DNA from: Promethearchaeota archaeon | GTDB taxonomy: Archaea > Asgardarchaeota > Hermodarchaeia > Hermodarchaeales > Hermodarchaeaceae | Reading direction: 5' to 3' | Length of the DNA: 64,000 nt | NCBI GenBank assembly: GCA_048938295.1 | Contig: JBHLMI010000008.1 | Location: 14,082 to 78,081 of the forward strand | In this document: positions 1 to 64,000 of the stretch, one piece after another | Layout of the letters: the number at the start of each line of letters is the position of its first letter | Numbering within the stretch: the stretch's first letter is position 1 | The notes under the pieces: generated by a model | What the model saw: the letters and a program-made list of their open reading frames with translations, nothing else | What the model was told of the DNA's origin: nothing | Database searches by the model: none | Made by a program: the position numbers and the translations under genes

Positions 1-333
1 AGTCCCAATTAGAGAGTTACCTTGACTAACGATATCAACAAGTCCCGCCAACAGATAACCGACACCGAGAAGAATTCCACCAATGGTAGCAACTTTTCGT
101 GGACCGATACGGTCTTGCCATCGACCAGCAAGAATCATAAAAGCTGCAAATGAGGCTAAACCGGCAGCGAATGGTAGTTGTGTCCAAAGTGAAGGCCAAA
201 CGTATATTCCTCCACGTAAAGCCGTTTGGAATATCGACCAAGCATAGATTGAACCTAAACAAACCTGGATAATGAGTGCGCCTAACACGACGAGGTAGCG
301 TCGTGAGCTTCTGATCTCAATATCTTCTGACAT
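1..333 (-). CDS. MFS transporter, N-terminal part (oxalate/formate antiporter-like); continues beyond the window start
   Basis: Own reverse-strand translation from ATG (complement of 331-333): MSEDIEIRSSRRYLVVLGALIIQVCLGSIYAWSIFQ...GILLGVGYLLAG. The hydrophobic 12-TM-type N-terminus and the YAWSIF motif are typical of the OFA family. The frame is open to position 1, which explains why the ORF track does not list it. Confidence 0.55.
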   Translation of the reverse strand, partial: MSEDIEIRSSRRYLVVLGALIIQVCLGSIYAWSIFQTALRGGIYVWPSLWTQLPFAAGLASFAAFMILAGRWQDRIGPRKVATIGGILLGVGYLLAGLVDIVSQGNSLIGT

Positions 334-460
334 TGCAAATCACACTGAGATTCACTATAATGGTGTATGAAGGTAGCTCAGCAAAATTGTAAGACTCAAA
401 TAAGTGTTAGGCACCATCCAGAAAAAACTGAGTAAAAAGCACCTCAATGTGTCCAATGGG

Positions 461-3226
461 CTAACGCTTCGAGTTTAATGAGCTGACAGGAATAATCAGA
501 TGCTTTTCCCGGAGTTGAAAAATCCCATTCAATAATTCAACTGGATTTTCATTCACTGTTTCTATGTATTTGTTCACTATCTCTGAGAGGTAAATATACT
601 CGCGCTGTTTGCTTATCTCAAGAGCAATGAAATGTAATCTACTTTCCAAATTGGTCAATCGGATATCACCGGTTTTTGTTACAACCTCATGAGGAAAGAG
701 AAGTGAAATGTGAAAGATTTCTTCAAGGAGCTCATTAGCATTTTGGAATCGTCTTGGCTCATATCCGTGATTCAGCAATTCATTTTGATAGTCAGTTTCG
801 AATCTTTTTGTGAACAATTCTAGTTTTTGTCGGAGTGTCTCGCTGGGAGTTCCACGATAAACGATGGCGGTTCGGACATGCTGTCCATCATTAATCAATA
901 CGCGGAAACCTTCGTACGTAATTTCAGAGAGCGGAGGATGGTCTTTCGGTCGTTTTTCTTCATTTACGTCAATCGCAAAAGCTTGGATGGCTTGGAGAAA
1001 ACCGCCAATCAATGAACCATCACGGCCTCTCTCTCCCATGGAATCAAAAATGGCTATGCCTGAGCCTCGGTGGAGAACGAGAAATCGCGAGATATTAGTT
1101 ACATCGTTATAAATGGCCAAGACCTCTTCTAGCTTTTTCTCGTGGGCTTCTCGTTTGGGAATGACATACCGTTTACGATAGCCTTTGCTATACGCAAGCC
1201 ATATAGCAATAAGTATAATCAAGAACATAATTCCGTAGATTATGAGTGCGAACTCGGGTCGAAGGCCTGTATTTACTATGACACTGAACTGGATCTCTGA
1301 TCCATCTGCAATAGATGCATTTGCATATCCCCACTTTTGGAACTCGAGTCCAAAGGTGATTTCACTATCTGGATCAAAGGATCCTGGTGAGAAAAGGGTC
1401 TCATATTCACCTCTAGAATTTTGTGTCATCTGAACGATCTGGTTCTGTCCTTGAGGGTTTGAGTAATGTAACTGGACCTGTGCATCAGTAACCGATTCTG
1501 CAGAATGAGTATTTTGGATACTGACCCTGATGTAAAACGAACCCCATCCAACGGCGCTATTCGGAGTAGGATATACGATGGTGATTTGGGCTTGGTTCAC
1601 TATTGTCACTGCTTGTGATGCTAAGCCACATTGGGTCCCTGAAGCATAAGACACAAGCATAGTGGTTTCTTCGCCGGCGACTTCTTCACATTGCACAGGA
1701 ACCTGCCACACCGCACTGGTAACGCGGTTAGAAAGCGGGTCGAATGTTGGAGTATCATCACGGTGACAAATGGTTCCGTTAGGTAACATTATCGAAATTG
1801 ACCCCTGATTTCCGGTCAATGAGATTGTCTCTAAGACTCCGATAACGCGGATATACTCTTCTACGAGGAGATACTCATTGGAGGTTACATTATCCCACGG
1901 GCCAGTTGATGCAACGCTTTTTTGAAGATACACCTCATTTACGTAATTCGTGCTTCTTGCAGAGATTGTGAACCGATCACCTGATAAGGCAATATTTTCA
2001 TCCAAAAGAAAGAAGCTGAACGACTCATTATATGAATAATCATTCACTGTGAAGCCTGCCGTATCATAAACACGTATCAGCTGCCATCCTTCCGGTAAAT
2101 AAAGCCCAAATTGATAACTGGAGATTCCAGGAGGAGGACGTCCGCTAGGAATTGTATAATTTACATTCCATGTAGGGGGTGAATTAACATCGACAGTATA
2201 GCCGGATTGGGCTTCATAGGGGCTCTCACTCTTCATCTTCATCGTGTAATCAAAATCAAATGATATTGAAAATGTGGAGTTGAAAGAAAAGAGTAGGGTT
2301 TTATTCCAGGTATTAAGGAAATCCACTTTTTCTTCTAACACTGGATCAGCAAATATGTCTACTTCACCATTATTGGTAGTTGTGTCTCTAATTGCTGTTC
2401 CATTCAGAGTAAGCGCCACGTCACTGGGAGCTACATCTGATCCAATTTGGTAGTTGAAGTTGTCAAAAAAGATGTGTCCGTCAACATCGAAGTTATTTAT
2501 GGTGGTTTTGAAGATATCGACACTAAGTATTAATGATCCATTAACAGGGACTGAGGGAACGTTCAGCGTAGTCCAGCTAGTGGGATGAAAATCAAGAGTT
2601 GAAGAGATCCAGTTCGTAGCCGTTGAGCCGAGGTTTGTTTTTATACTTACTTCAATAAATAGCCAACTTGCAGCAGTAATGTCCGGCGAAAATCGTATAT
2701 CAAAAAATAGTGTGAGGGAATCTGGTACTAAAGATGACGTATAGTCAAAGGGATTTTCTATCCACGCGTGTCTTTCTAAAAGCAGTTTGCCATAGGCTAA
2801 TTCAATATCCAGACAAGATCCTGGGTTTCCTCCTGATGTGTTAGCAAGTGAACTAATTAGTCCTCCTCCGCTATCAGCCAGGGTCCAATTAGTACCAGGT
2901 TCAGTATATTGTTCGAAATCTCCGTTGGGAACAGGATTAATGGTTGTCCGGACATTCTGAATGTCGGTGTGTAAATGATAACCTCGATAAGAGGTTGGAT
3001 ACCACTCAGAAAGATATGAAAAGGCCGAATCATTGTGGGCATTGAAAAAGTTCGAGCTGTGATTTTGGCCAAATTCATAGACAGTGAGGTTCGTGCCTGC
3101 TCCGATTAATTGAGTCGGTGAAGCAGGAGATGAAATTTGAGCAGAATCAATAGGCGATGTGGGAGTGATGACTAACACACTCACTAGGAGTAGCAAAATG
3201 GCTGAAAGGGTTAGTTTTAGTTTCAA
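461..3226 (-). CDS. large surface protein: signal peptide, ~640-aa N/S/T-rich ectodomain, single TM helix, ~250-aa cytoplasmic tail with a roadblock/LC7/MglB-like domain
   Basis: 921-aa ORF with a TTG start. N-terminus MKLKLTLSAILLLLVSVLVITPTSP is a signal peptide. A TM helix (ALIIYGIMFLIILIAIWLAY) is followed by positively charged residues. The cytoplasmic segment FLVLHRGSGIAIFDS..GSLIGGFLQAIQAFAIDV..ITYEGFRVLINDGQHVRTAIVYRG fits the beta-alpha-beta-beta pattern of the roadblock fold. Confidence 0.6.
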   Translation of the reverse strand: MKLKLTLSAILLLLVSVLVITPTSPIDSAQISSPASPTQLIGAGTNLTVYEFGQNHSSNFFNAHNDSAFSYLSEWYPTSYRGYHLHTDIQNVRTTINPVPNGDFEQYTEPGTNWTLADSGGGLISSLANTSGGNPGSCLDIELAYGKLLLERHAWIENPFDYTSSLVPDSLTLFFDIRFSPDITAASWLFIEVSIKTNLGSTATNWISSTLDFHPTSWTTLNVPSVPVNGSLILSVDIFKTTINNFDVDGHIFFDNFNYQIGSDVAPSDVALTLNGTAIRDTTTNNGEVDIFADPVLEEKVDFLNTWNKTLLFSFNSTFSISFDFDYTMKMKSESPYEAQSGYTVDVNSPPTWNVNYTIPSGRPPPGISSYQFGLYLPEGWQLIRVYDTAGFTVNDYSYNESFSFFLLDENIALSGDRFTISARSTNYVNEVYLQKSVASTGPWDNVTSNEYLLVEEYIRVIGVLETISLTGNQGSISIMLPNGTICHRDDTPTFDPLSNRVTSAVWQVPVQCEEVAGEETTMLVSYASGTQCGLASQAVTIVNQAQITIVYPTPNSAVGWGSFYIRVSIQNTHSAESVTDAQVQLHYSNPQGQNQIVQMTQNSRGEYETLFSPGSFDPDSEITFGLEFQKWGYANASIADGSEIQFSVIVNTGLRPEFALIIYGIMFLIILIAIWLAYSKGYRKRYVIPKREAHEKKLEEVLAIYNDVTNISRFLVLHRGSGIAIFDSMGERGRDGSLIGGFLQAIQAFAIDVNEEKRPKDHPPLSEITYEGFRVLINDGQHVRTAIVYRGTPSETLRQKLELFTKRFETDYQNELLNHGYEPRRFQNANELLEEIFHISLLFPHEVVTKTGDIRLTNLESRLHFIALEISKQREYIYLSEIVNKYIETVNENPVELLNGIFQLREKHLIIPVSSLNSKR

Positions 3227-3416
3227 TGCTCACCCTCGATTTATTGAAAGCCCGCGTCTGTTAGAATTCGATTGCTCCTTTAAATTACTTTGGACTTATT
3301 ACTCGAATCTGTCTGGTACTTAAGAACTTCATAACTGCTTAATTACACTATATGAGGGTGTTGAATTCAAGTGTTTGGATGAATGATTAAATATTATCAA
3401 TACACTGGTAGACGGG

Positions 3417-3818
3417 GTGTTAGTCATTTTGAGTGAAGAAGCCTATATTCTCGAGTTCTGTCGCCGGTGGCTCCCTGCCTGGACCGGCAATCAACCTGAA
3501 TTATTGTTACAGTTTTACACAGAAAATGCATTTTACGCAGATCCTGCACATCCTGAGGGAATACAAGGGCAAGACAAGTTAAGAGAGTATTTCACGAAGC
3601 TATTGAAATCCAACCCAAATTGGGTGTGGGAGCCTGTTGAGGTGTTTCCTACTCGGTATGGTTTCACTCTGAAGTGGCGGGCTTTGATTCCGGTGGGAAA
3701 GAAGAAGATAGTTGAGCATGGTATGGATATTGTGGAACTCGATGACGGGAAAATCAGCCGCAATGAGGTATATTTCGACCGGAGTCGTTGGCTTGAGGCA
3801 CTTCCAAAGAAGAAGTAA
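3417..3818 (+). CDS. SnoaL/NTF2-like (ketosteroid-isomerase-like) small protein
   Basis: 133-aa ORF with a GTG start preceded by GACGGGG. Residue pattern (..FYTENAFYADPAHPEG..WVWEPVEVF..) resembles SnoaL-like polyketide cyclase / NTF2-fold proteins. Confidence 0.4.
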   Translation: MLVILSEEAYILEFCRRWLPAWTGNQPELLLQFYTENAFYADPAHPEGIQGQDKLREYFTKLLKSNPNWVWEPVEVFPTRYGFTLKWRALIPVGKKKIVEHGMDIVELDDGKISRNEVYFDRSRWLEALPKKK

Positions 3819-4003
3819 GAGGTGTGCTAGTCTTACAATCTATTTTTTGGTTTTCTCATCTACTCTCATCGAATGTTTTTAGGAAGCAAACATTCTTAAC
3901 GGTTTTATCAAGCAGTTAGTTAATTATAGAGGAGTATGGGTTCAGTTACGAATAGGCACTGAATTCCATAATGATTAAAGACACAACAGTGAGGTAATAA
4001 TTC

Positions 4004-4537
4004 GTGGCGGACATATCCTCACCAAAACGATGGATATTCAAAGTTATTCTCATGGGTGATTATGCTGTCGGTAAAACTTGCATTATTCGACGGTATGTAT
4101 CAGACACCTTCATCGAGGATTACAAGGCAAGTATTGGTGTGGATATTACATCTCAAGAACTCGACTATAAAGACGATCTTGTGCAATTACAACTTTGGGA
4201 CATGAGTGGACAAACAGATTTCAAACTTGTCCGTAAACAATTCATGAGTGGCACAGACATTGGTATCATTGTCTTTGATTTGACGCGGCCAAGCAGTCTG
4301 TTAAACGTGGAAAGATGGATTAACGAAATTCATGTGATGCTACCTGAGCTACCTCTTGTGCTGGTGGGTAACAAATCTGATCTCTCCAATGAACGGCAAA
4401 TTTCCCGAGAAACGGCTGAGAAGACAGTGAAAAAGTTTGATATGCTTTTTTATTCTGAAACTTCAGCAAAATCTGGGGACAATATTACGCAGCTATTCAA
4501 GGATGTGACCAAGCGGTTAATGGCGGATATGAAATAG
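4004..4537 (+). CDS. Ras/Rab-family small GTPase
   Basis: GTG start with GAGGT 9 nt upstream. All G-box motifs are present: G1 GDYAVGKT, G3 WDMSGQ, G4 GNKSDL, G5 ETSAK. Length is 177 aa. Confidence 0.85.
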   Translation: MADISSPKRWIFKVILMGDYAVGKTCIIRRYVSDTFIEDYKASIGVDITSQELDYKDDLVQLQLWDMSGQTDFKLVRKQFMSGTDIGIIVFDLTRPSSLLNVERWINEIHVMLPELPLVLVGNKSDLSNERQISRETAEKTVKKFDMLFYSETSAKSGDNITQLFKDVTKRLMADMK

Positions 4538-4569
4538 GAAAGGGAATGTAAACAAGGGGGGAATAGGCA

Positions 4570-5487
4570 ATGCCCCAAGGGGCAGCGTTATTAGAATTCG
4601 ACCAGAAAATGGGACCTATCTTCAAAGTTGCTATTCCTAACACACTTGAAGTTACCCAGGATGAAACGATTGTTCTCTTCACCACGCGAACTAAGATGGA
4701 CGAAGGATTTACCAGTTTGAAGGTTAAAGACCGAAACTGGGTAACTTATCTGAATCCTCCTTATCTTTACTGTATCTTGCTTACACCCGCTGAACATCAA
4801 AACGACTTCGAAATACCCATGACAGAAGTACTCAATAATTTCCAACCAAATAATAGGGTTTCCACAGAGGTTCTTAATGAACTGTATGATGATATCGTTT
4901 CCCGTATTGGTGATGGTTTACGAAGACGTTTATCAGAACAACTAATAGTTCAAAAGCTTCTCGCATTCATTCGGGAATCACAAGAAGCGTTGCGACCTTC
5001 CTGGTCAATAAAGACTGGGTATCATTACCCCAGGGCTGAAAGCATCACCGGTGAATCACCTGAAGATACAAACGCGCTGCTTGGTGTTATGATGACAGCG
5101 GGATTACTCTATGGGCGAATCTGTGGAAATATTGCAATCTGCCCCCAATGCTCAAATCCTAAAATCGGACTGCACGCAAGTTGTCCGAAATGTGGGTTAC
5201 CAACTCTTGAAGCAGGCATAGCTATTGAGCATTTTACTTGTGAATATACGGCGTTCATCGAGAAGTTTTCGACATCCCAGGGTCTCGTCTGTCCTCAATG
5301 TCATGCTTTGTTATCGACTGGCACTTATCGATCTTTAGGTCGCGTCTACCATTGTGTCACTTGCAAAAGCTATCCTCCTTCTGTAGAGCCTATGTTCGGC
5401 TGTCTGACATGTCAATTTACTTTTACAGCAAATGAGGCGAAATATTTACCTGTATATTGTTTCACCATAGCTGAAGAGACAGAATAG
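4570..5487 (+). CDS. GTPase-associated protein: N-terminal alpha/beta (possibly roadblock/longin-like) domain plus four CxxC zinc-ribbon pairs
   Basis: 305-aa ORF starting 33 nt after the GTPase stop (operon). C-terminal half carries CPQC..CPKC, CPQC..CVTC, CLTC Cys pairs. N-terminal ~120 aa shows alternating beta/alpha propensity. Confidence 0.6.
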   Translation: MPQGAALLEFDQKMGPIFKVAIPNTLEVTQDETIVLFTTRTKMDEGFTSLKVKDRNWVTYLNPPYLYCILLTPAEHQNDFEIPMTEVLNNFQPNNRVSTEVLNELYDDIVSRIGDGLRRRLSEQLIVQKLLAFIRESQEALRPSWSIKTGYHYPRAESITGESPEDTNALLGVMMTAGLLYGRICGNIAICPQCSNPKIGLHASCPKCGLPTLEAGIAIEHFTCEYTAFIEKFSTSQGLVCPQCHALLSTGTYRSLGRVYHCVTCKSYPPSVEPMFGCLTCQFTFTANEAKYLPVYCFTIAEETE

Positions 5488-5564
5488 TAGCGAAATTCTA
5501 CTTTACTAGTTTTAAATACCAGAAGTAAGAAACCGGTACATCTCACTTCACCGAAGACTGTAAG

Positions 5565-6410
5565 GTGTCAGATATGGTTAACTTACTCATCGGGTTCGGT
5601 ATACCCAACTGGGCTTGGGACATCATAGCCCTTGTGATAACATTTCTTGTTATCCTTATCCTGATTCGTGTCAACGACATTCTTAGGAAGCGAGAGATTA
5701 TACCAATCTATATCTCACGAAAAGTCATCCATATTTTCGCGGCGCCAATCTTTCTTGTATGCTGGTTGCTCTTCTCTGGAGACTACTATAGCCGCTATTT
5801 TGCGATGATGGTTCCTCTCCTCTTCGTTCTGTTGTTCATTGGCATTGGAACTGGCATGATAAAGAATGAAGAATTCGTCAATACAATGTCTCGTGAAGGG
5901 AAACCTAGCGAACTGCTCAAGGGGACACTGTTCTATGCGGTTATCATGGTGCTTTCAAGTATCTTCTTCTGGTATGTTCCTGTTGATGGCACGTTGCAAC
6001 CGAGATGGATAGTGTTTATCCCAACAGCGGTTCTGATCTTCGGTCCGCTAGCAGGTGGCGATGGCTTTGCTGATTTGATTGGTCGACGGTTTGGAAAATG
6101 GAAGTTCCATATTTTTGCTGAAAAGAGCTTACTCGGTACGCTGTCAATGTTTATATTCAGTCTCCTTGGAACTTTAGGCCTTCTATTCGTTTTCTGGTTA
6201 GTCCTTGACCCTATTTGGGCATCAGTCAATGTAACCGTACTACTCATCCCAATCATCGTAGTATCCCTAGTATGTACAATCATCGAAGTCTTTAGTCCAC
6301 AGAATATGGATAACCTTTTGATACCATTGTTTGCAGTGATTACCCTCTTCGTCCTAGCCCTCGTTGGCTTGTATCCATACCCCATTTGGCATACCGGACC
6401 CCTACCTTAG
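5565..6410 (+). CDS. CTP-dependent polyprenol kinase family membrane protein (phytol/dolichol kinase-like, CdsA superfamily)
   Basis: 281 aa, about 7 TM segments. C-terminal motif GDGFADLIGRRFGKWKFHIFAEKSLLGTLSMF matches the VTE5/dolichol-kinase signature GDGxADxxGRRFG...KSxxGS. Confidence 0.55.
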   Translation: MSDMVNLLIGFGIPNWAWDIIALVITFLVILILIRVNDILRKREIIPIYISRKVIHIFAAPIFLVCWLLFSGDYYSRYFAMMVPLLFVLLFIGIGTGMIKNEEFVNTMSREGKPSELLKGTLFYAVIMVLSSIFFWYVPVDGTLQPRWIVFIPTAVLIFGPLAGGDGFADLIGRRFGKWKFHIFAEKSLLGTLSMFIFSLLGTLGLLFVFWLVLDPIWASVNVTVLLIPIIVVSLVCTIIEVFSPQNMDNLLIPLFAVITLFVLALVGLYPYPIWHTGPLP

Positions 6411-6474
6411 GTCCATTCAGAAGACCTTTTCAGGTAGGGCGTCCATTAACTACCTGTTCTGCCTTGCGGGTAGG

Positions 6475-7326
6475 ATGCGGGAGTCCAAATACCATCAATT
6501 GAGAAAGGAGCTGCAAGATTCATTGCCAAGACGTCTTACCATTATCAAACTCGGTGGGTCTCTCATCACTGATAAGAGTAAGCCCTATACTCTGCGAGAG
6601 GAGCAGCTGAAACGCATTACCCAAGAAATCGCGGAAGTACTCGGTCCCTGTGTCATAGTTCATGGTGTTGGAAGCTTTGGTCATGTCCCAGTGATTGAGA
6701 GGAAATTATACGAGGGTTATAAGGGCCCTGAACAGCTTCCTGGTTTATCTCAAACCATGGTTGAAGTATTTGAACTCAGGATGGCTGTAACCAAAGCTGT
6801 GACGGATGCCGGACTAGCTCCAATCGTGTTTTTACCGAGTAATATCTTCTTCATGACCGAAGGAGAAATTACAGGTCACTTCAGTGGGGGCCTTCGTCAG
6901 TATCTGGATTTGGGTATGACCCTACTCATGGGTGGTGATATGTGTGCTGACTCCCAACGTGGTTTTAGCGTTTGCTCCGGGGATAAGGTCGTCCAGCTGC
7001 TCTCGCGTCTTCTTGGACCCCGGGATGTTATCTTCGCTACAGATGTTGCTGGAATTTATACTGCAGATCCTAAACTAGATCCAAAGGCAGAACTCATTCC
7101 TCGTATCTCACTCGCCAAAATTGAAGAGTATGAAAAGCTTGCCGATGAAGCGGCGACCCCTGATATAACCAAAGGGATGCGGGGGAAGTTGGAAGAAATC
7201 AAACGATTTGAATCCATTCTAAAGAGTGGGGCTGAAGTGGCTATTTTAGGCATGACAGAGCCAGGAATATTACGCCGATATATGAATGGTGATCCGGATG
7301 TCCCTTGTACGAGAATCACCCTCTAA
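6475..7326 (+). CDS. ipk: isopentenyl phosphate kinase (amino-acid-kinase fold)
   Basis: Motifs IIKLGGSLIT and VHGVGSFGH plus an overall amino-acid-kinase pattern. Start moved to the internal ATG at 6475 to avoid overlap with the upstream gene; the ORF track starts it at 6364. Confidence 0.7.
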   Translation: MRESKYHQLRKELQDSLPRRLTIIKLGGSLITDKSKPYTLREEQLKRITQEIAEVLGPCVIVHGVGSFGHVPVIERKLYEGYKGPEQLPGLSQTMVEVFELRMAVTKAVTDAGLAPIVFLPSNIFFMTEGEITGHFSGGLRQYLDLGMTLLMGGDMCADSQRGFSVCSGDKVVQLLSRLLGPRDVIFATDVAGIYTADPKLDPKAELIPRISLAKIEEYEKLADEAATPDITKGMRGKLEEIKRFESILKSGAEVAILGMTEPGILRRYMNGDPDVPCTRITL

Positions 7327-7652
7327 ATTAAATCTAACCTCCATCAATTTCGCTTGAACATTCGACGAATCTAGGATTTAATCGAATCATGCAGAAGATC
7401 ATGTTGCCTAATCCAGCGATGGCACGAAAAGGCTACGTCGTGGATTCTCAAAATAAATGAATTGAATACCTAGACACAGTGTATCTGACTAACGCTGTTA
7501 TACGAATTTTCACGTCATATGTCCTTTTAGAGGGCAAAAAGGACCTGTAGAAGCATATGATGGATTTTTCTGAAAAGTACTAATTCTTTTTACGGCACTA
7601 GTGTATACTGTTAGAGTATCCCCACGGACTCGATACAACAGGATGGAGCATT

Positions 7653-8891
7653 TTGCCAATTAATATCATCGCATTTTTTTCCCCTTCCTCTATGAAACGC
7701 CGGGTTTCAGGAATCTTGGACAAACTCAAAACTGCAGAGGCACAAGTGTTTACCCCTGACACCTATGTGAGCGAGGGTATGAGGCGCGATAAAACCATTC
7801 GTAATCAACATAACTACATCTTTGTTGGATCAGGAGGAACTGAAGCGGATATTGTGAAATTCATAGGCAAAGTCAAACTACCTCCACCGATTCTCCTCCT
7901 TTCGTTTGACGAAGATAATTCTCTACCAGCGGCGATGGAGGTTCGTAAATATTTGGATCAAGAAGGCATTGAGTCACGGATTGTGCATGAGTCATTGGAT
8001 CGGTTGATTGACCGAATTTCTGAATGGGGTCACTTTGATACAGTTCTGACACGGTTGCAGAATAGTCGAATTGGCATCTTTGGGAAACCATCCGCTTGGT
8101 TAATTGCCTCGAGCATAGATAGACAGTCAGTGCATTCAAAGTGGGGAGTTGAATTCAAAGAATACCCCATGAAAACATTAGTAGAGCGAACAGATGATGA
8201 GCTTTGGGCCGAATTTGCCCCCAACCTTGAGAAATTCCTAAACGAGGCAACAACAATTGAATGTAACAACGAGGACCTACAGAAAGTTGCCATTGTCGCC
8301 CAAGCTCTGGTAGCTTCAGCAAAAAATCATGATCTCAATGCAGTTACCCTTGAATGCTTCAGACTCCTTGAGGAGACTAATACTTCAGGATGCTATGCAG
8401 TTTCTCACATTAACTCATTAGATGATCTTGTGGCAGGATGTGAAGGGGATTTACCTACGGTCTTTAGCATGCTCCTAGCGAAATACCTCACAAATCAATC
8501 TGTTTTCATGGCTAATGTGGTGGATGTGAATTTAGATAATAACTCAGTGGTATTTGCCCACTGCACCGTTCCAACGAATATCCTCGAATCCTATGATATA
8601 ACCACACATTTTGAATCGAACAAAAGTGTCGCCATTCGTGGTCGATTCCCCTTCCGTGATATTACAGTGTTCAAATTGTTCGGAAAAGATCTCACTGACT
8701 TCTGGGTATCAGAGGGTGTCATTACTAAAAACCTAACAAGGGAACATGCCTGTCGTACGCAAATCCGGACAACCCTCACTGAATCAGTGGCTTATTTCCT
8801 CGAAAATTCCCTTGCAAACCATCATGTCATTATTCCTGGGAAGCACAAACAGCGAATTGTCGACTTCTTTAACTTCATTCACCGACGCTAA
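7653..8891 (+). CDS. L-fucose/L-arabinose isomerase-like protein (COG2407-like)
   Basis: 412-aa ORF with a TTG start (internal ATG at 7692). C-terminal region ..GCEGDLPTVFS..FAHCT.. resembles the fucose-isomerase C-terminal domain. Assignment is tentative. Confidence 0.35.
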   Translation: MPINIIAFFSPSSMKRRVSGILDKLKTAEAQVFTPDTYVSEGMRRDKTIRNQHNYIFVGSGGTEADIVKFIGKVKLPPPILLLSFDEDNSLPAAMEVRKYLDQEGIESRIVHESLDRLIDRISEWGHFDTVLTRLQNSRIGIFGKPSAWLIASSIDRQSVHSKWGVEFKEYPMKTLVERTDDELWAEFAPNLEKFLNEATTIECNNEDLQKVAIVAQALVASAKNHDLNAVTLECFRLLEETNTSGCYAVSHINSLDDLVAGCEGDLPTVFSMLLAKYLTNQSVFMANVVDVNLDNNSVVFAHCTVPTNILESYDITTHFESNKSVAIRGRFPFRDITVFKLFGKDLTDFWVSEGVITKNLTREHACRTQIRTTLTESVAYFLENSLANHHVIIPGKHKQRIVDFFNFIHRR

Positions 8892-8906
8892 TCGGCTTCC
8901 CTTCGC

Positions 8907-9305
8907 TTAGATATTGTTAAAATTTCTTGTTATAATCCATCCGATCACAAACAGGGCGAGAATCACACATTGGATGGCTAATGTGGTGGCAAACTGCATC
9001 AGACCGAGGATTTGAAAAGTAAATCCTGCAACATTGGCAGACATCAACCCAATCACCACAAATATTGTGAGTACGGCGACAAAACGTCTTTCAAGGGGTT
9101 TCTGGTAAGCCCAAACTAATAGAAGGGTCCAGCCTAGCATCAAAGCCGCCCCGAACCACATCGCGAAGAGGTATTCACCGGTGATGTTAGTAAAACCCCA
9201 GATTATGGTTGCAACTAAGGGGAAAAGCAGGGGAATAAGAGTGATCGCATCCATTATGGCTCCTGCGAGAAACGCGATTTTCAACCAGATAACTCGGTGA
9301 ATCAT
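8907..9305 (-). CDS. hypothetical 4-TM membrane protein
   Basis: 132-aa ORF, strongly hydrophobic with four predicted helices. Confidence 0.45.
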   Translation of the reverse strand: MIHRVIWLKIAFLAGAIMDAITLIPLLFPLVATIIWGFTNITGEYLFAMWFGAALMLGWTLLLVWAYQKPLERRFVAVLTIFVVIGLMSANVAGFTFQILGLMQFATTLAIQCVILALFVIGWIITRNFNNI

Positions 9306-9380
9306 CTCGAAGAACCTCTAACCATTTTATTAAGTTAGAGAGACTTAGCAGTTGCTGCTTAATAAAAATACATTGATTAG

Positions 9381-9533
9381 TTATTCAGTGGGTTTGGTGG
9401 CTACAAGTACGCCTATGATGACAAGGAGACCAGCAAGGAATCCGGTCACAAAGAGTGTAATAAGCCCTGTGATGATTAGTAACACTCGGTATTGATACCA
9501 TATTTCACCGTCAGCACCTGAGTATCCAAGCAT
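9381..9533 (-). CDS. hypothetical small membrane protein (50 aa)
   Basis: Own translation: MLGYSGADGEIWYQYRVLLIITGLITLFVTGFLAGLLVIIGVLVATKPTE. Single or double TM. Not in the ORF track (below its size cutoff). Confidence 0.3.
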   Translation of the reverse strand: MLGYSGADGEIWYQYRVLLIITGLITLFVTGFLAGLLVIIGVLVATKPTE

Positions 9534-9553
9534 GCGGTGATAGTTATAAGAAG

Positions 9554-11257
9554 CTAGGGGCGCATCTCATAGAGGTCTTTGTGCTTCAGGACGACTTCCC
9601 ATGACCGTTTATAGCGGTCAGGATCATGGTTGGGTTTGCGAAGCATCTGCATGCAGTATTCGGCTTGGGCCAGAGTCGTACTGGATTTCCCATGAAGTTG
9701 TAAAGCATAGCGAGAGCAATCGCGAACCATGAAGTCAAAGATTTGATCAACGATATCGGCACTCTGCTCATAGAGCTGTGCGTTCTCCAAAATAAGTTGG
9801 CCATACACAATCAGAGCAAATAACTCTGTGATAGCCATGGAAAAGTCAGTATCCTTTTGCTGGTCTACAGTGGGCGTAGCATTCGAAAGGAGCTCCTTGA
9901 ATACATCGATTTGATCATGGAAGATTCGTACATTGGGGAGATCCACTTGGCTGAATATCGTGTTATAATCATGGAATTGGATTTTCCCCAGTCCGCGAGT
10001 GGGGCCTTGGTCAAAGAGGAACGTGTCGTGTGCAGGCTGGTCTTGACGTGAAACAGATGCGTAGTCTTTGTGGTTGAAAAAGTAGTTGAAGATAAATTTG
10101 GCAACCAACGCAAGATTAACGTGGACCGTGCCTTCGAGTTTGGGAAGCGCTCGAATGTCACGAGCCGCCATTTCAAAATAGGTATCCTTCTCAAAGCCTT
10201 TGGCTGCAATGACGTCCCACAAAAGGTTGATGACCTCTTCCCCTTGGAGGGTTACCTTCATTTTCACCATGGTATTGTAGAGGAGGTACCGCCGATCATC
10301 AGGAGAAGCAATCCGCATGTAATCTACTGCTCGCAGTGCGAAAAGCTTCATTGCGACTAGCCTAGTGTAAGCATCGACGAACATCTGTTTGACATGGGGG
10401 AAGTCGGTGACCATCATCCCATAGAGTTGGCGGTTGGCAGCATGGTTGATGGACTCATAGAAGGCATGGGTGCATATACCAATAGATGCCACGCCGAGAT
10501 TGTATTTACCAACATTGACTGTATTAAGAGCAGAATCCCATGCATCTTGTCCTTGGGAGAGAATCTCGTCTGGGGTGATTTTGTAGTTGTGGAGGCTAAA
10601 TTCGGCGACGAAGTTTTGGCTGTTACATATGTTCTTTACCAAGTCATAATTTTGATTACGATAATCAGCGACGAAGAAGACGTAATCACCAGAATCTGTC
10701 ATTTTACCGAAGCTTGAGACCATGGGTGCTGTATTAGCATTACCGATGTAGTACTTGGCTCCGTTAGCCAGGTAACTGCCATCTGCCTGAGGGCTCAATG
10801 ACATTTCGGTTGAATAGATATCTGCACCGTGCACCTTTTCCGATAGCCCAAACGCGAAGACTGCACCATCCTTGAGGTGCTCTGCGGCTCGCTTCTTGAG
10901 CTTCTCGTTCTTACTCATCCAAATCGGACCTAATCCGAGGATACTCACCTGCCAAGTATACCAGTATGCCAGACCATAGAAGGCTAGAATTTCGTTGAAG
11001 GCATAGTTTCGCCACATATCCCATCGAGTGTCTTTATCTCCATATTCAGAGGGCGTAAGCAGGGTCAAAAAGATTCGTTCCTTCTTCTGAAAGGCAATGA
11101 AGTCCTCATAGAAGATGCGGTTGTGGTCGTCTTCTTTGAGTTTCTGTTTCCCTTTATTCTCAAAGAATTCGATGGTCTTGAGCATTATCTCTTTTGATTT
11201 CTTGTCAGGAAATTGGTGTTGGTAATCTCGTGGATTTAGCAGAAGCATTTGTGTCAC
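9554..11257 (-). CDS. acyl-CoA dehydrogenase family protein (long form)
   Basis: 567 aa. Middle-domain pattern GLSEKVHGADIYSTEM..DGSYLANGAKYYIGNA parallels ACAD xTEPxAGSD...DG.YxLNGxKxFITN. Confidence 0.55.
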   Translation of the reverse strand: MTQMLLLNPRDYQHQFPDKKSKEIMLKTIEFFENKGKQKLKEDDHNRIFYEDFIAFQKKERIFLTLLTPSEYGDKDTRWDMWRNYAFNEILAFYGLAYWYTWQVSILGLGPIWMSKNEKLKKRAAEHLKDGAVFAFGLSEKVHGADIYSTEMSLSPQADGSYLANGAKYYIGNANTAPMVSSFGKMTDSGDYVFFVADYRNQNYDLVKNICNSQNFVAEFSLHNYKITPDEILSQGQDAWDSALNTVNVGKYNLGVASIGICTHAFYESINHAANRQLYGMMVTDFPHVKQMFVDAYTRLVAMKLFALRAVDYMRIASPDDRRYLLYNTMVKMKVTLQGEEVINLLWDVIAAKGFEKDTYFEMAARDIRALPKLEGTVHVNLALVAKFIFNYFFNHKDYASVSRQDQPAHDTFLFDQGPTRGLGKIQFHDYNTIFSQVDLPNVRIFHDQIDVFKELLSNATPTVDQQKDTDFSMAITELFALIVYGQLILENAQLYEQSADIVDQIFDFMVRDCSRYALQLHGKSSTTLAQAEYCMQMLRKPNHDPDRYKRSWEVVLKHKDLYEMRP

Positions 11258-11340
11258 TCTCTACAGTAGTTCTTCTGTGGTTGTATCTATGGTAGCTGAA
11301 GCATCATATAGATTCTTCAGGTTCAACAAGAACTATTTTT

Positions 11341-12825
11341 CTAGCGTTTCCAGATTTTAATGGTTGCAAGGATTACTATAACAGCAATGAAGAAACTGGA
11401 AAAAAACACTAACAATATTGGAGTATAGAGTATGATATTGACCTGGAACTGCAACTCGTCTCCCGCAGCTTTCCATGAGCTAGCAATACCATTCATATGC
11501 GCTTGGATTTCTACCAGGTTGTTAGAAAAGCGTTGAACGGATTCGTAGATGTCCCCTGTTTCGCCATAGGCTTCGGCTATACCCCACATGGTATCCTTTA
11601 TTAGTGAAGAATAGGATGTGTGATCAAAGGTTGTTAATGAAGCATTGGTGCTTAGCGCTTCGAAGTGGGGAAAGGCAGCTTGGCCAAGGGCAATCATGGC
11701 TGAGAGATCACGGTGTGGTATGAACTTCTGGATTTGGTGTAACGCTGTTCGATAGGAATGGTATTGCAGTGTAAGCATTTGTTCTAATTGAATTCCTTGT
11801 TCGATGAGGGTTTGGATGATGAGCTCTTCTTGGATCAGATGGGCGAGGTAGTTTGCTAGGTTTTGTGGTGACAGGTCGATACTAAGCTTCTGAAAAGCTC
11901 GCGCTCCACAGCTTACGATTGAAGGATGAATGCTATCTAGCTCGTAAGCAATGGGCAATCCGAGAAGCCGTTGGTAAATGAATTCGGGATAGCCTGCGGA
12001 AGGAATGCTGTGAATGGTTTCTTGGGTGGCTAATTGGATAGCGCCGAAAGCGAGTGGCTCACGCGCGAGGGCTAGATCATCGTAGCTAATGTTGTAATGC
12101 CATCGTCCATCGCTGGGATAGGCAACATTATCACCGAGAGCACCCACTCCTGGATCCATTATCCAGACGTGCTGTGAGGTATCGTTATATCCAATAGCAA
12201 GAACAGCATGTCCTGACCCAGTATCAGCAGAATGGATGTTATATTGTCGGAGGATATCATAATCGTGAACGGGGAGGTAATAAGGATCCACCCAGAGGAG
12301 AAGTGGATAACCTGAATCAAGTGAATGGCACAAGGTTGTTTGTGCTTCAGTAGCTCCAGTAATCACTTCATAATCTAGATTCCAGACATTCATGCTGAAG
12401 GATAGTAATTCGCCGATTTCTGTGGTGTTATCAAGCATCACTAAGTAGTCTATGCCAAGGAATGATTCGAGATAGTGGGCTTGGTAGAGTTGACGATAAT
12501 TGGAGCCAGGTACAAAGATTCTGGTGTTTCCTAAGTGTATGTATACTGCTGAGAAACCAACTCCTGTGGTGGCGAAGACATCATAGAGGTTCAAAGGAAG
12601 ACCAAGGTGTTGGAGCGCCATTGATAGGCAGGACCAGTGGCAGAATCCGTTCACCTCTTGCCAGACATAAGGGATGTCTTCAATGTAGGTCGCATCTTTG
12701 GGAGAAGAGGGGGTCAGGAACTGCTCTGGAGTTCCTGACGATACACTGGGAATTAGGTTGGGAAGGAATGATAGGAGTAGTAATGTAACGAATACTATTC
12801 CGAGGAGTGTCACTTTGCTTTGCAT
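11341..12825 (-). CDS. secreted papain-fold (C39-like) cysteine peptidase with C-terminal TM anchor
   Basis: Signal peptide MQSKVTLLGIVFVTLLLLSF. Putative catalytic Cys in VNGFCHWSCLSMAL and His in GHAVLAIGY. C-terminal TM ILYTPILLVFFSSFFIAVIVILA. Confidence 0.5.
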   Translation of the reverse strand: MQSKVTLLGIVFVTLLLLSFLPNLIPSVSSGTPEQFLTPSSPKDATYIEDIPYVWQEVNGFCHWSCLSMALQHLGLPLNLYDVFATTGVGFSAVYIHLGNTRIFVPGSNYRQLYQAHYLESFLGIDYLVMLDNTTEIGELLSFSMNVWNLDYEVITGATEAQTTLCHSLDSGYPLLLWVDPYYLPVHDYDILRQYNIHSADTGSGHAVLAIGYNDTSQHVWIMDPGVGALGDNVAYPSDGRWHYNISYDDLALAREPLAFGAIQLATQETIHSIPSAGYPEFIYQRLLGLPIAYELDSIHPSIVSCGARAFQKLSIDLSPQNLANYLAHLIQEELIIQTLIEQGIQLEQMLTLQYHSYRTALHQIQKFIPHRDLSAMIALGQAAFPHFEALSTNASLTTFDHTSYSSLIKDTMWGIAEAYGETGDIYESVQRFSNNLVEIQAHMNGIASSWKAAGDELQFQVNIILYTPILLVFFSSFFIAVIVILATIKIWKR

Positions 12826-12848
12826 GTGTGTCTCACCCCCGTCTTCTT

Positions 12849-14540
12849 CTAGCGTTCAGGCTGAGCGAGTGTTCGAGTCCCTGTTACCAAGGTTATACTA
12901 CCAATACTGAATAGTGTGACAAGGCCGATGAGGGCGAATGCAAAGGGTAAGCCAGTTCTTCCAACGGTTGAGATGATCAGGTCCCAGAAGGGTAATCCAA
13001 GGATATCACCGATCATTGAAATCAGGATGGGGGCAAAGAGGATTATCTGGACGCCCATCATTGTGATAATAACGTTCATCTGGTGTTCGGGTGATTTGGT
13101 ATTTTCATAGTTAGGATTCCATGCGGTGACGCCAGTCGCAAAGATGATTGAGCCACAGATTATAGCATACCCATACGCGAGGAGGAAGAGAAATAGCTCA
13201 ATGCCTCCTGCTGCTACGACGGTGAGAACCACTGCAGGGATAATACAGAGTGGGATGGCGATGATGAAGGCTGAGACGAGTCGTGCCTTGACGAAGCGTG
13301 ATGTTCCAGTTGGAGTGGTTTGAATAATCCAGAGTTGATCTTTGCTTTCCATAAAGGATGTGCCGCTGAAGGTGAAGGTGCCGATGACAGCTAATCCGAT
13401 TCCTCCGACCATGATAAGTCCCATCATATCAAAGCCCCCAGTGTCTCCGAGACTTGTCATCAAATGCGCCATCACGATAGGGAGAATGACCGCTAGAATC
13501 AGCCCATAAGCAATTTTGGATAGGTTTGAAGCCTTTCGAAAGAAGTCTTTCATACAAGTGACAACCAGTGCCCCAAAGGAACCCGATGCTAGTTTTCGAA
13601 TACCTCGATAGAACGTATTATCGCCTTTCACGGTTGTGATTTGCTCTGTTCGTGCACCTATGTTGTAGGTGAATATTCTGTCAGCAGTGAATAATCCGAG
13701 ACCAACACAGGCTAGCCCAAAGACCCCAGATAGCACTGTACTGATGAGAAGATTGAATTGTAGGACTTGATGAAAGAGGAGGATTTGTTCAAGTGAGAAG
13801 TTCAATGTGCTGAATAGAATTGCGAGCCAACTGATGGTATCTGCTGGCCAAGTGAATGGGAATAGAAGGAAGATGTTCATGCCCAGCAGAAGGCTCATTT
13901 GTTGACTATAGAACATGATCCCGTAGATGGGGATGATGGACACTATGGCAAAGAGGATGGCAAGGCCATTCGCAATATCCTTTCCTCGTGCTGATTCACC
14001 AAGCTTTGCTTGAATCGCTGCAGTGATCAGGTTGGAAAGCCAGATGGTAGCCAGAATCATAGCGATGAGAACGAGATAGATAAGGAGTTGACCCACTAAA
14101 ACGACTTCAAAGGCTAGGAATAAGACCGTTAGAAATGGTGGTGCAATATACAGAACAAGGAGTATATAGAGGGGAACTTTCCCGAGGAAGGACCCGATAA
14201 GTATGTCTCGGGTTTTAACGTTGTGTGAGAGGAAGATTTCCCACTGACCGATTTTAAGTTCTTGTAGGGCGCGTGAGAGTGGGATGACTAATAGGATGAT
14301 CCATATGAAAAACATCACTGAGCGCATCAATCCGGGTATAAAACTAATCAGTAAGAATTGGAGGGCTCCGATGGGTATCATCAACCCAACCAGGGTTCCT
14401 ACGAGGTAGGGTGCAATTAGAATAGCCCAGATGAATCCGAATACGAATAAGATTCCCATGTTTCTCGTTCGGTGTTCTCGGAGAGAGATTGTGCTGACGA
14501 GGTATTCGGCTTTGGCAATGCTGAACCACTTTCGTGCCAT
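12849..14540 (-). CDS. ABC transporter permease (ABC-2-like, polytopic)
   Basis: Start moved to internal ATG (MARKWF...) 4 nt downstream of the ATPase stop, preceded by GGTGAGAGG. More than 12 predicted TM helices. Confidence 0.6.
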   Translation of the reverse strand: MARKWFSIAKAEYLVSTISLREHRTRNMGILFVFGFIWAILIAPYLVGTLVGLMIPIGALQFLLISFIPGLMRSVMFFIWIILLVIPLSRALQELKIGQWEIFLSHNVKTRDILIGSFLGKVPLYILLVLYIAPPFLTVLFLAFEVVLVGQLLIYLVLIAMILATIWLSNLITAAIQAKLGESARGKDIANGLAILFAIVSIIPIYGIMFYSQQMSLLLGMNIFLLFPFTWPADTISWLAILFSTLNFSLEQILLFHQVLQFNLLISTVLSGVFGLACVGLGLFTADRIFTYNIGARTEQITTVKGDNTFYRGIRKLASGSFGALVVTCMKDFFRKASNLSKIAYGLILAVILPIVMAHLMTSLGDTGGFDMMGLIMVGGIGLAVIGTFTFSGTSFMESKDQLWIIQTTPTGTSRFVKARLVSAFIIAIPLCIIPAVVLTVVAAGGIELFLFLLAYGYAIICGSIIFATGVTAWNPNYENTKSPEHQMNVIITMMGVQIILFAPILISMIGDILGLPFWDLIISTVGRTGLPFAFALIGLVTLFSIGSITLVTGTRTLAQPER

Positions 14541-14544
14541 CCTC

Positions 14545-15321
14545 TCACCTCCATTGCAAGAGTGTGTTTCGGTCGACTTTGCTTCCAACAATGCGAAGAT
14601 AGGCTTCTTCGAGATTCCTTGCATCTGTGGCGGTTGTGATGTCTTCAAGTGCCCCTTGGATGACAAGGGCCCCATCAATTATGATGCCGATGTGGTCGCA
14701 CACATCTTCTGCAAAGGAGGTTTGGTGTGTGCAAATGAAGAAGGTAGTTGATGTTTCATCAGCAAGGACCTGAATGAGTTCTTTGACAACCATACTTGCA
14801 CTGGGATCCAAACGGGATGTGGGTTCATCAAGAAACACAAGTTTCGGATCATGTAAGAGGGTTGATGCGATGAGGACCTTCTGTTTCATCCCTGAAGAGT
14901 AGGATTCAATCAAATCGTTTTGGCGCGACTCTAGACCAAGTAGTCCAAGGAGACTATCAATGCGATGCATCAACTCTGAACCATTCTTTCCATTCAGAGC
15001 CCCGATGAATTCAAGAAATTCAACTGCCGAAAGTTTTGAGTACAATCCAGGCGTTTCAGGCAGCAATCCTGTGATTTCTTTTATTGCATTTCGTTTCTTA
15101 TCAAGGGGTAGTCCGCAGACGGTTGCTGTGCCACTTGATTGTTTCATGAGACCCGAGAGAATACGCACAGTTGTGGTTTTCCCTGCGCCGTTTGGACCCA
15201 GGAAACCGAAGCGGCTTCCTTGTTTGACTTCTAAGTCAAGATCACGAACAGCGTGGATGAGCCCGAAATGCTTGTTAAGTTTGTCTGTTTTGATGGTAAC
15301 GCTGTTGTTCACGCGTTTCAC
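14545..15321 (-). CDS. ABC transporter ATP-binding protein
   Basis: Walker A GPNGAGKTT, ABC signature YSSGMKQK, Walker B LVFLDEPTSRLD, H-loop. Confidence 0.85.
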   Translation of the reverse strand: MKRVNNSVTIKTDKLNKHFGLIHAVRDLDLEVKQGSRFGFLGPNGAGKTTTVRILSGLMKQSSGTATVCGLPLDKKRNAIKEITGLLPETPGLYSKLSAVEFLEFIGALNGKNGSELMHRIDSLLGLLGLESRQNDLIESYSSGMKQKVLIASTLLHDPKLVFLDEPTSRLDPSASMVVKELIQVLADETSTTFFICTHQTSFAEDVCDHIGIIIDGALVIQGALEDITTATDARNLEEAYLRIVGSKVDRNTLLQWR

Positions 15322-15396
15322 CTCGTGGATGGATGGTGAGTTCTAGCTTATTAACTTTGCCATACAAAGTACTTTATTAGCACAAAGTATTTAAGT

Positions 15397-16074
15397 GTGG
15401 CAAAGCATTATTTCTTCGAGGTAAACGCAATGTCAGAACGAATCGACCTCAAAGCCTTGGAACGTAAAGCATACACATCCTATCATCAAGATGGCATCTT
15501 CGACATTATTCTTGGTTTAGCGATCATATTCTTTGGGCTAACATTACTCCCCCTGTTGGAAGAGAGCATGACCTACCTATGGGGAGGCACCTTCATTGTT
15601 TGGTTCATCAGCTATGGCGTTGCGAAGAAATCAATCACTGTACCACGGATGGGCTATGTGGAGTTTAGTCCAAGCAGACGTTATCGCCTCGTGTTCCTGT
15701 TCTCTCTCCTAGTGATCGTGAATGTTGTCATTTTTGCATTTATGATGTTTGGATTATCGGTCGCAGCTGTACTCTTTTTAAACCAGTACGGTCTGTTGGT
15801 TGTTGCAACAGTGGGCGGAGGATTGTTTGCAGTATTTGGGTGGGCCACTCAAATATACCGCCTTTTCGGTTATGGCGCTATAACGTTTCTCGCCTTCTCA
15901 GCAGCTCATGTGTTCGTGTTGCCCATCACTTACCCCATCATCGCTATAGGGATAGCTCTAGCCGGATTGGGTTTTGTATTGCTATACCAGTTTTTGAGGA
16001 AGTATCCCAAAACGAGAGAGAGTGAAGAGTTGTTTGAGGAATGGAATAATGAATTAGAGGGTGATCCAAAATGA
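15397..16074 (+). CDS. membrane protein, tandem paralog 1 (SYHQDG family)
   Basis: 225 aa. N-terminus LERKAYTSYHQDGIFDIILGL is followed by about 6 TM helices. About 40% identical to the next gene. Confidence 0.55.
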   Translation: MAKHYFFEVNAMSERIDLKALERKAYTSYHQDGIFDIILGLAIIFFGLTLLPLLEESMTYLWGGTFIVWFISYGVAKKSITVPRMGYVEFSPSRRYRLVFLFSLLVIVNVVIFAFMMFGLSVAAVLFLNQYGLLVVATVGGGLFAVFGWATQIYRLFGYGAITFLAFSAAHVFVLPITYPIIAIGIALAGLGFVLLYQFLRKYPKTRESEELFEEWNNELEGDPK

Positions 16075-16685
16075 GTAAGACCACTGATCTAAAGTCAATA
16101 GAACGACAGGCCTATCTTTCCTACCATCAAGACGGATTAATCGACATCTTCGTTGGCATATTACTCATATTACTGGGGCTAACGATTTGGTTTTTACCGG
16201 AATTCTGGTTCTTCCTTGTTGGCGGATTTTTTGCCCTCTTCTCATCATACGCTGCTGCAAAGAATAGAATCACAATTCCTCGGATGGGGTATGTCGAGTT
16301 CTCGTCAGCTCGACGACTAAGGATCAAATACATCTTCTTGGTCTTAGTTTTACTCCTTGTGTTTGGTAATGTTTTGGGAATCATTGCGATGCTATATCCG
16401 CCATTAGGGGTGTTGATTTTTGAGTCCGCTTTTACTATCCTAATAGTTGGTGTGGTTGGGAGCATCATTTTCGCTGTCATTGGCTTAGCTTCCAATATCC
16501 AACGATTCTATCTGTATGCTGTTATCTTTCTTGGATCGGCAGTGTTCACCTTCTACTTCCCGATAATCACAGTCTTACCTTTGGTGGCTGTTGGGTTGAT
16601 CATGACCGTGCTTGGGTCAGTGCTGTTGTACCAATTCATTCGAAAATATCCGAAAGAATCGCTTGGAGAGATGGAGGGTGCCTGA
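16071..16685 (+). CDS. membrane protein, tandem paralog 2
   Basis: 204 aa. N-terminus IERQAYLSYHQDGLIDIFVGI. 4-nt ATGA overlap with paralog 1. Confidence 0.55.
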   Translation: MSKTTDLKSIERQAYLSYHQDGLIDIFVGILLILLGLTIWFLPEFWFFLVGGFFALFSSYAAAKNRITIPRMGYVEFSSARRLRIKYIFLVLVLLLVFGNVLGIIAMLYPPLGVLIFESAFTILIVGVVGSIIFAVIGLASNIQRFYLYAVIFLGSAVFTFYFPIITVLPLVAVGLIMTVLGSVLLYQFIRKYPKESLGEMEGA

Positions 16686-17007
16686 AGAGTCAGTTGACGC
16701 GAATTTCTCAATCATCGATGATATTGATCGGGTGATTCACGAACCTGCTCGATTAGCTATTATGTCCCATCTTTATGTCTTAGACCGTGCTGACTTCCTT
16801 TTTCTCAAACAACAGACAGGGATGACGTGGGGGAACCTTTCGTCCCATATTACCAAACTCGAGAATGCCGGATATGTGGAAGTAATCAAGAAATTCGTTG
16901 ACCGAAAACCGTACACGCTAATTCAATTGACGAAAGCAGGACGTCAAGCTTTCGAACAATATCAACGACAAATGCGGCATATGTTTGAAGGAATTAAAGA
17001 GAAATAG
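16678..17007 (+). CDS. winged-helix transcriptional regulator (ArsR-like HTH)
   Basis: Residue pattern IHEPARLAIMSHL...LSSHITKLENAGYVEV. Start is uncertain: GTG at 16678 overlaps the upstream stop (GTGCCTGA), or TTG at 16663. The ORF track gives 16612. Confidence 0.5.
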   Translation: MPEESVDANFSIIDDIDRVIHEPARLAIMSHLYVLDRADFLFLKQQTGMTWGNLSSHITKLENAGYVEVIKKFVDRKPYTLIQLTKAGRQAFEQYQRQMRHMFEGIKEK

Positions 17008-17060
17008 CATACGTTGTGATTTACTGACCAGAATAATACTTTGTCAGTTACAGTTGCTGG

Positions 17061-17420
17061 TCAAGCTTTTTCTGTTGGTGTAATAGCCCCAGCTACTAGG
17101 ACGATGATTCCTGGGATGAATCCAGCAAAGAGCAGACCCAAGATACCTGTGATGATGAGTCCTGTGCGATGAGGTAGTGGATCGCTTCGCCAGAAGAGCC
17201 AAATAATCGCTAGGATGAAACCAATTATGATGAAGACCGCGAAGATGCCATAGTAAATTGGCATCAATATGTTGATCAGCCATTCGTATCCTGGCGGGAT
17301 AATTAATGGGAGGAGCCTTGGAATCCAAAAAAGAATGAGATAGAGATAATAGACAATCATGAGGAATTGGAGAATTGTGCCAACAAGAACAAATGCCCGA
17401 ATTGTCCCTTCTTCTACCAT
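17061..17420 (-). CDS. hypothetical small membrane protein (3-4 TM)
   Basis: 119-aa hydrophobic ORF; the overlapping alternative frame (17044..17448) is not hydrophobic or coherent. Confidence 0.4.
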   Translation of the reverse strand: MVEEGTIRAFVLVGTILQFLMIVYYLYLILFWIPRLLPLIIPPGYEWLINILMPIYYGIFAVFIIIGFILAIIWLFWRSDPLPHRTGLIITGILGLLFAGFIPGIIVLVAGAITPTEKA

Positions 17421-17473
17421 AGCGTTTACACTCCACTCTCAACGTCATATCCTCTTCGATTAAAGTGTTTCAA

Positions 17474-17728
17474 TTATGAGTGGGGTTGGGCTTCAGGTTC
17501 ATCTAGGATTGTGAAATGTCGATACCCCCATGGTATCCATGACCAGATTCTTTCGTGTAGGAAGTATTCGATGAATTTAATGATGGTGTCAAGGCTACCC
17601 AGGATACCGGCGAATACGATGTTGCCTGTCAAGATGAAGGTTACAATTATTGTGCTAAGAGAGGCAAGCAGTCGCCAGGTTATGCCTTTGATGATTGATC
17701 GAGTGCGTGTCTCTTCGGCTTTCCTCAT
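17474..17728 (-). CDS. DUF2061-like small membrane protein
   Basis: From the internal ATG: MRKAEETRTRSIIKGITWRLLASLSTIIVTF..., matching the DUF2061 KxITWR signature. Confidence 0.45.
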   Translation of the reverse strand: MRKAEETRTRSIIKGITWRLLASLSTIIVTFILTGNIVFAGILGSLDTIIKFIEYFLHERIWSWIPWGYRHFTILDEPEAQPHS

Positions 17729-18065
17729 AAGGGATCCTCCTAAAATCCTTAGAGGAGCATAGCATTTATGCAAGGTTCTAATAAACAGATTGGTGGAGCC
17801 TGAGTTTTATTTCTCATATTTGCTTTGATAAAAGAGGGGATGGCCCGGGTCTCTGTACCCGTGTATTGGCCCCCGGACTCCGCAGCGACACCGGGCAGAT
17901 TGGCGACGCTGGCACGTCATTTCTGTGCTTGTAGATTCTGATATAAACTCCATACTTGCGCAGGATGAAAGGAAGAAGAAAGAGTCAATAGGTAATATAT
18001 TCATCCTGTTTAGGCTGGTTTGTCACAGGCAAAAAGAAGCATGTAATAGAATGAATTCTGGCATT

Positions 18066-18833
18066 TTAGAAGTTAAGGATTATTGTGTTTTGGATTCGAG
18101 TGAGTCGTACGCCCTTGGTCTCTTGGGATTCGATTTCTGCATTCTTATCGACGAGCATTGTCAGGCTAACAGGCTTGCTCTCTCCCTTCTCTTTATCAAC
18201 TTCGACGCTGACTTCAAATACGTCAAAGGAGGGATTCATCAATCGGAGTACAGCTTTTTGTTTCCCGATACTATGATCACCGGGTATCCATTGGTATCGT
18301 TCTCGAAGCAACTCGATTTGGAGCCTAGGAACTTTTACCCGCATGGCTTTGAATTCTTGGACTGAAAATTTGTCTATTGACGGAGGTTTTTTCTGATGCT
18401 GGTAGGGGCGGTGGCGGCGAAGGTTGTGGTATTCCATTGCCCATAGCAGTACGCCTTGACGTTCCGCCTCTTCGATGGGTACTTGTCCATAATAAGTGTA
18501 CCAGGGTTTATTATCTGAATCCTTGATTTGGTGTTTGTGCCATTGGAGTTGCGGATGTTGGGAAGGGAGGTTTTTGACTGTTTCTTGACCAGGTGACAAA
18601 CAACTCATTGATAAGGCAAATAGGGGTGGTGTATGCTCAGATTGTTTTAACATTTCGAAATAGCTACCATCGCGAGCAAACAGGTATACCCCTTCGTAAC
18701 TGCCATCCGGTCGAGTGATTGCTCGAGTTTCACAACTTTTCAGGACTCCACACAGGGCTGTGAGCCGTTTAATGGCCTGTGGGGGAAATGAATACATGAA
18801 GTGATCCAGGATTAACAAATCCTGTAATGCCAT
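18066..18833 (-). CDS. hypothetical protein
   Basis: 255-aa ORF with no recognisable motif. Preferred over the shorter overlapping plus-strand ORF. Confidence 0.35.
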   Translation of the reverse strand: MALQDLLILDHFMYSFPPQAIKRLTALCGVLKSCETRAITRPDGSYEGVYLFARDGSYFEMLKQSEHTPPLFALSMSCLSPGQETVKNLPSQHPQLQWHKHQIKDSDNKPWYTYYGQVPIEEAERQGVLLWAMEYHNLRRHRPYQHQKKPPSIDKFSVQEFKAMRVKVPRLQIELLRERYQWIPGDHSIGKQKAVLRLMNPSFDVFEVSVEVDKEKGESKPVSLTMLVDKNAEIESQETKGVRLTRIQNTIILNF

Positions 18834-18932
18834 AACTATCGCCTACGCTAGAATACCAATATCTCTGTGTGAAATACTATAAATCGCACTACTAGAGAGA
18901 ATTGAATTCAGCTTTGCTGCCTTGAGTCGTTC

Positions 18933-20627
18933 CTAGCTTAGTGTCTTATCAATTAGAGGAACTTCATCTTTGAGAAGCACAGATAACGGGGGAAGGTCTA
19001 AAGTAAGTAAGAGGGGCTGGGCGATATACACATTCATTCGGGATTCATCGCAGGTGACAGTATATCCGTGTTGGATTAGTTCAGCTTCGGAGAGTCGGAG
19101 CCAGACTCCAAAGGCCTCGGTAAGGGATCCACGTATGTCGCTGTCAGGATCCAATGTATATAGATCATTGTAGCCAATCAATTCAGCTGCTTGCATTAGC
19201 ACATGTTTTGCCGCCCAATAATCTAATGCGATTGGATCAGTGCTTGCCATGAGGACATTGACGCGAGTGGCTTCATTATATGAGGTACTAGGTCCACAAT
19301 TCGGTGAAGGATAGGGATTTGCATTAATCCAGATTGCGTCCATAATATTGAGGACCGGATAGCGCGTTTCAGAAAGAAGGGTACCCATTCCGCCATCAGC
19401 GATGGAATAATGGCCGTTACCTAGTCCACCCGGATTGGCTTGTCCTTCCGATTGAACGCCCATGTAATGTTTCGTAGCTCCTGTAACCCCATAGCGCATG
19501 TGGGATTTGAGAATGGGGAAGTTAATCACTTTAAGGTGGTCATCGTAGGCGGTACCGTTCCAGATTCCATGTTTAAAGCTGATATAGGTTCCATCCGTTG
19601 TTTGGAATTTCGGATAGGTCACTCGGATGCCGGTATCGACGTCCATCATGGATGCTCGGATGTACCCATCGCCCATATCTCCTGTGGAGTACTCCTCGAC
19701 TTCGGTGGGGCGAATTGATTGCCAGTCGTATACGTTGACGGCATAGTCAGTGGCAAAACTAGCAACGACATCGGTAAAGGATTGACTTCGGTCTTCTGCA
19801 TTGTTTTCAGCCCAATCCATGTTGCCGAATCCTTGACCATTATCCGCGACCACTATTTCGCCTTCGAATCCGTCAGGGTGATCAATGATGGCTTGGATGA
19901 GTTGTCGTAGTAAATCAGTATTTGTACCACCTCGGTATTCCCATTGACTATTGACTTTGATAAGCACAACATCATTGAATGCAATGAGCCCTGTAGGTCC
20001 TTGGTTGGCACCCGTTGTACTCGACTGATAGAAATCCAGATCTTGGGTTCCCATGAGGTTAATGAGGTTTGGGATGGTCGCAAAGGTCCGTCCTTGAAGC
20101 ACATAAACATCTGAGGCAGGTGATGAGGTGGCCACCTGAGGGGTCAAGGTGAGAAAGGCATCATTCCCCGATGCTTGCATAGTACACCAAAGGAAGACAA
20201 TGCCAAAGCCAACAGTTGGTAATATGATCAGAAGAGCCAGGATGGGCTTCCAATATCGTTTAATGCCCGCTTTCATCTTTGCTATGGAGGGTTTCACTGA
20301 TCGAAAGGAAAATCCAACAAAAAGTGATGTTATTGTAGCTGGCAAAATCACTTGTGCTGACATCGATACAGTCTCGATCGCCGCACGTTGGCAGGGATAC
20401 AGGACTCGTGTTGGTTTAGTTCCTGTACGAAAGAGAAACCACAACAGGCTCGTTAAACCCAAGAGGAGGAGACCAGAATTGCGATTCCTTTTTTCCTTTT
20501 TGCCCCAGCCATTGATGGATAATAGCCAAAGCACTGCTTGGCTTTTTAAGACCGTATAGAATATTTCAGTGCTGCTTTCAAAATGACACTCGTGTTCTAG
20601 CATATCGCTTGCCAAGAAAACCACCAA
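18933..20627 (-). CDS. DUF362-like domain protein with N-terminal membrane segments
   Basis: 564 aa. Segments ..LIKVNSQWEYRGGTNTDLL..IVVADNGQG.. and ..ILKSHMRYGVTGATKHYMGV.. resemble DUF362 conserved blocks. Start is uncertain. Confidence 0.4.
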   Translation of the reverse strand: MVVFLASDMLEHECHFESSTEIFYTVLKSQAVLWLLSINGWGKKEKRNRNSGLLLLGLTSLLWFLFRTGTKPTRVLYPCQRAAIETVSMSAQVILPATITSLFVGFSFRSVKPSIAKMKAGIKRYWKPILALLIILPTVGFGIVFLWCTMQASGNDAFLTLTPQVATSSPASDVYVLQGRTFATIPNLINLMGTQDLDFYQSSTTGANQGPTGLIAFNDVVLIKVNSQWEYRGGTNTDLLRQLIQAIIDHPDGFEGEIVVADNGQGFGNMDWAENNAEDRSQSFTDVVASFATDYAVNVYDWQSIRPTEVEEYSTGDMGDGYIRASMMDVDTGIRVTYPKFQTTDGTYISFKHGIWNGTAYDDHLKVINFPILKSHMRYGVTGATKHYMGVQSEGQANPGGLGNGHYSIADGGMGTLLSETRYPVLNIMDAIWINANPYPSPNCGPSTSYNEATRVNVLMASTDPIALDYWAAKHVLMQAAELIGYNDLYTLDPDSDIRGSLTEAFGVWLRLSEAELIQHGYTVTCDESRMNVYIAQPLLLTLDLPPLSVLLKDEVPLIDKTLS

Positions 20628-20830
20628 TTGAAGCTCCTGTTTTAGTTTCCTAGGATTCTTTAAGGAAGGTGTTTTCAGATTTCTTTAAACACATTACTGA
20701 GCCATTCTAGCGAAGACCGCTATAACCTCTTAGGAACCGGCAGGTTCAGAAAAAAGTATACTGAGTGCCAATTTAACCTGGTAGGCTTCCGCATTTAAAT
20801 ACCTGATTTCCACTTGTTGAGCTGTCGAGT

Positions 20831-20868
20831 AAAAGAGGAAAGAGTCGGAGACTATTGGCTGTCTCCGA
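20831..20868 (-). terminator. putative terminator of acs: hairpin plus U-tract
   Basis: On the minus-strand transcript, directly after the acs stop: an 8-bp stem (TCGGAGAC / GTCTCCGA, plus-strand positions 20845-20852 and 20861-20868) with an 8-nt loop, then CUCUUUCCUCUUUU. Confidence 0.35.
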
Positions 20869-20875
20869 TGACTTA

Positions 20876-22840
20876 CTAAACTCGTTCGTTGATGAGTTTT
20901 TCCACGACTGACGGGTCTGCCAGGGTTGTCGTGTCACCCAGATCCTTTATTTCGCCCGCTGCGATTTTCTTCAAGATGCGGCGCATGATTTTGCCGCTTC
21001 GGGTTTTGGGTAGTGCATCGGCGAACTGGATCTTGTCGGGTGTGGCGATGGGACCGATTTCTTTGCGGACATGTTCACGGAGTTCAGTTCGGAGCTCTTC
21101 GGTCTTCTCATACCCCATCTTGAGGGTGACGAAGCAGTAGAGTGCTTGGCCTTTGATGTCGTGTGGAAACCCAACTACGGCCGCTTCAGCAACGGAGGGA
21201 TGTGAAACGAGTGCAGATTCGATTTCCGCAGTACCCATCCGATGTCCGGATACATTGACAACGTCATCAATTCGGCCAACGACCCAGAAGTAACCATCTT
21301 CGTCTTTTCGTGCTCCATCGCCTGTCATATAGTATGGCGGGAAGGTTTTGAAATAGGTGTCTACGAATCGTTGATGATCACCATAGACCGTACGCATTAG
21401 ACCTGGCCAAGGTTTCTTGATGACAAGGTAGCCCCCCTCGTTTATACCGACTTCTTGGCCGGATTCATCAACGATAATAGCTTCGATGCCTAAGAAGGGT
21501 AGGGTTGTTGATCCAGGTTTGAGTTCAACTGCCCCGGGTATAGGTGTGATGACCACTCCACCGGTTTCGGTTTGCCAGTAGGTGTCAACAATGGGGGCTT
21601 TCCCTTTGCCAACGACTTTGTAGTACCAAAGCCATGCTTCAGGGTTAATCGGTTCGCCAACACTCCCCAATAGTTTAAGGCTGCTCAGGTCGTGCTTGTT
21701 CACCCATTCGTCGCCCTGGCGCATGATAGCCCGGATTGCTGTTGGGGCGGTATAAAATTGATTAATTTTGTATTTTTCGACTATGGCCCAGAAACGGTCA
21801 GGTTCGGGGTAGGTGGGGATTCCTTCAAACATGACGGAAGTGGCACCAGCCGCTAGCGGTCCATAGACGATGTAGCTGTGGCCAGTAATCCAGCCAATGT
21901 CAGCGGTGCACCAGTAGATGTCTGTTGGGTGGTAATCGAAGATGTACTTGAAAGTGGTCATGGTGTAGGTTAGGTAGCCACCTGTGGTGTGGAGCACCCC
22001 TTTGGGTTTACCCGTTGATCCGCTAGTGTAGAGAATAAATAGGGGATCTTCTGCGTCCATGGGTACTGCAGGGCATTCACCTTGTACAGCAGGATCTTCC
22101 ATCAGTTCATGCCACCATAGGTCGCGTTTCTTCTTCATCTCAACATCGATGCCAGTTCGTTTAACCACGATACTGTATTTGACCTTGGGGCACTTTTTGA
22201 GGGCTTCATCAGCATTTGTTTTCAAAGGGATGGTCTTTCCACCCCGATAGCTGCCATCACTTGTAACGAGTCCTGTGCAATCAGCATCTAGAATACGATC
22301 TTTCAGGCTATCAGCACTGAATCCACCAAATACGATGCTGTGAATGATTCCTAATCGGGCACAGGCCAACATGGCAATTGTGAGCTCCGGGATCATGGGC
22401 ATGTAAATAGCCAAACGGTCGCCTTTCTTGTATCCGAGTTTTTTGAGGACATTCGCGAATTTACTCACTTCTTCATGTAACTGCTGATAGGTGTAAGTTT
22501 TGCTCTGGTTCGGATCATCACCTTCCCAGATAATTGCGATTTTGTCCTTTAGCTCTGTTTTCACATGGCGGTCCAGGCAGTTGTAAGCAGCGTTGAGTTT
22601 CCCGCCCTTGAACCAAGTATGTTGGGCTTCAGTGGGATCCCAGGTATGCACGGGACCTGGCCATTTTTCGAACCAGTCAAGGTTTTCAGCTTGTTTGGCC
22701 CAAAATGCTGGAGGGTTCTTGATGGATTCTTGATAAAGTTCTCGTAATTCCTCCATACTTTTAATGAAGGCCTGTTTACTGAAAGCCTTCGATGGGGGGA
22801 ATTTCCGAGCTTCTGTTGATGTAATCTCGATTTTACTCAA
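20876..22840 (-). CDS. acs: acetyl-CoA synthetase (AMP-forming)
   Basis: 654 aa. Motifs [12 protein letters not shown] (AMP-binding P-loop), ..WWHEL.., ..YWQTETGG.., C-terminal lysine motif [11 protein letters not shown]. Collinear with Acs throughout. Confidence 0.93.
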
Positions 22841-23110
22841 GGCTTGTCACCGGCTTTTAGACTAGCAAGCATATTGCTTTCAAGTCTTCAGATCTCTGTC
22901 CCCTCAGTACTTCGAACTCTGGTCTTTGCAGGGGAACGCGTTCCGGTCACGGAAAGCGCTATTTAAAACTTTGGGAGATTTAGGTGTGATTCACGCAGCT
23001 TTCAACGTTTATTTCTCCGAAACCCGAAACAGATATGTACTGTTTTTTGTCAGAGTTTTCTTTAGTCACTTGACTTAGGGGACCAACGAAAGACTTCTGC
23101 GTGCTCAACC

Positions 23111-26100
23111 ATGTCTTCATACGAGCGAGACCCAAATACCGTCAACGGTGACGACGAGCCACGGTTTCGACTCTTTTTTGAAAATGCGCCCCTCTATTGT
23201 TATATGGTTTCACCTCAGGGAATCATTCTGGACATTAACAAAGCTGCTCTCAAGGTGTTAGGTTACACACGAACAGAACTAATTGGCAAACACATTCGCT
23301 CTATCTACGCACCAGAATGTGAGGATAAGGCTAAAGATCTGTTTATTTCGTGGGAGAATGAGGGTACAATTACTGATGAAGAGCTCATTATCCAAACTAA
23401 AACTGGTGAACAGCGTATCGTTCTCTTAAATGCGAACGCGATTCACGAATCTGATGGATCCTTAGCCTATTCGATTTCGATTCAGCAAGATATCACTGAG
23501 TTAAGACAAAAGAAAGATGAGCTCAAGGAAAGCCAAAATGCTTTGAAAAAATCTGAAAAGGAAAAATCTGTGATTCTGGATAATATTTCAGAACACGTTA
23601 TCTTTCAAGATTTGGAGAACCACATCATTTGGGCTAACCGTGCTGCTGCTGAATCGGTGAACAGCAGTGTAGAGGAACTTGTTGGTAAAAACTGCTATGA
23701 AGTGTGGAACCAGCGAGATACACCCTGTATTGAGTGCCCTATCGTCATGGCTAGGGAAACCGGTGTTATTCAAGAACATGAGATGCGTACACCTAACGGT
23801 CGTGTATGGCATGTGCGTGGGTATCCACTTTATGATGAGAGTGACACTTTAATCGGTTGTGTTGAGGTCACTCGTGACATCACAGAGCGAACGAGGGTTG
23901 AAGAAGCGTATCACAAACTTGTTGATCAATCAATTCAAGGTCTATTAATTATCCAAAATGGAAAGGTCGCCTTCGCGAATCCAGCGTTTCTCCGAATAAG
24001 TGGCTATACAGAGGAAGAAGTCTTAGCCTTTAGTCCCTGGCAGATATTTGATATCATTCATCCGGATGATCGGAATGTTCCCTGGGAACAGCTGCAGAAA
24101 ATCATACAGGGCGAACCGGTTTCAACTACCATGGAGTTGCGTGGAATTCTAAAGGATGGTACCGAACGCTGGTTTGAACTTTCATTAGCTGTTATCGAAT
24201 ACCAAGGTCAACTGTCAACGCAAGTAACGATTATGGATATCGACGAGCGTAAAATGATTGAAGAAGCAATCCGACTCGAAAGGGATTGGGCTCAACGGTA
24301 TTTGGACATGGCAGGGGTCATGTTCATTGCTGTTGATACAAAAGGGAATATCACTTTAGTTAATCAAAAGGCCCTCGAGATTTTTGGATACTCAGAAGAG
24401 GAAATGATAGAACAGAACTACTTCGATTTGTGTATACCTGAGTCATTACGTGCTGAAATGAAAGGGAAATTCCGCGCTAACATGGCTGGAGAAATTGAAC
24501 CACGTGCTTTTGTTGAGAACCCAATCATTACCAAAGACGGCGCAGAAAGACTCGTATCATGGCACACCACTATGTTCTATGATCCCTCCGGAAATCCGAT
24601 TGGTGCCCTAACAGCAGGAGAAGACATAACTGAACGCAGATTTGCAGAGAATCTACTACGAAAAGAAAGGGATCGAGCTCAACAATACTTGGATATGGCA
24701 GGCGCTGCATTTATCGGAGTGGATAGGAATCAAAATATTTTTCTCGTTAATAGAAAAGGCTGCGAGATTTTTAGCTACTCAGAAGCTGAACTTTATGGTC
24801 AGAATTACTTCGACTTATGCATCCCTGAAAGACTTCGTGAGGAAATGAAAGACCGATTTGAACGGGCCATGGTAGGAACATTTCAGTTAAGCGAATATGT
24901 TGAAAATCCTATTAAGACTAAACAAGGCACCGAGCGGATGATTCTTTGGCATACTACTGTACTTGAAGATGAGGAAGGAAATAAAACAGGGATCCTGAGT
25001 TCTGGAGAAGACATTACGGAAAGAAAATTTGCAGAAGAAGCTCTGCGCGCCTCAGAGGAAAAATTCCGTTCTCTTGTAGAGGACACCACGGATTGGGTAT
25101 GGGAAATTAACCGTGAAGGAAGACTTGTCTATTCAAACAGTGCAGTTGAAGACATACTCGGCTATACTGCTGGACAAATCATTGGGAGATCCTTCTTCGA
25201 TTATATGGATTCTACAAGTGTAGAAAATGGTGAAGTTATGTTCACTGAAACGGTTGAAAAGCAGAAACCGTTTAAGAATCTCGTGGATCGCTTCATTCAC
25301 CGAGATGGTAACATTGTGATTCTGGAAGGCAGTGGTCGACCAGTCTTTGATGAGCAGCAACATTTAATCGGTTATCGAGGGGTATGCCGTGACATCACGG
25401 AACGTATGCGGGCTGACCAAATCCTCCGAGAATCCGAATCTCGGTATCGCTCCTTAGTTGAGACATCTCCTGACGCTATTACGCTTACGAATCCAGATGG
25501 AATGATTGTCTTAGTCAATGAACGCGCTGTTCAATTGTTGGGCTTTAATAATCCTGGTGAACTGAGAGGCAGGAATTGCTTTGATTTCATCGTCCCCGAA
25601 GAGCGAAACCGGGCCATTGAAACTTTGAAAAGCACCAAAGAGCATGGACCGTCAGTTCCCCTTCTCTTCAATCTCATTCAAAAAGATGGTAAGATTTTTC
25701 CAGCGGAGATCAGTGCCTCACTTCTCATTGGAGCAGCGGGTAAGGCATCAGGATATATTATTGTTGCTCGTAACATCACTGAACGCAAACAAGCCGAACA
25801 AGCCTTGAGAGAGGCTAAAGCGCGGTCAGAGTTCTTCACAGACCTGATGGCCCACGACCTCAACAATATCAACCAGGCTATCCTCTCTGGAATAGAGTTA
25901 CAGCTGATGAATCCAGAGCTCCCAGAAGAGCTACGTACACAACTTCAGTTATCCTTAGAGCAAGTGGAACGAAGTGCGGCTTTAATTGGACGTGTCAAGA
26001 AATTCTCAGGGATGGATGAAGTTCAAACCCTTATGGACATTCGCGACATAGAACCTGACTTTCGTTCTGCCTTAGAAGCAGTCAAGCAGGCTTTTCCCAA

Positions 26101-26503
26101 GAAGACTATCCTCGTTGATACCAACATTCATCCTGAAGAATTCAAAGTCTTAGCAGATGACTTCCTTGTGGATTTATTTTACAATCTCCTACACAACGCG
26201 GTGAAATTTGATCACAATGAAAAAGTCGACCTTGAAGTGAAAATCTATCCTGACACGAATAAACGTTTCCTCCGTGTAGAAATCAGCGATCATGGTCCAG
26301 GAATCCCGGGTGACTTGAAAGAGCGGATTTTTGCCCGGTACACACAAAAGGTGGGTGAGAAAGCTCAGGGATCCGGTATCGGCTTAACACTTGTTCAACG
26401 CATCATCGATCGATTTGGAGGTCAAATCTGGGTCGAAGATCGGGTCAAGGATACCTATACCCAAGGTGCAAAATTCATTTTTCTCCTCCCAATGTGGACG
26501 TGA
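23111..26503 (+). CDS. soluble multi-PAS (about 7 PAS) sensor histidine kinase
   Basis: 1130 aa with no TM segment. Repeated PAS/PAC blocks. H-box LMAHDLNNINQAI. ATPase G-boxes ..DHGPGIP.. and GSGIGLTLVQRIID. Confidence 0.9.
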   Translation: MSSYERDPNTVNGDDEPRFRLFFENAPLYCYMVSPQGIILDINKAALKVLGYTRTELIGKHIRSIYAPECEDKAKDLFISWENEGTITDEELIIQTKTGEQRIVLLNANAIHESDGSLAYSISIQQDITELRQKKDELKESQNALKKSEKEKSVILDNISEHVIFQDLENHIIWANRAAAESVNSSVEELVGKNCYEVWNQRDTPCIECPIVMARETGVIQEHEMRTPNGRVWHVRGYPLYDESDTLIGCVEVTRDITERTRVEEAYHKLVDQSIQGLLIIQNGKVAFANPAFLRISGYTEEEVLAFSPWQIFDIIHPDDRNVPWEQLQKIIQGEPVSTTMELRGILKDGTERWFELSLAVIEYQGQLSTQVTIMDIDERKMIEEAIRLERDWAQRYLDMAGVMFIAVDTKGNITLVNQKALEIFGYSEEEMIEQNYFDLCIPESLRAEMKGKFRANMAGEIEPRAFVENPIITKDGAERLVSWHTTMFYDPSGNPIGALTAGEDITERRFAENLLRKERDRAQQYLDMAGAAFIGVDRNQNIFLVNRKGCEIFSYSEAELYGQNYFDLCIPERLREEMKDRFERAMVGTFQLSEYVENPIKTKQGTERMILWHTTVLEDEEGNKTGILSSGEDITERKFAEEALRASEEKFRSLVEDTTDWVWEINREGRLVYSNSAVEDILGYTAGQIIGRSFFDYMDSTSVENGEVMFTETVEKQKPFKNLVDRFIHRDGNIVILEGSGRPVFDEQQHLIGYRGVCRDITERMRADQILRESESRYRSLVETSPDAITLTNPDGMIVLVNERAVQLLGFNNPGELRGRNCFDFIVPEERNRAIETLKSTKEHGPSVPLLFNLIQKDGKIFPAEISASLLIGAAGKASGYIIVARNITERKQAEQALREAKARSEFFTDLMAHDLNNINQAILSGIELQLMNPELPEELRTQLQLSLEQVERSAALIGRVKKFSGMDEVQTLMDIRDIEPDFRSALEAVKQAFPKKTILVDTNIHPEEFKVLADDFLVDLFYNLLHNAVKFDHNEKVDLEVKIYPDTNKRFLRVEISDHGPGIPGDLKERIFARYTQKVGEKAQGSGIGLTLVQRIIDRFGGQIWVEDRVKDTYTQGAKFIFLLPMWT
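24275..25051 (+). repeat. tandem duplication of a ~129-aa PAS module inside the histidine kinase
   Basis: Residues 389-517 (ERDWAQRYLDMAGVMFIAVD...GEDITERRFAENLLRK) and 519-647 (ERDRAQQYLDMAGAAFIGVD...GEDITERKFAEEALRA) are about 50% identical and directly adjacent. Confidence 0.6.
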
Positions 26504-26580
26504 TCCCAAGTTTACAATTTGGGATGAGAGATTAAGATGGTGTAAAACGAAGCGTAATAAGGAACTGGTGTGTAACACGC

Positions 26581-26796
26581 TTATTGTTTCCAGCGCCGCC
26601 GTGCTGCTAGCCAGCAAATCAAGGTAAAAGCAAACAGAAAGACTCCAGTAAGCACTAACACCTCACCAAGAAACTGCAGGTTCAACAGAAAGGCTACGCC
26701 TCCTGCAACAAGGATGGTGAACCCAATCACAACAGAAAACCCGATCGCTAATCGAGATGAACCAGAAAAGGGTGTTGAGGACTCATCAGAAGACAT
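26581..26796 (-). CDS. hypothetical small 2-TM membrane protein
   Basis: From the internal ATG: MSSDESSTPFSGSSRLAIGFSVVIGFTILVAGGVAFLL.... Its 5' end abuts or overlaps the divergent archaeosortase-like start, so the call is uncertain. Confidence 0.3.
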   Translation of the reverse strand: MSSDESSTPFSGSSRLAIGFSVVIGFTILVAGGVAFLLNLQFLGEVLVLTGVFLFAFTLICWLAARRRWKQ

Positions 26797-27454
26797 GGAA
26801 CGACCGACTCCAAGGGCCTTAATCTTATACTTGATAATTGCTGTCACTATAACCCTTTTAGTCTATTTCCTGCCCCAACCCTTCTTCCTTGCTATTCCAA
26901 CTGCTATCGTCTCTGCTGGCTTACTCAGCTGGATGGGTATTCCATCCGTGGCTCTGGTCGATTGGATATCGGGAGTAGTTTATGTTTACGTGATTGGATT
27001 CCAATATTACCAAATTGTACGGGAATGTACAGGCATCCAAGTAATTGCAGTGTTCATGGGTCTGATTCTTCCGCTGCCCCGTGGAACCTGGTCCAGGAAA
27101 ATCCTTGCTGTTGTTGTTGTAACTATTCTTCTGTTTGTAGCCAACGTCTTACGAGTCGTTTTTGAAATCTGGCTCGTCTACATGGGGATTCTCCCCTGGG
27201 AACTTGCTCACTATCCCATGAGTTTCGTTTTAGGAGTAGTAGGGGTCTTTGTCCTTTGTATCGTGGCCATTTTTCTGGTACCAGGCTTTATCGAAACCTT
27301 TGAAGATATGATTTACTACCTTTTTCCACCAAAACCCAAGAACAGCGATGCAGTCGAATCATCAAACACAGAAAAGTCTCCTAGCAATTTTAAAAAACCA
27401 AGCCCAAACCCGATGAGACTAAAAATCAGTAGAGGGTTCGGTTTATACTTCTAA
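26795..27454 (+). CDS. archaeosortase/exosortase-family protein (short form)
   Basis: About 7 TM helices. Candidate catalytic Cys in QIVRECTGIQVIAVF and conserved Arg in ANVLRVVFEI, as in exosortase/archaeosortase. Start taken at internal ATG (MERPTPRALILYLII); the ORF track starts at 26714. Confidence 0.5.
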   Translation: MERPTPRALILYLIIAVTITLLVYFLPQPFFLAIPTAIVSAGLLSWMGIPSVALVDWISGVVYVYVIGFQYYQIVRECTGIQVIAVFMGLILPLPRGTWSRKILAVVVVTILLFVANVLRVVFEIWLVYMGILPWELAHYPMSFVLGVVGVFVLCIVAIFLVPGFIETFEDMIYYLFPPKPKNSDAVESSNTEKSPSNFKKPSPNPMRLKISRGFGLYF

Positions 27455-27466
27455 AGGCGCATTGGC

Positions 27467-28150
27467 TTATTTTTCAGCCCATTGCAATGGCTTGGTTTCA
27501 TTATAGATTAACCATCGAGTATCCACCCGAGTACCTCGAAGATGATGTAACCGAATTTTGTGTCTGAGCTGGCTTTTGTCTTCTTCATCACAGATTTCTA
27601 TAACACCATCCACGGAGAATCGCAAAGTTGCTACTACATCGTTTGTATGAACTCCTTCCTCAAGAAGGTAGATTCCAGTTACGCCACGATCCTTCACCCG
27701 AGCACAGAGGACTTGGAGGAATTTTATAACGGATAGTGGTGCTGAATAAGTCATCAAAGTTGTCAAGTTATCAAGGCAGAGGTGACCATTCTCAAGGTCA
27801 GCAATCGCTTGAAGAAGGAGTAAACTAATTGTATTCAGGTCATAGAGATTCTGAAATGAATACGGTTCTTTAGAGGGTTGAGCTGTAACACAAGAAACCC
27901 CATCAGCTATCCGAAGCTGGGAGGCTACTGGCTTTCCTCCGATTTGGCTAAGAGTCTGGCGTATTTGGGCAGGGGACCAGAGAGTCGTAGCAAAAACGGC
28001 GGGTTCTTTTACCTTTAGCCGATCAGCTAAATAGCGTAGAGCAAGGGTAGTTTTCACCACACCAGGAGGTCCAATGAGAAGTAGTTGTGATCCCCTTGGA
28101 AGCTCAAAAGCACCCTGGGGAACAAATGTTGGACTAATAAGGTCAATCAC
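27467..28150 (-). CDS. KaiC-like RecA-superfamily ATPase (single domain)
   Basis: Walker A GPPGVVKTT, Walker B-like hydrophobic strand ending in D/E. 8-nt overlap with the upstream KaiC-like gene. Confidence 0.7.
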   Translation of the reverse strand: MIDLISPTFVPQGAFELPRGSQLLLIGPPGVVKTTLALRYLADRLKVKEPAVFATTLWSPAQIRQTLSQIGGKPVASQLRIADGVSCVTAQPSKEPYSFQNLYDLNTISLLLLQAIADLENGHLCLDNLTTLMTYSAPLSVIKFLQVLCARVKDRGVTGIYLLEEGVHTNDVVATLRFSVDGVIEICDEEDKSQLRHKIRLHHLRGTRVDTRWLIYNETKPLQWAEK

Positions 28151-28850
28151 TATCGATTCCTCCTTGCAGGTATAGTCCTTCTTTCCCGACCTTCATTTCG
28201 TACCATTTTGTCTCATGCTGCACTCCAATTAGACTATATATACGGAGAAACCAGTCAAGTGAGCCCTTTGGTTCAGCAACAGTCTTGGTATGAATTGACC
28301 CTTGAACCAAGGATCGAAGATTTGTGGTCAGTTTGGCATCATGGGCTTGGTCTTCTAAGACGAGGATGAGAATTTTGTTGAGAGTAATGATGCGCTGTGC
28401 GATACTGTGAACAAAAGTCCGGATGCGTTGTTCATCAGGAGCAGACAGACTAAGTCCTGAAACCGAATCGATGATGATAACCGAACCCGGTTTCAAAAGC
28501 TTTGCTTGATCAATCATTATTAGATTGACTTCGTTCAGATTTCCGGGATTATTAATTCGATTAAAGGCAAAGGGATCAGTGTGCATTCCAATTCTCCAGC
28601 TATAAGCGTCCACAAAATAGATGGGGAGTTTCCCCGGCTGAGCGGGGAACGGAATTCCAAAACCACGAGCTTGCTGGACAAGTGTGGAAGGTGTGTTTTC
28701 TGTGGAAAGATACAGGACATCAAGTCCATTATTCGCTGTATCCAATGCAAATTGGAGACTAAAACATGTTTTACCCGACCCTGGTTGTCCAACTAGGACG
28801 ATACTCGTTCCTTTTGGGAGCCCACCCTGTAGGATTGGGTCGAGGATCAC
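28143..28850 (-). CDS. KaiC-like RecA-superfamily ATPase (single domain)
   Basis: GTG start. ILDPILQGGLPKGTSIVLVGQPGSGKT (Walker A), IIIDSVSGL (Walker B). Confidence 0.75.
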   Translation of the reverse strand: MILDPILQGGLPKGTSIVLVGQPGSGKTCFSLQFALDTANNGLDVLYLSTENTPSTLVQQARGFGIPFPAQPGKLPIYFVDAYSWRIGMHTDPFAFNRINNPGNLNEVNLIMIDQAKLLKPGSVIIIDSVSGLSLSAPDEQRIRTFVHSIAQRIITLNKILILVLEDQAHDAKLTTNLRSLVQGSIHTKTVAEPKGSLDWFLRIYSLIGVQHETKWYEMKVGKEGLYLQGGIDSD

Positions 28851-29045
28851 GATAGCCCCCTCTGTTCTCTTATTCGCACCTCAGATTGGCTCTGTAGCCA
28901 AGTTCATAATCTAGCTCTCCTGAATGGGAATAAAGCTTTTGGGAAGTCTGTAGTTGTTCATGGTTATATTGAGGAGAGACGGAAACCTCTTAAGCCATCA
29001 TCTTGGTACTTGAATAGTAGGAGACTTACTAATCGGGGGATTAGT

Positions 29046-29786
29046 GTGGCTGAAAAGACAAAATCAGGTATACCAGGCTTAGATGAAGCATTGCATGGTG
29101 GATTTCCCACAGGCTCAGTGATTCTAATTAGTGGTGGACCGGGTACCGGCAAATCCATTCTACTAAACCAGTTTCTCTTCAATGGTGCGTCACAATTCAA
29201 GGAACCTGGGATCCTCGTCTCTATGGAAGAGTCACTCGCGTCGACGATTAGGAACATGAAACAATTTGGTTGGGATATGCAAGAACTCATGGATAAAGGC
29301 TTAATCGCCTTGGTCGATGCTTCGCCAATGATACAGAATGAACGTATTGTTCTCAAACCTGAGCACCCTGTTCTTGGACGAGAAGAATTTACAATGGAAT
29401 CACTACTGTCCTTGATACATCGTGAAATTCGACGCGTGAAAGCCAAACGTGTGGCCATCGACTCGATTTCGACCCTAACCCTCCAACACAAAGACCTCTT
29501 CCGGATTCGACACGACCTGCTTAACATGGTTCGTTCCCTTCGAATGAGTCAAGCCACCTGCTTGGTGGCAGTGGAAAGCCCCAACGAAGATAGCATCGGA
29601 CGATTTGACGTCGAAGGCTTCCTTATGGACGGAGTCATTATGATGAAACTCATGAGCCAGGGAGCGATCCGCATACGAACTATCGAAATTAACAAAATGC
29701 GTGGAACAAACCATCAAATGAATCCCCTACTCCTCATAATTGGAGAAAAAGGCATTCAAGTCTCCGACCTACCACCCATTCAATAA
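29046..29786 (+). CDS. KaiC-like RecA-superfamily ATPase (single domain)
   Basis: GIPGLDEALHGGFPTGSVILISGGPGTGKS, RVAIDSIS. Start taken at GTG 29046 with GGGGGAT ribosome-binding site; the ORF track gives TTG 29010. Confidence 0.75.
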   Translation: MAEKTKSGIPGLDEALHGGFPTGSVILISGGPGTGKSILLNQFLFNGASQFKEPGILVSMEESLASTIRNMKQFGWDMQELMDKGLIALVDASPMIQNERIVLKPEHPVLGREEFTMESLLSLIHREIRRVKAKRVAIDSISTLTLQHKDLFRIRHDLLNMVRSLRMSQATCLVAVESPNEDSIGRFDVEGFLMDGVIMMKLMSQGAIRIRTIEINKMRGTNHQMNPLLLIIGEKGIQVSDLPPIQ

Positions 29787-29883
29787 CCTCGATGAAAAAT
29801 ACCAGAATGAACCGACTAGCTTAAATCTCAACAAATGAAAGGAAATACCTGAGGGAAAAATCAACTGGGTTTGGTGACAAAAA

Positions 29884-30423
29884 ATGCGCCCCCAAAGCAG
29901 CCGTTACATGTTCAAGGTTTCGGTAATTGGCGATTACGCCGTGGGAAAAACCTCCCTAATTAAACGTTATATGACGGATTCCTTTGATGAAGGGTATAAA
30001 GCAACTCTTGGCGCTGCTATTTCCTCGTTCCAAACCAGCGTAAAGGGATCTGATGTCGCGCTGCAAGTTTGGGATCTAGCAGGCCAAACCTCCTTCCGTA
30101 GAGTTCGGGTACAATATCTATTCGGCACTGATTTCGCGATCGTGGTATTCGATTTAACAAGAAAAGATTCTTTGGACTGTGTTAAAGAATGGGTGAGTGA
30201 TGTAAGGCAGGGTGCGCCTGAAGTACTCCTATTCCTTGTTGGTAATAAGGCAGATTTGAAGGAAGATCGAGTGGTGAACCCTGTGGCTGCTGAGAAAGTC
30301 GGAAAAAGTTTGAATATGCTTGGCTACCTTGAGACCTCCGCAAAGGAAGGAACCAATGTCAAAGAACTCTTTCACATCATTTCCGAATACCTCTTAGAAC
30401 ATACATTCACTGTAATAAAATGA
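29884..30423 (+). CDS. Ras/Rab-family small GTPase
   Basis: G1 GDYAVGKTS, G3 WDLAGQ, G4 GNKADL, G5 ETSAKEG. 179 aa. Its stop overlaps the next start (ATGA). Confidence 0.85.
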   Translation: MRPQSSRYMFKVSVIGDYAVGKTSLIKRYMTDSFDEGYKATLGAAISSFQTSVKGSDVALQVWDLAGQTSFRRVRVQYLFGTDFAIVVFDLTRKDSLDCVKEWVSDVRQGAPEVLLFLVGNKADLKEDRVVNPVAAEKVGKSLNMLGYLETSAKEGTNVKELFHIISEYLLEHTFTVIK

Positions 30424-31898
30424 CAAAAAAGGTGCTCGAACGCGTGACACTCCCAAGGGAAATCACTGAATTCCTGAACGAGGAACAGGGACAAACTCTA
30501 CTCATCAAAGGAAAATCAGGAACTGGAAAATCCACACTAGCCTTATCCTTACTTGGTCATCTAGCCGAGACCCTACCTAAGAAATTCAGTGTTGAAAACT
30601 TTGTGTACCTTTCAACGCGTGTTGCAAGCTCGAGTCTGAAATCCCAATTTCCTTGGGCGTTTCAATTGCTTTCAGAAAATCAAATCATCGATGCGACACC
30701 ATCGCTCATGGGGCTTCCTGAAACCACCTTAGCGTGTGGGGAGTCATCTAACAATCGGATGGTGTACTCCGATGAGTTGACGTTCATTAGCGCAGTAAAT
30801 GATCGATTGCGGAACTTGACCAATCCTGTGTGTGTCATTGACTCATTTGATGCGATTATCGAAGCCGCGCAAGCTGACCCCCAGCGCCTGACAAGCGCAT
30901 TAACGAATCTTGGTCGCATCCTATGCGGTAAAATCATTCTTATTGTCGAAGGTATTGAGGAGTCGACGTTAGATCATATAGTCGATGGTATTGTATGCGT
31001 CACTAAGGAATTCACGGCAGAGCGGATGTGGCGTAGTCTTCGGCTAATCAAGCTCCGTGGTACGCCAATTGATCAAAGTATGCGAGGATTTTCTCTTCGG
31101 GGGAGTCGTTTTACCATTTTGCATTCATTTGATGCAGAACAAGCCAACCGCGTATCAGATTTCGAGGTCATCGCCCACTCTGGTGGTCGATTTTCGTCAG
31201 GAGTCCCAGAACTAGATACGGTTTTTGGCGGTTTCAGACGAGGAAGCACATTCTTCATTGATGTCGCCGAAGGCGTCGCCAACGAAACGGTTCACAGTCT
31301 AATCTTCAGCATGGTGGCGAACTTCCTACGCCAAGACAGCGGTGTTGTCATTGTTCCACCAAACAAACTGAGCTTCCGGCGACTCAAAGCAGCCTCACTT
31401 CGCTACGGATTTGTCGACCAACTCAACACACGCCTCCGCTTCTTCGCAAGTGCAGCGACTAGCCTAGGCGTTTCTAGTGCAACTGGAGAACTTGGTGAAC
31501 CATATTACAAAACCGTGGCATTCCGTGAAAGCTCTGATCTTGAGAATGCTTGGAGTATGGTGGTAGAAGAACTCAGAAATCAAGGGTGCAAAAACTTACT
31601 AAGCGTAGTAGGCTTTGGTTGGTTGCATTCATGGTTAGGCCCAACCGAATTACCACGTTGGGCTACGCGGATTGCCAATGATACCGCTACGGAAAGTAAC
31701 CTAGCAGTCACCATAGGCTATAGCAGTACAAAGGATATAAACCGATATCTGGCAGATTTAGCAGACATTCACGTTCAGTTAGCAGTAAAGGAAGGAGTCA
31801 CAGTCTTTCATGGAATCAATCCCTCGACTCCTCAATACTGCATCTACACACACCTTGTGGAGGGAAACCCACAAATTGGCTTCCAAGAAATCGGATAA
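30420..31898 (+). CDS. tandem KaiC-like protein (active N-domain plus degenerate C-domain)
   Basis: N-domain has Walker A GKSGTGKST. C-domain keeps the KaiC-like loop GVPELDTVFGGFRRGSTFFI but lacks GKT/S, so it is a pseudo-ATPase. Confidence 0.65.
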   Translation: MTKKVLERVTLPREITEFLNEEQGQTLLIKGKSGTGKSTLALSLLGHLAETLPKKFSVENFVYLSTRVASSSLKSQFPWAFQLLSENQIIDATPSLMGLPETTLACGESSNNRMVYSDELTFISAVNDRLRNLTNPVCVIDSFDAIIEAAQADPQRLTSALTNLGRILCGKIILIVEGIEESTLDHIVDGIVCVTKEFTAERMWRSLRLIKLRGTPIDQSMRGFSLRGSRFTILHSFDAEQANRVSDFEVIAHSGGRFSSGVPELDTVFGGFRRGSTFFIDVAEGVANETVHSLIFSMVANFLRQDSGVVIVPPNKLSFRRLKAASLRYGFVDQLNTRLRFFASAATSLGVSSATGELGEPYYKTVAFRESSDLENAWSMVVEELRNQGCKNLLSVVGFGWLHSWLGPTELPRWATRIANDTATESNLAVTIGYSSTKDINRYLADLADIHVQLAVKEGVTVFHGINPSTPQYCIYTHLVEGNPQIGFQEIG

Positions 31899-32256
31899 GA
31901 TTCGCATCCTATTAGCAGATGATTCACCACACTTTCTCCGTTCAGCTCAGCTACTCCTTCGTGACTATGATATTGAAACTGCACTTGATGGGGAAGAGGC
32001 TCTCGCTAAACTTAAGGCTAATCCACCAGACATCTTCTTCGTGGACCTAGTACTGCCAAAAATTCGGGGTACCGACCTCATTCGCCTAGTCTCAAAGGAG
32101 TACCCTGACATTGCCATTGTCGCTTTGACTGCTATCGATGATCATGAAACTGTACAAGAAGTCATGGATTTAGGTGCAAAAGGTTATCTGATTAAGCCTG
32201 TATCATCGGATACCTTCAAGACAGAAATCAAGAAACATACCGAGTCTAGCGATTAA
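31876..32256 (+). CDS. stand-alone CheY-like response-regulator receiver
   Basis: IRILLADDSP (acidic pair), FVDLVLP (phospho-acceptor Asp), ALTA (Thr), KGYLIKP (Lys). Start is uncertain: TTG 31876 overlaps the upstream stop. The ORF track's 31810 start would overlap by 89 nt. Confidence 0.65.
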   Translation: MASKKSDKIRILLADDSPHFLRSAQLLLRDYDIETALDGEEALAKLKANPPDIFFVDLVLPKIRGTDLIRLVSKEYPDIAIVALTAIDDHETVQEVMDLGAKGYLIKPVSSDTFKTEIKKHTESSD

Positions 32257-32267
32257 TCACTTAATAT

Positions 32268-32657
32268 CTACTTGAGGTCCTCGATGGTTCGTCCAGTCTT
32301 TTTGAGATATTCTTCAATGGCTTTATGTAGACCATCTGCAGCCAAGTTAGAGCAGTGCATTTTGATTGGAGGGAGGCCTTCGAGATTATCTGCGACGTCG
32401 CTACGGGTTATCTGGTAGGCTTCTTTTAGAGTCTTGCCCTTTGTGATTTCAGTCACCATGCTCGAAGTGGCGATGGCGGCTGCACATCCAAAGGTCTTGA
32501 AGCTGATATCAGTGATGATATCATCTTTAACTTTGATGTAAATCCAGATGAGGTCTCCACACGTTGGGTTCCCAACTTTTCCTATTGCATCGGCATCTTC
32601 CATTTCTCCCATATTTCGTGGATGGGTGAAATGTTCCATTACTTTTTCACTGTACAT
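32268..32657 (-). CDS. iscU: Fe-S cluster scaffold IscU/NifU-like
   Basis: Motifs GNPTCGDLIWIYIKV, ..FGCAAAIAT.., ..HCSNLA.. (three conserved Cys). Confidence 0.85.
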   Translation of the reverse strand: MYSEKVMEHFTHPRNMGEMEDADAIGKVGNPTCGDLIWIYIKVKDDIITDISFKTFGCAAAIATSSMVTEITKGKTLKEAYQITRSDVADNLEGLPPIKMHCSNLAADGLHKAIEEYLKKTGRTIEDLK

Positions 32658-32683
32658 TTTTGGTTCATCTCCTTTTCTGGTGC

Positions 32684-33895
32684 TTAATGGTGATGTTCAT
32701 GCTCTTCGTCTTCGAAGAGTTCATAGGGTACATCCTTTGAAAGTGGTGACATTGCCCTTAGTTTTTTGACGATTGGCGGAAGCACTTCGACAAATCGATC
32801 GACTTGTACTTGAGTGTTTTCACGTCCAAGCGTGAGTTGGAGAGCGCCATGGGCTTCAGCTTCGGATACACCCATGCTGATTAAGCAATGAGAGGGTGCA
32901 AGTGTCCTAGAGGTACAGGCGGAGCTGGTAGCAACCAGAAAGCCCTGGAAACTCAGATGCAGAGTTATTGACTCGCCCTCAATATAGCTAAACCGGATGT
33001 TAGCGTTATTCGGTAATCGTTTTGTCGGATGTCCATTTAGATAAGCCTCATCAATTTCGTCGAGTACCCCTTTTATCAAGCTATCGCGTAGCTTTGAGAG
33101 GTGCTTAGCATCTTCTGGTTGCTGCTTTGTTGCAATCTCAGCAGCCTGTCCCATTCCAACAATCCCCGGGACATTTTCTGATCCTGATCGGATTCCATAT
33201 TCTTGTCCTCCACCGAGGATGATGGTTTGAACTGCATTGCCTTTCTTTACGAAAAGAGCACCGACGCCTTTGGGACCATAAAGATCATTTGAAGAAAGCG
33301 TCAGTAAGGAAATGTTCTGTTCAGAGACGTTAATGGGAATTTGACCTGCACTAGCGACAGCATCCACGTGTAGTGGAATATCAGCCGTTGAGGCGATTTT
33401 TCCAATTTCAGCTAATGGCTGGATTGTACCAACTTCATTATTGGCGTGTTGAATTGAAATGAGTATGGTATGGTCAGTTATAGCCTCTTTGAGGGCGGTT
33501 GTGTCCACTAACCCATATTTGTCAACAGGCACCAGGGTCGATTCAAAACCCTGTTTGTTAAGAAACTTCATAGTGTTGATGATGCTAAGGTGCTCAACCT
33601 GTGAGATGATGATGTGATTCCCTTTTCGGCGGTGAAGATAAGCATAGCCTTGCAGTGCTAAATTGTTGGCCTCTGTGGCTCCACTGGTGAAGATAATACG
33701 ATCCTTCGCATCCGCACCAATTAGTTGCGCCACTTGAACCCGGGCATTCTCAACAGCCTTTGCTGATTGTTGCCCTACCATATGCACGGAACCCGGATTT
33801 CCATAGTATGTGCGGAAATACGGTTGCATAGCTGCAAGGACTCGTTCATCGACCGGGACTCCAGCACTATGATTGAAGTTGACCTGTTCGACCAT
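32684..33895 (-). CDS. iscS: cysteine desulfurase (IscS/NifS family), with His-rich C-terminal tail
   Basis: PLP-fold aminotransferase class V. Motifs ..FTSGATEANN.., active-site SSACTS. C-terminus ends EDEEHEHHH. Confidence 0.88.
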   Translation of the reverse strand: MVEQVNFNHSAGVPVDERVLAAMQPYFRTYYGNPGSVHMVGQQSAKAVENARVQVAQLIGADAKDRIIFTSGATEANNLALQGYAYLHRRKGNHIIISQVEHLSIINTMKFLNKQGFESTLVPVDKYGLVDTTALKEAITDHTILISIQHANNEVGTIQPLAEIGKIASTADIPLHVDAVASAGQIPINVSEQNISLLTLSSNDLYGPKGVGALFVKKGNAVQTIILGGGQEYGIRSGSENVPGIVGMGQAAEIATKQQPEDAKHLSKLRDSLIKGVLDEIDEAYLNGHPTKRLPNNANIRFSYIEGESITLHLSFQGFLVATSSACTSRTLAPSHCLISMGVSEAEAHGALQLTLGRENTQVQVDRFVEVLPPIVKKLRAMSPLSKDVPYELFEDEEHEHHH

Positions 33896-33929
33896 ATTAC
33901 ATCTCTCCAAATTACTCGTTTATTAACCG

Positions 33930-34301
33930 TTAGAAAGTTAGTATTGCATCAGCTTCTAAAGCAAGGTCATTGAGGGTTGCTGATCCAACAACTCCACATT
34001 CTTTCACGTAACCACCACGTTCAATGCCTAACATTTGTGTGCTTTGGTCACAAGCCATGAGCTTGACACCAGCTTCGATAGCCTGGTCGATAACTTCATT
34101 TAGCGGAGGGAAGTTCCCCATCTTGATTTTTTCAGCTTCCCCTTGCTTCATGACCGTCACGCCTTTTATTAGAAAATAGATAGTGGCATCAATATCCATT
34201 GTTCTAGCTGTGGTGGCTAATACAAACGGAGCATAAAGCCGATGAGGCTCATCTGTTCCGCTTGTTACTACATACAAGATTTTTTTAGGCATTTTTTTCA
34301 C
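33930..34301 (-). CDS. DsrE/DsrF-like sulfur-relay family protein
   Basis: KKILYVVTSGTDEPHR... pattern and conserved Cys in LMACDQS resemble the DsrE/YchN fold. Confidence 0.55.
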   Translation of the reverse strand: MKKMPKKILYVVTSGTDEPHRLYAPFVLATTARTMDIDATIYFLIKGVTVMKQGEAEKIKMGNFPPLNEVIDQAIEAGVKLMACDQSTQMLGIERGGYVKECGVVGSATLNDLALEADAILTF

Positions 34302-34567
34302 CTCTCAGTCTTTTGAACCAGGAACCGGAGATAGTCATCACAATGTTCGATTTTTAAAATCGTGTTACCTGTGCGTTTTGCCCATCTTGAGATGTCTTCT
34401 TCTGAGGCAGGATCGTCAGCTAACACTTCAACAACTTCATCGAGTTTTGCCTCTAGCACTGCCTGCCTGGTCTTATACACAGGAATTGGACAATACAAAC
34501 CCCGTGCGTCAACCGTATGGTGGATTTCGACCTTGTCGCTTGTTGATTTCTTTGATTCGTCCAACAT
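34298..34567 (-). CDS. tusA: TusA-like sulfurtransferase
   Basis: 89 aa. LDARGLYCPIPVYKTRQAV has the CPxP motif. Confidence 0.8.
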   Translation of the reverse strand: MLDESKKSTSDKVEIHHTVDARGLYCPIPVYKTRQAVLEAKLDEVVEVLADDPASEEDISRWAKRTGNTILKIEHCDDYLRFLVQKTER

Positions 34568-34593
34568 TCCAATATGCCTCCGGAATCACTAAG

Positions 34594-34608
34594 CTTAACA
34601 GTGTTAAG
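34594..34608. promoter_or_regulatory. 15-bp perfect palindrome CTTAACAgTGTTAAG in a divergent promoter region; AAGCTT direct repeat 32 bp apart; TATATAAGC TATA-like box at 34617
   Basis: Seen directly in the sequence between tusA start (34567) and the RHH gene start (34737). Confidence 0.25.
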
Positions 34609-34736
34609 TTCAACCCGTATATAAGCTTGCTCCAATCACGAATACCCTATCAAAGTGCAACAATGTAACGCATAAAGAGGGTGAGGCGTAACGCTAAAAT
34701 GCCATGTTTTACTCACCATGAGAATAGGGAAAGCCC

Positions 34737-35138
34737 ATGACCTCCTCATCTAAAAACAAAACGAGGCGAAGAGCTCCTGCAGCCTCAGTCTCAACAGATG
34801 ACCTGGATATGACACCTGCGTTGAAACAGGAAGTAATGGAAGAACTAAAACAGCTCTTTATGAAAGGCGATCTCCCTGAAGCGAAACGTCGTGACAATAT
34901 TGTGATGACCCGACTGTGGGATTCAGATTTGAGAATCGTCGATGCATTAATTGCACTAGAGATTTTCAAGAGCCGAAGTGAAGCTGTGGCGTTTCTAACT
35001 CATGAGGGTATCCAAGCTAAAAGCGAACTAGTAGACACAATTCTCCCAGCCATTGAGCAAATTGAGGAGATTAAACGGCAGACCCGTAAACAAGCTGTAT
35101 CTGCTCTGCATAAGTCCAAACAGCAGAAAGAGATCTGA
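34737..35138 (+). CDS. ribbon-helix-helix (CopG-like) DNA-binding protein
   Basis: TRLWDSDLRIVDALIALEIFKSRSEAVAFL matches the RHH signature (beta-strand, helix, SRSE). Confidence 0.4.
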   Translation: MTSSSKNKTRRRAPAASVSTDDLDMTPALKQEVMEELKQLFMKGDLPEAKRRDNIVMTRLWDSDLRIVDALIALEIFKSRSEAVAFLTHEGIQAKSELVDTILPAIEQIEEIKRQTRKQAVSALHKSKQQKEI

Positions 35139-35200
35139 CCTTTCAGATTGCTAAAATTCTTTTTTCGAGCTTAGCGAAGCACTTTAAAAAGCCGCGTCTT

Positions 35201-36400
35201 ATGTTTGTCGATTTAGCACATACTCGATATGTGATGACGATGACAGAGATTGCATTCCTTTCTGAAGAAGAGATCAAGTTTCAAATGAAAGCTCGTAGCT
35301 TCGTACAGAAGACCTTGGCGCCGGTAGCGGAAGAGATAGAGCAAGGCAAAGTAGAAGCCTGGGATATTATCCGAAAATTTGGCAAAGCCGGCTATTTAGG
35401 ATCCCGGTATCCGCTCGAATATGGCGGAATTGGAAAAGGACTAATGTATGAGGTGTTGGTCACCGAAGAAATCTGTGCAGTTCACGCAGGTTTTGACATG
35501 GCACGAGTCGCGTCATGTATACTCTTTGCACATCCAGTCTATGAATTCGGGACTGAGGCTCAGAAGAAGAAATATCTAACTCCCGTATCAAAGGGTGAGA
35601 AGATCGGTGCATTGGGTATTACAGAACCTAACGTCGGAAGCGATGTTGCTGGGACTGAAACGCGTGCAGAAAAACGTGGGGACAAATACGTTATCAATGG
35701 TGAAAAACGATTTATCACCAACGGACCGGTCGCCGACTATCTACTGTGTTATACAGTCACCAATCCAACGGTGAAAGCCAAACAAGGAATGACTGCCTTT
35801 ATCGTTGAAACCAAGACCAAAGGATTTGAAGTCGTAGAAGAATACGAACTCTTGGGAATGCATGGGGCGCATGTAGGTCGGCTAGCCCTCAATGATGTAA
35901 AAGTTTCAGAGGAACAAATCCTTGGAGACCTTAATGGTGGATTTCGTGTTGTCATGGCTGGACTTGATGCTGAACGCACGATACTCGCAGCTGAAATGAA
36001 TGGGGTTGCTCGTGCGGCGATGGAAGAGGCAGTGAATTACAGCAATCATCGAGTGCAATTCCGACGTAAGATCCGTGAGTTTGAAGGGGTTAGCTTCAAA
36101 ATCGCCGATATGGCTACAAAGCTCGAAGCCGCTCGGTTACTCACTTACAAAGCCGCCCGGTTAATCGATGCTGGGAAACCAGCCACCAAGGATGCAGCCA
36201 TCGCAAAACTCTATGCTTGTGAGAAATCCATCGAAACAGCCACTGATGCCCTACAGGTGCTAGGCGGGATTGGATATACAAAACAGCGCCCAGTAGAGCG
36301 ATTTCTTCGCGATGCCCGCCTGATGACTATTGGTGGAGGTACAGCTGAAATCCTGCGATACCTCATCCAACGTGAAGTCTTCAGGGAATACGACCTGTAA
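35201..36400 (+). CDS. acyl-CoA dehydrogenase
   Basis: GITEPNVGSDVAGTETRAEKRGDKYVINGEKRFITNG. C-terminal ..IGGGTAEI.. 399 aa. Confidence 0.85.
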   Translation: MFVDLAHTRYVMTMTEIAFLSEEEIKFQMKARSFVQKTLAPVAEEIEQGKVEAWDIIRKFGKAGYLGSRYPLEYGGIGKGLMYEVLVTEEICAVHAGFDMARVASCILFAHPVYEFGTEAQKKKYLTPVSKGEKIGALGITEPNVGSDVAGTETRAEKRGDKYVINGEKRFITNGPVADYLLCYTVTNPTVKAKQGMTAFIVETKTKGFEVVEEYELLGMHGAHVGRLALNDVKVSEEQILGDLNGGFRVVMAGLDAERTILAAEMNGVARAAMEEAVNYSNHRVQFRRKIREFEGVSFKIADMATKLEAARLLTYKAARLIDAGKPATKDAAIAKLYACEKSIETATDALQVLGGIGYTKQRPVERFLRDARLMTIGGGTAEILRYLIQREVFREYDL

Positions 36401-36461
36401 ATTTAGATTAATCTCCTAGACAGTAGCTTAAAATAGTCCATCCACCTGGTGCCGTCTCTGC

Positions 36462-37769
36462 TTGAGGAGAACCATTTTGAGTAAGATGTTACGTGAGGAT
36501 GCCATTGGCTATTGGCAACGTATGCGCCAGTTCACACCCAATGCACAAAAGCTGATTCTTAGTAACGTCTTCTCGGCCTTTGGTTGGGGAATCACTCAAA
36601 CCCTGTTCAATCTTTATATCATCAGCTTAGGCTATTCTAACACCTTCGTCGGAAGCCTCATGTCCATCAACGCCTTCACAATGGCCATCTGCTCACTGTT
36701 TATGGGATTCCTTGTCTCACGGTTTGGCACCAAACGTTCACTTATCCTGGCTTCATTCATCACGTTCTTCGCTTCAATAACCCAGGTTCTCTTTCCTATG
36801 CCTCCAATTCTTTATGCAATGGCAATAATCAGCGGACTTGGTCAGGCAATGCGTAATGTGGCTTTTGGTCCCTTCTTAACCAAATGTAGCACCGCTTATG
36901 AACGGACCCATTTGTTTGGCACCTCCCAATCAGCGTTCATTCTGAGCTCCTTTTTCGCCAACACGCTAGCCGGATTTCTCCCAGGTATGTTCGCCTTCTA
37001 TTTTGGATTCCCTTTGGACAGCTCCATCACGTTTCAACTGGCACTTCTCGTCCAAGCGCTCCCATTATCGTTAGGCATTCTTCCACTCCTTCTTGTACGT
37101 GAAAAGAATCAGCCCATACTTCGTGAGATTCTGTACGAAGTTGGAGATATCGAACCTGTCGTCAAACAGGATGTACGAAGACTGCTCCTTCAATTCGGGA
37201 TTGTTAATGCCTTTATTGGCCTTGGGGCTGGATTCGTTATCCCTTACCTAACTATTTTCTTCTGGGACTTCTATAACCTCCCCACCTACATGGTTGGACT
37301 CGTTCAGGGATTTGGATCTCTTTCAGTTGCAGCGGGTGCTTTTCTCTCACCAGTATTATCAACGCGAATCGGAAAGGTGAAAACCGTTCTCGTAACCCAA
37401 AGCCTATCCCTTCCGTTTCTTTTCTTCATCGCCACCATCATCAACCCTTTTGTGGCGATTGTGAGCTACCTGTTTCGTGTAGTTCTCATGAATGCTAGCG
37501 GTCCGGTGGATCAGGCACTCCGAATGGAATTGACTCCAGAAGCCTACCGTCCACAGATGAGTGCGGCATCGTCGTTTGCCTGGAATTTCCCTTGGGCATT
37601 TAGCACTCTTGTGACTGGTCCGCTCTTCGATTTGGGATTATATTTAATTCCGTTCTGGTTCACTCTTGGTAGTTATTCAGCATCCACCCTTCTGTATGCA
37701 GCGTTCTTTTGGAATATCGAGAAAAGACAGAAACATACTCATGGACAAAACACCAACAAGGTGAGCTAA
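36462..37769 (+). CDS. MFS transporter (paralog A)
   Basis: 435 aa, 12 TM. About 45% identical to the ORF at 39008. Confidence 0.7.
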   Translation: MRRTILSKMLREDAIGYWQRMRQFTPNAQKLILSNVFSAFGWGITQTLFNLYIISLGYSNTFVGSLMSINAFTMAICSLFMGFLVSRFGTKRSLILASFITFFASITQVLFPMPPILYAMAIISGLGQAMRNVAFGPFLTKCSTAYERTHLFGTSQSAFILSSFFANTLAGFLPGMFAFYFGFPLDSSITFQLALLVQALPLSLGILPLLLVREKNQPILREILYEVGDIEPVVKQDVRRLLLQFGIVNAFIGLGAGFVIPYLTIFFWDFYNLPTYMVGLVQGFGSLSVAAGAFLSPVLSTRIGKVKTVLVTQSLSLPFLFFIATIINPFVAIVSYLFRVVLMNASGPVDQALRMELTPEAYRPQMSAASSFAWNFPWAFSTLVTGPLFDLGLYLIPFWFTLGSYSASTLLYAAFFWNIEKRQKHTHGQNTNKVS

Positions 37770-38045
37770 CAAGAGAGAACACTGGACCGTGACAGGAATT
37801 TGCCCCATTGGTCCGGTGGATGGTGTGACTTAGAATCGTCGTCGCATCAGTACATAGACAATGATGATGCCAGCAATCATGAAGATGAGGCCAATCATCA
37901 GTCCTAGCTTGAAGGATCCGAGTGTTTTTTTAGAAAAGGTGGTTGGCGATAGCGTTATATTCGATGAGATCGTAGTGTGAGAAGGTTTATATAGGTAGAC
38001 TTCTACATAGCTATGTAGAGCACTACATAACTCGGTGACTACATA

Positions 38046-38618
38046 ATGGCATTCTGTGGTAAAGGACGCATTGAAACTAGTGAAGGCAGCGTCAGCTTCG
38101 TAGAAATTATCATCCTCACCCTCTTGAATCAGGGTCCAGCGCATGGCTATCGTGTGCTGCAAGGTCTGAAGGGCAGACTTGGTGGCTGGAGGCTGAAGAG
38201 CGGTACAGTGTATCCTGCACTCCATAGAATGGCTGAACGAGACCTTATTTCTAGTGAACGGGTAACCCAGGAGGACCGCCCGGATGCCGTAGAGTATCAG
38301 TTGACCGCAAAGGGGAAAAAGGTACTCGACGAAGCGCTTCGTAATCTCAGGTCCGAGTTCAAAGCGCAAGACCATTTTTGGCGGTTCTTAGGAACCAGCA
38401 TGAATGGCAAAGCCCAAGACGAACTTTTAGATTGGAGTGTCCGCGAGCAAAGCCCTGCAGCTTTCATGGCCATGAAGATACAATGTGATTGCGAACCGGG
38501 CCATTGTACCCCACGACACCTCCTATTCATGAAACGCTATCGAGAATACCTGGAACGTGAACTGAAATGGGTTGAAAAACGACTCACCGAGTTGAAAAGC
38601 TCTGACGAATTAGAATAG
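38046..38618 (+). CDS. PadR-family transcriptional regulator
   Basis: EIIILTLLNQGPAHGYRVLQGL...GTVYPALHRMAERDLISSE (PadR winged HTH) plus a C-terminal coiled coil. Confidence 0.75.
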   Translation: MAFCGKGRIETSEGSVSFVEIIILTLLNQGPAHGYRVLQGLKGRLGGWRLKSGTVYPALHRMAERDLISSERVTQEDRPDAVEYQLTAKGKKVLDEALRNLRSEFKAQDHFWRFLGTSMNGKAQDELLDWSVREQSPAAFMAMKIQCDCEPGHCTPRHLLFMKRYREYLERELKWVEKRLTELKSSDELE

Positions 38619-38631
38619 AGGTGAAACAGCT

Positions 38632-38835
38632 ATGTGTGGACCAACAGAACACCGCTTCGGGTTCCGAGGTATGGCTCCGTTCATAGGTCAGATGTGCTGC
38701 AGTCCTGGATATGAACCGAGTAAAGAAGCTCGCATCAAAGGTCTGGAAGCCATGAAAGCCCAGCTTGAAGACTACATCAAGCACATTGATGAACGGATCT
38801 CCGACCTTGAAAAAGAAGAGAAGAAAAGCGCTTAA
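38632..38835 (+). CDS. DUF5320-like small protein (Gly/Pro-rich N-terminus plus coiled coil)
   Basis: ATG with GAGGTGA 8 nt upstream. GPTEHRFGFRGMAPFIGQMC then LEAMKAQLEDYIKHIDERISDLEKEEKK. Confidence 0.45.
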   Translation: MCGPTEHRFGFRGMAPFIGQMCCSPGYEPSKEARIKGLEAMKAQLEDYIKHIDERISDLEKEEKKSA

Positions 38836-39007
38836 GCCATTCTCGCACCCAGGGCCCTGGAATCTTCGCGACGTCGCATTTCCTTTTTTCTTATCCTTTC
38901 ACAAGCTTTTATTATTGTAAGCACGAGGCAAGGACTACCGAATTGCCATACCAAGAACGCGGGGTAGTCGTCCTCGGTTTTTTGCATGGTTTTGGAGGAG
39001 CCATTCG

Positions 39008-40342
39008 TTGCACCTCGCTGAGAGTCTTAGTTCAGAGGCAGCTGCCTATTGGCATCGAGTTCAACGGTTCACTCCAAATGCACGACGAGTCATCATCAGC
39101 CAGGCAATCAGTCGATTAGGTTTTGGAATGTATCAAGCCATCTTCAACCTGTATTTGTTATCAATTGGCTTTTCCACGAGTTTCGTTGCCGGATTGCTCT
39201 CTTTGGGTTTATTCACTATGGCAATTGGTGCCTTAATCGCAGGCCCCTATACCACTCGCGTTGGCGAAAAGACAACCATGATTTTGTCAGGAGTTATCAT
39301 GACTGTCGCCGCCAGCGCATTAATCACACTACCAATTCCTGAAATCCTGATCATGATGATGATCTTGTTCTATTTTGGAAACAGCCTTTCCATTACCTCA
39401 TACAGCCCATTGATGGCCAGGAGTAGTTCCCCGTATGAACGGACTCACCTTTTTGGAACCTCGCAAGCCTCCCGTATAGGCTCCAGTTTCATCGGTAGCT
39501 TGCTAGGCGGGTTTCTACCCGGACTCTTTGCGCTGTGGTTCGTTGTTCCAATCGACAGCCCCCTTACCTTTCAGCTCACACTTATCATCTGGGTCATCGC
39601 AAGTGTTCTCGGAATTACCCCCCTCTTAGGAATGAAAGAGTCACGTCCACCTGCTAAAGCATCAGAGGAGAGCGATCTAATCCTAGATTCCATAACGTCT
39701 CCTGAGCCTAGAGGTCGGATCAGCATTGTTCTTCGGTTTATTATCTGTAATATCCTTATTGGTCTAGGCGCAGGCCTCATTGTTCCATTAATAAATGTCT
39801 TCTTCTGGGAATTCTATAACTTACCTACCTACATGGTGGGGCTTATCATCGGGCTTGGACAAGCGACCATGGCTACTGGAGTCCTCCTCTCCCCTATTCT
39901 GTCAACACACATTGGGAAGGTACCATCCGTGGTATTAACCCAGGCTCTATCGTTACCTTTCATCATCATCCTTGCCTCAGTGGTGAATCCTTTAGTGGCC
40001 ATCATCTGTTACTTGCTTCGAAATGCATTGATGAACGCAACAATGCCCATCGGGCAAACTCTTCGCATGGAATTAGTTCCCAGCTCTTGGCGCCCGAATC
40101 TTCAAGCCCTCAACACCTCCGCCATGAGTTTTGGTCGCGCAACCAGCGTCCAATTCGCCGGACAACTCTTCGACCAAGGACTATACCTAATTCCCTTCTG
40201 GTTAACCCTAATATTCTATGGAACTCAAACTGCGCTATATGCCTTGTTCTTTTGGAATGCAGAAAAGCAACGAGATAAGGACATCAAAGAGCACGAAACC
40301 ATTTTTCCAAGGAATATGATGATAGAAACTGACACCCATTGA
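39008..40342 (+). CDS. MFS transporter (paralog B)
   Basis: 444 aa with a TTG start, 12 TM. Shares the YWxRxxxFTPNA.. and WExYNLPTYMVGL motifs with paralog A. Confidence 0.7.
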   Translation: MHLAESLSSEAAAYWHRVQRFTPNARRVIISQAISRLGFGMYQAIFNLYLLSIGFSTSFVAGLLSLGLFTMAIGALIAGPYTTRVGEKTTMILSGVIMTVAASALITLPIPEILIMMMILFYFGNSLSITSYSPLMARSSSPYERTHLFGTSQASRIGSSFIGSLLGGFLPGLFALWFVVPIDSPLTFQLTLIIWVIASVLGITPLLGMKESRPPAKASEESDLILDSITSPEPRGRISIVLRFIICNILIGLGAGLIVPLINVFFWEFYNLPTYMVGLIIGLGQATMATGVLLSPILSTHIGKVPSVVLTQALSLPFIIILASVVNPLVAIICYLLRNALMNATMPIGQTLRMELVPSSWRPNLQALNTSAMSFGRATSVQFAGQLFDQGLYLIPFWLTLIFYGTQTALYALFFWNAEKQRDKDIKEHETIFPRNMMIETDTH

Positions 40343-40404
40343 GGTTTCAGCTTCATTTAACAATCTGTAAACTTATTAGGAGAGATTACGAATAGGAACC
40401 TTGA

Positions 40405-42318
40405 ATGGCATTTAAGGTGTGGGAGATATTGTCTAATAATCGCGGCTTACTTATCCTAGCATTTGTTTTTGCTTTTCTTTTAATTAATATATCAACACCT
40501 GCTCAAGTACCTGTGTTGGCTGAGAATTTTGAATTGAAACAGCCCGATTTTGGAAACGAACTGATAGCGTTTATTAGCCAAGTGAAAATGCAAAACGGAA
40601 ATGATAACTGGACAGTTCTTGTATATCTTGATGGAGATAACAATCTAGAGGAGTACGCGTTCGATGATTTGAATTCAATGGAGACAATTGGATCAACTCA
40701 AGATGTGAAAATTATTGTACTAGTTGATTTTTGGGATGGAACCTATACACCTTTTACAGGCGCAAAATGCTACGAAGTCAGCCAAGATTTGAATCAAAAC
40801 GTTATTAACTCAATCGAACTTGCTACACCACTACCCACGGAACCGGATATGGGTTCTCCCACTATTCTCCGAGATTTCATCGTGTTTGGTCAATCGTACG
40901 CTCCTGCTGACAATTATCTGCTGATTATTTGGGATCACGGGAGTGGGGCGTTTGGCTTGTGTGAAGATGAAACTAGTCAGTCTCAATTAACGATTGAGGA
41001 GTTGGAGCAAGCGCTCAGTGATTCACAAATTCAACATCTAGATATCGTGGCCTTTGATGCTTGCTTGATGGGGCAACTAGAGGTCGCTTACGAAATCCGT
41101 AATAGTACGGATTTAGTGGTGTTCTCGGAAGAATCAGTACCTGTGACGGGATTTCCATATGAAGATATACTACTTAACCTCACGACGTTTCCAACCTCAA
41201 CACCCAAAACTGTAGCATCCAGTCTTGTCTATTATTATGTAACGGCCTACGATATTGGTGGACGGTACTATGACCCTATGAACCTTGCTGTGTGTCTGTC
41301 CGCGATCGAATGCGATATGCTTGATGCAGTTGCTGAGGCATTGAATGAACTTGCACAGTTACTTTATACTAGTGTCAACGACCCCCAGCTCTATGAGGCG
41401 ATATCTTGGGCACGGGAAAGTACACAAAGTTTCTCATGGACTGAATTCATTGACTTGGACTCCTTCGCTTCAGCGCTTGCCACTCACCTTAATACTAATC
41501 CGTACTTTCAACGAGCCACCAATTTGTCCTCTTTCATCCAAGCAGCCGTTTACGAGGAACTACATCTAAGTGACGTTCCTGGTGCTCATGGGCTAGGCGC
41601 TGTGTTTGGTACTTATGGGTCTCATCAACTCGCTCTTGCCACCGATACAGAATGGGATGAATTCATTGAGGCATATCTGAATATCGGCGCATCATTTACT
41701 GAAGCTTGTCCACTCGTGCAATATCAAGGCCCAGGAGCTATTTTGGGTCTGCACTGTGGATATCTTGAAGGCGCTTATGATTCTGTATATTATATCTACA
41801 CTGCAACAGAAACAGGTCTGCATACCTTTACCATTGATGCAGCCTGGACCCAATTTGAAACTGACTTTGACCTCTACATCTACAATGCCTACCAAGGCCA
41901 ACTAGCTGAGTCGATCAGCAGTGACTCGTCAGAAACCATCACCATTAATCTGAGCGAAGGTAACACCTACTATATTGAGGTGTATTCGTATCCAACGGGC
42001 GATCTTAGTGCCGGTATCTTTCTACTCCAAGTTTTCACCCCCTCAAGTACTGGTCCTGCCTTTCCAATACCTCCCCTAACCATGATCATGTTAATCGCAG
42101 GTATCGTCGTCGGTATCCTTGTTGGCGTTATCACCATCATTATCTACCGACGAAGACAAACCAGCAGTACCGAACCCCCGTCCCGCTACACTGCCACAAC
42201 ATACATGCCCGGTTCAGCACCATCAACCACCGAAAGCACGAAATTCTGCGCCTATTGCGGTGGAGCAATCCCATCCCGTGCCCACTACTGCCCCATTTGC
42301 GGTTCCTCACTGGATTGA
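40405..42318 (+). CDS. secreted clostripain-like (C11) cysteine peptidase with C-terminal TM and cytoplasmic zinc-ribbon tail
   Basis: Signal-anchor at the N-terminus. WTVLVYLDGDNNLE, catalytic His in LIIWDHGSGAFG, catalytic Cys in DIVAFDACLMG. C-terminal TM LTMIMLIAGIVVGILVGVITIII, then CAYCGG..HYCPICG. Confidence 0.6.
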   Translation: MAFKVWEILSNNRGLLILAFVFAFLLINISTPAQVPVLAENFELKQPDFGNELIAFISQVKMQNGNDNWTVLVYLDGDNNLEEYAFDDLNSMETIGSTQDVKIIVLVDFWDGTYTPFTGAKCYEVSQDLNQNVINSIELATPLPTEPDMGSPTILRDFIVFGQSYAPADNYLLIIWDHGSGAFGLCEDETSQSQLTIEELEQALSDSQIQHLDIVAFDACLMGQLEVAYEIRNSTDLVVFSEESVPVTGFPYEDILLNLTTFPTSTPKTVASSLVYYYVTAYDIGGRYYDPMNLAVCLSAIECDMLDAVAEALNELAQLLYTSVNDPQLYEAISWARESTQSFSWTEFIDLDSFASALATHLNTNPYFQRATNLSSFIQAAVYEELHLSDVPGAHGLGAVFGTYGSHQLALATDTEWDEFIEAYLNIGASFTEACPLVQYQGPGAILGLHCGYLEGAYDSVYYIYTATETGLHTFTIDAAWTQFETDFDLYIYNAYQGQLAESISSDSSETITINLSEGNTYYIEVYSYPTGDLSAGIFLLQVFTPSSTGPAFPIPPLTMIMLIAGIVVGILVGVITIIIYRRRQTSSTEPPSRYTATTYMPGSAPSTTESTKFCAYCGGAIPSRAHYCPICGSSLD

Positions 42319-42434
42319 ATCCCACACCCAACCCTCCTTCCCCGAATATCCGTGTCACCTCAGACCACAGTAGGATACAAAAACTTCCCGAAAACTCTGA
42401 CACAAACGCTGTTCTTTTGCATCCCAGTTGCCGA

Positions 42435-42443
42435 CTTTAAGTA
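42435..42443 (+). promoter_or_regulatory. TATA-like box (CTTTAAGTA) about 30 nt upstream of the polB-like ATG
   Basis: Archaeal TATA consensus-like element with the expected spacing for a leaderless transcript. Confidence 0.25.
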
Positions 42444-42472
42444 GGGTGCTGAGAGAGCCGTCCTGACCAACA

Positions 42473-44680
42473 ATGCGTGGCTGGATCCTCGACGTAACTC
42501 CCCGGTCCGACCACTTGGTCCTGTGGTTGCGCACGGCAGCAAAATGCATTCCCTTGGAAATACCTTATCAGCCACAATTCTACTTACACGCACCTGGCGT
42601 CCAATTCGAGAACTATGCGCCGCTGTTCGAGAATCACCCACTGGTATGCGCTGTGACCCCGGCGTTTCGTCGGCTGCAATTGCGAGGCGCGCGACGACCG
42701 GTTCTCGCCGTAACAGTCTCCTCCTGCACCCAACTCTCCCGAGTCGTTCACGAAATCAAAACCCTCGCTGTCCCCCGTTTTCGCGTCTTCAACGGCGATC
42801 TCTCCGCAACCCAGCTCTGGTACCTCGAGCAACGGCGCTTCCCCTTCGAGCAGGTGGAGGTCCACACCGACCAGTCGGGGTCCCGTGTTACCCACATCGA
42901 CTCCTGCGACTCCCGGTGGGCCCTCGACTACGAACTGCCGTCCTTTGATACTGTGGACCTCCACCTAGAAGGAGAAGACCTGTTCTGTGCCACCAGCACC
43001 TCTGGTGAGACGTTGCAGACCACAGAGCCCATGATGCTCCAGGATTGGATTAACATTCAAGATCCGGACATCATCTTCACCGAAGACGGCGACTACCGCA
43101 TCTTTCCTACTCTCATTCGACGCGTCCAAGAGGAGGGGATGTTGCACCAGTTTTCGTTGAGTCGGGACCAGACTCCCCATGTCTTCAGTGACAAGACTCT
43201 GCCTGCAGGTCGTGCTGTCTTCCGGTATGGCGGCCCAGTCTTTTATCGTCCACACCCCTTTCTGCTCCATGGACGTTTGCATCTGGACCGATCACACATG
43301 ACCTTCGGTAACTTCGACGGACTCATCGAATCAAGTCGAATTACCGCCTTTCCGCCCCAGCGTATGGCGCGAAGCAGCCCGGGCACCGGTATCAATATGC
43401 TCCAGATGCAAGAGGCACTCAACCGTGGTGTCCTGATTCCCGAAACCAAAGCCGACCCAGAAGAGTACAAGACCGGGCTTGAACTCCTCAACGCTGACCG
43501 GGGTGGCCACGTCATCACCCCGCGTGTTGGCATCTTCAGTGAAGTCGGCGAACTCGACTTCCTGTCCATGTATCCGTCGCTGATGGTCAAGTATAACATC
43601 TCGCCGGAAGCCTTGTTCTGCGACTGTTGCCCCGAGGACGCCACTGTGGTGCCCGAGATAGGCTATTGGTTATGTCGGCGCCAGCGCGGCATTGTCCCTA
43701 CCTTCCTTGAACCTATTCTCAAGAAACGAATCTACTACAAGCGACACCGCCATGATGACCCTATATACGAGGCGCGGCAAGCCGCGTTGAAATGGCTCCT
43801 CGTCGTCTCCTTTGGTTACCTCGGGTTTCGAGCCTCACGATTTGGTCGCGTCGAAGCCTATGAATGTGTCACAGCCTTCAGTCGACGGGTCCTGCTGCAG
43901 ACCAAAGCCGTCTGTGAACGCAAAGGCTTTGATGTGCTCCATGGCATCGTGGACTGCGTCTGGCTGCAGAAGCCCGGCGCCACTGTCGAAGACTACCTGA
44001 CCGCCGGCGAAGCCGTTGAGGAAGTGACCGGACTACCGATAGAATTTGAAGGCCGCTATCGGTGGATTATGTTCTTGCCTTGTCGCAATCAACCCTACGG
44101 CGCGCTGACACGCTACTGCGGAGTAAAACACGATGGTACCATTAAAGCCCGAGGCATTGAACTGCGACGCCGTGATACTCCACCGTTCATCAAGCAACTC
44201 CAGATGGACCTCCTCACTTGTCTGGCGGGAGCTGAAGACACTGATGAGATGCAGCAACTGCTCCCGCAATTGCTCGATATCGTCAAAGACTATCTTGACC
44301 TTTTGCACAGCGGTGGAATGACAACGGAGGACCTCATCATCACTCAACGCATCAGCCGATCCCCCCACGAATACCAGCAGCAGTGCAGCCAGGCCATTGC
44401 CGCTGAACTCGCCATCCGATACGGGCAAGACATCCAGCCAGGACAAGCCATTAAGTACGTGCACACCGACTCCACGTCTCGTCATCCATTGCGCCGTGTC
44501 GCGCTCCCCCACACCGCAGCAGCAGTCCACTATGACAAGGACAAATACACCGAGCTGCTGCTCCGCGCCGCCGATACCCTCCTGACACCCCTCGGTTGGA
44601 ATTACGAGCGGCTCACACAATACTTCAGCGATAAACCAGTCCAAACCTTGCTGGACTCTCATATTCGAGTGCGAAAGTAG
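42473..44680 (+). CDS. family-B DNA polymerase paralog (GC-rich; degenerate exonuclease motifs and degenerate motif C)
   Basis: N-terminus MRGWILDVTP.. resembles archaeal PolB N-termini. Pol motif A LDFLSMYPSLM, motif B KWLLVVSFGYLGF, KxY-region KARGIELRRRDTP. Motif C position reads VLHGIVDCVWL instead of YxDTDS. Exo I position is HLE instead of DxE; Exo II is DGDYRIFPTL. GC content of the ORF is about 58%, against roughly 40-45% in surrounding genes. Confidence 0.7.
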   Translation: MRGWILDVTPRSDHLVLWLRTAAKCIPLEIPYQPQFYLHAPGVQFENYAPLFENHPLVCAVTPAFRRLQLRGARRPVLAVTVSSCTQLSRVVHEIKTLAVPRFRVFNGDLSATQLWYLEQRRFPFEQVEVHTDQSGSRVTHIDSCDSRWALDYELPSFDTVDLHLEGEDLFCATSTSGETLQTTEPMMLQDWINIQDPDIIFTEDGDYRIFPTLIRRVQEEGMLHQFSLSRDQTPHVFSDKTLPAGRAVFRYGGPVFYRPHPFLLHGRLHLDRSHMTFGNFDGLIESSRITAFPPQRMARSSPGTGINMLQMQEALNRGVLIPETKADPEEYKTGLELLNADRGGHVITPRVGIFSEVGELDFLSMYPSLMVKYNISPEALFCDCCPEDATVVPEIGYWLCRRQRGIVPTFLEPILKKRIYYKRHRHDDPIYEARQAALKWLLVVSFGYLGFRASRFGRVEAYECVTAFSRRVLLQTKAVCERKGFDVLHGIVDCVWLQKPGATVEDYLTAGEAVEEVTGLPIEFEGRYRWIMFLPCRNQPYGALTRYCGVKHDGTIKARGIELRRRDTPPFIKQLQMDLLTCLAGAEDTDEMQQLLPQLLDIVKDYLDLLHSGGMTTEDLIITQRISRSPHEYQQQCSQAIAAELAIRYGQDIQPGQAIKYVHTDSTSRHPLRRVALPHTAAAVHYDKDKYTELLLRAADTLLTPLGWNYERLTQYFSDKPVQTLLDSHIRVRK

Positions 44681-44687
44681 TCTGCAT

Positions 44688-45869
44688 CTACTTGTGTAAA
44701 AATTCTGTTATGCGTGATGCTGCTTCACGTATCCGATTCGGTGGAGCAGAGCCCACACTGATGCGAATGTTATTGGGGTAGGCAGACCCAAATTGATCTC
44801 CAGGAACGACAACCACGCCCTTCTCTTCGAGGAGAGAGACAGCAAATTCAGGTCCTGTCATCCCAGTGTCTTCCACATCGGGAAACAGATAGAAGCCTGC
44901 CACAGGTTCATAGGTGAATGTGAAGCCTTTGATGGGCTTGAAACTTTCAAGGGCCACTTTGCGACGATCGTCTAAGACATTACGATGCTGCTCAATGATT
45001 CCCTTGAAGGCGGTGGGATTTGACAGCGTCTTCATAGCACCTACCTGAATAGGAGTGGGAGCACAGGCGGTATTATATTGGTGCACCTGATAGATCGGAC
45101 GCATCAACTTCACAGGAGCTATGACATAACCAAGGCGTAACCCAGTCATCGCTAATGCCTTGGAAAAACTATTGGCGATAATGACATTATCTCGATCAAA
45201 GTTGGCAGCACAGGTGTGTGGATGACCATCAAAACGTAAGAATTCATAGCATTCATCGGAAATTAGAATACTATCATACTCGCTAGCTAGTTCAACAATT
45301 GTCTTTATACTCTGATCTGAAGCCACTGAGCCAGTTGGATTACACGGTGAATTAATAATGACCATTTGAGGAGGTTTCTTTTCAAATTCAGCACGATACT
45401 TGTTAGCATCTAGGTCAAATGCTGAAGTCATTGGAATCAATTTCACCTCTGCTCCTGCAAGTTTTGCTTGGTTTGCGAAGTAACCAAACGCAGGGTCTTG
45501 AACAAACACCAAATCGCCAGGATTAATTAGAGCCAGCATTGCATCAAGCAGGCCCTCCAAGGCGCCACAAGTTACCAAAATCTCATCAGCCGTATAATCC
45601 AGGTTGTAGGTTTCCTGATACCGGTCGGCAATAGCTTGACGTAATTCAAGAATACCCGCATTAGAGGAATAATGGGTTTGCCCTGTTGCGAATGCGTCGG
45701 CAATGGCATCGCCTAGAAAGGGAGGGAGGGGTAAGTCCAAATCCCCAATGCCTAAGGAGATCACATCCACCCCTTTAGCTGCCAGCCTAGAACCAATTTC
45801 GAAAAACTCTCGAAGCCCGCTAGGTGAAACACCTTGTAAACGTGAAGCAGTTTTGACAGTCTTTGGCAT
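44688..45869 (-). CDS. class I/II PLP-dependent aminotransferase (aspartate aminotransferase-like)
   Basis: PLP-lysine motif NSFSKALAMTGLRLGY. ..SPCNPTG... Start moved to the internal ATG (MPKTVKTAS). Confidence 0.85.
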   Translation of the reverse strand: MPKTVKTASRLQGVSPSGLREFFEIGSRLAAKGVDVISLGIGDLDLPLPPFLGDAIADAFATGQTHYSSNAGILELRQAIADRYQETYNLDYTADEILVTCGALEGLLDAMLALINPGDLVFVQDPAFGYFANQAKLAGAEVKLIPMTSAFDLDANKYRAEFEKKPPQMVIINSPCNPTGSVASDQSIKTIVELASEYDSILISDECYEFLRFDGHPHTCAANFDRDNVIIANSFSKALAMTGLRLGYVIAPVKLMRPIYQVHQYNTACAPTPIQVGAMKTLSNPTAFKGIIEQHRNVLDDRRKVALESFKPIKGFTFTYEPVAGFYLFPDVEDTGMTGPEFAVSLLEEKGVVVVPGDQFGSAYPNNIRISVGSAPPNRIREAASRITEFLHK

Positions 45870-46023
45870 AAATTCAGGCTCCTCTCGATCATCGTCCCCT
45901 TTCCATACTCGTTTCTCCTTGAAAAAGTTCTGTACACACCAAATAATCAATACCTAGACTGATTGGTGAAATAAGATAGAAATTTCTAAAGCTATTTTAA
46001 GGAACAAAAGGCAATCTTGAGTC

Positions 46024-47424
46024 ATGAAAAAATATGATGCTATTGTAATTGGCTCTGGATCTGGTGGAATCATCCTCGATCAAGCTTACCGGGCAGGATT
46101 CAAAGTTGCTTATGTTGATAGAGGACCTCTCGGTGGAACCTGTCTAAACGTTGGATGTATCCCGTCAAAAATGCTCATTTACCCCGCGGATCGAATCGTC
46201 GAAATCCAAGAGGCACACAAACTGGGAATCGATGCGGAGATTAAAAATATCGACTTCAAGGCAATCATGAAACGGATGCGGGAACCAATTGACGAAAGCC
46301 TTTCTCACATGCGGGCAGGCCTCCAACATGCCCAGAACCTTGACTTCTATGAAGCAGAAGGCCAATTTACTGGTAACTACACCATAGAGGTTGCTGGTGA
46401 TGAAATTCGGGGAGAGAAGATCTTCATTGTCGCTGGTGCACGCCCCTCCATTCCCCCCATCAAAGGTTTAGACCAAATCAACTATCTTACGAACGAGACA
46501 CTTCTCGAGCTCACTGAATTACCAAAGAGCGTTATCATTATTGGTGGAGGATATATCGCGGCAGAATACAGCCATTTTTTAGCAGCCATGGGCTCCGAGA
46601 TTACTATACTGCAACGTGCACCCAGATTGGTTCCCCAAAACGAACCCGAAATATCCCTCACATTGCAGAAAGCCCTCTCGAAGAGAATGCGCATCATCAC
46701 AAATACTGCTGCCATTGAAGTGAAACATACAGCCTCGGGTGACACTGTTATTGCTGAAAACAAAACAACCGGAGAAGAGATGGAATTCACCAGCGAACGT
46801 ATCCTTGTTGCAACAGGACGACGATCCAATGCTGATGTATTGAAAGTTGAAAAGACAGGAGTCAAAACCGACGAACGCGGATTCATTGTGGTCAACGATT
46901 ACCTCGAAACGAGTAAAAAGAACATCTGGGCCCTTGGAGATGTCACAGGACGTTACATGTTTAAACATGTCGCCAACCGTGAAGCCCAAATTGCTTGGAA
47001 CAACGCTGTAGGCGATCAGAAACAGAAAATGGAATACCACGCTGTTCCCTACGCCGTGTTTTCCTACCCTCAAATTGCTGGCGTAGGACTCACTGCTGCT
47101 GAAGCAGCTAAGAAATATGACATCCTTCTGGGAACAGCCAAATATTCAGATGTCGCTAAGGGTGAAGCTATGGTCGAAGAAGAAGGATTCGCTAAAGCCA
47201 TCGTCGATAAAAACACCTACAAAATCCACGGATTCCACATCATCGGTCCCTATGCAGCGATGCTTATTCAGGAGGTGGTTGACATCATGGCCATTGGCGG
47301 TAACATGTGGACTCTCGCCCAAGGCATGCATATTCATCCCGCACTGACCGAGTTGGTCGTATCTGCACTTGGGAACCTATATGATCCCACACATATCCAT
47401 CATCATGAACACGAGCAGCATTAG
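46024..47424 (+). CDS. pyridine nucleotide-disulfide oxidoreductase (dihydrolipoamide dehydrogenase-like), with His-rich C-terminal tail
   Basis: FAD-binding GSGSGG, redox-active disulfide GGTCLNVGCIPSK, NAD-binding GGGYIA. C-terminus ends HIHHHEHEQH. Confidence 0.85.
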   Translation: MKKYDAIVIGSGSGGIILDQAYRAGFKVAYVDRGPLGGTCLNVGCIPSKMLIYPADRIVEIQEAHKLGIDAEIKNIDFKAIMKRMREPIDESLSHMRAGLQHAQNLDFYEAEGQFTGNYTIEVAGDEIRGEKIFIVAGARPSIPPIKGLDQINYLTNETLLELTELPKSVIIIGGGYIAAEYSHFLAAMGSEITILQRAPRLVPQNEPEISLTLQKALSKRMRIITNTAAIEVKHTASGDTVIAENKTTGEEMEFTSERILVATGRRSNADVLKVEKTGVKTDERGFIVVNDYLETSKKNIWALGDVTGRYMFKHVANREAQIAWNNAVGDQKQKMEYHAVPYAVFSYPQIAGVGLTAAEAAKKYDILLGTAKYSDVAKGEAMVEEEGFAKAIVDKNTYKIHGFHIIGPYAAMLIQEVVDIMAIGGNMWTLAQGMHIHPALTELVVSALGNLYDPTHIHHHEHEQH

Positions 47425-47435
47425 GAGCCCAACAG

Positions 47436-47768
47436 ATGGCAGATAAAATAATTGTAATCATCACCTCAGGTGATAGAGGTGTTGTAAAAACCGCTTTGAT
47501 GTATGCTCGGAATACTCTGAAGTACAAATGGCTCGAAGATGTCAAAATCATCTTTTTTGGCCCCTCAGAACAATTGGTAGCCAACGACCCAGACCTTGCC
47601 AAGGAAGTTCAAGAAATCTGTATGCAAGGAGATGGTATTGCCTGTAAATTTATCTCGGATAATGAAGGCACCTCTAAATCACTTACTCAGCTTGGGCTCC
47701 AAATCGAATATGTCGGGGCCATCATTGCTGATTTCATTAAAGGCGGGTACATCCCAATGGTATGGTAA
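47436..47768 (+). CDS. DsrE/DsrF/DsrH-like small protein
   Basis: 110 aa. MADKIIVIITSGDRGVVKTALMYARNT.. resembles the DsrE-fold N-terminus; conserved Cys in GIACKF. Confidence 0.45.
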   Translation: MADKIIVIITSGDRGVVKTALMYARNTLKYKWLEDVKIIFFGPSEQLVANDPDLAKEVQEICMQGDGIACKFISDNEGTSKSLTQLGLQIEYVGAIIADFIKGGYIPMVW

Positions 47769-47779
47769 CCAATTTGCTG

Positions 47780-48040
47780 CTATATCGCAATGCAGGTTTC
47801 TGTGCGATTTACTCCATCCACACTATGGATACCTTCCATTACTTCCCTCAAATCCTCTGTAGAGGGAAGTACAGCATAAGCAATCACATCATAAGGTCCT
47901 GTTACGACATTGGATCGGTCGACACCTGAAATTTTCCCAATGGCTTGAGCGACATCCCATACCTTCCCTGCTTCAACCCGTATCAGAATGTATACAACTA
48001 CCGGCACTTCAATCACTACTTCAAAGTATATCTCAACCAA
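47780..48040 (-). CDS. stand-alone Lrp/AsnC C-terminal (RAM) domain protein
   Basis: VVYILIRVEAGKVWDVAQAIGKISGVDRSNVVTGPYDVIAYAVL matches the RAM-domain pattern. There is no HTH. Confidence 0.5.
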   Translation of the reverse strand: MVEIYFEVVIEVPVVVYILIRVEAGKVWDVAQAIGKISGVDRSNVVTGPYDVIAYAVLPSTEDLREVMEGIHSVDGVNRTETCIAI

Positions 48041-48104
48041 GATATTAATCTAATAGATACCATTACAGTCGCCACCATCAAAACCTTTGAGATGTTTATA
48101 AGCA

Positions 48105-48905
48105 ATGAAACTAGCTAAACCGATCTTTAACAACCTCTTCGAGGTGATTCAGAATCGTCGGTCAATGCGCCTATTCCTTGATAAACCGATCCCAAACAAT
48201 GCACTCGAAGTCATCCTCAAAGCAGGTTTTCGTGCCCCCTTCGCAGCCCAATTGTGCAGCCTCATCTACACACGTGATCGAAAGAAAATCGAAGACCTAG
48301 GGTTTCTGGGGGTATATCCGACAACACAGGTACTGATATTTTTTCTCGTTGATTTGAATCGCCACGAGAAGGTCATGAACCAGCGAGGGCACAAATACGA
48401 TTTTGATGATACTCTGGCTCTCTGGCTTGGTTTGCAGGATGTTTCCCTTGTTGTGGAAAACCTCATTCTAGCCGCAGAAGGTTATGGTTTAGGTTCCGTC
48501 TTGCTAGGTGCAACGCCTAATGCTGCTGATGAATTAACTAGGATGTTCAACATCCCTAAACGAGCCTTTCCAGTTGTTGGATTATGCCTAGGATATCCCA
48601 ATCCTGCAGAACACACCGAAATTCGGCCCAGGTATCCGCTTACCTTTAGTGCGTTTGAAGACAGATATCATCAACCATCAAAGGAGGAGTTACTAGAAGC
48701 CATGAAAGTCATGGATGAAGGGTATCTCGCTCAGGATTACTATATTGAGCGACGGGCAAAGATTCCGCTTCGGAAAGGGAAAGACACCATCGATTATGAC
48801 ACCTATTCTTGGTGTGAGCATATCTCCCGAAAATTCATTTCAGGTGGATGGTCGAAAAGATCATTACTTGATACATTGCGAAAACACGGATTCACCTTAG
48901 ACTGA
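48105..48905 (+). CDS. nitroreductase-family protein
   Basis: RRSMRLF..., ..AAEGYGLGSVLLG.. are typical of the nitroreductase fold. 266 aa. Confidence 0.55.
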   Translation: MKLAKPIFNNLFEVIQNRRSMRLFLDKPIPNNALEVILKAGFRAPFAAQLCSLIYTRDRKKIEDLGFLGVYPTTQVLIFFLVDLNRHEKVMNQRGHKYDFDDTLALWLGLQDVSLVVENLILAAEGYGLGSVLLGATPNAADELTRMFNIPKRAFPVVGLCLGYPNPAEHTEIRPRYPLTFSAFEDRYHQPSKEELLEAMKVMDEGYLAQDYYIERRAKIPLRKGKDTIDYDTYSWCEHISRKFISGGWSKRSLLDTLRKHGFTLD

Positions 48906-48913
48906 TGTCGCTG

Positions 48914-49567
48914 CTAGCCTGGGAAGTGTGGACCTGATAAAACTGGGAAATGATCCATTTGGCTCTTCAAGGCATCGAGTTTTTTGAGGAGTTCTTGGTG
49001 CATTGCGGTGATGCTCATAATCACCGTGCCATCTAGACTTTGCTTCTCAGCCAGCATTGCAGCTTCGTCTTGTAAGCGTCCAGCAACCGAGACCATATCC
49101 GCGAGTCGTTGAATCATGCTTTTCATCAGGGTTTCCGTATCGCTGATGACAATGCGATCGGAGCGGAAAATCTGTTTCACATCAAAGCCGTTGAAGCTGA
49201 GTGGCTTATCCTTATATTGGTCAATAACTTCAGCGGTGTACGATTGAAGGAATAAGGAGCTTAACCGGTTCAGCGCATCATTGAGCTCAAACTCATCATG
49301 ATCGTTTGATGACAGAATCACAAAAACGAGACTCTCAAACACGTTAAAAGCCATTTTTACTTGTAACAACCGCAACCGTTCTAAAGCTCCTGCATTCCGC
49401 AACACATTCACAAGAGTGACTGCAAGAGTCGAAAACACGGAGGGATCCATCCCAATCGCCGCCAACCGACTTTTACCGGCAGGAGCCAAGTGGAAGAGTG
49501 GATTCTCAGTTTGCCGATGCACTATGAGGATATCATGGATCATTGTAGCCTTACCTTCCCAACACAA
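48914..49567 (-). CDS. hypothetical protein
   Basis: 217-aa ORF with no clear motif; likely start at internal ATG (MIHDIL...). Confidence 0.35.
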   Translation of the reverse strand: MCWEGKATMIHDILIVHRQTENPLFHLAPAGKSRLAAIGMDPSVFSTLAVTLVNVLRNAGALERLRLLQVKMAFNVFESLVFVILSSNDHDEFELNDALNRLSSLFLQSYTAEVIDQYKDKPLSFNGFDVKQIFRSDRIVISDTETLMKSMIQRLADMVSVAGRLQDEAAMLAEKQSLDGTVIMSITAMHQELLKKLDALKSQMDHFPVLSGPHFPG

Positions 49568-49701
49568 GTGTCTTTCAAAGACCTGTCTAACTAATTTTGT
49601 CAGATACGCTCTTAAATCGATTGCCTAGGTACTGACATTTCCAACTAAAATCCGAGAAAAGATGTAGCCAAAAAACACCTCATGAAAGGTTTCTGTCACC
49701 A

Positions 49702-50973
49702 TTATTCTCTATGGATTCTTCTATTCTGAGTATATTTGTTGATGATTAGCAGAGAAGCTGCTATTCCGAAGATTAAGGCCAAGAAGCCAGCTAGATTTAC
49801 AAAAGCATTTGGTGTTGAAGCTGAGTCTGATAGTGAGGGTAATACGTAGTCTTTGACAAGATTAAGAAACGGAACACCATCAGGTTCTTCAGCTGTAACC
49901 ACAATCACTAAGTCATGTTGGGGAATGACGCAGATCCCCTGACCCCCAGCACCAAACGCAGCGTAAGCACCAATAATGGGATAGATTATCCAATGGTATC
50001 CATAACCATAGCCGGGACAGAACATCGTATGCATTTGTGTTGATTCAACAACCCACTCTTCCGAAATCACCTGTTGCTGTTCCCATCGCCCCTTATGTAA
50101 ATAGAGAAACCCATACTTGGCCATATCTCGTGGTAAGAGACTAAGTCCAAAACCACCATAATTGATTCCCTGACGATCCGACTCCCAATAGTGGCGTGTA
50201 ATCCCTAGGGGTTGAAACAAATGCTCAGCAGCAAAGTGGTGCATACTTTCTCCGCTAGTGACGGTGATGAGTGTTGAGAGCATGGATGAGGCACCCGTGT
50301 TGTAGTACCATTTCCAATTGGGTGCACATTCCATCGGCAAATCAAGGAAGAACTGGACACTATCCTCACTCTGTATCCATTGCACAAAGGAATTTCTTGA
50401 ATCATCATAAGAGTAGGTTCCTTCATCCCATTGAAGGCCTGTTTTCATTGTTAACAAATCCCGAACAGCAATCATATCCTTCAATGGGTTCGGGTTTGCC
50501 ACGGTCCGGTTAGGAAAATATGCGAGAACAGGATCCTGAATATTGCCAATATAGCCTTCATCGACCGCAATCCCAAAGATGCCTGCGGTGACGCTCTTAG
50601 TGACAGAAGCGAGAAAGTGAAGCTGATTCTCATCGTAGGCAGGATTAGGATAGGTTTCGAAGACAATGTATCCATGGTGCACGACCAAGAAAGCGTTATA
50701 GCACAGCTCATAAGAATTTAGCTTCGCATCTAATAGGTCCAAGAGACGTGAATCCATGCCCTGAGATTCCGGAGAAGCGAATAGCCAACCATCAGTGGGC
50801 CAATAATCTGGTTCACTTGGAGTACCATTAAGGTTCGATGAAGGTAGTGCGGCACTCACTGGAATGAGAAAAAACAACACAACCCAGAGAACCTGAAACC
50901 GAACATTCACTTGCCGTACCTCAGGTAGACCAGCCTCCAATCTAGTAGTTAAAAACTCAAATGATACAGGCAA
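49702..50973 (-). CDS. serine beta-lactamase/esterase family protein with N-terminal signal-anchor and C-terminal TM
   Basis: SxxK motif in FLASVTKSVTAG. C-terminal TM LAGFLALIFGIAASLLII. Confidence 0.6.
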   Translation of the reverse strand: MPVSFEFLTTRLEAGLPEVRQVNVRFQVLWVVLFFLIPVSAALPSSNLNGTPSEPDYWPTDGWLFASPESQGMDSRLLDLLDAKLNSYELCYNAFLVVHHGYIVFETYPNPAYDENQLHFLASVTKSVTAGIFGIAVDEGYIGNIQDPVLAYFPNRTVANPNPLKDMIAVRDLLTMKTGLQWDEGTYSYDDSRNSFVQWIQSEDSVQFFLDLPMECAPNWKWYYNTGASSMLSTLITVTSGESMHHFAAEHLFQPLGITRHYWESDRQGINYGGFGLSLLPRDMAKYGFLYLHKGRWEQQQVISEEWVVESTQMHTMFCPGYGYGYHWIIYPIIGAYAAFGAGGQGICVIPQHDLVIVVTAEEPDGVPFLNLVKDYVLPSLSDSASTPNAFVNLAGFLALIFGIAASLLIINKYTQNRRIHRE

Positions 50974-50985
50974 ATCACAAAAGAA

Positions 50986-51315
50986 TCACAATTCGGCTTG
51001 CACCCGTCGCACAAACCCTTGGTAGTTGTGATTAGCAATCGAGCTCGCATGACCTGCCACCGTGGCCAGAGCCAGACGCAACTGTAGCACCTCCTGATAC
51101 AGCCCCAGGATCATAGACATAAACAAGGCTTCAGAGGCACACGGACGAGCCACAGCACTGGCTGCATCCGCATAGGTCCGCGCATAGACAAAGAGGTTAT
51201 CAAAGGCGGGTTGCTCGTCGGCACGCAACGCGGCACGAAAGATTCCCCAACGCCGGCGCTCCTTTTCCAGTTGTAGTCGATAGGTAGGTACTGTACGTCC
51301 CATCAAACACACCAC
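50986..51315 (-). CDS. hypothetical GC-rich small ORF immediately downstream of the RNR gene
   Basis: 109 aa with GC-rich codons. No motif recognised. Confidence 0.3.
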   Translation of the reverse strand: MVCLMGRTVPTYRLQLEKERRRWGIFRAALRADEQPAFDNLFVYARTYADAASAVARPCASEALFMSMILGLYQEVLQLRLALATVAGHASSIANHNYQGFVRRVQAEL

Positions 51316-51409
51316 CGGTGAGACTGGACGTACGGCTAAAAAGGCACCAGCACTGATGCAAGAAATCGCCCATCATTCCCCAGGAATGACCCAGTTCTTG
51401 CTGTCACCC

Positions 51410-54400
51410 CTAGGGGCTGTCCGTGAAGCGGACATCCTCACAAGTCGGGCACCCAGCATACAACACCTGCAGTCCTTCCAGGGATCCATCACGGAACACG
51501 GTGATGCCCTTCAACCCCAACTCATCCGCCAACAAGAATACCCGACGAATATCCTCCGTCGAAGCGTTGTTAGGCACATTAACGGTTTTGCTTACTGCAT
51601 TGTCTGTGTGTTTCTGGAAGGCTGCTTGCACGCGCACATGCCATTCAGGATCGATTTCATGAGCAGTTTTGAACAAGCGCTTGATATCGTCTGGTACACC
51701 TTCCACGTCCTGTACAGATCCCGTCGATGCCACTTCCTGCTCAACAGCTTCACACCAGAAGCCACGTTCTTCAGCAATTTCGACGAAGTATCTGTTTGTA
51801 TCCGTCAAGCGGACACCTTCAGTGAGTACCCGATCATGCACAATAGCAAACAAAGGTTCAATCCCACTACTGGTCCCCGCAATCAAGCTAATACTCCCAG
51901 TAGGGGCAATCGTGATTAGCGTTGCATTCCGCTTCCATTTCCGACGCTGCTTCAATAAATCAATGTGCTCGAAGTTACCCCGCACCTTCGCCAGTTCCGC
52001 TGACGCCCGCTCCGCACGATTCCGAATGAACTCCATCACCTGTTCCGCTAATTCCAAGGCTTTCTCGGAATCGTATGGAATCCGCAGCTGAATGAGCATC
52101 TCCGTCCAGCCCATAATCCCAAGCCCAATCTTCCGCGTGGCTTTGGTCTGAATGGCAATCTCTTCCACCGGATACTTATTCAAATCAATAATATTATCCA
52201 AGAACCGCACCGCCAACGGAATAATTTCACCCAACCGCTTCCAATTCACCTCACCATCCTCCACTAGGCGGGATAAGTTGATGCTACCTAACACGCACGA
52301 CTCGTAAGGCAAAAGTGGTTGCTCACCACAATTTGAAACAATGATTCCTGATAGTTTTTTGTTCCCCTTTTTGCTTTCATACTCTCTAGTTATCGTGGCA
52401 AAATTATGATAGTCATCTACCGTGATGTTATAGACATCGGAGATTCCACAATCTTGAACCGAAGCAACTCGATGATTCAATTCAGCAATGGCAGGTTTGT
52501 TTAATGCCCTATAGGTATTGGAACAACCTCTTGAACAACATACCTGTGGTTTTGATTTGATATACTCAATTCGCGTACCACAAACCGGACACTCGCCTTC
52601 CAAATTACTATCTTTCCACCTTTCTTTCGCAGCTATGCTTATTTTCTCCCGAATTTCTTGATCAGCCATTACTTCATTCATTCTTTCTCGGAAAATCTTG
52701 CTAAACTTCTTGTCAGAGAATCTTCTTCGGGTTGATTCACTAATTTTTACTCTTGTTTCATACGAGTGAATTCTGCCGAACATACCATTGTCTTCACCAG
52801 ATCTCCCAACAGCCAGGTGTTCCTTAATCCAATCCTCTGGCATACGATGATAGGGATTGTTAGATCCAAGCATATCTCGTCGATGAAGCTTTCTGTGCTC
52901 ATGGGATGTCATAATTTGAATATTTGCCCATGAATTATCCAATGTATCATAGTTTATGTGATGAACAACCTCACTTCGCTTTAATTTCCGTCCAAGCATA
53001 AATTCTGCAATTATTTTATGCTCTCCACGATGAAACACATTCTGATTTTGATGAATATGCCAATACTTGCTTTTCTTACCTCGTTGTCTGTATTGAATCT
53101 TGAAAAATGGCATTATTCGATCCCCCTCCTTCAGGCTGCCTGCTTCAACATAAGAACCGTCCCTTAGCATCACTCTATGGTTTTTAGTGAGTTTGAGAGA
53201 ACTATTATCATCAAAAGTAACTTCAACAATTGGAACTTGTTCTCTTGTTTTTCTTGGATTTCGACCCATTCTGACAACCATCCCATCGCCTGACCAACAA
53301 AAGACTGGAACACCTCTACCCTCTCGGGCAAGGTCCTCAATTGACACATAATTTCTCCCATCAGCGACGGCAATAAGCGTATCACCAGAAACACACGGAT
53401 TCGTTGATTCTATTTGTTTGCCTTTGAGGGGGTGTTCGTCGTTAATGCGATCGATGAAGATCATGCCGGGGTCCCCGGTGTTCCAGGCGTTCAGGATCAT
53501 AGAGTCGAAGATCATGCGAGCACTGATGGTTTGCTCGACTTCACCGGTGTGAGGGTTGATCAAGTCGATGTTCCCACCGGTTTTCAAGGCATGCATGAAC
53601 TCGTGGGTGACGGCGACGGAGATGTTGAAGTTACGGAAGGATTTCTTGTCGGCTTTCGCACTAATGAACTCCATGATATCCGGATGATCACACCGCAAGA
53701 TAGCCATGTTCGCACCGCGTCGCTTGCCTCCTTGTTTAATAACATCGGTAGCAGTATCATAGATGCGCATGAAGGAGACTGGACCGCTGGCGACTCCACC
53801 TGTAGATCCGACTGTTGTACCCTTTGGTCGGAGCTGAGAAAAAGAGAATCCCGTATTGTGTACTACCACAAGATGGCCATTTCCTGCTAGATAATTCTGG
53901 TTTATCGGAACAGAGAAGTCATAAAGAGTGGCACTTTCCCCTTTAATTTCTACATCTTTTACCTGAATTCTACGAAAACTGAATGGCTTATGTTTGCTTA
54001 GTCGGGGTTTCCGTTCGGTCGGGAATAAACGTCCATAGCCTGTTGAGAAAGCAATTTCCCATCCTGTGGATCGAATACCAAAACGGGTTCTATCTCGTCT
54101 TCTAACCTTGTAATTTATTCCGATCATTGCGAGGAGGCTGGAGAGAAAGTCCTTTAGTGAGTCTGATGATGTGTAAAGACTTATCACATCTCGACCAAAG
54201 TAGCCATCTCCGTCTAATAGCCCAGCAATAAAAGAAAATGGTGCACCAGGTATGAATTGAGGAGTTAGCTTATCTTCCCCAACGATTTCGTATAAATGAT
54301 AAATGAATGAATCTTTCTTTTTGGTAGTGGTTTTTAGAATATAGCAATTTTCTCTTGGATCTTTTTGTAGCTTCAATCGGCGTGTGTTTCTATACTTTGC

Positions 54401-55543
54401 AATGATTCGATTTGCTCTTTGAAGAATTTCCTGACGTTCATCAAATAGACGTAGTCTAAGGCCATTGACTGTTATATCAAAACATCCATCAGCTATGATA
54501 TATCCAATTAGCCACCAGAGACTGGCTTCCTTCTCAGTGAGTGGAACATCAAAAATCCCATTCTTCAGTAATGAATCACCTGAAACGAGCTCATCTGCAC
54601 GTTTGATTTGGATTTTCTCGCCATTCCATACATAAAAAGGGTGCCAACAACTGGTTTCGATTTGTCCATTTGAACCATACGAGATTCGTACTGTTTTGTC
54701 TAAGGCGAATTTCCATCCCTGACTTACAGGTCGTTCTTCAAAGATTTGCAGTACAGGATTCCATGAATACAAGGTAATTGGAGATATTGTTTGTGGGAAT
54801 CCTGTGATAGTTATATCTTTCATTCCGGGAATCTGCTCTATTTCTACTAGCCCATGTTCTTTTGTTAAGACCTTTGTTCCTTCTTTGACACACCCACCGC
54901 CAGATTTCTGAACTCGGGCCATATGCCAGAGGGTGTTGAAGATGGAGTCGATGTCGTCGCGAATTGGTAGCACAAAGCAAGCGCTGAGTTGTCCGATATC
55001 GGTGCCAGCGTTATAGAGGGTGGGGCTGTTAGGCATGAACTCGAGGTTGGCGATCATATCATAGAAGAGCTGTTCGTAGGTTTTATAGTCGGCACTTTTA
55101 TCGAAGATCTTTTCGGCTTTTGCGACTGCTTTCGCGACGCGATGGAAGAGTTGTGATGGGGTTTCGATGGGAGTACCGTCATCGTCTTTGAGGAGGTAGC
55201 GTTTGGCCACTGTGGCGGCGTTCGGTCCTAATTTCAGATCGTCGACTACCCCTACGGTGCGGAGTAGGCGTCGTGCAACGGCTCGTTTCTCGCGGTATTT
55301 GATGTAGCGCTTTGCTGTCTCAGTATAGCCGTTGACCATTAGTACTTCTTCAACGATATCTTGGATTTCTTCAATGTGAATTGTGTCAACGTTTTTGTTC
55401 TTGATGATTTTGATAACTTTGTCTGTTAGTTTTTTTGCAGGTTTTGAATCTGCTTTATGTGATTCAAAAGCACGTCGAATGGCGTTCTCGATTTTGGTTG
55501 GATCCCAGTCAACAATACGTCCGTCACGTTTCTCAACTTTCAC
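51410..55543 (-). CDS. nrdJ: class II (adenosylcobalamin-type) ribonucleotide reductase with N-terminal ATP-cone and two inteins
   Basis: GTG start. ATP-cone VEKRDGRIVDWDPTKIENAIRRA. RNR blocks PNSPTLYNAGT, KSGGG|TGFSFSQLRP, ESTNP|CGEQPL (active-site Cys), C-terminal Cys pair GCPTCED. 1377-aa precursor; about 676-aa spliced protein. Confidence 0.9.
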   Translation of the reverse strand: MKVEKRDGRIVDWDPTKIENAIRRAFESHKADSKPAKKLTDKVIKIIKNKNVDTIHIEEIQDIVEEVLMVNGYTETAKRYIKYREKRAVARRLLRTVGVVDDLKLGPNAATVAKRYLLKDDDGTPIETPSQLFHRVAKAVAKAEKIFDKSADYKTYEQLFYDMIANLEFMPNSPTLYNAGTDIGQLSACFVLPIRDDIDSIFNTLWHMARVQKSGGGCVKEGTKVLTKEHGLVEIEQIPGMKDITITGFPQTISPITLYSWNPVLQIFEERPVSQGWKFALDKTVRISYGSNGQIETSCWHPFYVWNGEKIQIKRADELVSGDSLLKNGIFDVPLTEKEASLWWLIGYIIADGCFDITVNGLRLRLFDERQEILQRANRIIAKYRNTRRLKLQKDPRENCYILKTTTKKKDSFIYHLYEIVGEDKLTPQFIPGAPFSFIAGLLDGDGYFGRDVISLYTSSDSLKDFLSSLLAMIGINYKVRRRDRTRFGIRSTGWEIAFSTGYGRLFPTERKPRLSKHKPFSFRRIQVKDVEIKGESATLYDFSVPINQNYLAGNGHLVVVHNTGFSFSQLRPKGTTVGSTGGVASGPVSFMRIYDTATDVIKQGGKRRGANMAILRCDHPDIMEFISAKADKKSFRNFNISVAVTHEFMHALKTGGNIDLINPHTGEVEQTISARMIFDSMILNAWNTGDPGMIFIDRINDEHPLKGKQIESTNPCVSGDTLIAVADGRNYVSIEDLAREGRGVPVFCWSGDGMVVRMGRNPRKTREQVPIVEVTFDDNSSLKLTKNHRVMLRDGSYVEAGSLKEGDRIMPFFKIQYRQRGKKSKYWHIHQNQNVFHRGEHKIIAEFMLGRKLKRSEVVHHINYDTLDNSWANIQIMTSHEHRKLHRRDMLGSNNPYHRMPEDWIKEHLAVGRSGEDNGMFGRIHSYETRVKISESTRRRFSDKKFSKIFRERMNEVMADQEIREKISIAAKERWKDSNLEGECPVCGTRIEYIKSKPQVCCSRGCSNTYRALNKPAIAELNHRVASVQDCGISDVYNITVDDYHNFATITREYESKKGNKKLSGIIVSNCGEQPLLPYESCVLGSINLSRLVEDGEVNWKRLGEIIPLAVRFLDNIIDLNKYPVEEIAIQTKATRKIGLGIMGWTEMLIQLRIPYDSEKALELAEQVMEFIRNRAERASAELAKVRGNFEHIDLLKQRRKWKRNATLITIAPTGSISLIAGTSSGIEPLFAIVHDRVLTEGVRLTDTNRYFVEIAEERGFWCEAVEQEVASTGSVQDVEGVPDDIKRLFKTAHEIDPEWHVRVQAAFQKHTDNAVSKTVNVPNNASTEDIRRVFLLADELGLKGITVFRDGSLEGLQVLYAGCPTCEDVRFTDSP
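52331..53395 (-). mobile_element. intein 2 (355 aa) with HNH homing endonuclease, inserted at the active-site NP|CGE cysteine
   Basis: Starts CVSGDTLIAV (block A), ends GIIVSN with +1 Cys (the catalytic Cys of NPCGE). HNH motif EVVHHINYDTLDNSWANIQIMTSHEHRKLH. Additional CPVCG..CCSRGC Zn-finger. Penultimate Ser instead of His. Confidence 0.8.
53855..54892 (-). mobile_element. intein 1 (346 aa) with LAGLIDADG homing endonuclease, inserted in the GGG|TGF motif
   Basis: Starts CVKEGTKVL (block A), ends HLVVVHN with +1 Thr. Two LAGLIDADG motifs: LIGYIIADG and FIAGLLDGDG. Boundary codons checked against the nucleotide sequence. Confidence 0.8.
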
Positions 55544-55586
55544 AGGATAAGCCTCCCATTAACGCCCAATTGCATGGATAGTTTCG

Positions 55587-55650
55587 GCGCACTCAAGCAG
55601 TGTCTCTGCTTAAATGCCTTCAGGTCTTTTGATGGCATTTCTGAGTGCGC
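55587..55650 (-). promoter_or_regulatory. nested hairpin structure in the RNR 5' leader
   Basis: Outer 9-bp stem GCGCACTCA / TGAGTGCGC (55587-55595 and 55642-55650) encloses two small hairpins: AGCAG/CTGCT and AAATGCC/GGCATTT. It starts 44 nt upstream of the RNR start codon. Confidence 0.25.
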
Positions 55651-55763
55651 AAAGTGTTACGGCTAGGCTCTAGCCGAACCAGATATTATACTGCACGCTG
55701 GGATTTAACTCCCAAGATTTTCAAGAGGTTAAGTGAAGTGAACCCAAGACGAAGGTATTGAAA

Positions 55764-56441
55764 CTACAATTCTGTTTTGGCGATAGTTTTGCCTAAATTG
55801 GTCGTGAGATCAACTCGGAACCAAGTTCCGGCAACGATGTTTTCGAATTCAAACAGATCTGCTAATGGGTCGTCTTCGGTGTTCTGGAGGACAAGTTTTC
55901 CATCCCCAGCTAGCCCTTCATGAATGACGAAATCTAATTTGGCTGCAGTGATATGCTGCACGTCATAAGATTCACCGTCAACACTTGGAATGATTTTGAG
56001 GTTAATGGTGTCCCCTGTGTCAATCCATTCTCCAGGTCCTTCAAGGTCTATATCAAACTTCATTATAGGAACCTTATTGCTGAGAACTTGAGCTTTAATT
56101 CGGTTCTCTCTGCGAGAATACTTGAACTTGCCAGGTTTAGAAGGGAAGCCCCAGATTTCTCGATGAGCTACCATTGAAACAATATTATCAGTGTGCATGG
56201 TGACGCAATAGACGCCGAAATACGCTTCATAAAGACATTGTACCACGATCGCTGATTCCCAAATATCCCCCCACGGGGAGTTGCGGAACTGAGCAAGATA
56301 AGCCCCCCCCAATAACCCGGGTGTAAGGGGTTTGGGGAGGATTCGTTCTAGGCAGTTTTTTGTTGGTTGGAAAATTACTTGGATCATTTCTGAATCCGTA
56401 TAGCGAAGTGGCCCTTGAAACCAGGGCTTATAGACTGGCAT
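55764..56441 (-). CDS. acetoacetate-decarboxylase-like (ADC family) protein
   Basis: AQFRNSPWGDIWESAIVV resembles the ADC-family xYRDSPVGPY block. Start at internal ATG (MPVYKPW). Confidence 0.5.
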   Translation of the reverse strand: MPVYKPWFQGPLRYTDSEMIQVIFQPTKNCLERILPKPLTPGLLGGAYLAQFRNSPWGDIWESAIVVQCLYEAYFGVYCVTMHTDNIVSMVAHREIWGFPSKPGKFKYSRRENRIKAQVLSNKVPIMKFDIDLEGPGEWIDTGDTINLKIIPSVDGESYDVQHITAAKLDFVIHEGLAGDGKLVLQNTEDDPLADLFEFENIVAGTWFRVDLTTNLGKTIAKTEL

Positions 56442-56586
56442 GGTCAATTGTTTCGTCAACCTTATTCCACATCCTTCCACAACTCATAATGTGTGACGAA
56501 TTAGCTCATCTATGCAGATTTCACCTTTTAATTCTACGTCTATGAATTGCAAAAGCCACAGAGTTCTAAAATAAAGCATTAAAAGA

Positions 56587-56820
56587 ATGAGAAATTTAGT
56601 TGAAGTGATAATGATGCGAACAATCGATATCGTGTGCCCATTATTATTGCTTGCCATTGCGCTCCTAATCACTTGGATTTTAGTTCTGATGAATCCAGTG
56701 ATCCTTCCCTTTGCCTTGGGCTTCGCGGTCCTCCTTGTTATCTTCATTCTTCTTTCCTTTTGTACAGGACGGTATACTCGAAAGGATGCATCTGACCAAG
56801 TCTTGACCTACAAACGCTAG
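56587..56820 (+). CDS. hypothetical small 2-TM membrane protein
   Basis: 77-aa hydrophobic ORF. Confidence 0.3.
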   Translation: MRNLVEVIMMRTIDIVCPLLLLAIALLITWILVLMNPVILPFALGFAVLLVIFILLSFCTGRYTRKDASDQVLTYKR

Positions 56821-56835
56821 AATCCGTTCCGTGAC

Positions 56836-57240
56836 TTAAGGGAAGAATATGAAAAACATGTAGTCGATGATAAAGTCAATTACGAAGATAAGAATCACTG
56901 CAATAGCTACGATTGTCAAACCACGGACAAACATCGTATCGAAGAAATGCTGTACCAAAACCATCCAAACAATGAAGGTAGCTAGCAGGCCAACCACAGT
57001 CCAAGCAAAGATAACAATCTCATTCAACCCGGGAACAAGAACGTAGCTGATGGTCCAATCAATCCCCAGCTTCAGTAACAACCCCAGCAGCGCGACGAAA
57101 ATTGCATCCGTGACCTTGGCATTAACACCAGAGAGCAGCCGACCTGCTGCAAAGAATGCAATCGTCGCCACAATGAAACTCACTATAAAAGTTACAACAG
57201 CGTCAATCTGAGCAGGTGAAAGGAACAGCACCATTGTCAA
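56836..57240 (-). CDS. hypothetical 4-TM membrane protein
   Basis: 134-aa hydrophobic ORF. Confidence 0.45.
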   Translation of the reverse strand: MTMVLFLSPAQIDAVVTFIVSFIVATIAFFAAGRLLSGVNAKVTDAIFVALLGLLLKLGIDWTISYVLVPGLNEIVIFAWTVVGLLATFIVWMVLVQHFFDTMFVRGLTIVAIAVILIFVIDFIIDYMFFIFFP

Positions 57241-57310
57241 CTCCTATTCGACTAGCGGTAAGATACGAAGCTGCTTCCCTAAATAGCTTCGCCAAAGTGT
57301 TCATTGCAAA

Positions 57311-57805
57311 GTGATTGACATGATTAAGGCTAGGCTTATATCACAGAAGCCACCAAATCCTAAGCCACACGTCCGCATGGAGGATCACACGATGAGCAGT
57401 AAGAAGACCGTCAGCGAACGAATCAAAACCGCGTCCATCGCCCAAATAACCGGCATCGTCCTCATCTGGTACGCAATCAGCATCATCACCTCCCGCCTTA
57501 TCACCGTCATAATCGCCCCTGGCATAAGCATTGAATCCGGTATCTACCATTATCATCACGTATTATGGGGATTGATTCTTATGATGATGGGAGGCTTCAT
57601 AGCCTTGTATTGGGAAAGTCGACGCGCCAAAGTCTTTGGGGCCTTTTTCCTGGGTTTAGGACTGGGGCTAGCGGTAGATGAAGTCGGACTCATTTTAGTC
57701 ACTGCAGATTCTGGGTATTGGGATCCTATCACGTATCCCGTTATGATTATCGTGGCTCAAGTGCTCTTTATTGCATGGATGGTTGCCCGGCAACAAGGAC
57801 GATAA
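57311..57805 (+). CDS. hypothetical membrane protein
   Basis: 164-aa ORF with 4 predicted TM helices; the start may be at the internal ATG (MSSKKTV). Confidence 0.45.
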   Translation: MIDMIKARLISQKPPNPKPHVRMEDHTMSSKKTVSERIKTASIAQITGIVLIWYAISIITSRLITVIIAPGISIESGIYHYHHVLWGLILMMMGGFIALYWESRRAKVFGAFFLGLGLGLAVDEVGLILVTADSGYWDPITYPVMIIVAQVLFIAWMVARQQGR

Positions 57806-57811
57806 TACAAG

Positions 57812-58807
57812 CTAGCGTTCTTCTTGCAAGCTCTCTAGGCTCTCAATTACAACGTCACGCTGTCCCTGTCGGGTGAGGCTCCGCAGAAACGTTCCTAGCA
57901 CACCCACTTCACTGACACCAAGCCGTTGCATGGCATGAATTGTTCGTTTTTCGAAATCATCTAATGAGAGGGCTTGCGGGTCAATTCCAATGAACTCTAC
58001 TAAACTCGATTCCGTCTTGACCTCCACCACCACATCTTCATGAACGGGTTGTGGTTCGCTTGGTGGTGGAATTGGTGTGGTGTCTGGTGCGTTTACTGGT
58101 GGTGGTTCCATCGGGACCACTACTTCAGGTTCAATAGCTGGCTCCGGTTCAGGTTCAGGCGTTACCTCAACCACTGGTTTAGGAATTGGCTCAATGTTCG
58201 GCGTAGGAGCCACAGGTTCCGGTTCTGGAACTGGCGCGGGAGCGGCAGGTTCAGCAGGTGGTGGTGTAGGCGCCTCTTCCACTTGGCCTGGCCACTTGGA
58301 TCCAATAATCGTTTTTGCCATTAGAATAAATGCGTCTCCCACATTTTCGTCCATCTTCGCACTTGTCTCAACATACTGCAACCCCGCTTGCGCCGCAAAG
58401 GCCTCCGCCTCCTCACGTGACACAACACGCTGATCCAGCAAATCCGTCTTATTCCCAATCAGAATCCCTGGAATATTCCCTGCATTCTTCCGCGTCTCTT
58501 CCAGCCAACCAGCAAGGTGCTCAAAGGACGACCGATCAATTACACTTAACACATAAATGACACCGGTTGAGCCCTGATAGAACAAGGGACGCACACCCCC
58601 AAAATGGGGTTGACCTGCCAAGTCCCAAATTTGCAACTTGACAATTACAGTCCCAAGATCAACAGTCTTTACGGCAAAAGATGTACCAATGGTCATTTTG
58701 TATGTGTCGGTAAAGGTCCCCTGTGTATACCGGACAATAAGACTGGTTTTACCCACGGCGCCGTCGCCAGCAACAGGGACTTTGAAGATGTAGGTCGCTT
58801 TACTCAT
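57812..58807 (-). CDS. Ras/Rab-family small GTPase fused to a Pro/Glu-rich linker and a ~75-aa C-terminal domain
   Basis: G1 GDGAVGKTS, G3 WDLAGQ, G4 GNKTDL, G5 ETSAK. Residues 173-255 are PEPEPE/PAP repeats; then ..EFIGIDPQALSLDDFEKRTIHAMQRLGVSEVGVLGTFLRSL.. Confidence 0.8.
   Translation of the reverse strand: MSKATYIFKVPVAGDGAVGKTSLIVRYTQGTFTDTYKMTIGTSFAVKTVDLGTVIVKLQIWDLAGQPHFGGVRPLFYQGSTGVIYVLSVIDRSSFEHLAGWLEETRKNAGNIPGILIGNKTDLLDQRVVSREEAEAFAAQAGLQYVETSAKMDENVGDAFILMAKTIIGSKWPGQVEEAPTPPPAEPAAPAPVPEPEPVAPTPNIEPIPKPVVEVTPEPEPEPAIEPEVVVPMEPPPVNAPDTTPIPPPSEPQPVHEDVVVEVKTESSLVEFIGIDPQALSLDDFEKRTIHAMQRLGVSEVGVLGTFLRSLTRQGQRDVVIESLESLQEER
58043..58291 (-). repeat. low-complexity Pro/Glu/Ala/Val-rich coding repeat (linker of the GTPase)
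   Basis: EPAAPAPVPEPEPVAPTP...TPEPEPEPAIEPE. The nucleotide level shows GGTTC/GGTGG periodicity. Confidence 0.6.
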
Positions 58808-58935
58808 AGACAGTGTCTCCTTTAGGGGGTCAGTAAGGTGCTTAGGTATTTATTTTCTATGTTGGCTTTTAACTCGATTGGTGGTCCTTGCGTTTTACTT
58901 CGTTGGTGAATAGAAACACTACGTATTGAGCGTAG

Positions 58936-59622
58936 TTAATGCTCTTCGTCATCGTTGAAAGTCTCAAGCTGTTCGGGTGTGACGACCAAGATAGTGGTTT
59001 GATGATGAACCTCCTTGGTGTGGACTTGCTTTTTGGAGCGTCGTCGGCTGAAACCCAAACAGCTCACATTACAGACACAAGGAATAACGATGAGGACAAT
59101 GACACCAATAACAAGAATATATACGAAGAGGCTACTGAGTGACTCAACCGGATTTGTCGGAGTTGTTGGAACATTAGTTGACCATTGATAACGTGTGAGG
59201 CGGAGGGTAAAGTAGAGAGTGAGAGATCCTGTGTTGTTAAGGACAAAATACCACTGGCTCTGATGGGGTAGGTCGACGATGGTGTGGAGGCTGTAGTTGA
59301 CGACAGTAGTGTATTGGCAGTGGCTGGAAGAGCCGGTATCTAGCCATTGGTTGTAATCGACTTCGTCACAAACAAGGAGTGTGGTGGGGTGTAAGCCAAA
59401 ACCGCTGATGGTGAAGTTGATGCCCCACCGTTCTGTAGGCCCACGAGAGGCATTGAAAGTCCATTGGCTATTGCCAAGAAGAGGTTCGAAGTAGCCGATG
59501 TAGTCTTGTCCGGTTGCGATCCAATAACCCTCATAGGCGTCAACGGTAGAGATAGTAAAGATCACGAAAAAGAGTAGTAACAACAGCAGATAGGTGCGCA
59601 GATGTTGGGCCCGCATGGGCAT
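58936..59622 (-). CDS. secreted protein with signal peptide, C-terminal TM and Cys-rich tail
   Basis: From internal ATG: MPMRAQHLRTYLLLLLLFFVIFTISTVDA (signal). C-terminal TM LFVYILVIGVIVLIVIPCVCNVSCLGF. Confidence 0.45.
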   Translation of the reverse strand: MPMRAQHLRTYLLLLLLFFVIFTISTVDAYEGYWIATGQDYIGYFEPLLGNSQWTFNASRGPTERWGINFTISGFGLHPTTLLVCDEVDYNQWLDTGSSSHCQYTTVVNYSLHTIVDLPHQSQWYFVLNNTGSLTLYFTLRLTRYQWSTNVPTTPTNPVESLSSLFVYILVIGVIVLIVIPCVCNVSCLGFSRRRSKKQVHTKEVHHQTTILVVTPEQLETFNDDEEH

Positions 59623-59991
59623 TACCTCTGCATTTGCCGCGTGATTTGGTCGCTTTTTATTTGTTTCGGTCCAAGCGAGTGGTTCCCCTCGCTCCCCTCT
59701 CCTCCATGAACCCCCGTGATGGAATAGATTCTGAAGTACGTGGTTAGTTGTCGCAATCGATGACGGTGTCGTCATCTGGTAGATAGGTTATTCGCCATTT
59801 GCGGGGATGCAAATAGGGGCGTTGGGGTTCCACTCGAATGTCACCGGTCATGTTGTTCACCAGTAACCCCTCTAATCAGAAGGTGACTTAAATAGTCTGA
59901 GAGGGTGGCTGCCAACTAATATTCTCTTGGGATTAGTTGGAGAACCGTTCATTTCGTTGGGCAAGAGGTTATAAAGTACAGGTTTCAAAGG

Positions 59992-61113
59992 ATGGTATCG
60001 GTTGATGTTCATAGGTGTATTCAGATGACAATGACTTTAGCTCGTCAAATTATCCGGGATGCTTTGCGAGTGCGTGATCAAGAAAGAGTATGGATTCATT
60101 CGTGGGATCACACTTTGGAGTTAGCGCAGGAAGTGGCGCAGCAAGCATATCTACACGGGGCCTCAGTAACTCTTACTTTAATGACAGAGACTTTGCTTTC
60201 GCATATTCTGAAGAAAGCTCCGCAAGAAGCCGTAACTACGACACCGGCCCATTGGTTAGCAGGAGTGGGAAAGTCCGATGTGTTGATCGTATTAGATGGT
60301 CCCAATGATCCTGCTCCACTTAAAGCTGCAGACAAAGGGAAGGCGCTTTACGCTTCTGGGCAAATCATCCAGCTTCTCAGCACGGCAGTGTCAAATCGAG
60401 TACGGACACTTTTCGTTCGATCAACGGCGTTCACCGAAGCAGCAGCTAAGGCTTATGGGATTTCACATTCAACCCTAATGCAAGAAAATAACCAATGTAT
60501 GTCAGCGACCCAGTCAGCCATAATCAATTTGGGAAACCGTATCACAGCACTTCTTAGTAAGCACAGAGAGATTCATCTCAGTTCCAGTGAAGGAACAGAC
60601 CTGCGATTCCGGACCCGTGGTCGCCCACTCATCGATGATGGTATTATTGATCAAAATGACTTGCAAACCAAAAATGTCCTAGCCCAGATGCCTGCAGGGT
60701 CCGTCTCTATTCCCGTTGACCCGACCAGTGCTGAAGGCACAGTAGTCTTCAAGTGGCCTCGTGCATACCTTGGCGACACAATTGAAAATCTTCGACTGGA
60801 TTTCAAGAAAGGGCAAGTCGTTGGCACCAGGGCGCTAAAAGGTGAAAAGACCATCGAAGAAGCACTACAGGCTGGAAAAGGAACAAAGGACCAACTCACT
60901 CGCTTAACCTTTGGCATTAATGAGAAAGCCACAACCCACCTTGGACAGCCCCTCGACGATTTGATTCCAGGCTCAATCACACTGGGATTGGGAGCGAATA
61001 CATTCTTGGGGGGGAGTAGCCACAGCAACATTGCTTATAGTCATACCCTTAACGATGCCATTGTGAGCATTGGGCCTACAGCTATTATCATGGACGAAAA
61101 ACTCACGATTTAA
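59992..61113 (+). CDS. M29-like aminopeptidase (thermophilic metalloprotease family), tentative
   Basis: 373 aa. ..HLSSSEGTDLRFRTRGRPLIDDG.. resembles the Peptidase_M29 central block. Confidence 0.4.
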   Translation: MVSVDVHRCIQMTMTLARQIIRDALRVRDQERVWIHSWDHTLELAQEVAQQAYLHGASVTLTLMTETLLSHILKKAPQEAVTTTPAHWLAGVGKSDVLIVLDGPNDPAPLKAADKGKALYASGQIIQLLSTAVSNRVRTLFVRSTAFTEAAAKAYGISHSTLMQENNQCMSATQSAIINLGNRITALLSKHREIHLSSSEGTDLRFRTRGRPLIDDGIIDQNDLQTKNVLAQMPAGSVSIPVDPTSAEGTVVFKWPRAYLGDTIENLRLDFKKGQVVGTRALKGEKTIEEALQAGKGTKDQLTRLTFGINEKATTHLGQPLDDLIPGSITLGLGANTFLGGSSHSNIAYSHTLNDAIVSIGPTAIIMDEKLTI

Positions 61114-61127
61114 CACCAAAACAGCAC

Positions 61128-61493
61128 TCACGATGAGCTGGTTTCATCAATAAGAATAAGGATAGCCCCAATCACAAGAAGTAATCCAGCAATCCCCCAC
61201 GCACCAATAGCTACAATAATACCCAAACCTACCAAATACAAAGCAGCGCGCATGGGATCTACTTGAAACCACTGAGGAAATCTATTGAGAATAAAATAGC
61301 AGATGCCTAGTGCGAAGATGCTGATAATCAGCATCAGTATCTCATAGACATTCACTGCAAGATATGGTGGACCAATCCCTAACAACACAGTATAACCCCA
61401 ATATAAGCTCGAAAGAAGACCCAACACCAATCCCAGAATCGCGCCAACGCGAACAAGATACCCCGCGGTCTCAATCAATTCCATCGATATCAC
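61128..61493 (-). CDS. hypothetical 3-4 TM membrane protein
   Basis: 121-aa hydrophobic ORF with architecture similar to the next ORF. Confidence 0.45.
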   Translation of the reverse strand: MISMELIETAGYLVRVGAILGLVLGLLSSLYWGYTVLLGIGPPYLAVNVYEILMLIISIFALGICYFILNRFPQWFQVDPMRAALYLVGLGIIVAIGAWGIAGLLLVIGAILILIDETSSS

Positions 61494-61612
61494 ATGTTTG
61501 ATATTTTCTATTCCTATTCGTTATGGCTTGGTTAATAGGGTTTACGAAGAAAAAAGGAGAGGAGACTAGCGAATAGATCGCTAGCTCCACGATTAATCGC
61601 TTTCGCTGGATT

Positions 61613-61990
61613 TCAAGCCTTTACGTTTTCTTTGTCCAGAACCACAAGGATTCCAGCAATGAAAATGAGAATTCCTCCAACGGCAGCCCAAGAAAGGATA
61701 CCTAAGATAATGAGAGGGATCCAGGTTGCATGGTAGTCAGTTTCAAGCATGGGTACATATCTTCGCCAGACCAAAAAGGCACAGATTAAGGCAATGATAT
61801 CCAGAATGATGTAGATCGTAGCACTTGGAAGGATGAAAATCGCCCATATTCCAGCCAGCATAATAGATACGCCTTGGAAGAGAATCGAAACTATCGCTAA
61901 GATCATAGCGATGATTGCACCCCAAAAGCTCAATAGACGGACATATTGTTCATAAGCCAAAATATACCATCCTCCATAACGAGGTGACAA
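61613..61990 (-). CDS. hypothetical 3-4 TM membrane protein
   Basis: 125-aa hydrophobic ORF. Confidence 0.45.
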   Translation of the reverse strand: MSPRYGGWYILAYEQYVRLLSFWGAIIAMILAIVSILFQGVSIMLAGIWAIFILPSATIYIILDIIALICAFLVWRRYVPMLETDYHATWIPLIILGILSWAAVGGILIFIAGILVVLDKENVKA

Positions 61991-62125
61991 CTCTTGTATT
62001 GTATCCTTAGAAAAGGTTTTCGTGTCAGAAAAAAAAGCCCATAAATTGTCTTCCTAAGCGAAAGCAAACAAATCCGTTACCAAAATAAATTTAACATTTC
62101 ACAGTGCGACTGAAGTGACAAATAG

Positions 62126-62518
62126 GTGAAAAAAGCAATGCCTAATGCTGTCCGATACTATCGTCCACCTAGACGCATCCCACGGGAAGAAGGTGATGAT
62201 TACCCGTCTCGTTCCCGTATTCGAGACCTTATCTTGATCTTAGTTGGGTTAATCATTCTCATTGGCATCCTCTTCGGACTGAGTTATCTTTTTCAATTAT
62301 GGGGACTTTACACCATTTCCCTTGCCCTGCAATTATTCACCATCATCATAGTCTACGTTTGTGTTGGTGTTGGGTTTGCGGTAGGTCTAACCTATTTTGT
62401 TATGCAATCTTTTCTTAAACGTGAATTTAGAAAACGCTTCGAACGGATGGATCAAGCCTATTACGAGCAATATCGCAAACGAATGGGACTTGACAACCCC
62501 GACAACGAGGAGAAGTAA
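62126..62518 (+). CDS. hypothetical 2-TM membrane protein with charged N- and C-termini
   Basis: 130-aa ORF. Confidence 0.4.
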   Translation: MKKAMPNAVRYYRPPRRIPREEGDDYPSRSRIRDLILILVGLIILIGILFGLSYLFQLWGLYTISLALQLFTIIIVYVCVGVGFAVGLTYFVMQSFLKREFRKRFERMDQAYYEQYRKRMGLDNPDNEEK

Positions 62519-62621
62519 CCACCAGACTAATCCTAATTTGCCTCCATCTTCTGAGGTTAGTTACATCGAGTAAGCGGCATTTAAGAGTAAGATGTACGAA
62601 AGCATACAAAGGTGCAGGTTT

Positions 62622-63113
62622 ATGGGAGGCGCAAACGATCTGTTTCAACGTGCAGTCATTGCCTTAAGTGATGAAGATTATGACCGAGCTGAAAAACTCA
62701 CTAAAGAGCTCCTAGAACTCGAACCCAAAAACACAGATGGTTGGAACCTGCTAGCCAACATATACCAGCATAAAAAGCAGCTCGACGAGGCTATTCAGGC
62801 GGCGAGTAAAGCCACCAGCCTCGACCCTGAGAATCTCCAAAACTGGAACAACCTTGGATACCTCTACCTACTCCAAGGTAACTGGAGTGAAGGCGAACGC
62901 TGCTATGCAAAAGCCATCACCCTTCCAGATCCCACGCCAACGATTTTTCTCAACTATGCCTGGGCTCTCATCGAACTCGGAAAAGCAAAAGAAGCCGAAC
63001 AACAACTCCGCAAGGCCTTAGACCGATCCCTCGAGGACACACTCTATGACGATATCGAAACAAATGACCACTATACCAAATTACGACCCATCTTCAAACA
63101 AATACGAAAGTAG
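62622..63113 (+). CDS. TPR-repeat protein
   Basis: Three or four 34-aa TPR-like units (W-LG-Y..A...A..P pattern). Start at internal ATG. Confidence 0.6.
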   Translation: MGGANDLFQRAVIALSDEDYDRAEKLTKELLELEPKNTDGWNLLANIYQHKKQLDEAIQAASKATSLDPENLQNWNNLGYLYLLQGNWSEGERCYAKAITLPDPTPTIFLNYAWALIELGKAKEAEQQLRKALDRSLEDTLYDDIETNDHYTKLRPIFKQIRK

Positions 63114-63125
63114 CTCAAGAGTCCA

Positions 63126-63578
63126 TCATGGCTCTTCCTTTATCTTGAAAAAGCTCCCCGAGGTTACAGTCTGCCCTACCCCACGAATCTGACGCAACTG
63201 ATTAACCACAAGCTCACCAATCTCCTGAAGTGACCCACCCCGTGCTTTTAAAATGATATCCCATTGCCCTGCAACCACGTGCACTTCAACAACGTTTTTC
63301 AGCTTAGCAATGGCGCGAGCTACATCCTGTTGTGAGAGCCCGTCTACTGGATTATAGGTTACCAATACAAAGGCTGTAACTGGCAATCCAATCTGTGGAT
63401 AATCAGGAATCGCGACAATCCGCGAAATGATCTTGTTTGATTTCATTCGGTCAATCCGATGTTGAACCGTTGAGCGTGGCAATCGTAATTTTCTGGCAAT
63501 AGTTAATACCGTTTGACTTGCATCCAGCTGCAGCTCCTCGAGAATTCGCCAATCTTTTTTGTCAATCATAATTAGCAT
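63126..63578 (-). CDS. Lrp/AsnC-family transcriptional regulator (HTH plus RAM domain)
   Basis: DKKDWRILEELQLDASQTVLTIARKLRLPRSTVQHRIDRM (HTH), then a RAM domain. 150 aa. Confidence 0.85.
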   Translation of the reverse strand: MLIMIDKKDWRILEELQLDASQTVLTIARKLRLPRSTVQHRIDRMKSNKIISRIVAIPDYPQIGLPVTAFVLVTYNPVDGLSQQDVARAIAKLKNVVEVHVVAGQWDIILKARGGSLQEIGELVVNQLRQIRGVGQTVTSGSFFKIKEEP

Positions 63579-63685
63579 AATGCCAATAATAGCATATAAT
63601 TCTTGCTATAGATGAGCAAATTACCATTGCCATTAGCAAAAAGCTAATAACAATTGACTAACCTAAAGGCGCTGGGTGCGTTCGA

Positions 63686-64000
63686 ATGGAAATGGAATCA
63701 ACCCCACATCGTCAGCTCTCAAGCGAAGTAACCACAGACATGGGACGTGGTGTTCGATTCCGCTACCGGTCCATCCGATCCGCACGAGCCCAAGCCATCC
63801 TTACCATTCAACATGAGATTTCTCGGGCGTGCCGACACGTCTTGGACAGTAAAGGATTCTTGGAAGTCCTAGCCCCAATCATTGGCCCAGTGACAGACCC
63901 AGGCATCCGAGGCGCAGGAACGATCGAAGTGCCATTCTATGGTGAGATCTATGTGCTGATGACCAGCATGATCTTATATAAACAGATGACAGTGGCGAGT
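63686..64000 (+). CDS. class II aminoacyl-tRNA-synthetase-like catalytic core, N-terminal part (AsnRS/AspRS paralog, possibly AsnA-type); continues beyond the window end
   Basis: Own translation: MEMESTPHRQLSSEVTTDMGRGVRFRYRSIRSARAQAILTIQHEISRACRHVLDSKGFLEVLAPIIGPVTDPGIRGAGTIEVPFYGEIYVLMTSMILYKQ. Matches class IIb motif 1 and the QLYKQ-like block, with no anticodon-binding domain upstream. Confidence 0.5.
   Translation, partial: MEMESTPHRQLSSEVTTDMGRGVRFRYRSIRSARAQAILTIQHEISRACRHVLDSKGFLEVLAPIIGPVTDPGIRGAGTIEVPFYGEIYVLMTSMILYKQMTVAS

Follow-up and report, generated by a model that had tools for sequence, protein, structure and literature searches.

A surface-protein family of Asgard archaea with a predicted roadblock/longin-fold domain behind a single transmembrane helix

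The window, by which we mean the whole 64-kb stretch of DNA analyzed, carries near one end a gene for a 921-aa surface protein, listed with its features and neighboring genes in Table 1. The true divergent neighbor of this gene is a SnoaL-like gene located between it and the gene for a Ras-family small GTPase, and the pairing of the SnoaL-like gene with the surface-protein gene is kept in Thor orthologue loci. The initial annotation had the surface-protein gene diverging directly from the GTPase operon at a distance of 800 bp; this arrangement did not hold, since the SnoaL-like gene intervenes and the GTPase start at 4004 lies 777 bp from the surface-protein gene start. The GTPase is followed by an operon partner with a TackOD1 zinc-ribbon output domain, of which residues 1-127 (the N-terminal ~125 aa) have no Pfam match. 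Three Ras GTPases are encoded within the window, at 4004, 29884, and 57812, and an Rfam scan of it found nothing. A gene for a BNR-repeat protein also recurs as a neighbor in Thor-like orthologue loci.

Table 1. Genes of the locus and features of the 921-aa surface protein, with window coordinates.
Feature	Coordinates	Strand	Residues	Basis or remark
MFS-transporter gene, 5' part, cut by window edge	1..339	-		Clusters with MFS_1 genes of two orthologue loci (L002, L003)
Surface-protein ORF	461..3226	-	1-921	921 aa, TTG start
Winged-helix-like C-terminal domain (predicted)	479..661	-	856-916	AF2 secondary structure, charge analysis
Short helical linker	662..766	-	821-855	Conserved F..A..L.E..F..SL..PH motif
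Basic juxtamembrane stretch and roadblock/longin-fold domain (predicted)	767..1186	-	681-820	Conserved Pro690
Elements of the roadblock/longin-fold domain			~692-820	alpha1 ~692-711, beta1 712-719, beta2 725-728, central helix 737-755, beta3-5 766-791, C-terminal helices 796-820
Single TM helix	1187..1252	-	659-680	FALIIYGIMFLIILIAIWLAYS; Kyte-Doolittle maximum 2.9
Extracellular domain (predicted)	1253..3139	-	30-658	N/S/T-rich, K/R-poor
Signal-peptide-like N-terminus	3140..3226	-	1-29	Hydropathy scan
SnoaL/NTF2-like gene	3417..3818	+		Pfam SnoaL_2 E 8e-13
Ras-family small GTPase gene	4004..4537	+		177 aa, GTPase domain only; Pfam Ras E 9.5e-47
Operon partner of GTPase, TackOD1 zinc-ribbon output domain	4570..5487	+	126-299 (TackOD1)	Pfam TackOD1 E 6e-23

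Hydropathy analysis of the 921-aa protein revealed exactly two hydrophobic segments, residues 1-29 and 659-680. The former consists of MKLK and an L/V-rich hydrophobic core (LTLSAILLLLVSVLVI) followed by TPTSPIDSA, and alignment showed that this N-terminus is kept in full-length orthologues. The latter is directly followed by a strongly basic stretch, KGYRKRYVIPKREAHEKK, whose position just past the TM helix agrees with the positive-inside rule. The predicted topology is that of a type-I (N-out, C-in), single-pass protein at the cell surface. Hydropathy, basic flank, and composition thereby bear out the earlier description of a signal-like N-terminus, a large N/S/T-rich ectodomain, one TM helix, and a cytoplasmic tail, and the two hydrophobic segments and the basic flank do not place the tail outside the cell. 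The ectodomain of ~630 aa (S 11.3%, T 9.5%, N 7.2%, K 1.7%, R 2.3%) contains 14 N-X-S/T sequons, with a further one in the tail, against ~9 expected from composition; this modest excess mostly reflects the N/S/T richness of the ectodomain, the glycosylation of which is plausible from its sequence. Ectodomain orthologues 44-77% identical were found in Thor-/Hermod-like Asgard MAGs. Pfam, NCBIfam, and PDB sequence searches returned no significant match to the ectodomain, the only sequence echo of integrins being a non-significant alignment of the stalk/TM region with integrin alpha-V (E 0.38).

The cytoplasmic tail comprises 241 aa (residues 681-921; K 5.1%, R 7.7%, E 11.1%). An earlier structure prediction from nine close homologues reached a pLDDT of only 49, its fold being unusable, and was replaced by an AF2 run on a 51-sequence alignment, which gave a model of the tail with pLDDT 90.4 and pTM 0.84. 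The element order in the modeled domain, alpha-beta-beta-alpha-beta-beta-beta-alpha, is that of the Roadblock/LC7 fold (alpha-beta-beta-alpha-beta-beta-beta(-alpha), with a five-stranded sheet), and Foldseek with the tail model agrees on a roadblock/longin fold; neither points to another fold. The tail segments that had been quoted as fitting the roadblock fold map in the model to the central helix and to the strands on either side of it, 1-2 and 3-5. As modeled, therefore, the tail domain has the roadblock/longin fold that is used by eukaryotes to dock small GTPases on membranes. The initial annotation, which had assigned a roadblock domain to a tail of ~250 aa, was thus correct as to the fold, while the tail proved to be 241 aa long and to include an additional domain predicted to be winged-helix-like.

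This likeness is one of fold. Neither the 921-aa protein nor any of the 51 module sequences matched Robl_LC7 (PF03259, which includes MglB) at E<=1, and when the module profile was aligned by hhalign with seven bona fide Robl_LC7 proteins the probability was 0.1%, compared with 89% in a positive control aligning Robl with the N-terminus of a roadblock-GTPase. Among Longin, Sybindin, Sedlin, Clat_adaptor_s, and NPR2, the sole match was a weak one to Sybindin (E 1.2e-3) in one of the 51 members. The module profile found nothing among PDB sequences at E<=10, and Pfam, NCBIfam, and PDB sequence searches with the tail and an orthologue profile returned nothing significant. Because the domain lacks detectable sequence similarity to any roadblock/longin family, inheritance of roadblock/longin function is uncertain.

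The domain, in which Arg785 and Glu810 are near-invariant, is followed by a linker in which P845 is invariant in the 51-sequence alignment, and then by residues 856-916, modeled as helix, short strand, helix, helix, and strand. On this secondary structure alone, the C-terminal domain appears winged-helix-like; it is not basic, and Foldseek on the low-confidence model, aimed at classifying this domain, gave only noise. One source annotates a fragment as 'predicted DNA-binding protein'. A winged helix in the last ~60 aa, together with that label, could suggest a membrane-tethered transcription regulator following a ToxR/CadC-like logic with reversed polarity, in which the C-terminal domain would bind DNA upon an extracellular cue. 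We give this proposal very little credence, as no HTH family of Pfam or NCBIfam was found in the 51 members, the putative recognition helix (helix 3) is not basic (family mean charge -0.3; median pI of the whole domain 8.3), and a family of >1000 clusters with giant ectodomains fits a dedicated regulator poorly.

The extent of the family became apparent from an exhaustive profile search with the TM-plus-tail module, which retrieved 1085 cluster representatives at E<=1e-3, of which 581 also passed E<=1e-10. All named carriers are Asgard archaea (Thor-, Hermod-, Odin-, Loki-, Hod-, Hel-, and Promethearchaeota), so that the family is confined to this group as far as named records go, and members occur in both cultured Lokiarchaeia, MK-D1 and Ca. 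L. ossiferum. In nearly all of 176 retrieved members the module is directly preceded by a TM helix, and the C-terminus lies no more than ~20 aa past the module or a ~197-aa helical extension is found there. The N-terminal parts of these members differ widely, with protein lengths of up to 3025 aa; paralogue P0046, for example, has FG-GAP and Ig-like repeats in its ectodomain. The family shares an invariant unit consisting of a TM helix, a basic stretch, a domain of predicted roadblock/longin fold, a helical linker, and a winged-helix-like domain, to which freely swapped extracellular parts are attached. Pfam and NCBIfam miss this family, and no TM-anchored roadblock/longin family was described in the literature searched, an absence that is not proof of novelty; the architecture is real and apparently undescribed. 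Few relatives of the tail came out of word-indexed homologue searches. We rejected the possibility that tandem paralogues represent an ancient alpha/beta heterodimer pair, as they are 56% identical within a locus and 30% identical between loci, indicating recent independent duplications.

Gene context bears on two proposals for the partner of the 921-aa protein. The first, raised by the initial annotation, is that it and the adjacent GTPase operon (4004-5487) form a local signaling pair, the protein being the receptor and its tail binding or regulating the Ras-like GTPase. The short distance between the two gene starts would be in keeping with this, as would the fact that three Thor-like loci have the same GTPase on the corresponding side of the receptor orthologue, and the fold that the tail shares with known GTPase regulators. 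However, apart from the intervening SnoaL-like gene, the GTPase lies 3.6-5.7 kb from the surface-protein gene in those three loci, where unrelated metabolic genes (saccharopine dehydrogenase and FGGY kinase) are inserted before it; its proximity in the window is attributable to the absence of this cassette. With three Ras GTPases in 64 kb, chance alone would not rarely put one within ~1 kb, no Ras GTPase occurs within 4 kb in six other paralogue loci, and the 4004 GTPase lacks a roadblock domain through which it could pair. It is not supported as the specific partner, and the local signaling pair appears improbable. Elsewhere in the family, in neighborhood statistics drawn from a narrower alignment, one peptide pattern, and a single Lokiarchaeial orthologue group, a roadblock-GTPase fusion was located ~1 kb upstream in 4/9 loci of one Lokiarchaeial subfamily, in two orientations, and the density of Ras GTPases in the first 2 kb upstream was ~7-fold that of the other flank bins, an enrichment that comes from only three synteny groups and may mirror inherited gene order, not function. 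A roadblock-GTPase fusion neighbors the MK-D1 paralogue (NZ_CP042905.2, 3659120-3679554).

The second proposal turns to the MFS-transporter gene. In the window it starts ~125 bp downstream of the surface-protein gene, on the same strand; two orthologous loci share this arrangement, with a spacing of ~120-130 bp, and a third has an MFS gene no more than 1.9 kb away. The surface protein could then supply an extracellular subunit for substrate binding or sensing, its tail regulating transport, and the recurrence of the BNR-repeat protein as a neighbor would be compatible with this. The pairing is nevertheless confined to one closely related orthologue group, such that it may be mere conserved gene order, and other family members have unrelated neighbors; a role in transport is considered very unlikely.

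Taken as a family property, the architecture suggests that the protein is probably a membrane-tethered docking platform. The best explanation, a tentative one somewhat short of an even chance, is that of a surface protein of an Asgard family whose tail would act as a membrane-tethered docking and dimerization platform, by analogy with MglB, Ragulator, TRAPP, Mon1-Ccz1, and SR-alpha, coupling an outside ligand of the ectodomain to a cytosolic partner. That partner would most probably belong to the small GTPases or to the soluble roadblock/longin proteins that carry one. Of the receptor-to-GTPase logic originally put forward, a membrane-tethered roadblock platform survives as a reasonable hypothesis for the family, whereas a link to the adjacent GTPase is not supported by gene context. 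Alternatively, the tail may be a device for sorting or positioning, not signaling, that passes variable surface adhesins to a cytosolic machinery (ESCRT, a coat-like adaptor, or the cytoskeleton). Much as coats recognize the longin domains of Sec22b and VAMP7, this machinery might place or turn over the adhesins on the cell body and protrusions. However, the loci examined showed neither ESCRT nor actin genes, and no adaptor-type partner was identified; we regard this reading as rather unlikely.

The eukaryote-like proteins of Asgard archaea include roadblock and longin domains, which, to our knowledge, have so far been discussed as small soluble proteins or GTPase fusions. Here, >1000 clusters have a predicted roadblock/longin fold fixed to the membrane's inner face as part of the same chain as diverse surface domains. 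If the partner of the docking platform is a GTPase or trafficking factor, this would provide a testable link from the Asgard cell surface to the expanded GTPase/trafficking toolkit, and the presence of members in both cultured strains makes experiments possible. A broader claim, that Asgard archaea have a dedicated outside-in signaling or trafficking system in which hundreds of different binding ectodomains are each wired via a single TM helix to one roadblock/longin platform that recruits or switches small GTPases at the plasma membrane, we regard as unlikely on present evidence; if true, receptor-to-GTPase logic of a Ragulator-like or integrin-like kind would have a prokaryotic forerunner here, and family members would be the 'complex surface proteins' of Lokiarchaeial cells.

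Roadblock proteins of the 'RB' class include MglB, LAMTOR2, and the Asgard proteins Thor-RB and MKD1-RB (PMC10933270). The tail domain differs from these in lacking sequence-level similarity and in its place within a longer chain, where a large ectodomain and a TM helix precede it and a winged-helix-like domain comes after it. As in Ragulator (LAMTOR1-5, the membrane anchor of the Rag GTPases), a roadblock-fold platform would be held at the cytosolic face of the membrane, the TM helix directly preceding the domain; the Ragulator anchor, however, is lipid, via LAMTOR1, and its parts are small soluble roadblock heterodimers that pair with the roadblock C-terminal domains of RagA/C, whereas the GTPase beside the 921-aa protein has a Ras domain only. 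The longin fold (beta-beta-alpha-beta-beta-beta-alpha-alpha) has no N-terminal helix and has two C-terminal helices, and the longin domains of TRAPP (Trs23, Bet5, synbindin), Mon1-Ccz1, and the longin-SNAREs differ from the tail domain in lacking that N-terminal helix. The longin-SNAREs (Sec22b, VAMP7, Ykt6) are in addition tail-anchored, with an N-terminal longin domain and no ectodomain. Integrin-type adhesion receptors, the tails of which are short peptides and not folded domains, resemble the family by functional analogy only, in combining a large modular ectodomain (with FG-GAP and Ig-like repeats in P0046) and a single TM helix with, on the cytosolic side, a basic juxtamembrane stretch and a part that would recruit adaptors.

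In a hydropathy scan of the whole window protein, only residues 1-29 and residues 659-680 stand out as hydrophobic segments. Like a Sec signal peptide, the N-terminal one starts with basic MKLK, continues with a core of L and V and finishes in polar TPTSPIDSA; KGYRKRYVIPKREAHEKK comes after the second. The 630-residue stretch separating the two segments contains 28% S+T+N and 4% K+R, and the tail is 13% K+R and 11% E; by composition and hydropathy, this is a type-I pattern with a predicted cytoplasmic tail. The ectodomain has 14 N-X-S/T sequons and the tail has one, but the ectodomain excess is small since ~9 are already expected from composition. The signal peptide-like start, N/S/T-rich ectodomain, single TM helix and cytoplasmic tail proposed in the initial annotation were thus all recovered, the tail comprising 241 residues rather than ~250. 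The sole echo of the full-length orthologue profile (A4) among PDB sequences, the integrin alpha-V calf-2/TM/GFFKR region (window protein ~615-705; E 0.38), is non-significant and probably arises from TM and basic-flank composition.

AF2 modelling of the tail with nine close homologues only gave a pLDDT of 49; with 51 sequences of the module (basic stretch, roadblock/longin-fold domain, linker and winged-helix-like domain), the distant relatives coming from an exhaustive profile search, pLDDT was 90.4 and pTM 0.84. Structural neighbours of this model (scores in parentheses) were Trs23 (11.6), synbindin (11.4), VAMP7 longin (11.3), Mon1 (11.2), Ccz1 (11.2), Asgard Roadblock3 (11.1), a Lokiarchaeal longin (10.7), Thor roadblock (10.0) and MglB (10.0), with SR-alpha SRX, AP and COPI small subunits, LAMTOR and Rag C-terminal domains also listed. 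Foldseek was concordant (top match Sec22b longin, E 6e-4). The tail, for which a roadblock fold was originally proposed, is thus confidently predicted to place a roadblock/longin fold on the cytoplasmic side of the membrane.

At the sequence level this domain appears to lie outside every known family. The window protein has no match in Pfam, NCBIfam or the PDB sequence set, none of the 51 module members matches Robl_LC7 and one weakly matches Sybindin. The module profile has no match among PDB sequences and fails to align with seven genuine Robl_LC7 proteins, a control alignment succeeding. Residues 856-916 have a predicted winged-helix-like secondary structure, which could suggest a membrane-bound transcription factor; however, the presumed recognition helix lacks basic character throughout the family and HTH models match none of the 51 members, making DNA binding unlikely and this reading highly improbable.

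The type-I architecture with a roadblock/longin tail unites a very large family of Asgard proteins whose ectodomains are interchangeable. The profile search returned 1085 cluster representatives (50% identity) at E<=1e-3, 581 at E<=1e-10 and 98 at E<=1e-30. Of the members retrieved, 176 contain the complete module, and in these a single TM helix nearly always directly precedes it. A hydrophobic segment is present at the N-terminus of many, the remainder being largely N-terminally truncated. The intervening region is highly variable, the longest protein reaching 3025 aa; ectodomains are mostly without annotation, FG-GAP and Ig-like repeats occurring in one paralogue. That the tail sorts or positions surface adhesins is conceivable, if rather unlikely. 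Conserved module motifs are D..NL; LVLHK.SG; D..LISGFL.AISSF; Y..F.IL..DG...R.ALVL; PS..L...L..F...FE..Y; and F..SL..PH. Family proteins either stop <=~20 residues past the module or carry a conserved helical extension of ~197 aa with TPR/MIT-like repeats ('y.eAi..Y..A..iA' type motifs) and no Pfam match (P0053, P0055, P0067 and about 45 others, some with two copies, ~395 aa); the window protein lacks it. Organism-named members are all Asgard (Thor-, Hermod-, Odin-, Loki-, Hod-, Hel- and Promethearchaeota, and Ca. Harpocratesius), with loci in Promethearchaeum syntrophicum MK-D1 and Ca. Lokiarchaeum ossiferum; three short contigs assigned to bacterial or Bathyarchaeota MAGs are probably mis-binned. 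Tandem paralogue pairs in two lineages share 56% identity within and 30% between pairs, indicating independent recent duplications.

The receptor-like gene had been described as divergent from the GTPase operon 800 bp away, but a SnoaL-like gene intervenes. The gene order conserved at three Thor-like orthologous loci is amino-acid kinase, ~280-aa protein, GTPase, SnoaL, receptor, MFS; in these, saccharopine-dehydrogenase and FGGY-kinase genes (sometimes also a BNR-repeat gene) separate GTPase from receptor by 3.6-5.7 kb, and the GTPase is close in the window because this cassette is absent. Pairing with the neighbouring GTPase is thus unsupported by gene context. The conserved immediate partners are the divergent SnoaL gene and an MFS transporter gene ~125 bp downstream; the latter would fit a protein working with the transporter, a reading we consider improbable. 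Thor orthologues, unlike the window gene, recurrently adjoin a gene for a ~570-aa protein that faintly matches BNR (sialidase-like) repeats.

Features of the window, the tail model (locations in residues of the window protein) and homologue loci (L numbers)
Feature	Location	Remarks
Receptor-like gene	461..3226 (-)	921 aa; TTG start
SnoaL-like gene	3417..3818	Divergent neighbour of receptor-like gene
Ras GTPase	4004..4537	Beyond SnoaL-like gene
TackOD1 partner of GTPase	4570..5487 (+)	Zinc ribbon, residues 126-299; N-terminal ~125 aa without family match, small alpha/beta pattern by eye, possibly longin-like
Histidine kinase	23111-26503 (+)	1130 aa; seven PAS domains
Second Ras-family GTPase (179 aa), GvpD/KaiC-like P-loop ATPase (492 aa), response-regulator receiver protein	29884-32256 (+)	The other two directly after the GTPase; may be a GTPase-ATPase-two-component cassette
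Segment carrying a family-B DNA polymerase ORF (735 aa)	42001-44680	GC 55.6% vs about 45% elsewhere; may be foreign or mobile DNA
Ribonucleotide reductase large subunit	51410-55543 (-)	Two intein-like insertions (one LAGLIDADG, one HNH endonuclease)
Third Ras-family GTPase	57812-58807 (-)	331 aa; GTPase domain at residues 9-167; C-terminal ~160 aa without family match
Tail model, helix	682-711	Conserved Pro690 close to membrane
Tail model, two strands	712-719, 725-728	
Tail model, central helix	737-755	
Tail model, three strands	766-771, 774-780, 784-791	
Tail model, two helices	796-812, 814-820	
Tail model, short helical linker	between 820 and 856	
Tail model, C-terminal unit	856-916	Helix, short strand, helix, helix, strand
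BNR-like neighbour	L002 5074-6792; L003 9887-11590; P0014 contig	Thor orthologues
Roadblock-GTPase fusions	L004 6076-7113; L017 4243-5274; L006 4339-5445 (-); L012 4376-5494 (-)	N-terminal roadblock, C-terminal Rab-like GTPase; 344-373 aa
Tandem paralogues	L036 1746-13937; L041 8001-19858	Proteins ~1950 aa
421-aa ORF and 316-aa homologue P0005	L001 6701-8951	Same strand, ORF 35 bp upstream; may together form a single full-length family gene broken by a frameshift or stop

In one Lokiarchaeial subfamily the receptor gene lies within a housekeeping block (P-type ATPase, ATP-grasp, receptor, RadA, Robl_LC7, 412-aa protein, aspartokinase). Roadblock-GTPase fusions lie ~1 kb upstream, in two orientations, in four of the nine loci whose upstream sequence is long enough (those of MK-D1, Ca. 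Harpocratesius and two MAGs). Across all loci, the 41.8 kb lying 0-2 kb upstream contain five Ras GTPases and the remaining ~296 kb contain five more, counts that stem from three synteny groups only; the window has three per 64 kb. No Ras GTPase occurs within 4 kb at six further paralogue loci; one of them has an HTH-Ras fusion at 4.7 kb. For the family, a GTPase link is neither demonstrated nor ruled out by gene context.

The roadblock/longin fold itself is already known. No description of the TM-anchored architecture or the sequence family was found in Pfam-A (2025), NCBIfam 20, PDB sequences or full-text literature, and the family may already be numbered among the Asgard asCOGs. These include 130 roadblock-superfamily and 94 GTPase asCOGs (Liu et al., bioRxiv 10.1101/2020.10.19.343400). 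Findings on structure and family are solid, and cultured strains make experiments feasible, whereas a role of the tail in GTPase docking is putative. From the established roles of the fold, the tail would act as a membrane-tethered docking and dimerisation platform, with small GTPases or soluble roadblock/longin proteins its most probable partners. Among proteins of this fold, MglB is a GAP, Ragulator anchors Rag, TRAPP and Mon1-Ccz1 are GEF platforms, and SRX binds SR-beta.

Follow-up and report, generated by a model that had tools for sequence, protein, structure and literature searches.

A gene for a Rab-like small GTPase is directly followed, in a Hermodarchaeia-type Asgard archaeon, by a gene for a protein that joins a predicted longin domain to TackOD1, which archaeal response regulators use as an output domain. 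We favour, with middling confidence, the reading that the two genes constitute a small-GTPase signalling module, in which a longin-linked GTPase uses TackOD1 as its output. Both the GTPase and the longin-TackOD1 parts are of known kinds, and their pairing is what the locus adds. Within the window, the whole 64,000-nucleotide stretch that was analysed, we located the following features.

3883..3898, + strand: conserved 16-mer GAAGCAAACATTCTTA (consensus AAAGCAAACATTCTTA), about 105-120 nt 5' of the GTPase start
3991..3995, + strand: Shine-Dalgarno-like GAGGT, read from the sequence, 8 nt 5' of the GTPase GTG
4004..4537, + strand: GTPase gene, GTG start, 177 residues, Rab-like small GTPase
4538..4569, + strand: intergenic spacer, 32 nt, with AAGGGGGG at 4554-4561, read from the sequence
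4570..5487, + strand: partner gene, ATG start, 305 residues
4570..4935, + strand: predicted longin-fold domain (bb-a-bbb-a-a), partner residues 1-122
4942..5139, + strand: winged-helix-like module, partner residues ~125-190, first third of the TackOD1 match
5140..5469, + strand: Cys/His cluster of TackOD1, partner residues 191-300, five CxxC and two HxxC motifs

Gene arrangement and conservation of the neighbourhood

Both open reading frames were found where the sequence-only reading had placed them, with a gap of 32 nt between them instead of the 33 nt it had given. The ATG of the partner gene is preceded at 8 nt by a Shine-Dalgarno-like GGGGGG run, and no oligo-T run occurs within the spacer; the short gap, this run and the lack of an oligo-T run make it plausible that both genes would be read on one transcript. 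The spacers at other loci (L numbers are our locus handles) measure 10 nt in L001, about 32 nt in L004 (GTPase gene end at 4893, partner match start at 4926) and at most 35 nt in L006 (GTPase match end at 3965, partner start at 4001). Oligo-T runs at 3843 and 3876 lie 3' of the upstream SnoaL gene, suggesting that the GTPase gene probably has its own promoter. The 16-mer, which has AGAGGAG downstream of it at 3928-3934, recurs with 0-3 mismatches in the corresponding place before the GTPase orthologue of L004/5, L006, L007, L023/24 and L025/26, and is missing 5' of the solo partner genes and 5' of L001. It may serve the GTPase gene as a promoter element or as part of a leader. An Rfam scan of the window returned no RNA family, and a search near the gene pair for inverted repeats that might serve as an operator returned only one trivial palindrome, inside the GTPase coding sequence.

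The orthologous GTPase gene lies directly upstream of the partner gene in six of about 12-14 partner loci (the window, L004/5, L006, L007, L017 and L001/2). L001/2 carries the most distant partner orthologue (46% identity) amid entirely different flanking genes, and the GTPase still adjoins it; in L001 the pair also has a signalling context, as the genes around it encode a histidine kinase, KaiC-like ATPases, a REC protein and another protein with TackOD1. The partner occurs without an adjacent GTPase in a clade of 55-62% identity (L003, L008, L009, L011, L018, L019 and the contig of P0015) and in a clade of 52% identity (L020/21). Conversely, the GTPase is kept at the syntenic site without the partner in L023/24 and L025/26. 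The expectation that the two genes are conserved as neighbours was thus borne out at six loci, including the unrelated context of L001/2, but not in two orthologue clades and at two GTPase loci. On a neighbour-joining tree, two losses and two gains are equally parsimonious. The co-occurrence counts are small because our metagenome and genome scans contributed only nine further loci.

The GTPase and the longin-TackOD1 partner

The assignment of the first gene product to the Ras/Rab-like GTPases in the sequence-only reading stands far beyond chance. It matches Pfam Ras with an E-value of 9.5e-47 (159 bits, cut-off 21.6), and the closest solved relatives among PDB sequences are Rab6/Ypt6 (E 2e-35) and the Thorarchaeota Rab 7ezb (E 2e-31). 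Of the five G-boxes that had been called intact, four are present as G1 GDYAVGKT (18-25), G3 DMSGQ (66-70), G4 NKSD (123-126) and G5 SAK (154-156), but the switch-I residue of G2 is Ser43 in place of the canonical Thr, a serine that is invariant across the aligned family. The usual catalytic Gln is retained as Gln70 within DMSGQ, and the orthologues share the signature ASIGVD / WDMSGQT. The protein ends with ...KRLMADMK; the prenylation Cys, a hallmark of eukaryotic Rabs, was found in the C-terminal tail of none of the GTPase orthologues, and the GTPase has no N-terminal Gly. It therefore carries no lipid-anchor motif. Because of the missing C-terminal Cys, we use "Rab-like" to denote its best matches and not full membership of the Rab family.

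The partner has homologues in 23 clusters, most of them full length, with 46-100% identity to the query and E-values of 1.7e-89 or better, and is therefore a real conserved gene. Named or titled records of the family come from Promethearchaeota or Hermodarchaeia and are annotated only as "hypothetical protein". We modelled the full-length protein with AlphaFold2 at medium confidence (mean pLDDT 75). The alternating β/α character that had been ascribed to the N-terminal ~120 residues is seen in this model, with strands at residues 4-9, 17-22, 46-52, 55-62 and 65-71 and helices at 30-41, 81-89 and 99-122. The predicted order β-β-α-β-β-β-α-α, with a five-stranded sheet and without an N-terminal helix, corresponds to the longin topology. 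Of the earlier "roadblock/longin-like" label, the model would thus support the longin part, with strands first and two C-terminal helices, but not the roadblock part. The modelled domain also resembles solved longin domains, although all Foldseek E-values are 5e-3 or higher. Modelled alone, residues 1-122 reached a pLDDT of 64 as compared with 75 for the full-length protein and left residues 1-32 unstructured; we set this model aside.

The assignment to the longin fold thus comes from the structural model, while sequence profiles gave no match. Longin, roadblock, NPR2, folliculin and C9orf72 profiles of Pfam found nothing in the partner at E-values up to 1, NCBIfam returned no longin or roadblock family, Pfam found nothing in 12 relatives of the N-domain at E-values up to 10, and PDB sequence profiles gave no match to the N-domain. 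Alignments with hhalign against NPRL2 (E 0.026) and C9orf72 (E 0.01) have the right register and are not significant. In the same register, G15-P16 of the partner falls on G19-P20 of NPRL2 and G38-P39 of C9orf72. These residues end the stretch F10-D11-x3-G15-P16 in the β1-β2 loop, directly preceding β2, and its spacing equals that of W33-D34-x3-G38-P39 in C9orf72 and F14-H15-x3-G19-P20 in NPRL2. G15-P16 is nearly invariant among the orthologues, and even the remote relatives all keep D11 and G15. A GP motif at the C-terminal end of the β1-β2 loop defines the GAP-type longins of the NPRL2/FLCN/SMCR8/C9orf72 class, in which a catalytic arginine finger stands beside the motif as R78 of NPRL2, R164 of FLCN and R147 of SMCR8 (PMC12290439).

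The N-domain has no Arg in its β4-β5 loop, which consists of N62-P63-P64. By secondary-structure register with the strands of NPRL2, R78 presumably lies in this loop. C9orf72 itself lacks an arginine finger. Residues R40, R55, W57, Y60, P63, P64 and E75 are invariant within the orthologues; R40, at the end of α1, and R55, in the β3-β4 turn, are replaced by His or hydrophobic residues in remote relatives. We rejected R55 as an equivalent of Arg78 of NPRL2 ("KDRN" versus "YSRN"), both since it sits at the sheet edge opposite the GP loop and since it is not conserved in the remote relatives.

One of these remote relatives, P0030 in L012 (library-wide E 1.8e-4), is fused to other C-terminal modules and lies 14 nt upstream of a gene for a longin-Arf/Rag-like GTPase, so the link to a GTPase follows the N-domain and not TackOD1. 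No adjacent GTPase was found at the remote relatives P0027 (L014) and P0033 (Odinarchaeum, L016). With hhalign, the N-domain profile showed no significant similarity to the second TackOD1 protein of L001 or to the C-terminal domain of a 921-residue open reading frame in the window, and a further homologue search with the remote N-domain alignment returned short fragments only.

The C-terminal half had been taken for an "unusual" zinc-ribbon variant. It is instead a known, curated family: residues 126-299 match TackOD1 (Pfam PF18551) over profile positions 9-187 of 188 (E 6.1e-23, 81.8 bits, cut-off 32), and precomputed annotation assigns the domain to all 23 homologues. In place of the four CxxC pairs counted previously, it contains five (C191/194, C205/208, C241/244, C262/265 and C278/281) together with two HxxC motifs (H202-C205 and H221-C224). 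Across 21 orthologues, the eleven Cys residues, all five CxxC motifs and H221-C224 are invariant. Six of the seven knuckles would suffice for the three predicted Zn sites. In the model, the wing of the winged-helix-like module leads into the first zinc knuckle, and residues 203-228 were modelled with low confidence. With a pI of 5.7-6.1, the TackOD1 part is slightly acidic, and neither Lys nor Arg occurs in its predicted recognition helix; DNA binding by this part is therefore not evident.

The 2018 description of TackOD1 presents it as an output domain that response regulators of archaea carry; it has 11 Cys, five CXXC and HXXC and stands at the output position behind REC in every documented architecture (Galperin et al. 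2018, PMC5847659). The partner shares PF18551, the eleven Cys, the five CXXC and HXXC motifs and the C-terminal "output" position with the REC-TackOD1 and REC-wHTH-TackOD1 proteins of Thaumarchaeota and other TACK archaea (PMC5847659). It differs from them in having a predicted longin fold, not a phospho-receiver, as its N-terminal input (no Response_reg match was found in the partner), and in having a small GTPase, not a histidine kinase, as its neighbour.

Proposed mechanism and competing interpretations

In the mechanism that we infer, as regards contact between the two proteins, the way the signal runs and what the output is, the first gene would encode a soluble GTP/GDP switch of the Rab-like kind that has its own catalytic Gln and bears no lipid anchor. 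The second would encode a protein of three parts, in which a "GP-motif" longin of the NPRL2/FLCN/C9orf72 type is followed by the two components of TackOD1, a winged-helix module and a zinc-knuckle cluster with three sites. Longin and roadblock platforms dock on GTPases in MglB-MglA, TRAPP-Rab1, Mon1-Ccz1-Rab7, GATOR1-RagA and C9orf72-SMCR8-Arf1. By analogy, the longin domain, probably dimeric, may bind the neighbouring GTPase at its switch face. It would take the place of the REC domain in REC-TackOD1 proteins and could make the TackOD1 output depend on whether the GTPase carries GTP or GDP; TackOD1 in turn might bind to nucleic acid or to a further protein. Faster GTP hydrolysis may be an additional effect of the GP-motif longin.

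This last activity could be the main one. The partner might chiefly act on the neighbouring GTPase as a GAP (or GEF), in the way that NPRL2, FLCN and SMCR8-C9orf72 act on Rag and Arf GTPases, with TackOD1 as a sensor, localisation or scaffold domain that times the action of the longin. We consider such a regulator possible yet doubtful, as the loop in which an arginine finger would be expected holds no Arg and neither of the candidate arginines, R40 and R55, is conserved in the remote relatives. The known longin GAPs are moreover heterodimers with a second longin subunit, whereas no second longin gene adjoins the partner gene in the window, and the documented TackOD1 architectures all place this domain as an output behind REC (PMC5847659). 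The roadblock option of the sequence-only reading, in which the N-domain would be of the roadblock/LC7 kind and work on a Ras-like GTPase as MglB does, in a polarity or motility switch, is highly improbable. As in MglA-MglB of Myxococcus and Thermus, a Ras-superfamily GTPase stands here beside a longin/roadblock protein expected to dock as a dimer. However, the roadblock/LC7 order α-β-β-α-β-β with its N-terminal helix (Pfam PF03259) is not that of the N-domain. MglB is a single roadblock domain and the GAP for a GTPase without the usual catalytic Gln, whereas the partner combines a putative longin with two further modules and its Rab-like neighbour has Gln70.

The adjacency could also be a lineage-specific gene order between functionally independent neighbours. 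The partner would then be a stand-alone regulator, and its longin-like domain might bind a different GTPase, a two-component protein, a KaiC-like ATPase or some small ligand. The GTPase is missing from about half of the orthologue loci, either gene occurs alone at the same syntenic position, and the 16-mer follows the GTPase gene with or without the partner. Longin-TackOD1 genes have KaiC-like ATPases in their vicinity both in L001 and in L014, and in Asgard archaea GTPase genes do not as a rule share an operon with genes for roadblock or longin proteins (PMC10933270). We nevertheless think this unlikely, given that the same GTPase orthologue accompanies the partner into the unrelated context of L001, that a remote relative of the N-domain again stands beside a GTPase in L012, and that the spacers in the window, L001, L004 and L006 are very short.

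Relation to known longin systems and significance

The longin fused to TackOD1 in the signalling module that we favour belongs to a class of fusions already reported, in which NPRL2-like longins of Asgard archaea are joined to domains related to two-component systems (Liu et al., bioRxiv 10.1101/2020.10.19.343400, Fig. 5c). Both cases combine, in Asgard archaea, a longin most similar to NPRL2 with a two-component module, TackOD1 being such a module; the accessible text names no TackOD1 and describes no adjoining GTPase gene. In the same work, an operon of a LAMTOR1-like roadblock protein, a Rab-like GTPase and a DENN protein is reported in most Asgard archaea. It is alike in linking a Rab-like, not a Rag, GTPase to roadblock/longin proteins, whereas the pair described here has neither DENN nor a LAMTOR1-like protein and is confined to part of one lineage.

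The likeness to the eukaryotic longin GAP complexes GATOR1 (NPRL2-NPRL3), FLCN-FNIP and C9orf72-SMCR8 and to the GP-motif Asgard longins (PMC12290439) holds at the level of structure and motif, with no significant sequence-profile match. Compared with these complexes, the partner lacks a DENN domain and the C-terminal domain of NPRL2, has no arginine finger that we could place and has no second longin nearby, and the linked GTPase is Rab-like instead of Rag or Arf.

Small GTPases and longin/roadblock proteins are each encoded by the dozen in Asgard archaea, and matching regulators with GTPases is hard because their genes are rarely adjacent (PMC10933270). The question of which client GTPases belong to the GP-motif (GAP-type) longins of Asgard archaea was raised in a 2025 study; these longins are probably related to the catalytic core of GATOR1, folliculin and C9orf72-SMCR8 (PMC12290439). 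The present locus suggests that a client of a GAP-type Asgard longin is Rab-like. It offers a rare small, soluble and matched candidate pair of 177 and 305 residues, or of only the 122-residue N-domain in place of the latter, which is expressible and directly testable for binding and GAP activity. As a tentative possibility, the Rab-like GTPase may replace the histidine kinase as the input, the GP-motif longin, of the type found at the catalytic core of the eukaryotic GATOR1, folliculin and C9orf72 GAP complexes, may read or reset it, and the winged-helix/zinc module TackOD1 may control gene expression. The locus would then represent a prokaryotic GTPase-to-transcription pathway and supply the first genomically matched client GTPase, Rab-like and not Rag or Arf, for the GAP-type Asgard longins. 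Through the pair, GTPase/longin signalling of the "eukaryotic type" would be linked to an output domain of prokaryotic response regulators.

The GTPase gene and its TackOD1-bearing partner

The locus belongs to an Asgard archaeon and consists of two adjacent open reading frames:

4004..4537, + strand, GTPase ORF, 177 aa, GTG start with GAGGT before it
4570..5487, + strand, partner ORF, 305 aa, ATG start

The two genes are close same-strand neighbours, as proposed in the sequence-only reading, although the spacer measures 32 nt rather than 33 nt. A common transcript is plausible from the sequence because the spacer is short, carries AAGGGGGG 8 nt ahead of the partner ATG and contains no oligo-T run as read from the sequence, and because two oligo-T runs lie downstream of the SnoaL-like gene preceding the GTPase. 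A Promethearchaeota MAG encodes a 100% identical copy of the partner, annotated as "hypothetical protein". A 16-mer, AAAGCAAACATTCTTA, is kept within 3883..3934 and at comparison loci (L004 4232, L006 3316, L007 3394, L023 4873, L025 4829). It lies ~105–120 nt 5′ of the GTPase start at all syntenic loci, including those lacking the partner gene, with AGGAG ~30–37 nt after it, and the surrounding intergenic DNA has diverged. An Rfam scan of the window returned no match; a role of the 16-mer as promoter, operator or leader element is possible.

The GTPase belongs to the Pfam family Ras (E 9.5e-47), and its closest solved structures by PDB sequence are Rab6/Ypt6 (E 2e-35), Rab43, the Thorarchaeota Rab 7ezb (E 2e-31), Rab1 and Rab7. 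All five G-boxes had been described as intact, which holds for G1, G3 (including Gln70), G4 and G5, all canonical. In G2, the switch-I position is occupied by Ser43 instead of Thr, a residue that all orthologues share with a Thorarchaeota relative of 37% identity. Sequence inspection found neither a C-terminal Cys nor an N-terminal Gly and therefore no lipid-anchor signal; we read the GTPase as a putative soluble switch.

Partner residues 126–299 match the curated Pfam family TackOD1 (PF18551; E 6e-23, well over the cut-off). This half, previously regarded as an unusual zinc-ribbon-rich variant with four CxxC pairs, is thus a known family and contains five CxxC pairs plus H202-C205 and H221-C224. 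Eleven cysteines are invariant among 21 orthologues, fitting the 11 highly conserved Cys of the published description (PMC5847659). TackOD1 was defined there as an archaeal response-regulator output domain (REC-TackOD1, REC-wHTH-TackOD1) whose role "remains obscure"; within the literature searched, the term was found only in this 2018 paper. The TackOD1 segment is mildly acidic, neither Lys nor Arg occurs in its predicted recognition helix, SPEDTNALLGVMM, and DNA binding appears possible, not evident.

A predicted longin-type N-terminal domain with a GP motif

The N-terminal domain (residues 1–122) gave no match to Pfam, NCBIfam or PDB profiles, nor did 12 of its relatives to Pfam. The AlphaFold2 model runs β-β-α-β-β-β-α-α from residue 4, which as modelled is the longin arrangement and not that of the helix-first roadblock fold (compared in PMC10933270). 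In the structural comparison, the next-ranked matches were AP-3 mu, Lst4, Sec22b, folliculin, Inturned, Mon1/Ccz1 and DENND1A, and roadblock structures scored 8–9.4. Foldseek returned the same kinds of proteins with weak E-values of at least 5e-3. The proposed "roadblock/longin-like" character is hence borne out at the superfamily level by model topology and structure matches, which together resolve it to longin; the roadblock topology is absent from the model.

A 2025 study found that the GAP-active longins FLCN, NPRL2, SMCR8 and C9orf72 share a "GP motif" ending the β1-β2 loop, which also occurs in one class of Asgard longins; W33-D34 just before it is also required in C9orf72, with R78 of NPRL2, R164 of FLCN and R147 of SMCR8 as catalytic arginines (PMC12290439). 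The partner carries F10-D11-Q-K-M-G15-P16 directly ahead of strand 2, with a spacing equal to that of C9orf72 (W33 D34 x3 G38 P39) and NPRL2 (F14 H15 x3 G19 P20), the human motif sequences having been checked against PDB 6lt0_C and 6ces_N. Remote relatives of the domain show W-D-x3-G-[PAT], with D11 and G15 invariant in all of them. With hhalign, the motifs fall in register with NPRL2 and C9orf72 (E 0.026 and 0.01, single comparisons that are non-significant alone).

Neither alignment nor model register placed an arginine finger in the domain. The β4-β5 loop, which by strand register would carry NPRL2 R78, reads N62-P63-P64 in the partner, and R40 and R55 are invariant among close orthologues only. 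On these grounds, the domain appears to be no closer to the NPRL2 type than to the C9orf72 type, which lacks the finger. Liu et al. (bioRxiv 10.1101/2020.10.19.343400) report many Asgard proteins with NPRL2-like longin domains, among them fusions to modules related to two-component systems, a class the partner fits. Both partner domains and this class of fusion are already known.

Conservation of the pair and related loci

The pair is kept as neighbours in part of the family. The GTPase lies directly upstream of the partner orthologue in the window; in L004/5, L006, L007 and L017, which form the 65–74% identity clade; and in L001/2, whose partner is the most distant orthologue (46% identity). 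The flanking genes of L001/2 are wholly different, with three KaiC-like ATPases on the upstream side and, on the downstream side, a histidine-kinase-type ATPase, a second TackOD1 protein, a REC protein and a PAS histidine kinase. The L001 GTPase is 51% identical to the pair GTPase and 46% to the second GTPase of the window, carries the ASIGVD / WDMSGQT signature and is, by its sequence, the orthologue of the former. Partner orthologues have no adjacent GTPase in the 55–62% identity clade (L003, L008, L009 from Hermodarchaeum yapensis, L011, L018, L019 and the P0015 contig) or the 52% clade (L020/21). Named genomes among those with loci comprise two Hermodarchaeum/Hermodarchaeota, two Promethearchaeota and two unclassified archaeal MAGs.

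The local block reads SnoaL, FGGY kinase, saccharopine dehydrogenase, GTPase, partner, 278-aa membrane protein and amino-acid-kinase-family gene. In L020 the partner occupies its slot and the GTPase is missing, and in L023/24 and L025/26 the GTPase occupies its slot and the partner is missing. On a neighbour-joining tree, two losses and two gains account equally for this pattern, and we lean towards a pair that was ancestral and came apart more than once, because both clades having the GTPase have the same orthologue. In the window, a 281-aa multi-pass membrane protein (5565..6410, +), without a Pfam match, is followed by the amino-acid-kinase-family gene (6364..7326, +); the membrane-protein motif GDGFADLIGRRFGKWKF is reminiscent of polyprenol/phytol-kinase-type enzymes. 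The two genes accompany the GTPase in L004 and L025/26, also where the partner is missing.

Many partner orthologues keep an N-terminal PxGxxLxEFD... (L004 4926, L006 4001, L007 4001, L008 4001, L009 4001, L017 111 and others) with Ile or Leu codons at the position of the window ATG. Database gene calls P0005–P0007, P0009, P0011 and P0018 begin at a later Met, losing the first strand and the FD of the motif. Such orthologues have either unusual start codons or true starts elsewhere.

A profile search of 1.8 billion representative proteins with the N-terminal domain found only 13. P0026, P0027, P0032 and P0035 again join it to TackOD1; P0030, P0033 and P0034 carry a different ~240-aa C-terminal part with weak winged-helix matches. 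The P0030 gene lies 14 nt upstream of one for a 282-aa protein in which a longin-like extension precedes an Arf/Rag-like GTPase domain. No GTPase adjoins the genes for P0027 and Odinarchaeum P0033. The association of this domain with a GTPase is thus seen again in another architecture and gene order, and is not universal.

The window encodes a second Rab-like GTPase of 179 aa at 29884..30423, which shares 48% identity with the first and has the canonical Thr in G2. Its stop is overlapped by the start of a 492-aa GvpD-like ATPase, and the cluster that holds both (27467..32256) further includes three KaiC-like ATPases and a response regulator made of REC alone. The surroundings of the L001 pair show this theme of small GTPase, KaiC-like ATPases and two-component proteins too, and a KaiC-like ATPase adjoins the remote longin-TackOD1 gene of L014. 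A third Ras-family GTPase (57812..58807, −, 331 aa) has a Ras domain, a ~100-aa Pro/Glu-rich linker and a ~70-aa C-terminal segment. A 921-aa ORF (461..3226, −), read from its translation, opens with a hydrophobic stretch resembling a signal sequence or membrane anchor, continues into a large, presumably extracellular middle and one further hydrophobic, TM-like segment, and ends in a putatively cytoplasmic C-terminal part beginning ISRFLVLHRGSGIAIFDSMGERGRDGSLIGGFLQAIQAFAIDV...ITYEGFRVLINDGQHV. The latter has no Pfam or PDB sequence match and resembles a further longin/roadblock-type domain. Over 79 aa it shares 28% identity (pairwise E 2e-6) with the N-terminal end of the second L001 TackOD1 protein (8297..9406), so these archaea may join TackOD1 to two distinct longin-like domains. 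A 735-aa ORF (42473..44680, +) with the family-B DNA-polymerase-like motif LDFLSMYPSLM occupies the sole GC-rich stretch of the window, and its GC content (55.6% vs ~44–45% elsewhere) suggests a foreign or mobile origin.

A candidate GTPase signalling module

In the best reading, to which we give about even chances, the two genes form a GTPase signalling module. Its longin domain would dock on the adjacent Rab-like GTPase, standing where REC stands in REC-TackOD1 regulators, and TackOD1 would serve as the output. Possible, at roughly half that weight, is a longin acting mainly as a GAP, its TackOD1 part being a sensor or an anchor; the unplaced arginine finger counts against it. Somewhat less probable still is an adjacency devoid of functional meaning, for which the split clades speak and against which the pair at L001/2 speaks. 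An MglB-type roadblock is very improbable, as the modelled domain is β-first.

In Prometheoarchaeum, GTPase genes generally lie outside operons with roadblock or longin genes and are hard to match to them (Tran et al., PMC10933270). The locus described here offers a small, testable, matched GTPase/GP-longin pair.

Follow-up and report, generated by a model that had tools for sequence, protein, structure and literature searches.

Output from cyanobacterial KaiC passes through SasA/RpaA and CikA, a case of coupling between a KaiC-family ATPase, a histidine kinase and a protein with a receiver domain. KaiC-like ATPases reportedly act as signalling hubs in archaea, as surveyed by Makarova, Galperin and Koonin in 2017. 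That hub work of 2017 is cited in PMC5847659, PMC6393860 and PMC10983859, the first of which describes links of KaiC-like ATPases to receiver domains (REC) or histidine kinases in archaea, proposes KaiC as an archaeal signalling hub and mentions KaiC-REC fusions in Methanosarcinaceae. Haloarchaeal GvpD binds GvpE, the product of the adjacent downstream gene, and the level of GvpE falls in a P-loop-dependent manner (PMC4390858). Small GTPases, on the other hand, are part of the Asgard LAMTOR1-like/Rab-like GTPase/DENN operons (bioRxiv 10.1101/2020.10.19.343400).

We analysed a 64-kb window of DNA from a Promethearchaeota (Asgard) archaeon of Hermodarchaeota type, in which five KaiC-fold domains are spread over four genes and accompanied by a complete Rab-like GTPase, a stand-alone REC and, close by, a soluble histidine kinase with seven PAS domains (Table 1). 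The locus extends the known archaeal theme of KaiC hubs with two-component partners by a Rab-like GTPase, and the three parts do not form an obligate module. All ORFs described in an earlier note on this DNA were present as given there, and Pfam searches of each ORF, with membership defined by a score above the gathering threshold, supported its KaiC, Ras and Response_reg domain calls. The count of five KaiC-like domains in four genes was also sustained, PF06745 being matched by four proteins at 65.3, 98.9, 222 and 48.1 bits (cutoff 26.6) and the fifth domain being recognized by hhalign and AlphaFold/Foldseek.

Table 1. Features of the KaiC-family cluster and its upstream neighbours (window coordinates).
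Feature	Position	Strand	Evidence or remark
Soluble sensor histidine kinase, 7 PAS + DHp + HATPase_c	23111..26503	+	Pfam, NCBIfam
Exosortase/archaeosortase-family membrane protein	26714..27454	+	TIGR04178; hydrophobic segments
Degenerate single-domain KaiC-like protein (KaiA227)	27467..28150	-	PF06745 E 7e-18; DUF7504 PF24336 E 2e-14
Single-domain KaiC-like ATPase (KaiB235)	28143..28850	-	PF06745 E 4e-28
Single-domain KaiC-like ATPase (KaiC246)	29046..29786	+	PF06745 E 9e-66; ORF from 29010
BRE/TATA-like box AACCGAC-N3-CTTAAAT	29810..29826	+	Alignment of 13 orthologous loci
SD-like GGTGA before GTPase	29873-29877	+	Conserved with the box
Rab-like small GTPase, 179 aa	29884..30423	+	PF00071 E 4e-45
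GvpD-like two-domain KaiC-family protein	30444..31898	+	PF07088 E 3e-13; KaiC E 1e-12; PF20440 E 4e-8; ORF from 30420
Stand-alone CheY-like receiver (REC)	31876..32256	+	PF00072 E 5e-23; longest ORF from 31810

Analysis of the catalytic motifs (Walker A, catalytic Glu and Walker B) revealed a full set (GGPGTGKS, MEES, VAIDS) in only one of the five KaiC-fold domains, that of KaiC246, which is 73-93% identical across the clade and for which gene callers place the start at GTG 29046. The set is partial in KaiB235 (Walker A GQPGSGKT, a single catalytic Glu in STEN, Walker B IIIDS) and in the N-terminal domain of the GvpD-like protein, and absent from KaiA227 and the GvpD-like C-terminal domain. 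KaiB235 also matched the NCBIfam models KaiC_arch_4 and ArlH-like, in all cases under the equivalog cutoffs. The two minus-strand genes overlap by 8 nt (28143-28150), as had been noticed before. KaiA227 has a degenerate P-loop (GPPGVVKT) and no catalytic Glu, and in distant orthologs the P-loop is eroded still more (GPPGTVKAH, GPPGHVKVN); on these motifs it is likely an inactivated KaiC of the DUF7504 type. Active and inactivated KaiC-family paralogs clustered with a PAS histidine kinase and a REC are found in archaeal KaiC hubs as well, and the pairing of an inactivated KaiC domain with an active one is a theme described in the hub literature.

KaiC246 is very close to the CI domain of KaiC (E ~1e-60; 1e-60 to 3e-70 against KaiC entries in the PDB), and the presence of a two-domain KaiC-fold protein, a histidine kinase and a REC would suit a KaiC-based timekeeper, either an oscillator or an hourglass, with two-component output like that of KaiABC with SasA/RpaA. 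We consider this very improbable, given that neither a KaiB- nor a KaiA-like gene occurs in the cluster and that all proteins fell far under the circadian KaiC equivalog cutoffs (NF006799/TIGR02655; best 185 bits versus a cutoff of 408). Unlike in cyanobacterial KaiC, the N-terminal domain of the two-domain protein lacks the catalytic Glu pair and the second, CII-equivalent domain is a pseudo-ATPase without Walker A, which makes autokinase cycling there implausible. The origin of the organism from sediment metagenomes also speaks against a timekeeper.

The protein formerly taken for a tandem KaiC has in fact a GvpD-like architecture. Besides its PF06745 match of 48.1 bits, it scored 50.7 bits to PF07088 (cutoff 24) and 33.6 bits to PF20440 (cutoff 27.9), the latter match (GvpD_bR2) spanning only model positions 2-75 of 254. 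Walker A and B are present in its N-terminal domain and the canonical catalytic Glu is absent, so ATP hydrolysis there is uncertain. The KaiC Pfam model found no match in the C-terminal half of this 492-aa protein. Evidence for a KaiC fold there came from an hhalign match to the KaiC246 profile (70% probability, E 4e-5) and from an AlphaFold (AF2) model (pLDDT 84.6), which Foldseek aligned over ~495 columns to two-domain KaiC in its full length (E 1.5e-23). Walker A is lost in this half (VAEGVANE), in agreement with the earlier description of a pseudo-ATPase domain, and FRRG is invariant. The ORF offers three starts, GTG 30444, GTG 30432 and ATG 30420; gene callers choose 30432, and orthologs keep GTG 30444 or 30432. 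Translation likely begins at GTG 30444, which would set the spacer to the GTPase gene at no more than 21 nt.

The resemblance to haloarchaeal GvpD (PMC4390858) lies in a P-loop KaiC-like domain followed by a second domain that carries an arginine motif, in scores above the cutoffs of both PF07088 and PF20440, and in a small partner gene directly downstream; this gene encodes a REC here, whereas GvpE is a leucine-zipper activator. A location in a gvp cluster, as for the gas-vesicle regulator GvpD, was not supported, as none of the Pfam-scanned ORFs of the window belongs to a gvp family and a REC stands in place of gvpE.

The REC scored 81.8 bits to PF00072 (cutoff 30.2), and its motifs LLADDS, FVDLVLP, ALTA and IK (DD/D/T/K) were invariant or near-invariant in 20 orthologs; by this signature it is a phosphorylatable receiver. 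Chemotaxis CheY proper was rejected (CheY_Halo 51 bits versus a cutoff of 200; no che or archaellum genes within the window). The REC gene does overlap the preceding stop codon as proposed, but its start had to be revised: the ORF from 31810 overlaps by 89 nt, and only TTG 31876, with an overlap of 23 nt, is conserved and is the most likely start. This 23-nt overlap was kept in every lineage checked, including one (L041) in which the pair is only 39% identical, and the GvpD-like and REC genes were the only pair of the cluster never separated in these lineages. The arrangement differs from that in archaeal KaiC hubs in giving the REC its own gene, which is translationally coupled to the GvpD-like one. 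Among distant GvpD-like genes in other archaea (25-28% identity), the majority of loci had no adjoining REC; eight had one within ~100 nt (L057, L059, L060, L061, L067, L070, L071 and L072; confirmed by Pfam in two of the eight, L067 and L071), and in L033 and L062 it lay 1.4-1.7 kb away. Several of the REC-positive distant loci may be close kin to one another.

Upstream of the cluster, the claim of a soluble seven-PAS histidine kinase was upheld: Pfam detected seven PAS domains and HATPase_c, no hydrophobic segment was found in the protein, and the H-box (AHDLNN) and the N, G1 and G2 boxes are present. The position of this gene is kept in the clade, and its sequence is fast-evolving (29-73% identity). 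An exosortase-family gene and a divergent gene pair lie between it and the REC gene. The kinase is a probable candidate phosphodonor for the orphan REC, a pairing proposed from proximity only.

The GTPase scored 153.7 bits to PF00071 (cutoff 21.6) and is a complete Rab/Ras-type protein as proposed, with G1-G5 all present and GDYAVGKTS, the T in YKATLG, WDLAGQ, GNKADL and TSAK conserved in 20 orthologs. The best solved relatives are Rab6, Rab43, Rab35 and Rab1, with Rab6B as the top PDB match (E 4e-35). Orthologs of at least 56% identity were confined to the Hermodarchaeota-type clade, beyond which identity was ~43% to other Asgard and Korarchaeota proteins and to fungal Ryh1/Rab6. The C-terminal prenylation Cys is absent, the protein ending in ...EHTFTVIK. 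A Rab-like GTPase without a prenylation motif in a conserved prokaryote-style neighbourhood is also found in the LAMTOR1-like/Rab-like GTPase/DENN operons. The partners there are Roadblock/longin/DENN proteins and the distribution covers most Asgard archaea, whereas the partners here are signalling proteins of prokaryotic type, KaiC-family proteins and a REC, within one clade. A Ras-TackOD1 pair is present in the same window.

To what extent the GTPase belongs with the other genes can be judged from the neighbourhoods. The whole cluster was syntenic in ~12 species-level MAGs and ~10 metagenome contigs of Hermodarchaeota type, with GvpD-like identities of 57-95%, so the adjacency is not unique to this locus. 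The flanking IscU, NifS, DsrE, TusA, acyl-CoA dehydrogenase and MFS genes were equally syntenic, so gene order alone says little, and the clade-wide order may stem partly from shared ancestry. The hard-wired three-part module of the earlier note was contradicted by several loci. The KaiC, GvpD-like and REC genes are kept in L015 without the GTPase; in L077 and L078 an orthologous GTPase is flanked by the exosortase-family gene and IscU, and KaiC, GvpD-like and REC genes are all absent; and in L002 other genes are inserted and the GTPase lies ~400 nt from the GvpD-like gene.

The absence of the GTPase in L015 and its solitary occurrence in L077/L078 would fit a functional unit limited to the GvpD-like and REC genes and perhaps the KaiC paralogs, with the GTPase as an unrelated neighbour that has a promoter of its own and is held in place by inherited synteny in a genome rich in Ras-family genes. 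The box AACCGAC-N3-CTTAAAT, located 58 nt upstream of the GTPase ATG and aligned in 13 orthologous loci in which the SD is also conserved, precedes the stand-alone GTPase in L077 too; we take it as a putative promoter of the GTPase/GvpD-like/REC unit. The ATGA overlap of the GTPase and GvpD-like genes, from which co-translation had been argued, exists in the window, but its ATG is missing in the closest orthologous loci and the argument fails. Moreover, three Ras-family genes occur within the window, so that a GTPase adjoining another gene is not rare here, and the nearest non-orthologous Rab-like genes (~40% identity) are not beside KaiC genes. On the other side, in most loci no more than ~25 nt separate the GTPase stop from the beginning of the GvpD-like ORF, too little for a promoter in between, and the arrangement persists down to ~50-62% GvpD-like identity (L049, L053 and L076). 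An unrelated GTPase is a serious possibility, though on the unlikely side.

We prefer to read the locus as a lineage-specific signalling cluster of the Hermodarchaeota type and of the archaeal KaiC-hub kind, with a GvpD-like/REC core and the Rab-like GTPase as an accessory, and give this about an even chance of being right. The core would consist of the GvpD-like protein, with one nucleotide-binding and one pseudo-ATPase domain, translationally coupled to a phosphorylatable REC. Phosphorylated by the soluble multi-PAS kinase or by some other kinase, the REC would bind the GvpD-like oligomer and alter its nucleotide-dependent interaction with partners, which would parallel the haloarchaeal GvpD/GvpE pair. 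The single-domain KaiC paralogs, of which by their motifs one is fully catalytic, another almost so and the third degenerate, are probably components or regulators of the same oligomeric assemblies. The GTPase gene is probably co-transcribed with the GvpD-like and REC genes in most clade members, and its product would supply an accessory input or output in the form of a GTP/GDP switch. What we observed are the domain identities, motif states and tandem fold, the synteny with its exceptions, and the conservation of the overlap and of the upstream box; the protein-protein contacts, phosphotransfer, co-transcription and direction of signal flow in this scheme are what we infer.

A Rab-like GTPase in the same probable operon sets the locus apart from archaeal KaiC hubs. 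The view that the combination is not a described system stands for the GTPase, as none of the papers in the searchable literature, where the 2017 hub survey is represented by papers citing it, connected KaiC with small GTPases in Asgard archaea; it does not stand for KaiC with REC or histidine kinases, already described for archaea. A stronger role, in which the GTPase truly acts together with the GvpD-like oligomer and REC as a functional partner, with the pseudo-ATPase scaffold serving as effector, GAP or GEF platform, is tentative and rather doubtful. If it were true, a eukaryote-signature small GTPase would operate inside a prokaryote-type phosphorelay/ATPase switch and, taken with the Ras-TackOD1 pair, Asgard Rab-like GTPases might have begun as soluble switches on two-component-style modules before membrane traffic. 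The cluster offers one route for testing the role of these GTPases.

Several NTPases clustered together, with weak PADLOC matches restricted to the P-loop (E 4e-5 to 5e-4; mad8 and LeoA, 4e-5 to 4e-4), might suggest anti-phage defence or mobile-element cargo built on P-loop NTPases. This reading is disfavoured and barely credible, since no PADLOC match was full-length, composition at the locus is not anomalous, the cluster keeps a stable, syntenic position from species to species, and no integrase or transposase lies nearby. The cluster might instead regulate a conserved neighbour, namely the Fe-S/sulfur-transfer operon (IscU, NifS, DsrE, TusA) or the archaeosortase-family protein, so that redox or other signals sensed by PAS domains would control cofactor assembly or surface-protein processing. 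IscU and NifS are directly downstream in every Hermodarchaeota-type locus, and where KaiC genes are absent the GTPase still has the exosortase-family gene on one side and IscU on the other. We nevertheless hold this to be improbable: the Fe-S/sulfur operon is convergent with the cluster, ruling out a shared transcript; fumarase replaces IscU downstream of the GvpD-like/REC pair in L041; a Ras-TackOD1 set replaces the histidine kinase and exosortase-family gene in L002; and the cluster has no DNA-binding output domain. The exosortase-family protein itself (TIGR04178 43.5 bits, cutoff 23; 59 bits to the Heimdallarchaeosortase model NF045528, under its cutoff of 130) contains several hydrophobic segments and is a conserved neighbour, probably outside the signalling module; its gene adjoins that of the GTPase in L077 and L078.

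Profile searches with Pfam returned KaiC matches for all four KaiC-like genes of the cluster, including that of the 492-aa protein, and every reading frame was found at the position that the earlier note had assigned to it (see the table). The 492-aa protein had been taken there for a mere tandem of KaiC domains. Its two KaiC-fold domains were recovered, but it matches PF07088 and PF20440 in addition to KaiC, and its architecture is therefore GvpD-like. Comparison of its C-terminal half with the profile of KaiC246, a single-domain KaiC-like protein, gave a probability of 70% and an E-value of 4e-5 (hhalign), and together with an AlphaFold2 model (pLDDT 84.6, pTM 0.80) and Foldseek this identifies the half as a KaiC-fold domain. 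The model aligned with full-length two-domain KaiC over about 495 columns (E 1.5e-23) at a TM-score of only about 0.38, which we attribute to a differing relative orientation of the two modelled domains.

Features of the window, with Pfam matches and, for the KaiC-fold domains, motif states
Feature	Position	Strand	Pfam match or other signature	Walker A	Catalytic Glu	Walker B
Histidine kinase (HK)	23111-26503	+	seven PAS, HATPase_c			
Exosortase/archaeosortase-family protein, 246 aa	26714-27454	+	TIGR04178			
KaiA227	27467-28150	-	KaiC family, E 7e-18; also DUF7504	GPPGVVKT (degenerate)	none	LCLDN
KaiB235	28143-28850	-	KaiC family, E 4e-28	GQPGSGKT	STEN (one Glu)	IIIDS
KaiC246 ORF	29010-29786	+	KaiC family, E 9e-66	GGPGTGKS	MEES (pair)	VAIDS
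BRE/TATA-like box	29810-29826		AACCGAC-N3-CTTAAAT			
SD-like sequence	29873-29877		GGTGA			
GTPase	29884-30423	+	Ras family, E 4e-45			
GvpD-like protein	30420-31898	+	GvpD_P-loop PF07088 (50.7 bits), KaiC, GvpD_bR2 PF20440 (33.6 bits)			
GvpD-like, N-terminal domain				GKSGTGKS	none (LSTRV)	VCVIDS
GvpD-like, C-terminal domain				lost (VAEGVANE)	none	none identified
Receiver (REC)	31810-32256	+	receiver domain, E 5e-23			
Second Ras-family GTPase	4004-4537	+	Ras family			
TackOD1 protein	4570-5487		TackOD1 PF18551			
Third Ras-family protein, 331 aa	57812-58807	-	Ras family			
Family B DNA polymerase	42473-44680	+				
Ribonucleotide reductase large subunit, 1377 aa	51410-55543	-	Intein_splicing (two matches), LAGLIDADG, HNH			
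Large ORF, 921 aa	461-3226	-	none at E <=1e-3			
Large ORF, 609 aa	12849-14678	-	none at E <=1e-3			
Large ORF, 412 aa	7653-8891	+	none at E <=1e-3			

Motif states were read from an alignment of the five KaiC-fold domains and from ortholog alignments. The CI domain of KaiC is a very near relative of KaiC246 (PDB E about 1e-60), and the Walker A of the minus-strand paralog KaiA227 decays further in distant orthologs. In the five-domain alignment the second domain of the GvpD-like protein lacks Walker A, in agreement with its earlier description as a pseudo-ATPase. Membership in the circadian KaiC group was ruled out, since scores fall below the equivalog cutoffs, KaiA and KaiB are absent and this second domain is a pseudo-ATPase; the same three points make a KaiC-type timer very improbable. 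The GTPase is complete and of Rab/Ras type as proposed, with G1-G5 kept in 20 orthologs and Rab6, Rab43, Rab35 and Rab1 as its best solved relatives, and no C-terminal cysteine was found in it. The REC orthologs (20/20) retain the acidic pair, the acceptor Asp, the Thr and the Lys, and the HK, soluble and with seven PAS domains as claimed, carries a canonical H-box plus N, G1 and G2 boxes.

The ATGA stop/start overlap between the GTPase and GvpD-like genes, which had been read as a sign of co-translation, is present in the window, but its ATG is absent from the closest loci, L010 (95% identity of the GvpD-like protein, as for other loci unless another protein is named) and L005, and translational coupling of this kind was ruled out. 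What is conserved is AGGTG with a GTG in frame after it, so that translation of GvpD-like most likely begins at 30444 (alternatively at 30432), no more than 21 nt past the GTPase stop. For REC, TTG at 31876 is the sole start conserved across lineages, and gene calls in L002, L041, L042 and L076 agree with a start of this type; from it, REC overlaps the 3′ end of the GvpD-like gene by 23 nt in every lineage examined, so that the proposed overlap with the preceding stop was borne out. KaiC246 and the GTPase are separated by 97 nt, within which lie the BRE/TATA-like box and the SD-like sequence; both elements are conserved in 13 loci. From this layout we infer that the GTPase, GvpD-like and REC genes are transcribed together from a putative promoter of their own, KaiC246 being transcribed separately and the divergent KaiB235/KaiA227 pair likewise. 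Co-transcription of the GTPase with GvpD-like and REC probably holds in most of the clade.

Among genomes, a Candidatus Hermodarchaeota MAG matched best, its GvpD-like protein being 95% identical. The full order (HK, exosortase-family gene, KaiA227 and KaiB235 on the minus strand, KaiC246, GTPase, GvpD-like, REC, then IscU and NifS on the minus strand) was also found in about a dozen species-level MAGs and roughly 10 metagenome contigs at 57-95% identity, and the adjacency of GTPase, REC and KaiC genes is thus not unique to this locus. The flanking IscU, NifS, DsrE, TusA, acyl-CoA dehydrogenase and MFS genes are also syntenic; because these housekeeping flanks are conserved equally, shared order alone is weak evidence for function. 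That the cluster regulates the adjoining Fe-S/sulfur-transfer or archaeosortase-family genes, next to which it recurs, we consider improbable.

The exceptions to synteny are more informative. In L015 (57% identity) KaiC246 is followed directly by GvpD-like and REC, and the GTPase is absent. In L002 (60% identity) an LplA gene is inserted ahead of the GTPase, about 400 nt separate the GTPase from GvpD-like, and the place of the HK and exosortase-family genes is taken by a Ras-TackOD1-TackOD1 set. In L077 and L078 an ortholog of the GTPase (56% identity of the GTPase itself) lies behind the same promoter-like box, with the exosortase-family gene on one side and IscU on the other; KaiC, GvpD-like and REC genes are absent from this locus (L077:72-1713; L078:77-1592), which suggests that modules were gained or lost inside the syntenic block. 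The overlapping pair of GvpD-like and REC persists in L041 (39% identity), beside a fumarase gene and with no GTPase in the 392 nt upstream of GvpD-like. Of the "hard-wired" KaiC-GTPase-REC module suggested in the earlier note, the coupling of GvpD-like and REC stood, whereas the GTPase as a fixed part did not: some lineages do without it, and in another it occurs on its own. For a 101-aa ORF that lies between Ras and GvpD-like in L002 and L003, a role as GTPase partner, for example a Roadblock protein, was considered and rejected, as Pfam gave no match and none of the other loci holds a homolog; this ORF is probably spurious or lineage-specific.

Among distant GvpD-like genes (25-28% identity), a REC gene lies within about 100 nt in eight loci (L057, L059, L060, L061, L067, L070, L071 and L072), and Pfam confirmed it in two of them, L067 and L071. 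On the metagenome contigs L057, L059-L061, L067 and L072 a stand-alone REC is convergent to GvpD-like, 9-16 nt downstream (e.g. L067:7995-9805), and in L071 REC lies upstream and a hybrid HK downstream. Most distant GvpD-like loci had no adjacent REC, none had a GTPase alongside, and the Theionarchaea GvpD-like gene (30% identity) had neither nearby. Judged by gene arrangement, firm coupling is confined to GvpD-like and REC. The strictly kept 23-nt overlap and the recurrence of the pair in distant archaea suggest that the partnership is wider and that REC generally partners a branch of the archaeal KaiC family about which little is understood.

KaiC-family ATPases, KaiC-REC fusions included, have been proposed as archaeal signalling hubs tied to two-component parts (PMC5847659; PMC10983859), and the KaiC paralogs and PAS-HK of the window fit this idea. 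Haloarchaeal GvpD is reported to oligomerise, to bind GvpE, the product of the next downstream gene, and to lower the GvpE level (PMC4390858). By analogy, REC, likewise encoded directly downstream, may bind a GvpD-like oligomer; REC would be phosphorylated by the PAS-HK or another kinase, and its phosphorylation would gate a nucleotide-dependent interaction of the two. True GvpD function was ruled out, as the Pfam-scanned ORFs of the window include no gvp gene, and a defence system was rejected as the identity of the cluster, being hardly credible.

The GTPase may add a GTP/GDP switch to the cluster. Its orthologs form a tight group at identities of at least 56%, beyond which identity falls to about 43% (other Asgard and Korarchaeota proteins, fungal Ryh1/Rab6); at the three loci checked, the closest Rab-like GTPases outside this group (about 40% identity) have no KaiC gene beside them. 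In a large Asgard comparative study, most small GTPase genes, and most eukaryotic-signature genes generally, are reported to lie outside conserved neighbourhoods, and other GTPase operons are listed (bioRxiv 10.1101/2020.10.19.343400). A true functional partnership of the GTPase with GvpD-like/REC is possible, but we rate it as less likely than not. That the GTPase is a mere neighbour, as its absence from L015 and isolation in L077 and L078 would allow, is likewise possible but less likely than not, and the finding would then shrink to one more lineage-specific KaiC/two-component cluster. The clade-conserved trio bears on the role of the many Asgard small GTPases; all three proteins are small, soluble and expressible, so that binding partners of an Asgard Rab-like GTPase can be tested at the bench. 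In the literature searched, we found no paper combining KaiC, GTPase and Asgard archaea; an earlier mention of a GTPase neighbour is possible, the 2017 KaiC neighbour lists being known second-hand.

Elsewhere in the window, the second Ras-family gene is followed after 33 nt by the TackOD1 gene, whose PF18551 domain serves as output in two-component regulators of archaea; a 281-aa ORF without assigned function comes next (set spanning 4004-6410, plus strand). The same set recurs in L002 as Ras-TackOD1-TackOD1 (L002:117-3145) and directly adjoins the DUF7504/KaiC pair there. The Ras-TackOD1 pair is another Asgard small GTPase adjoining a prokaryote-type signalling domain and points the same way as the cluster. 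In the third Ras-family protein the GTPase domain is N-terminal, and it is followed by a C-terminal extension, about 160 aa long, that has no Pfam match. A Lokiarchaeota contig (L080:1696-3678) holds thioredoxin-like and V4R/DUF2507 genes between two Ras-family genes on one strand, a compact GTPase neighbourhood unrelated to KaiC.

Against the heimdallarchaeosortase model, the membrane protein encoded between the HK and KaiC genes reaches 59 bits where the cutoff is 130, and it is therefore likely to be an archaeosortase of a separate type. Scans of the window for Rfam families and for tRNA genes gave no matches. The ribonucleotide reductase contains two intein-like insertions. GC content is about 0.45 in the window except for a single GC-rich block (0.556), in which the family B DNA polymerase is encoded.
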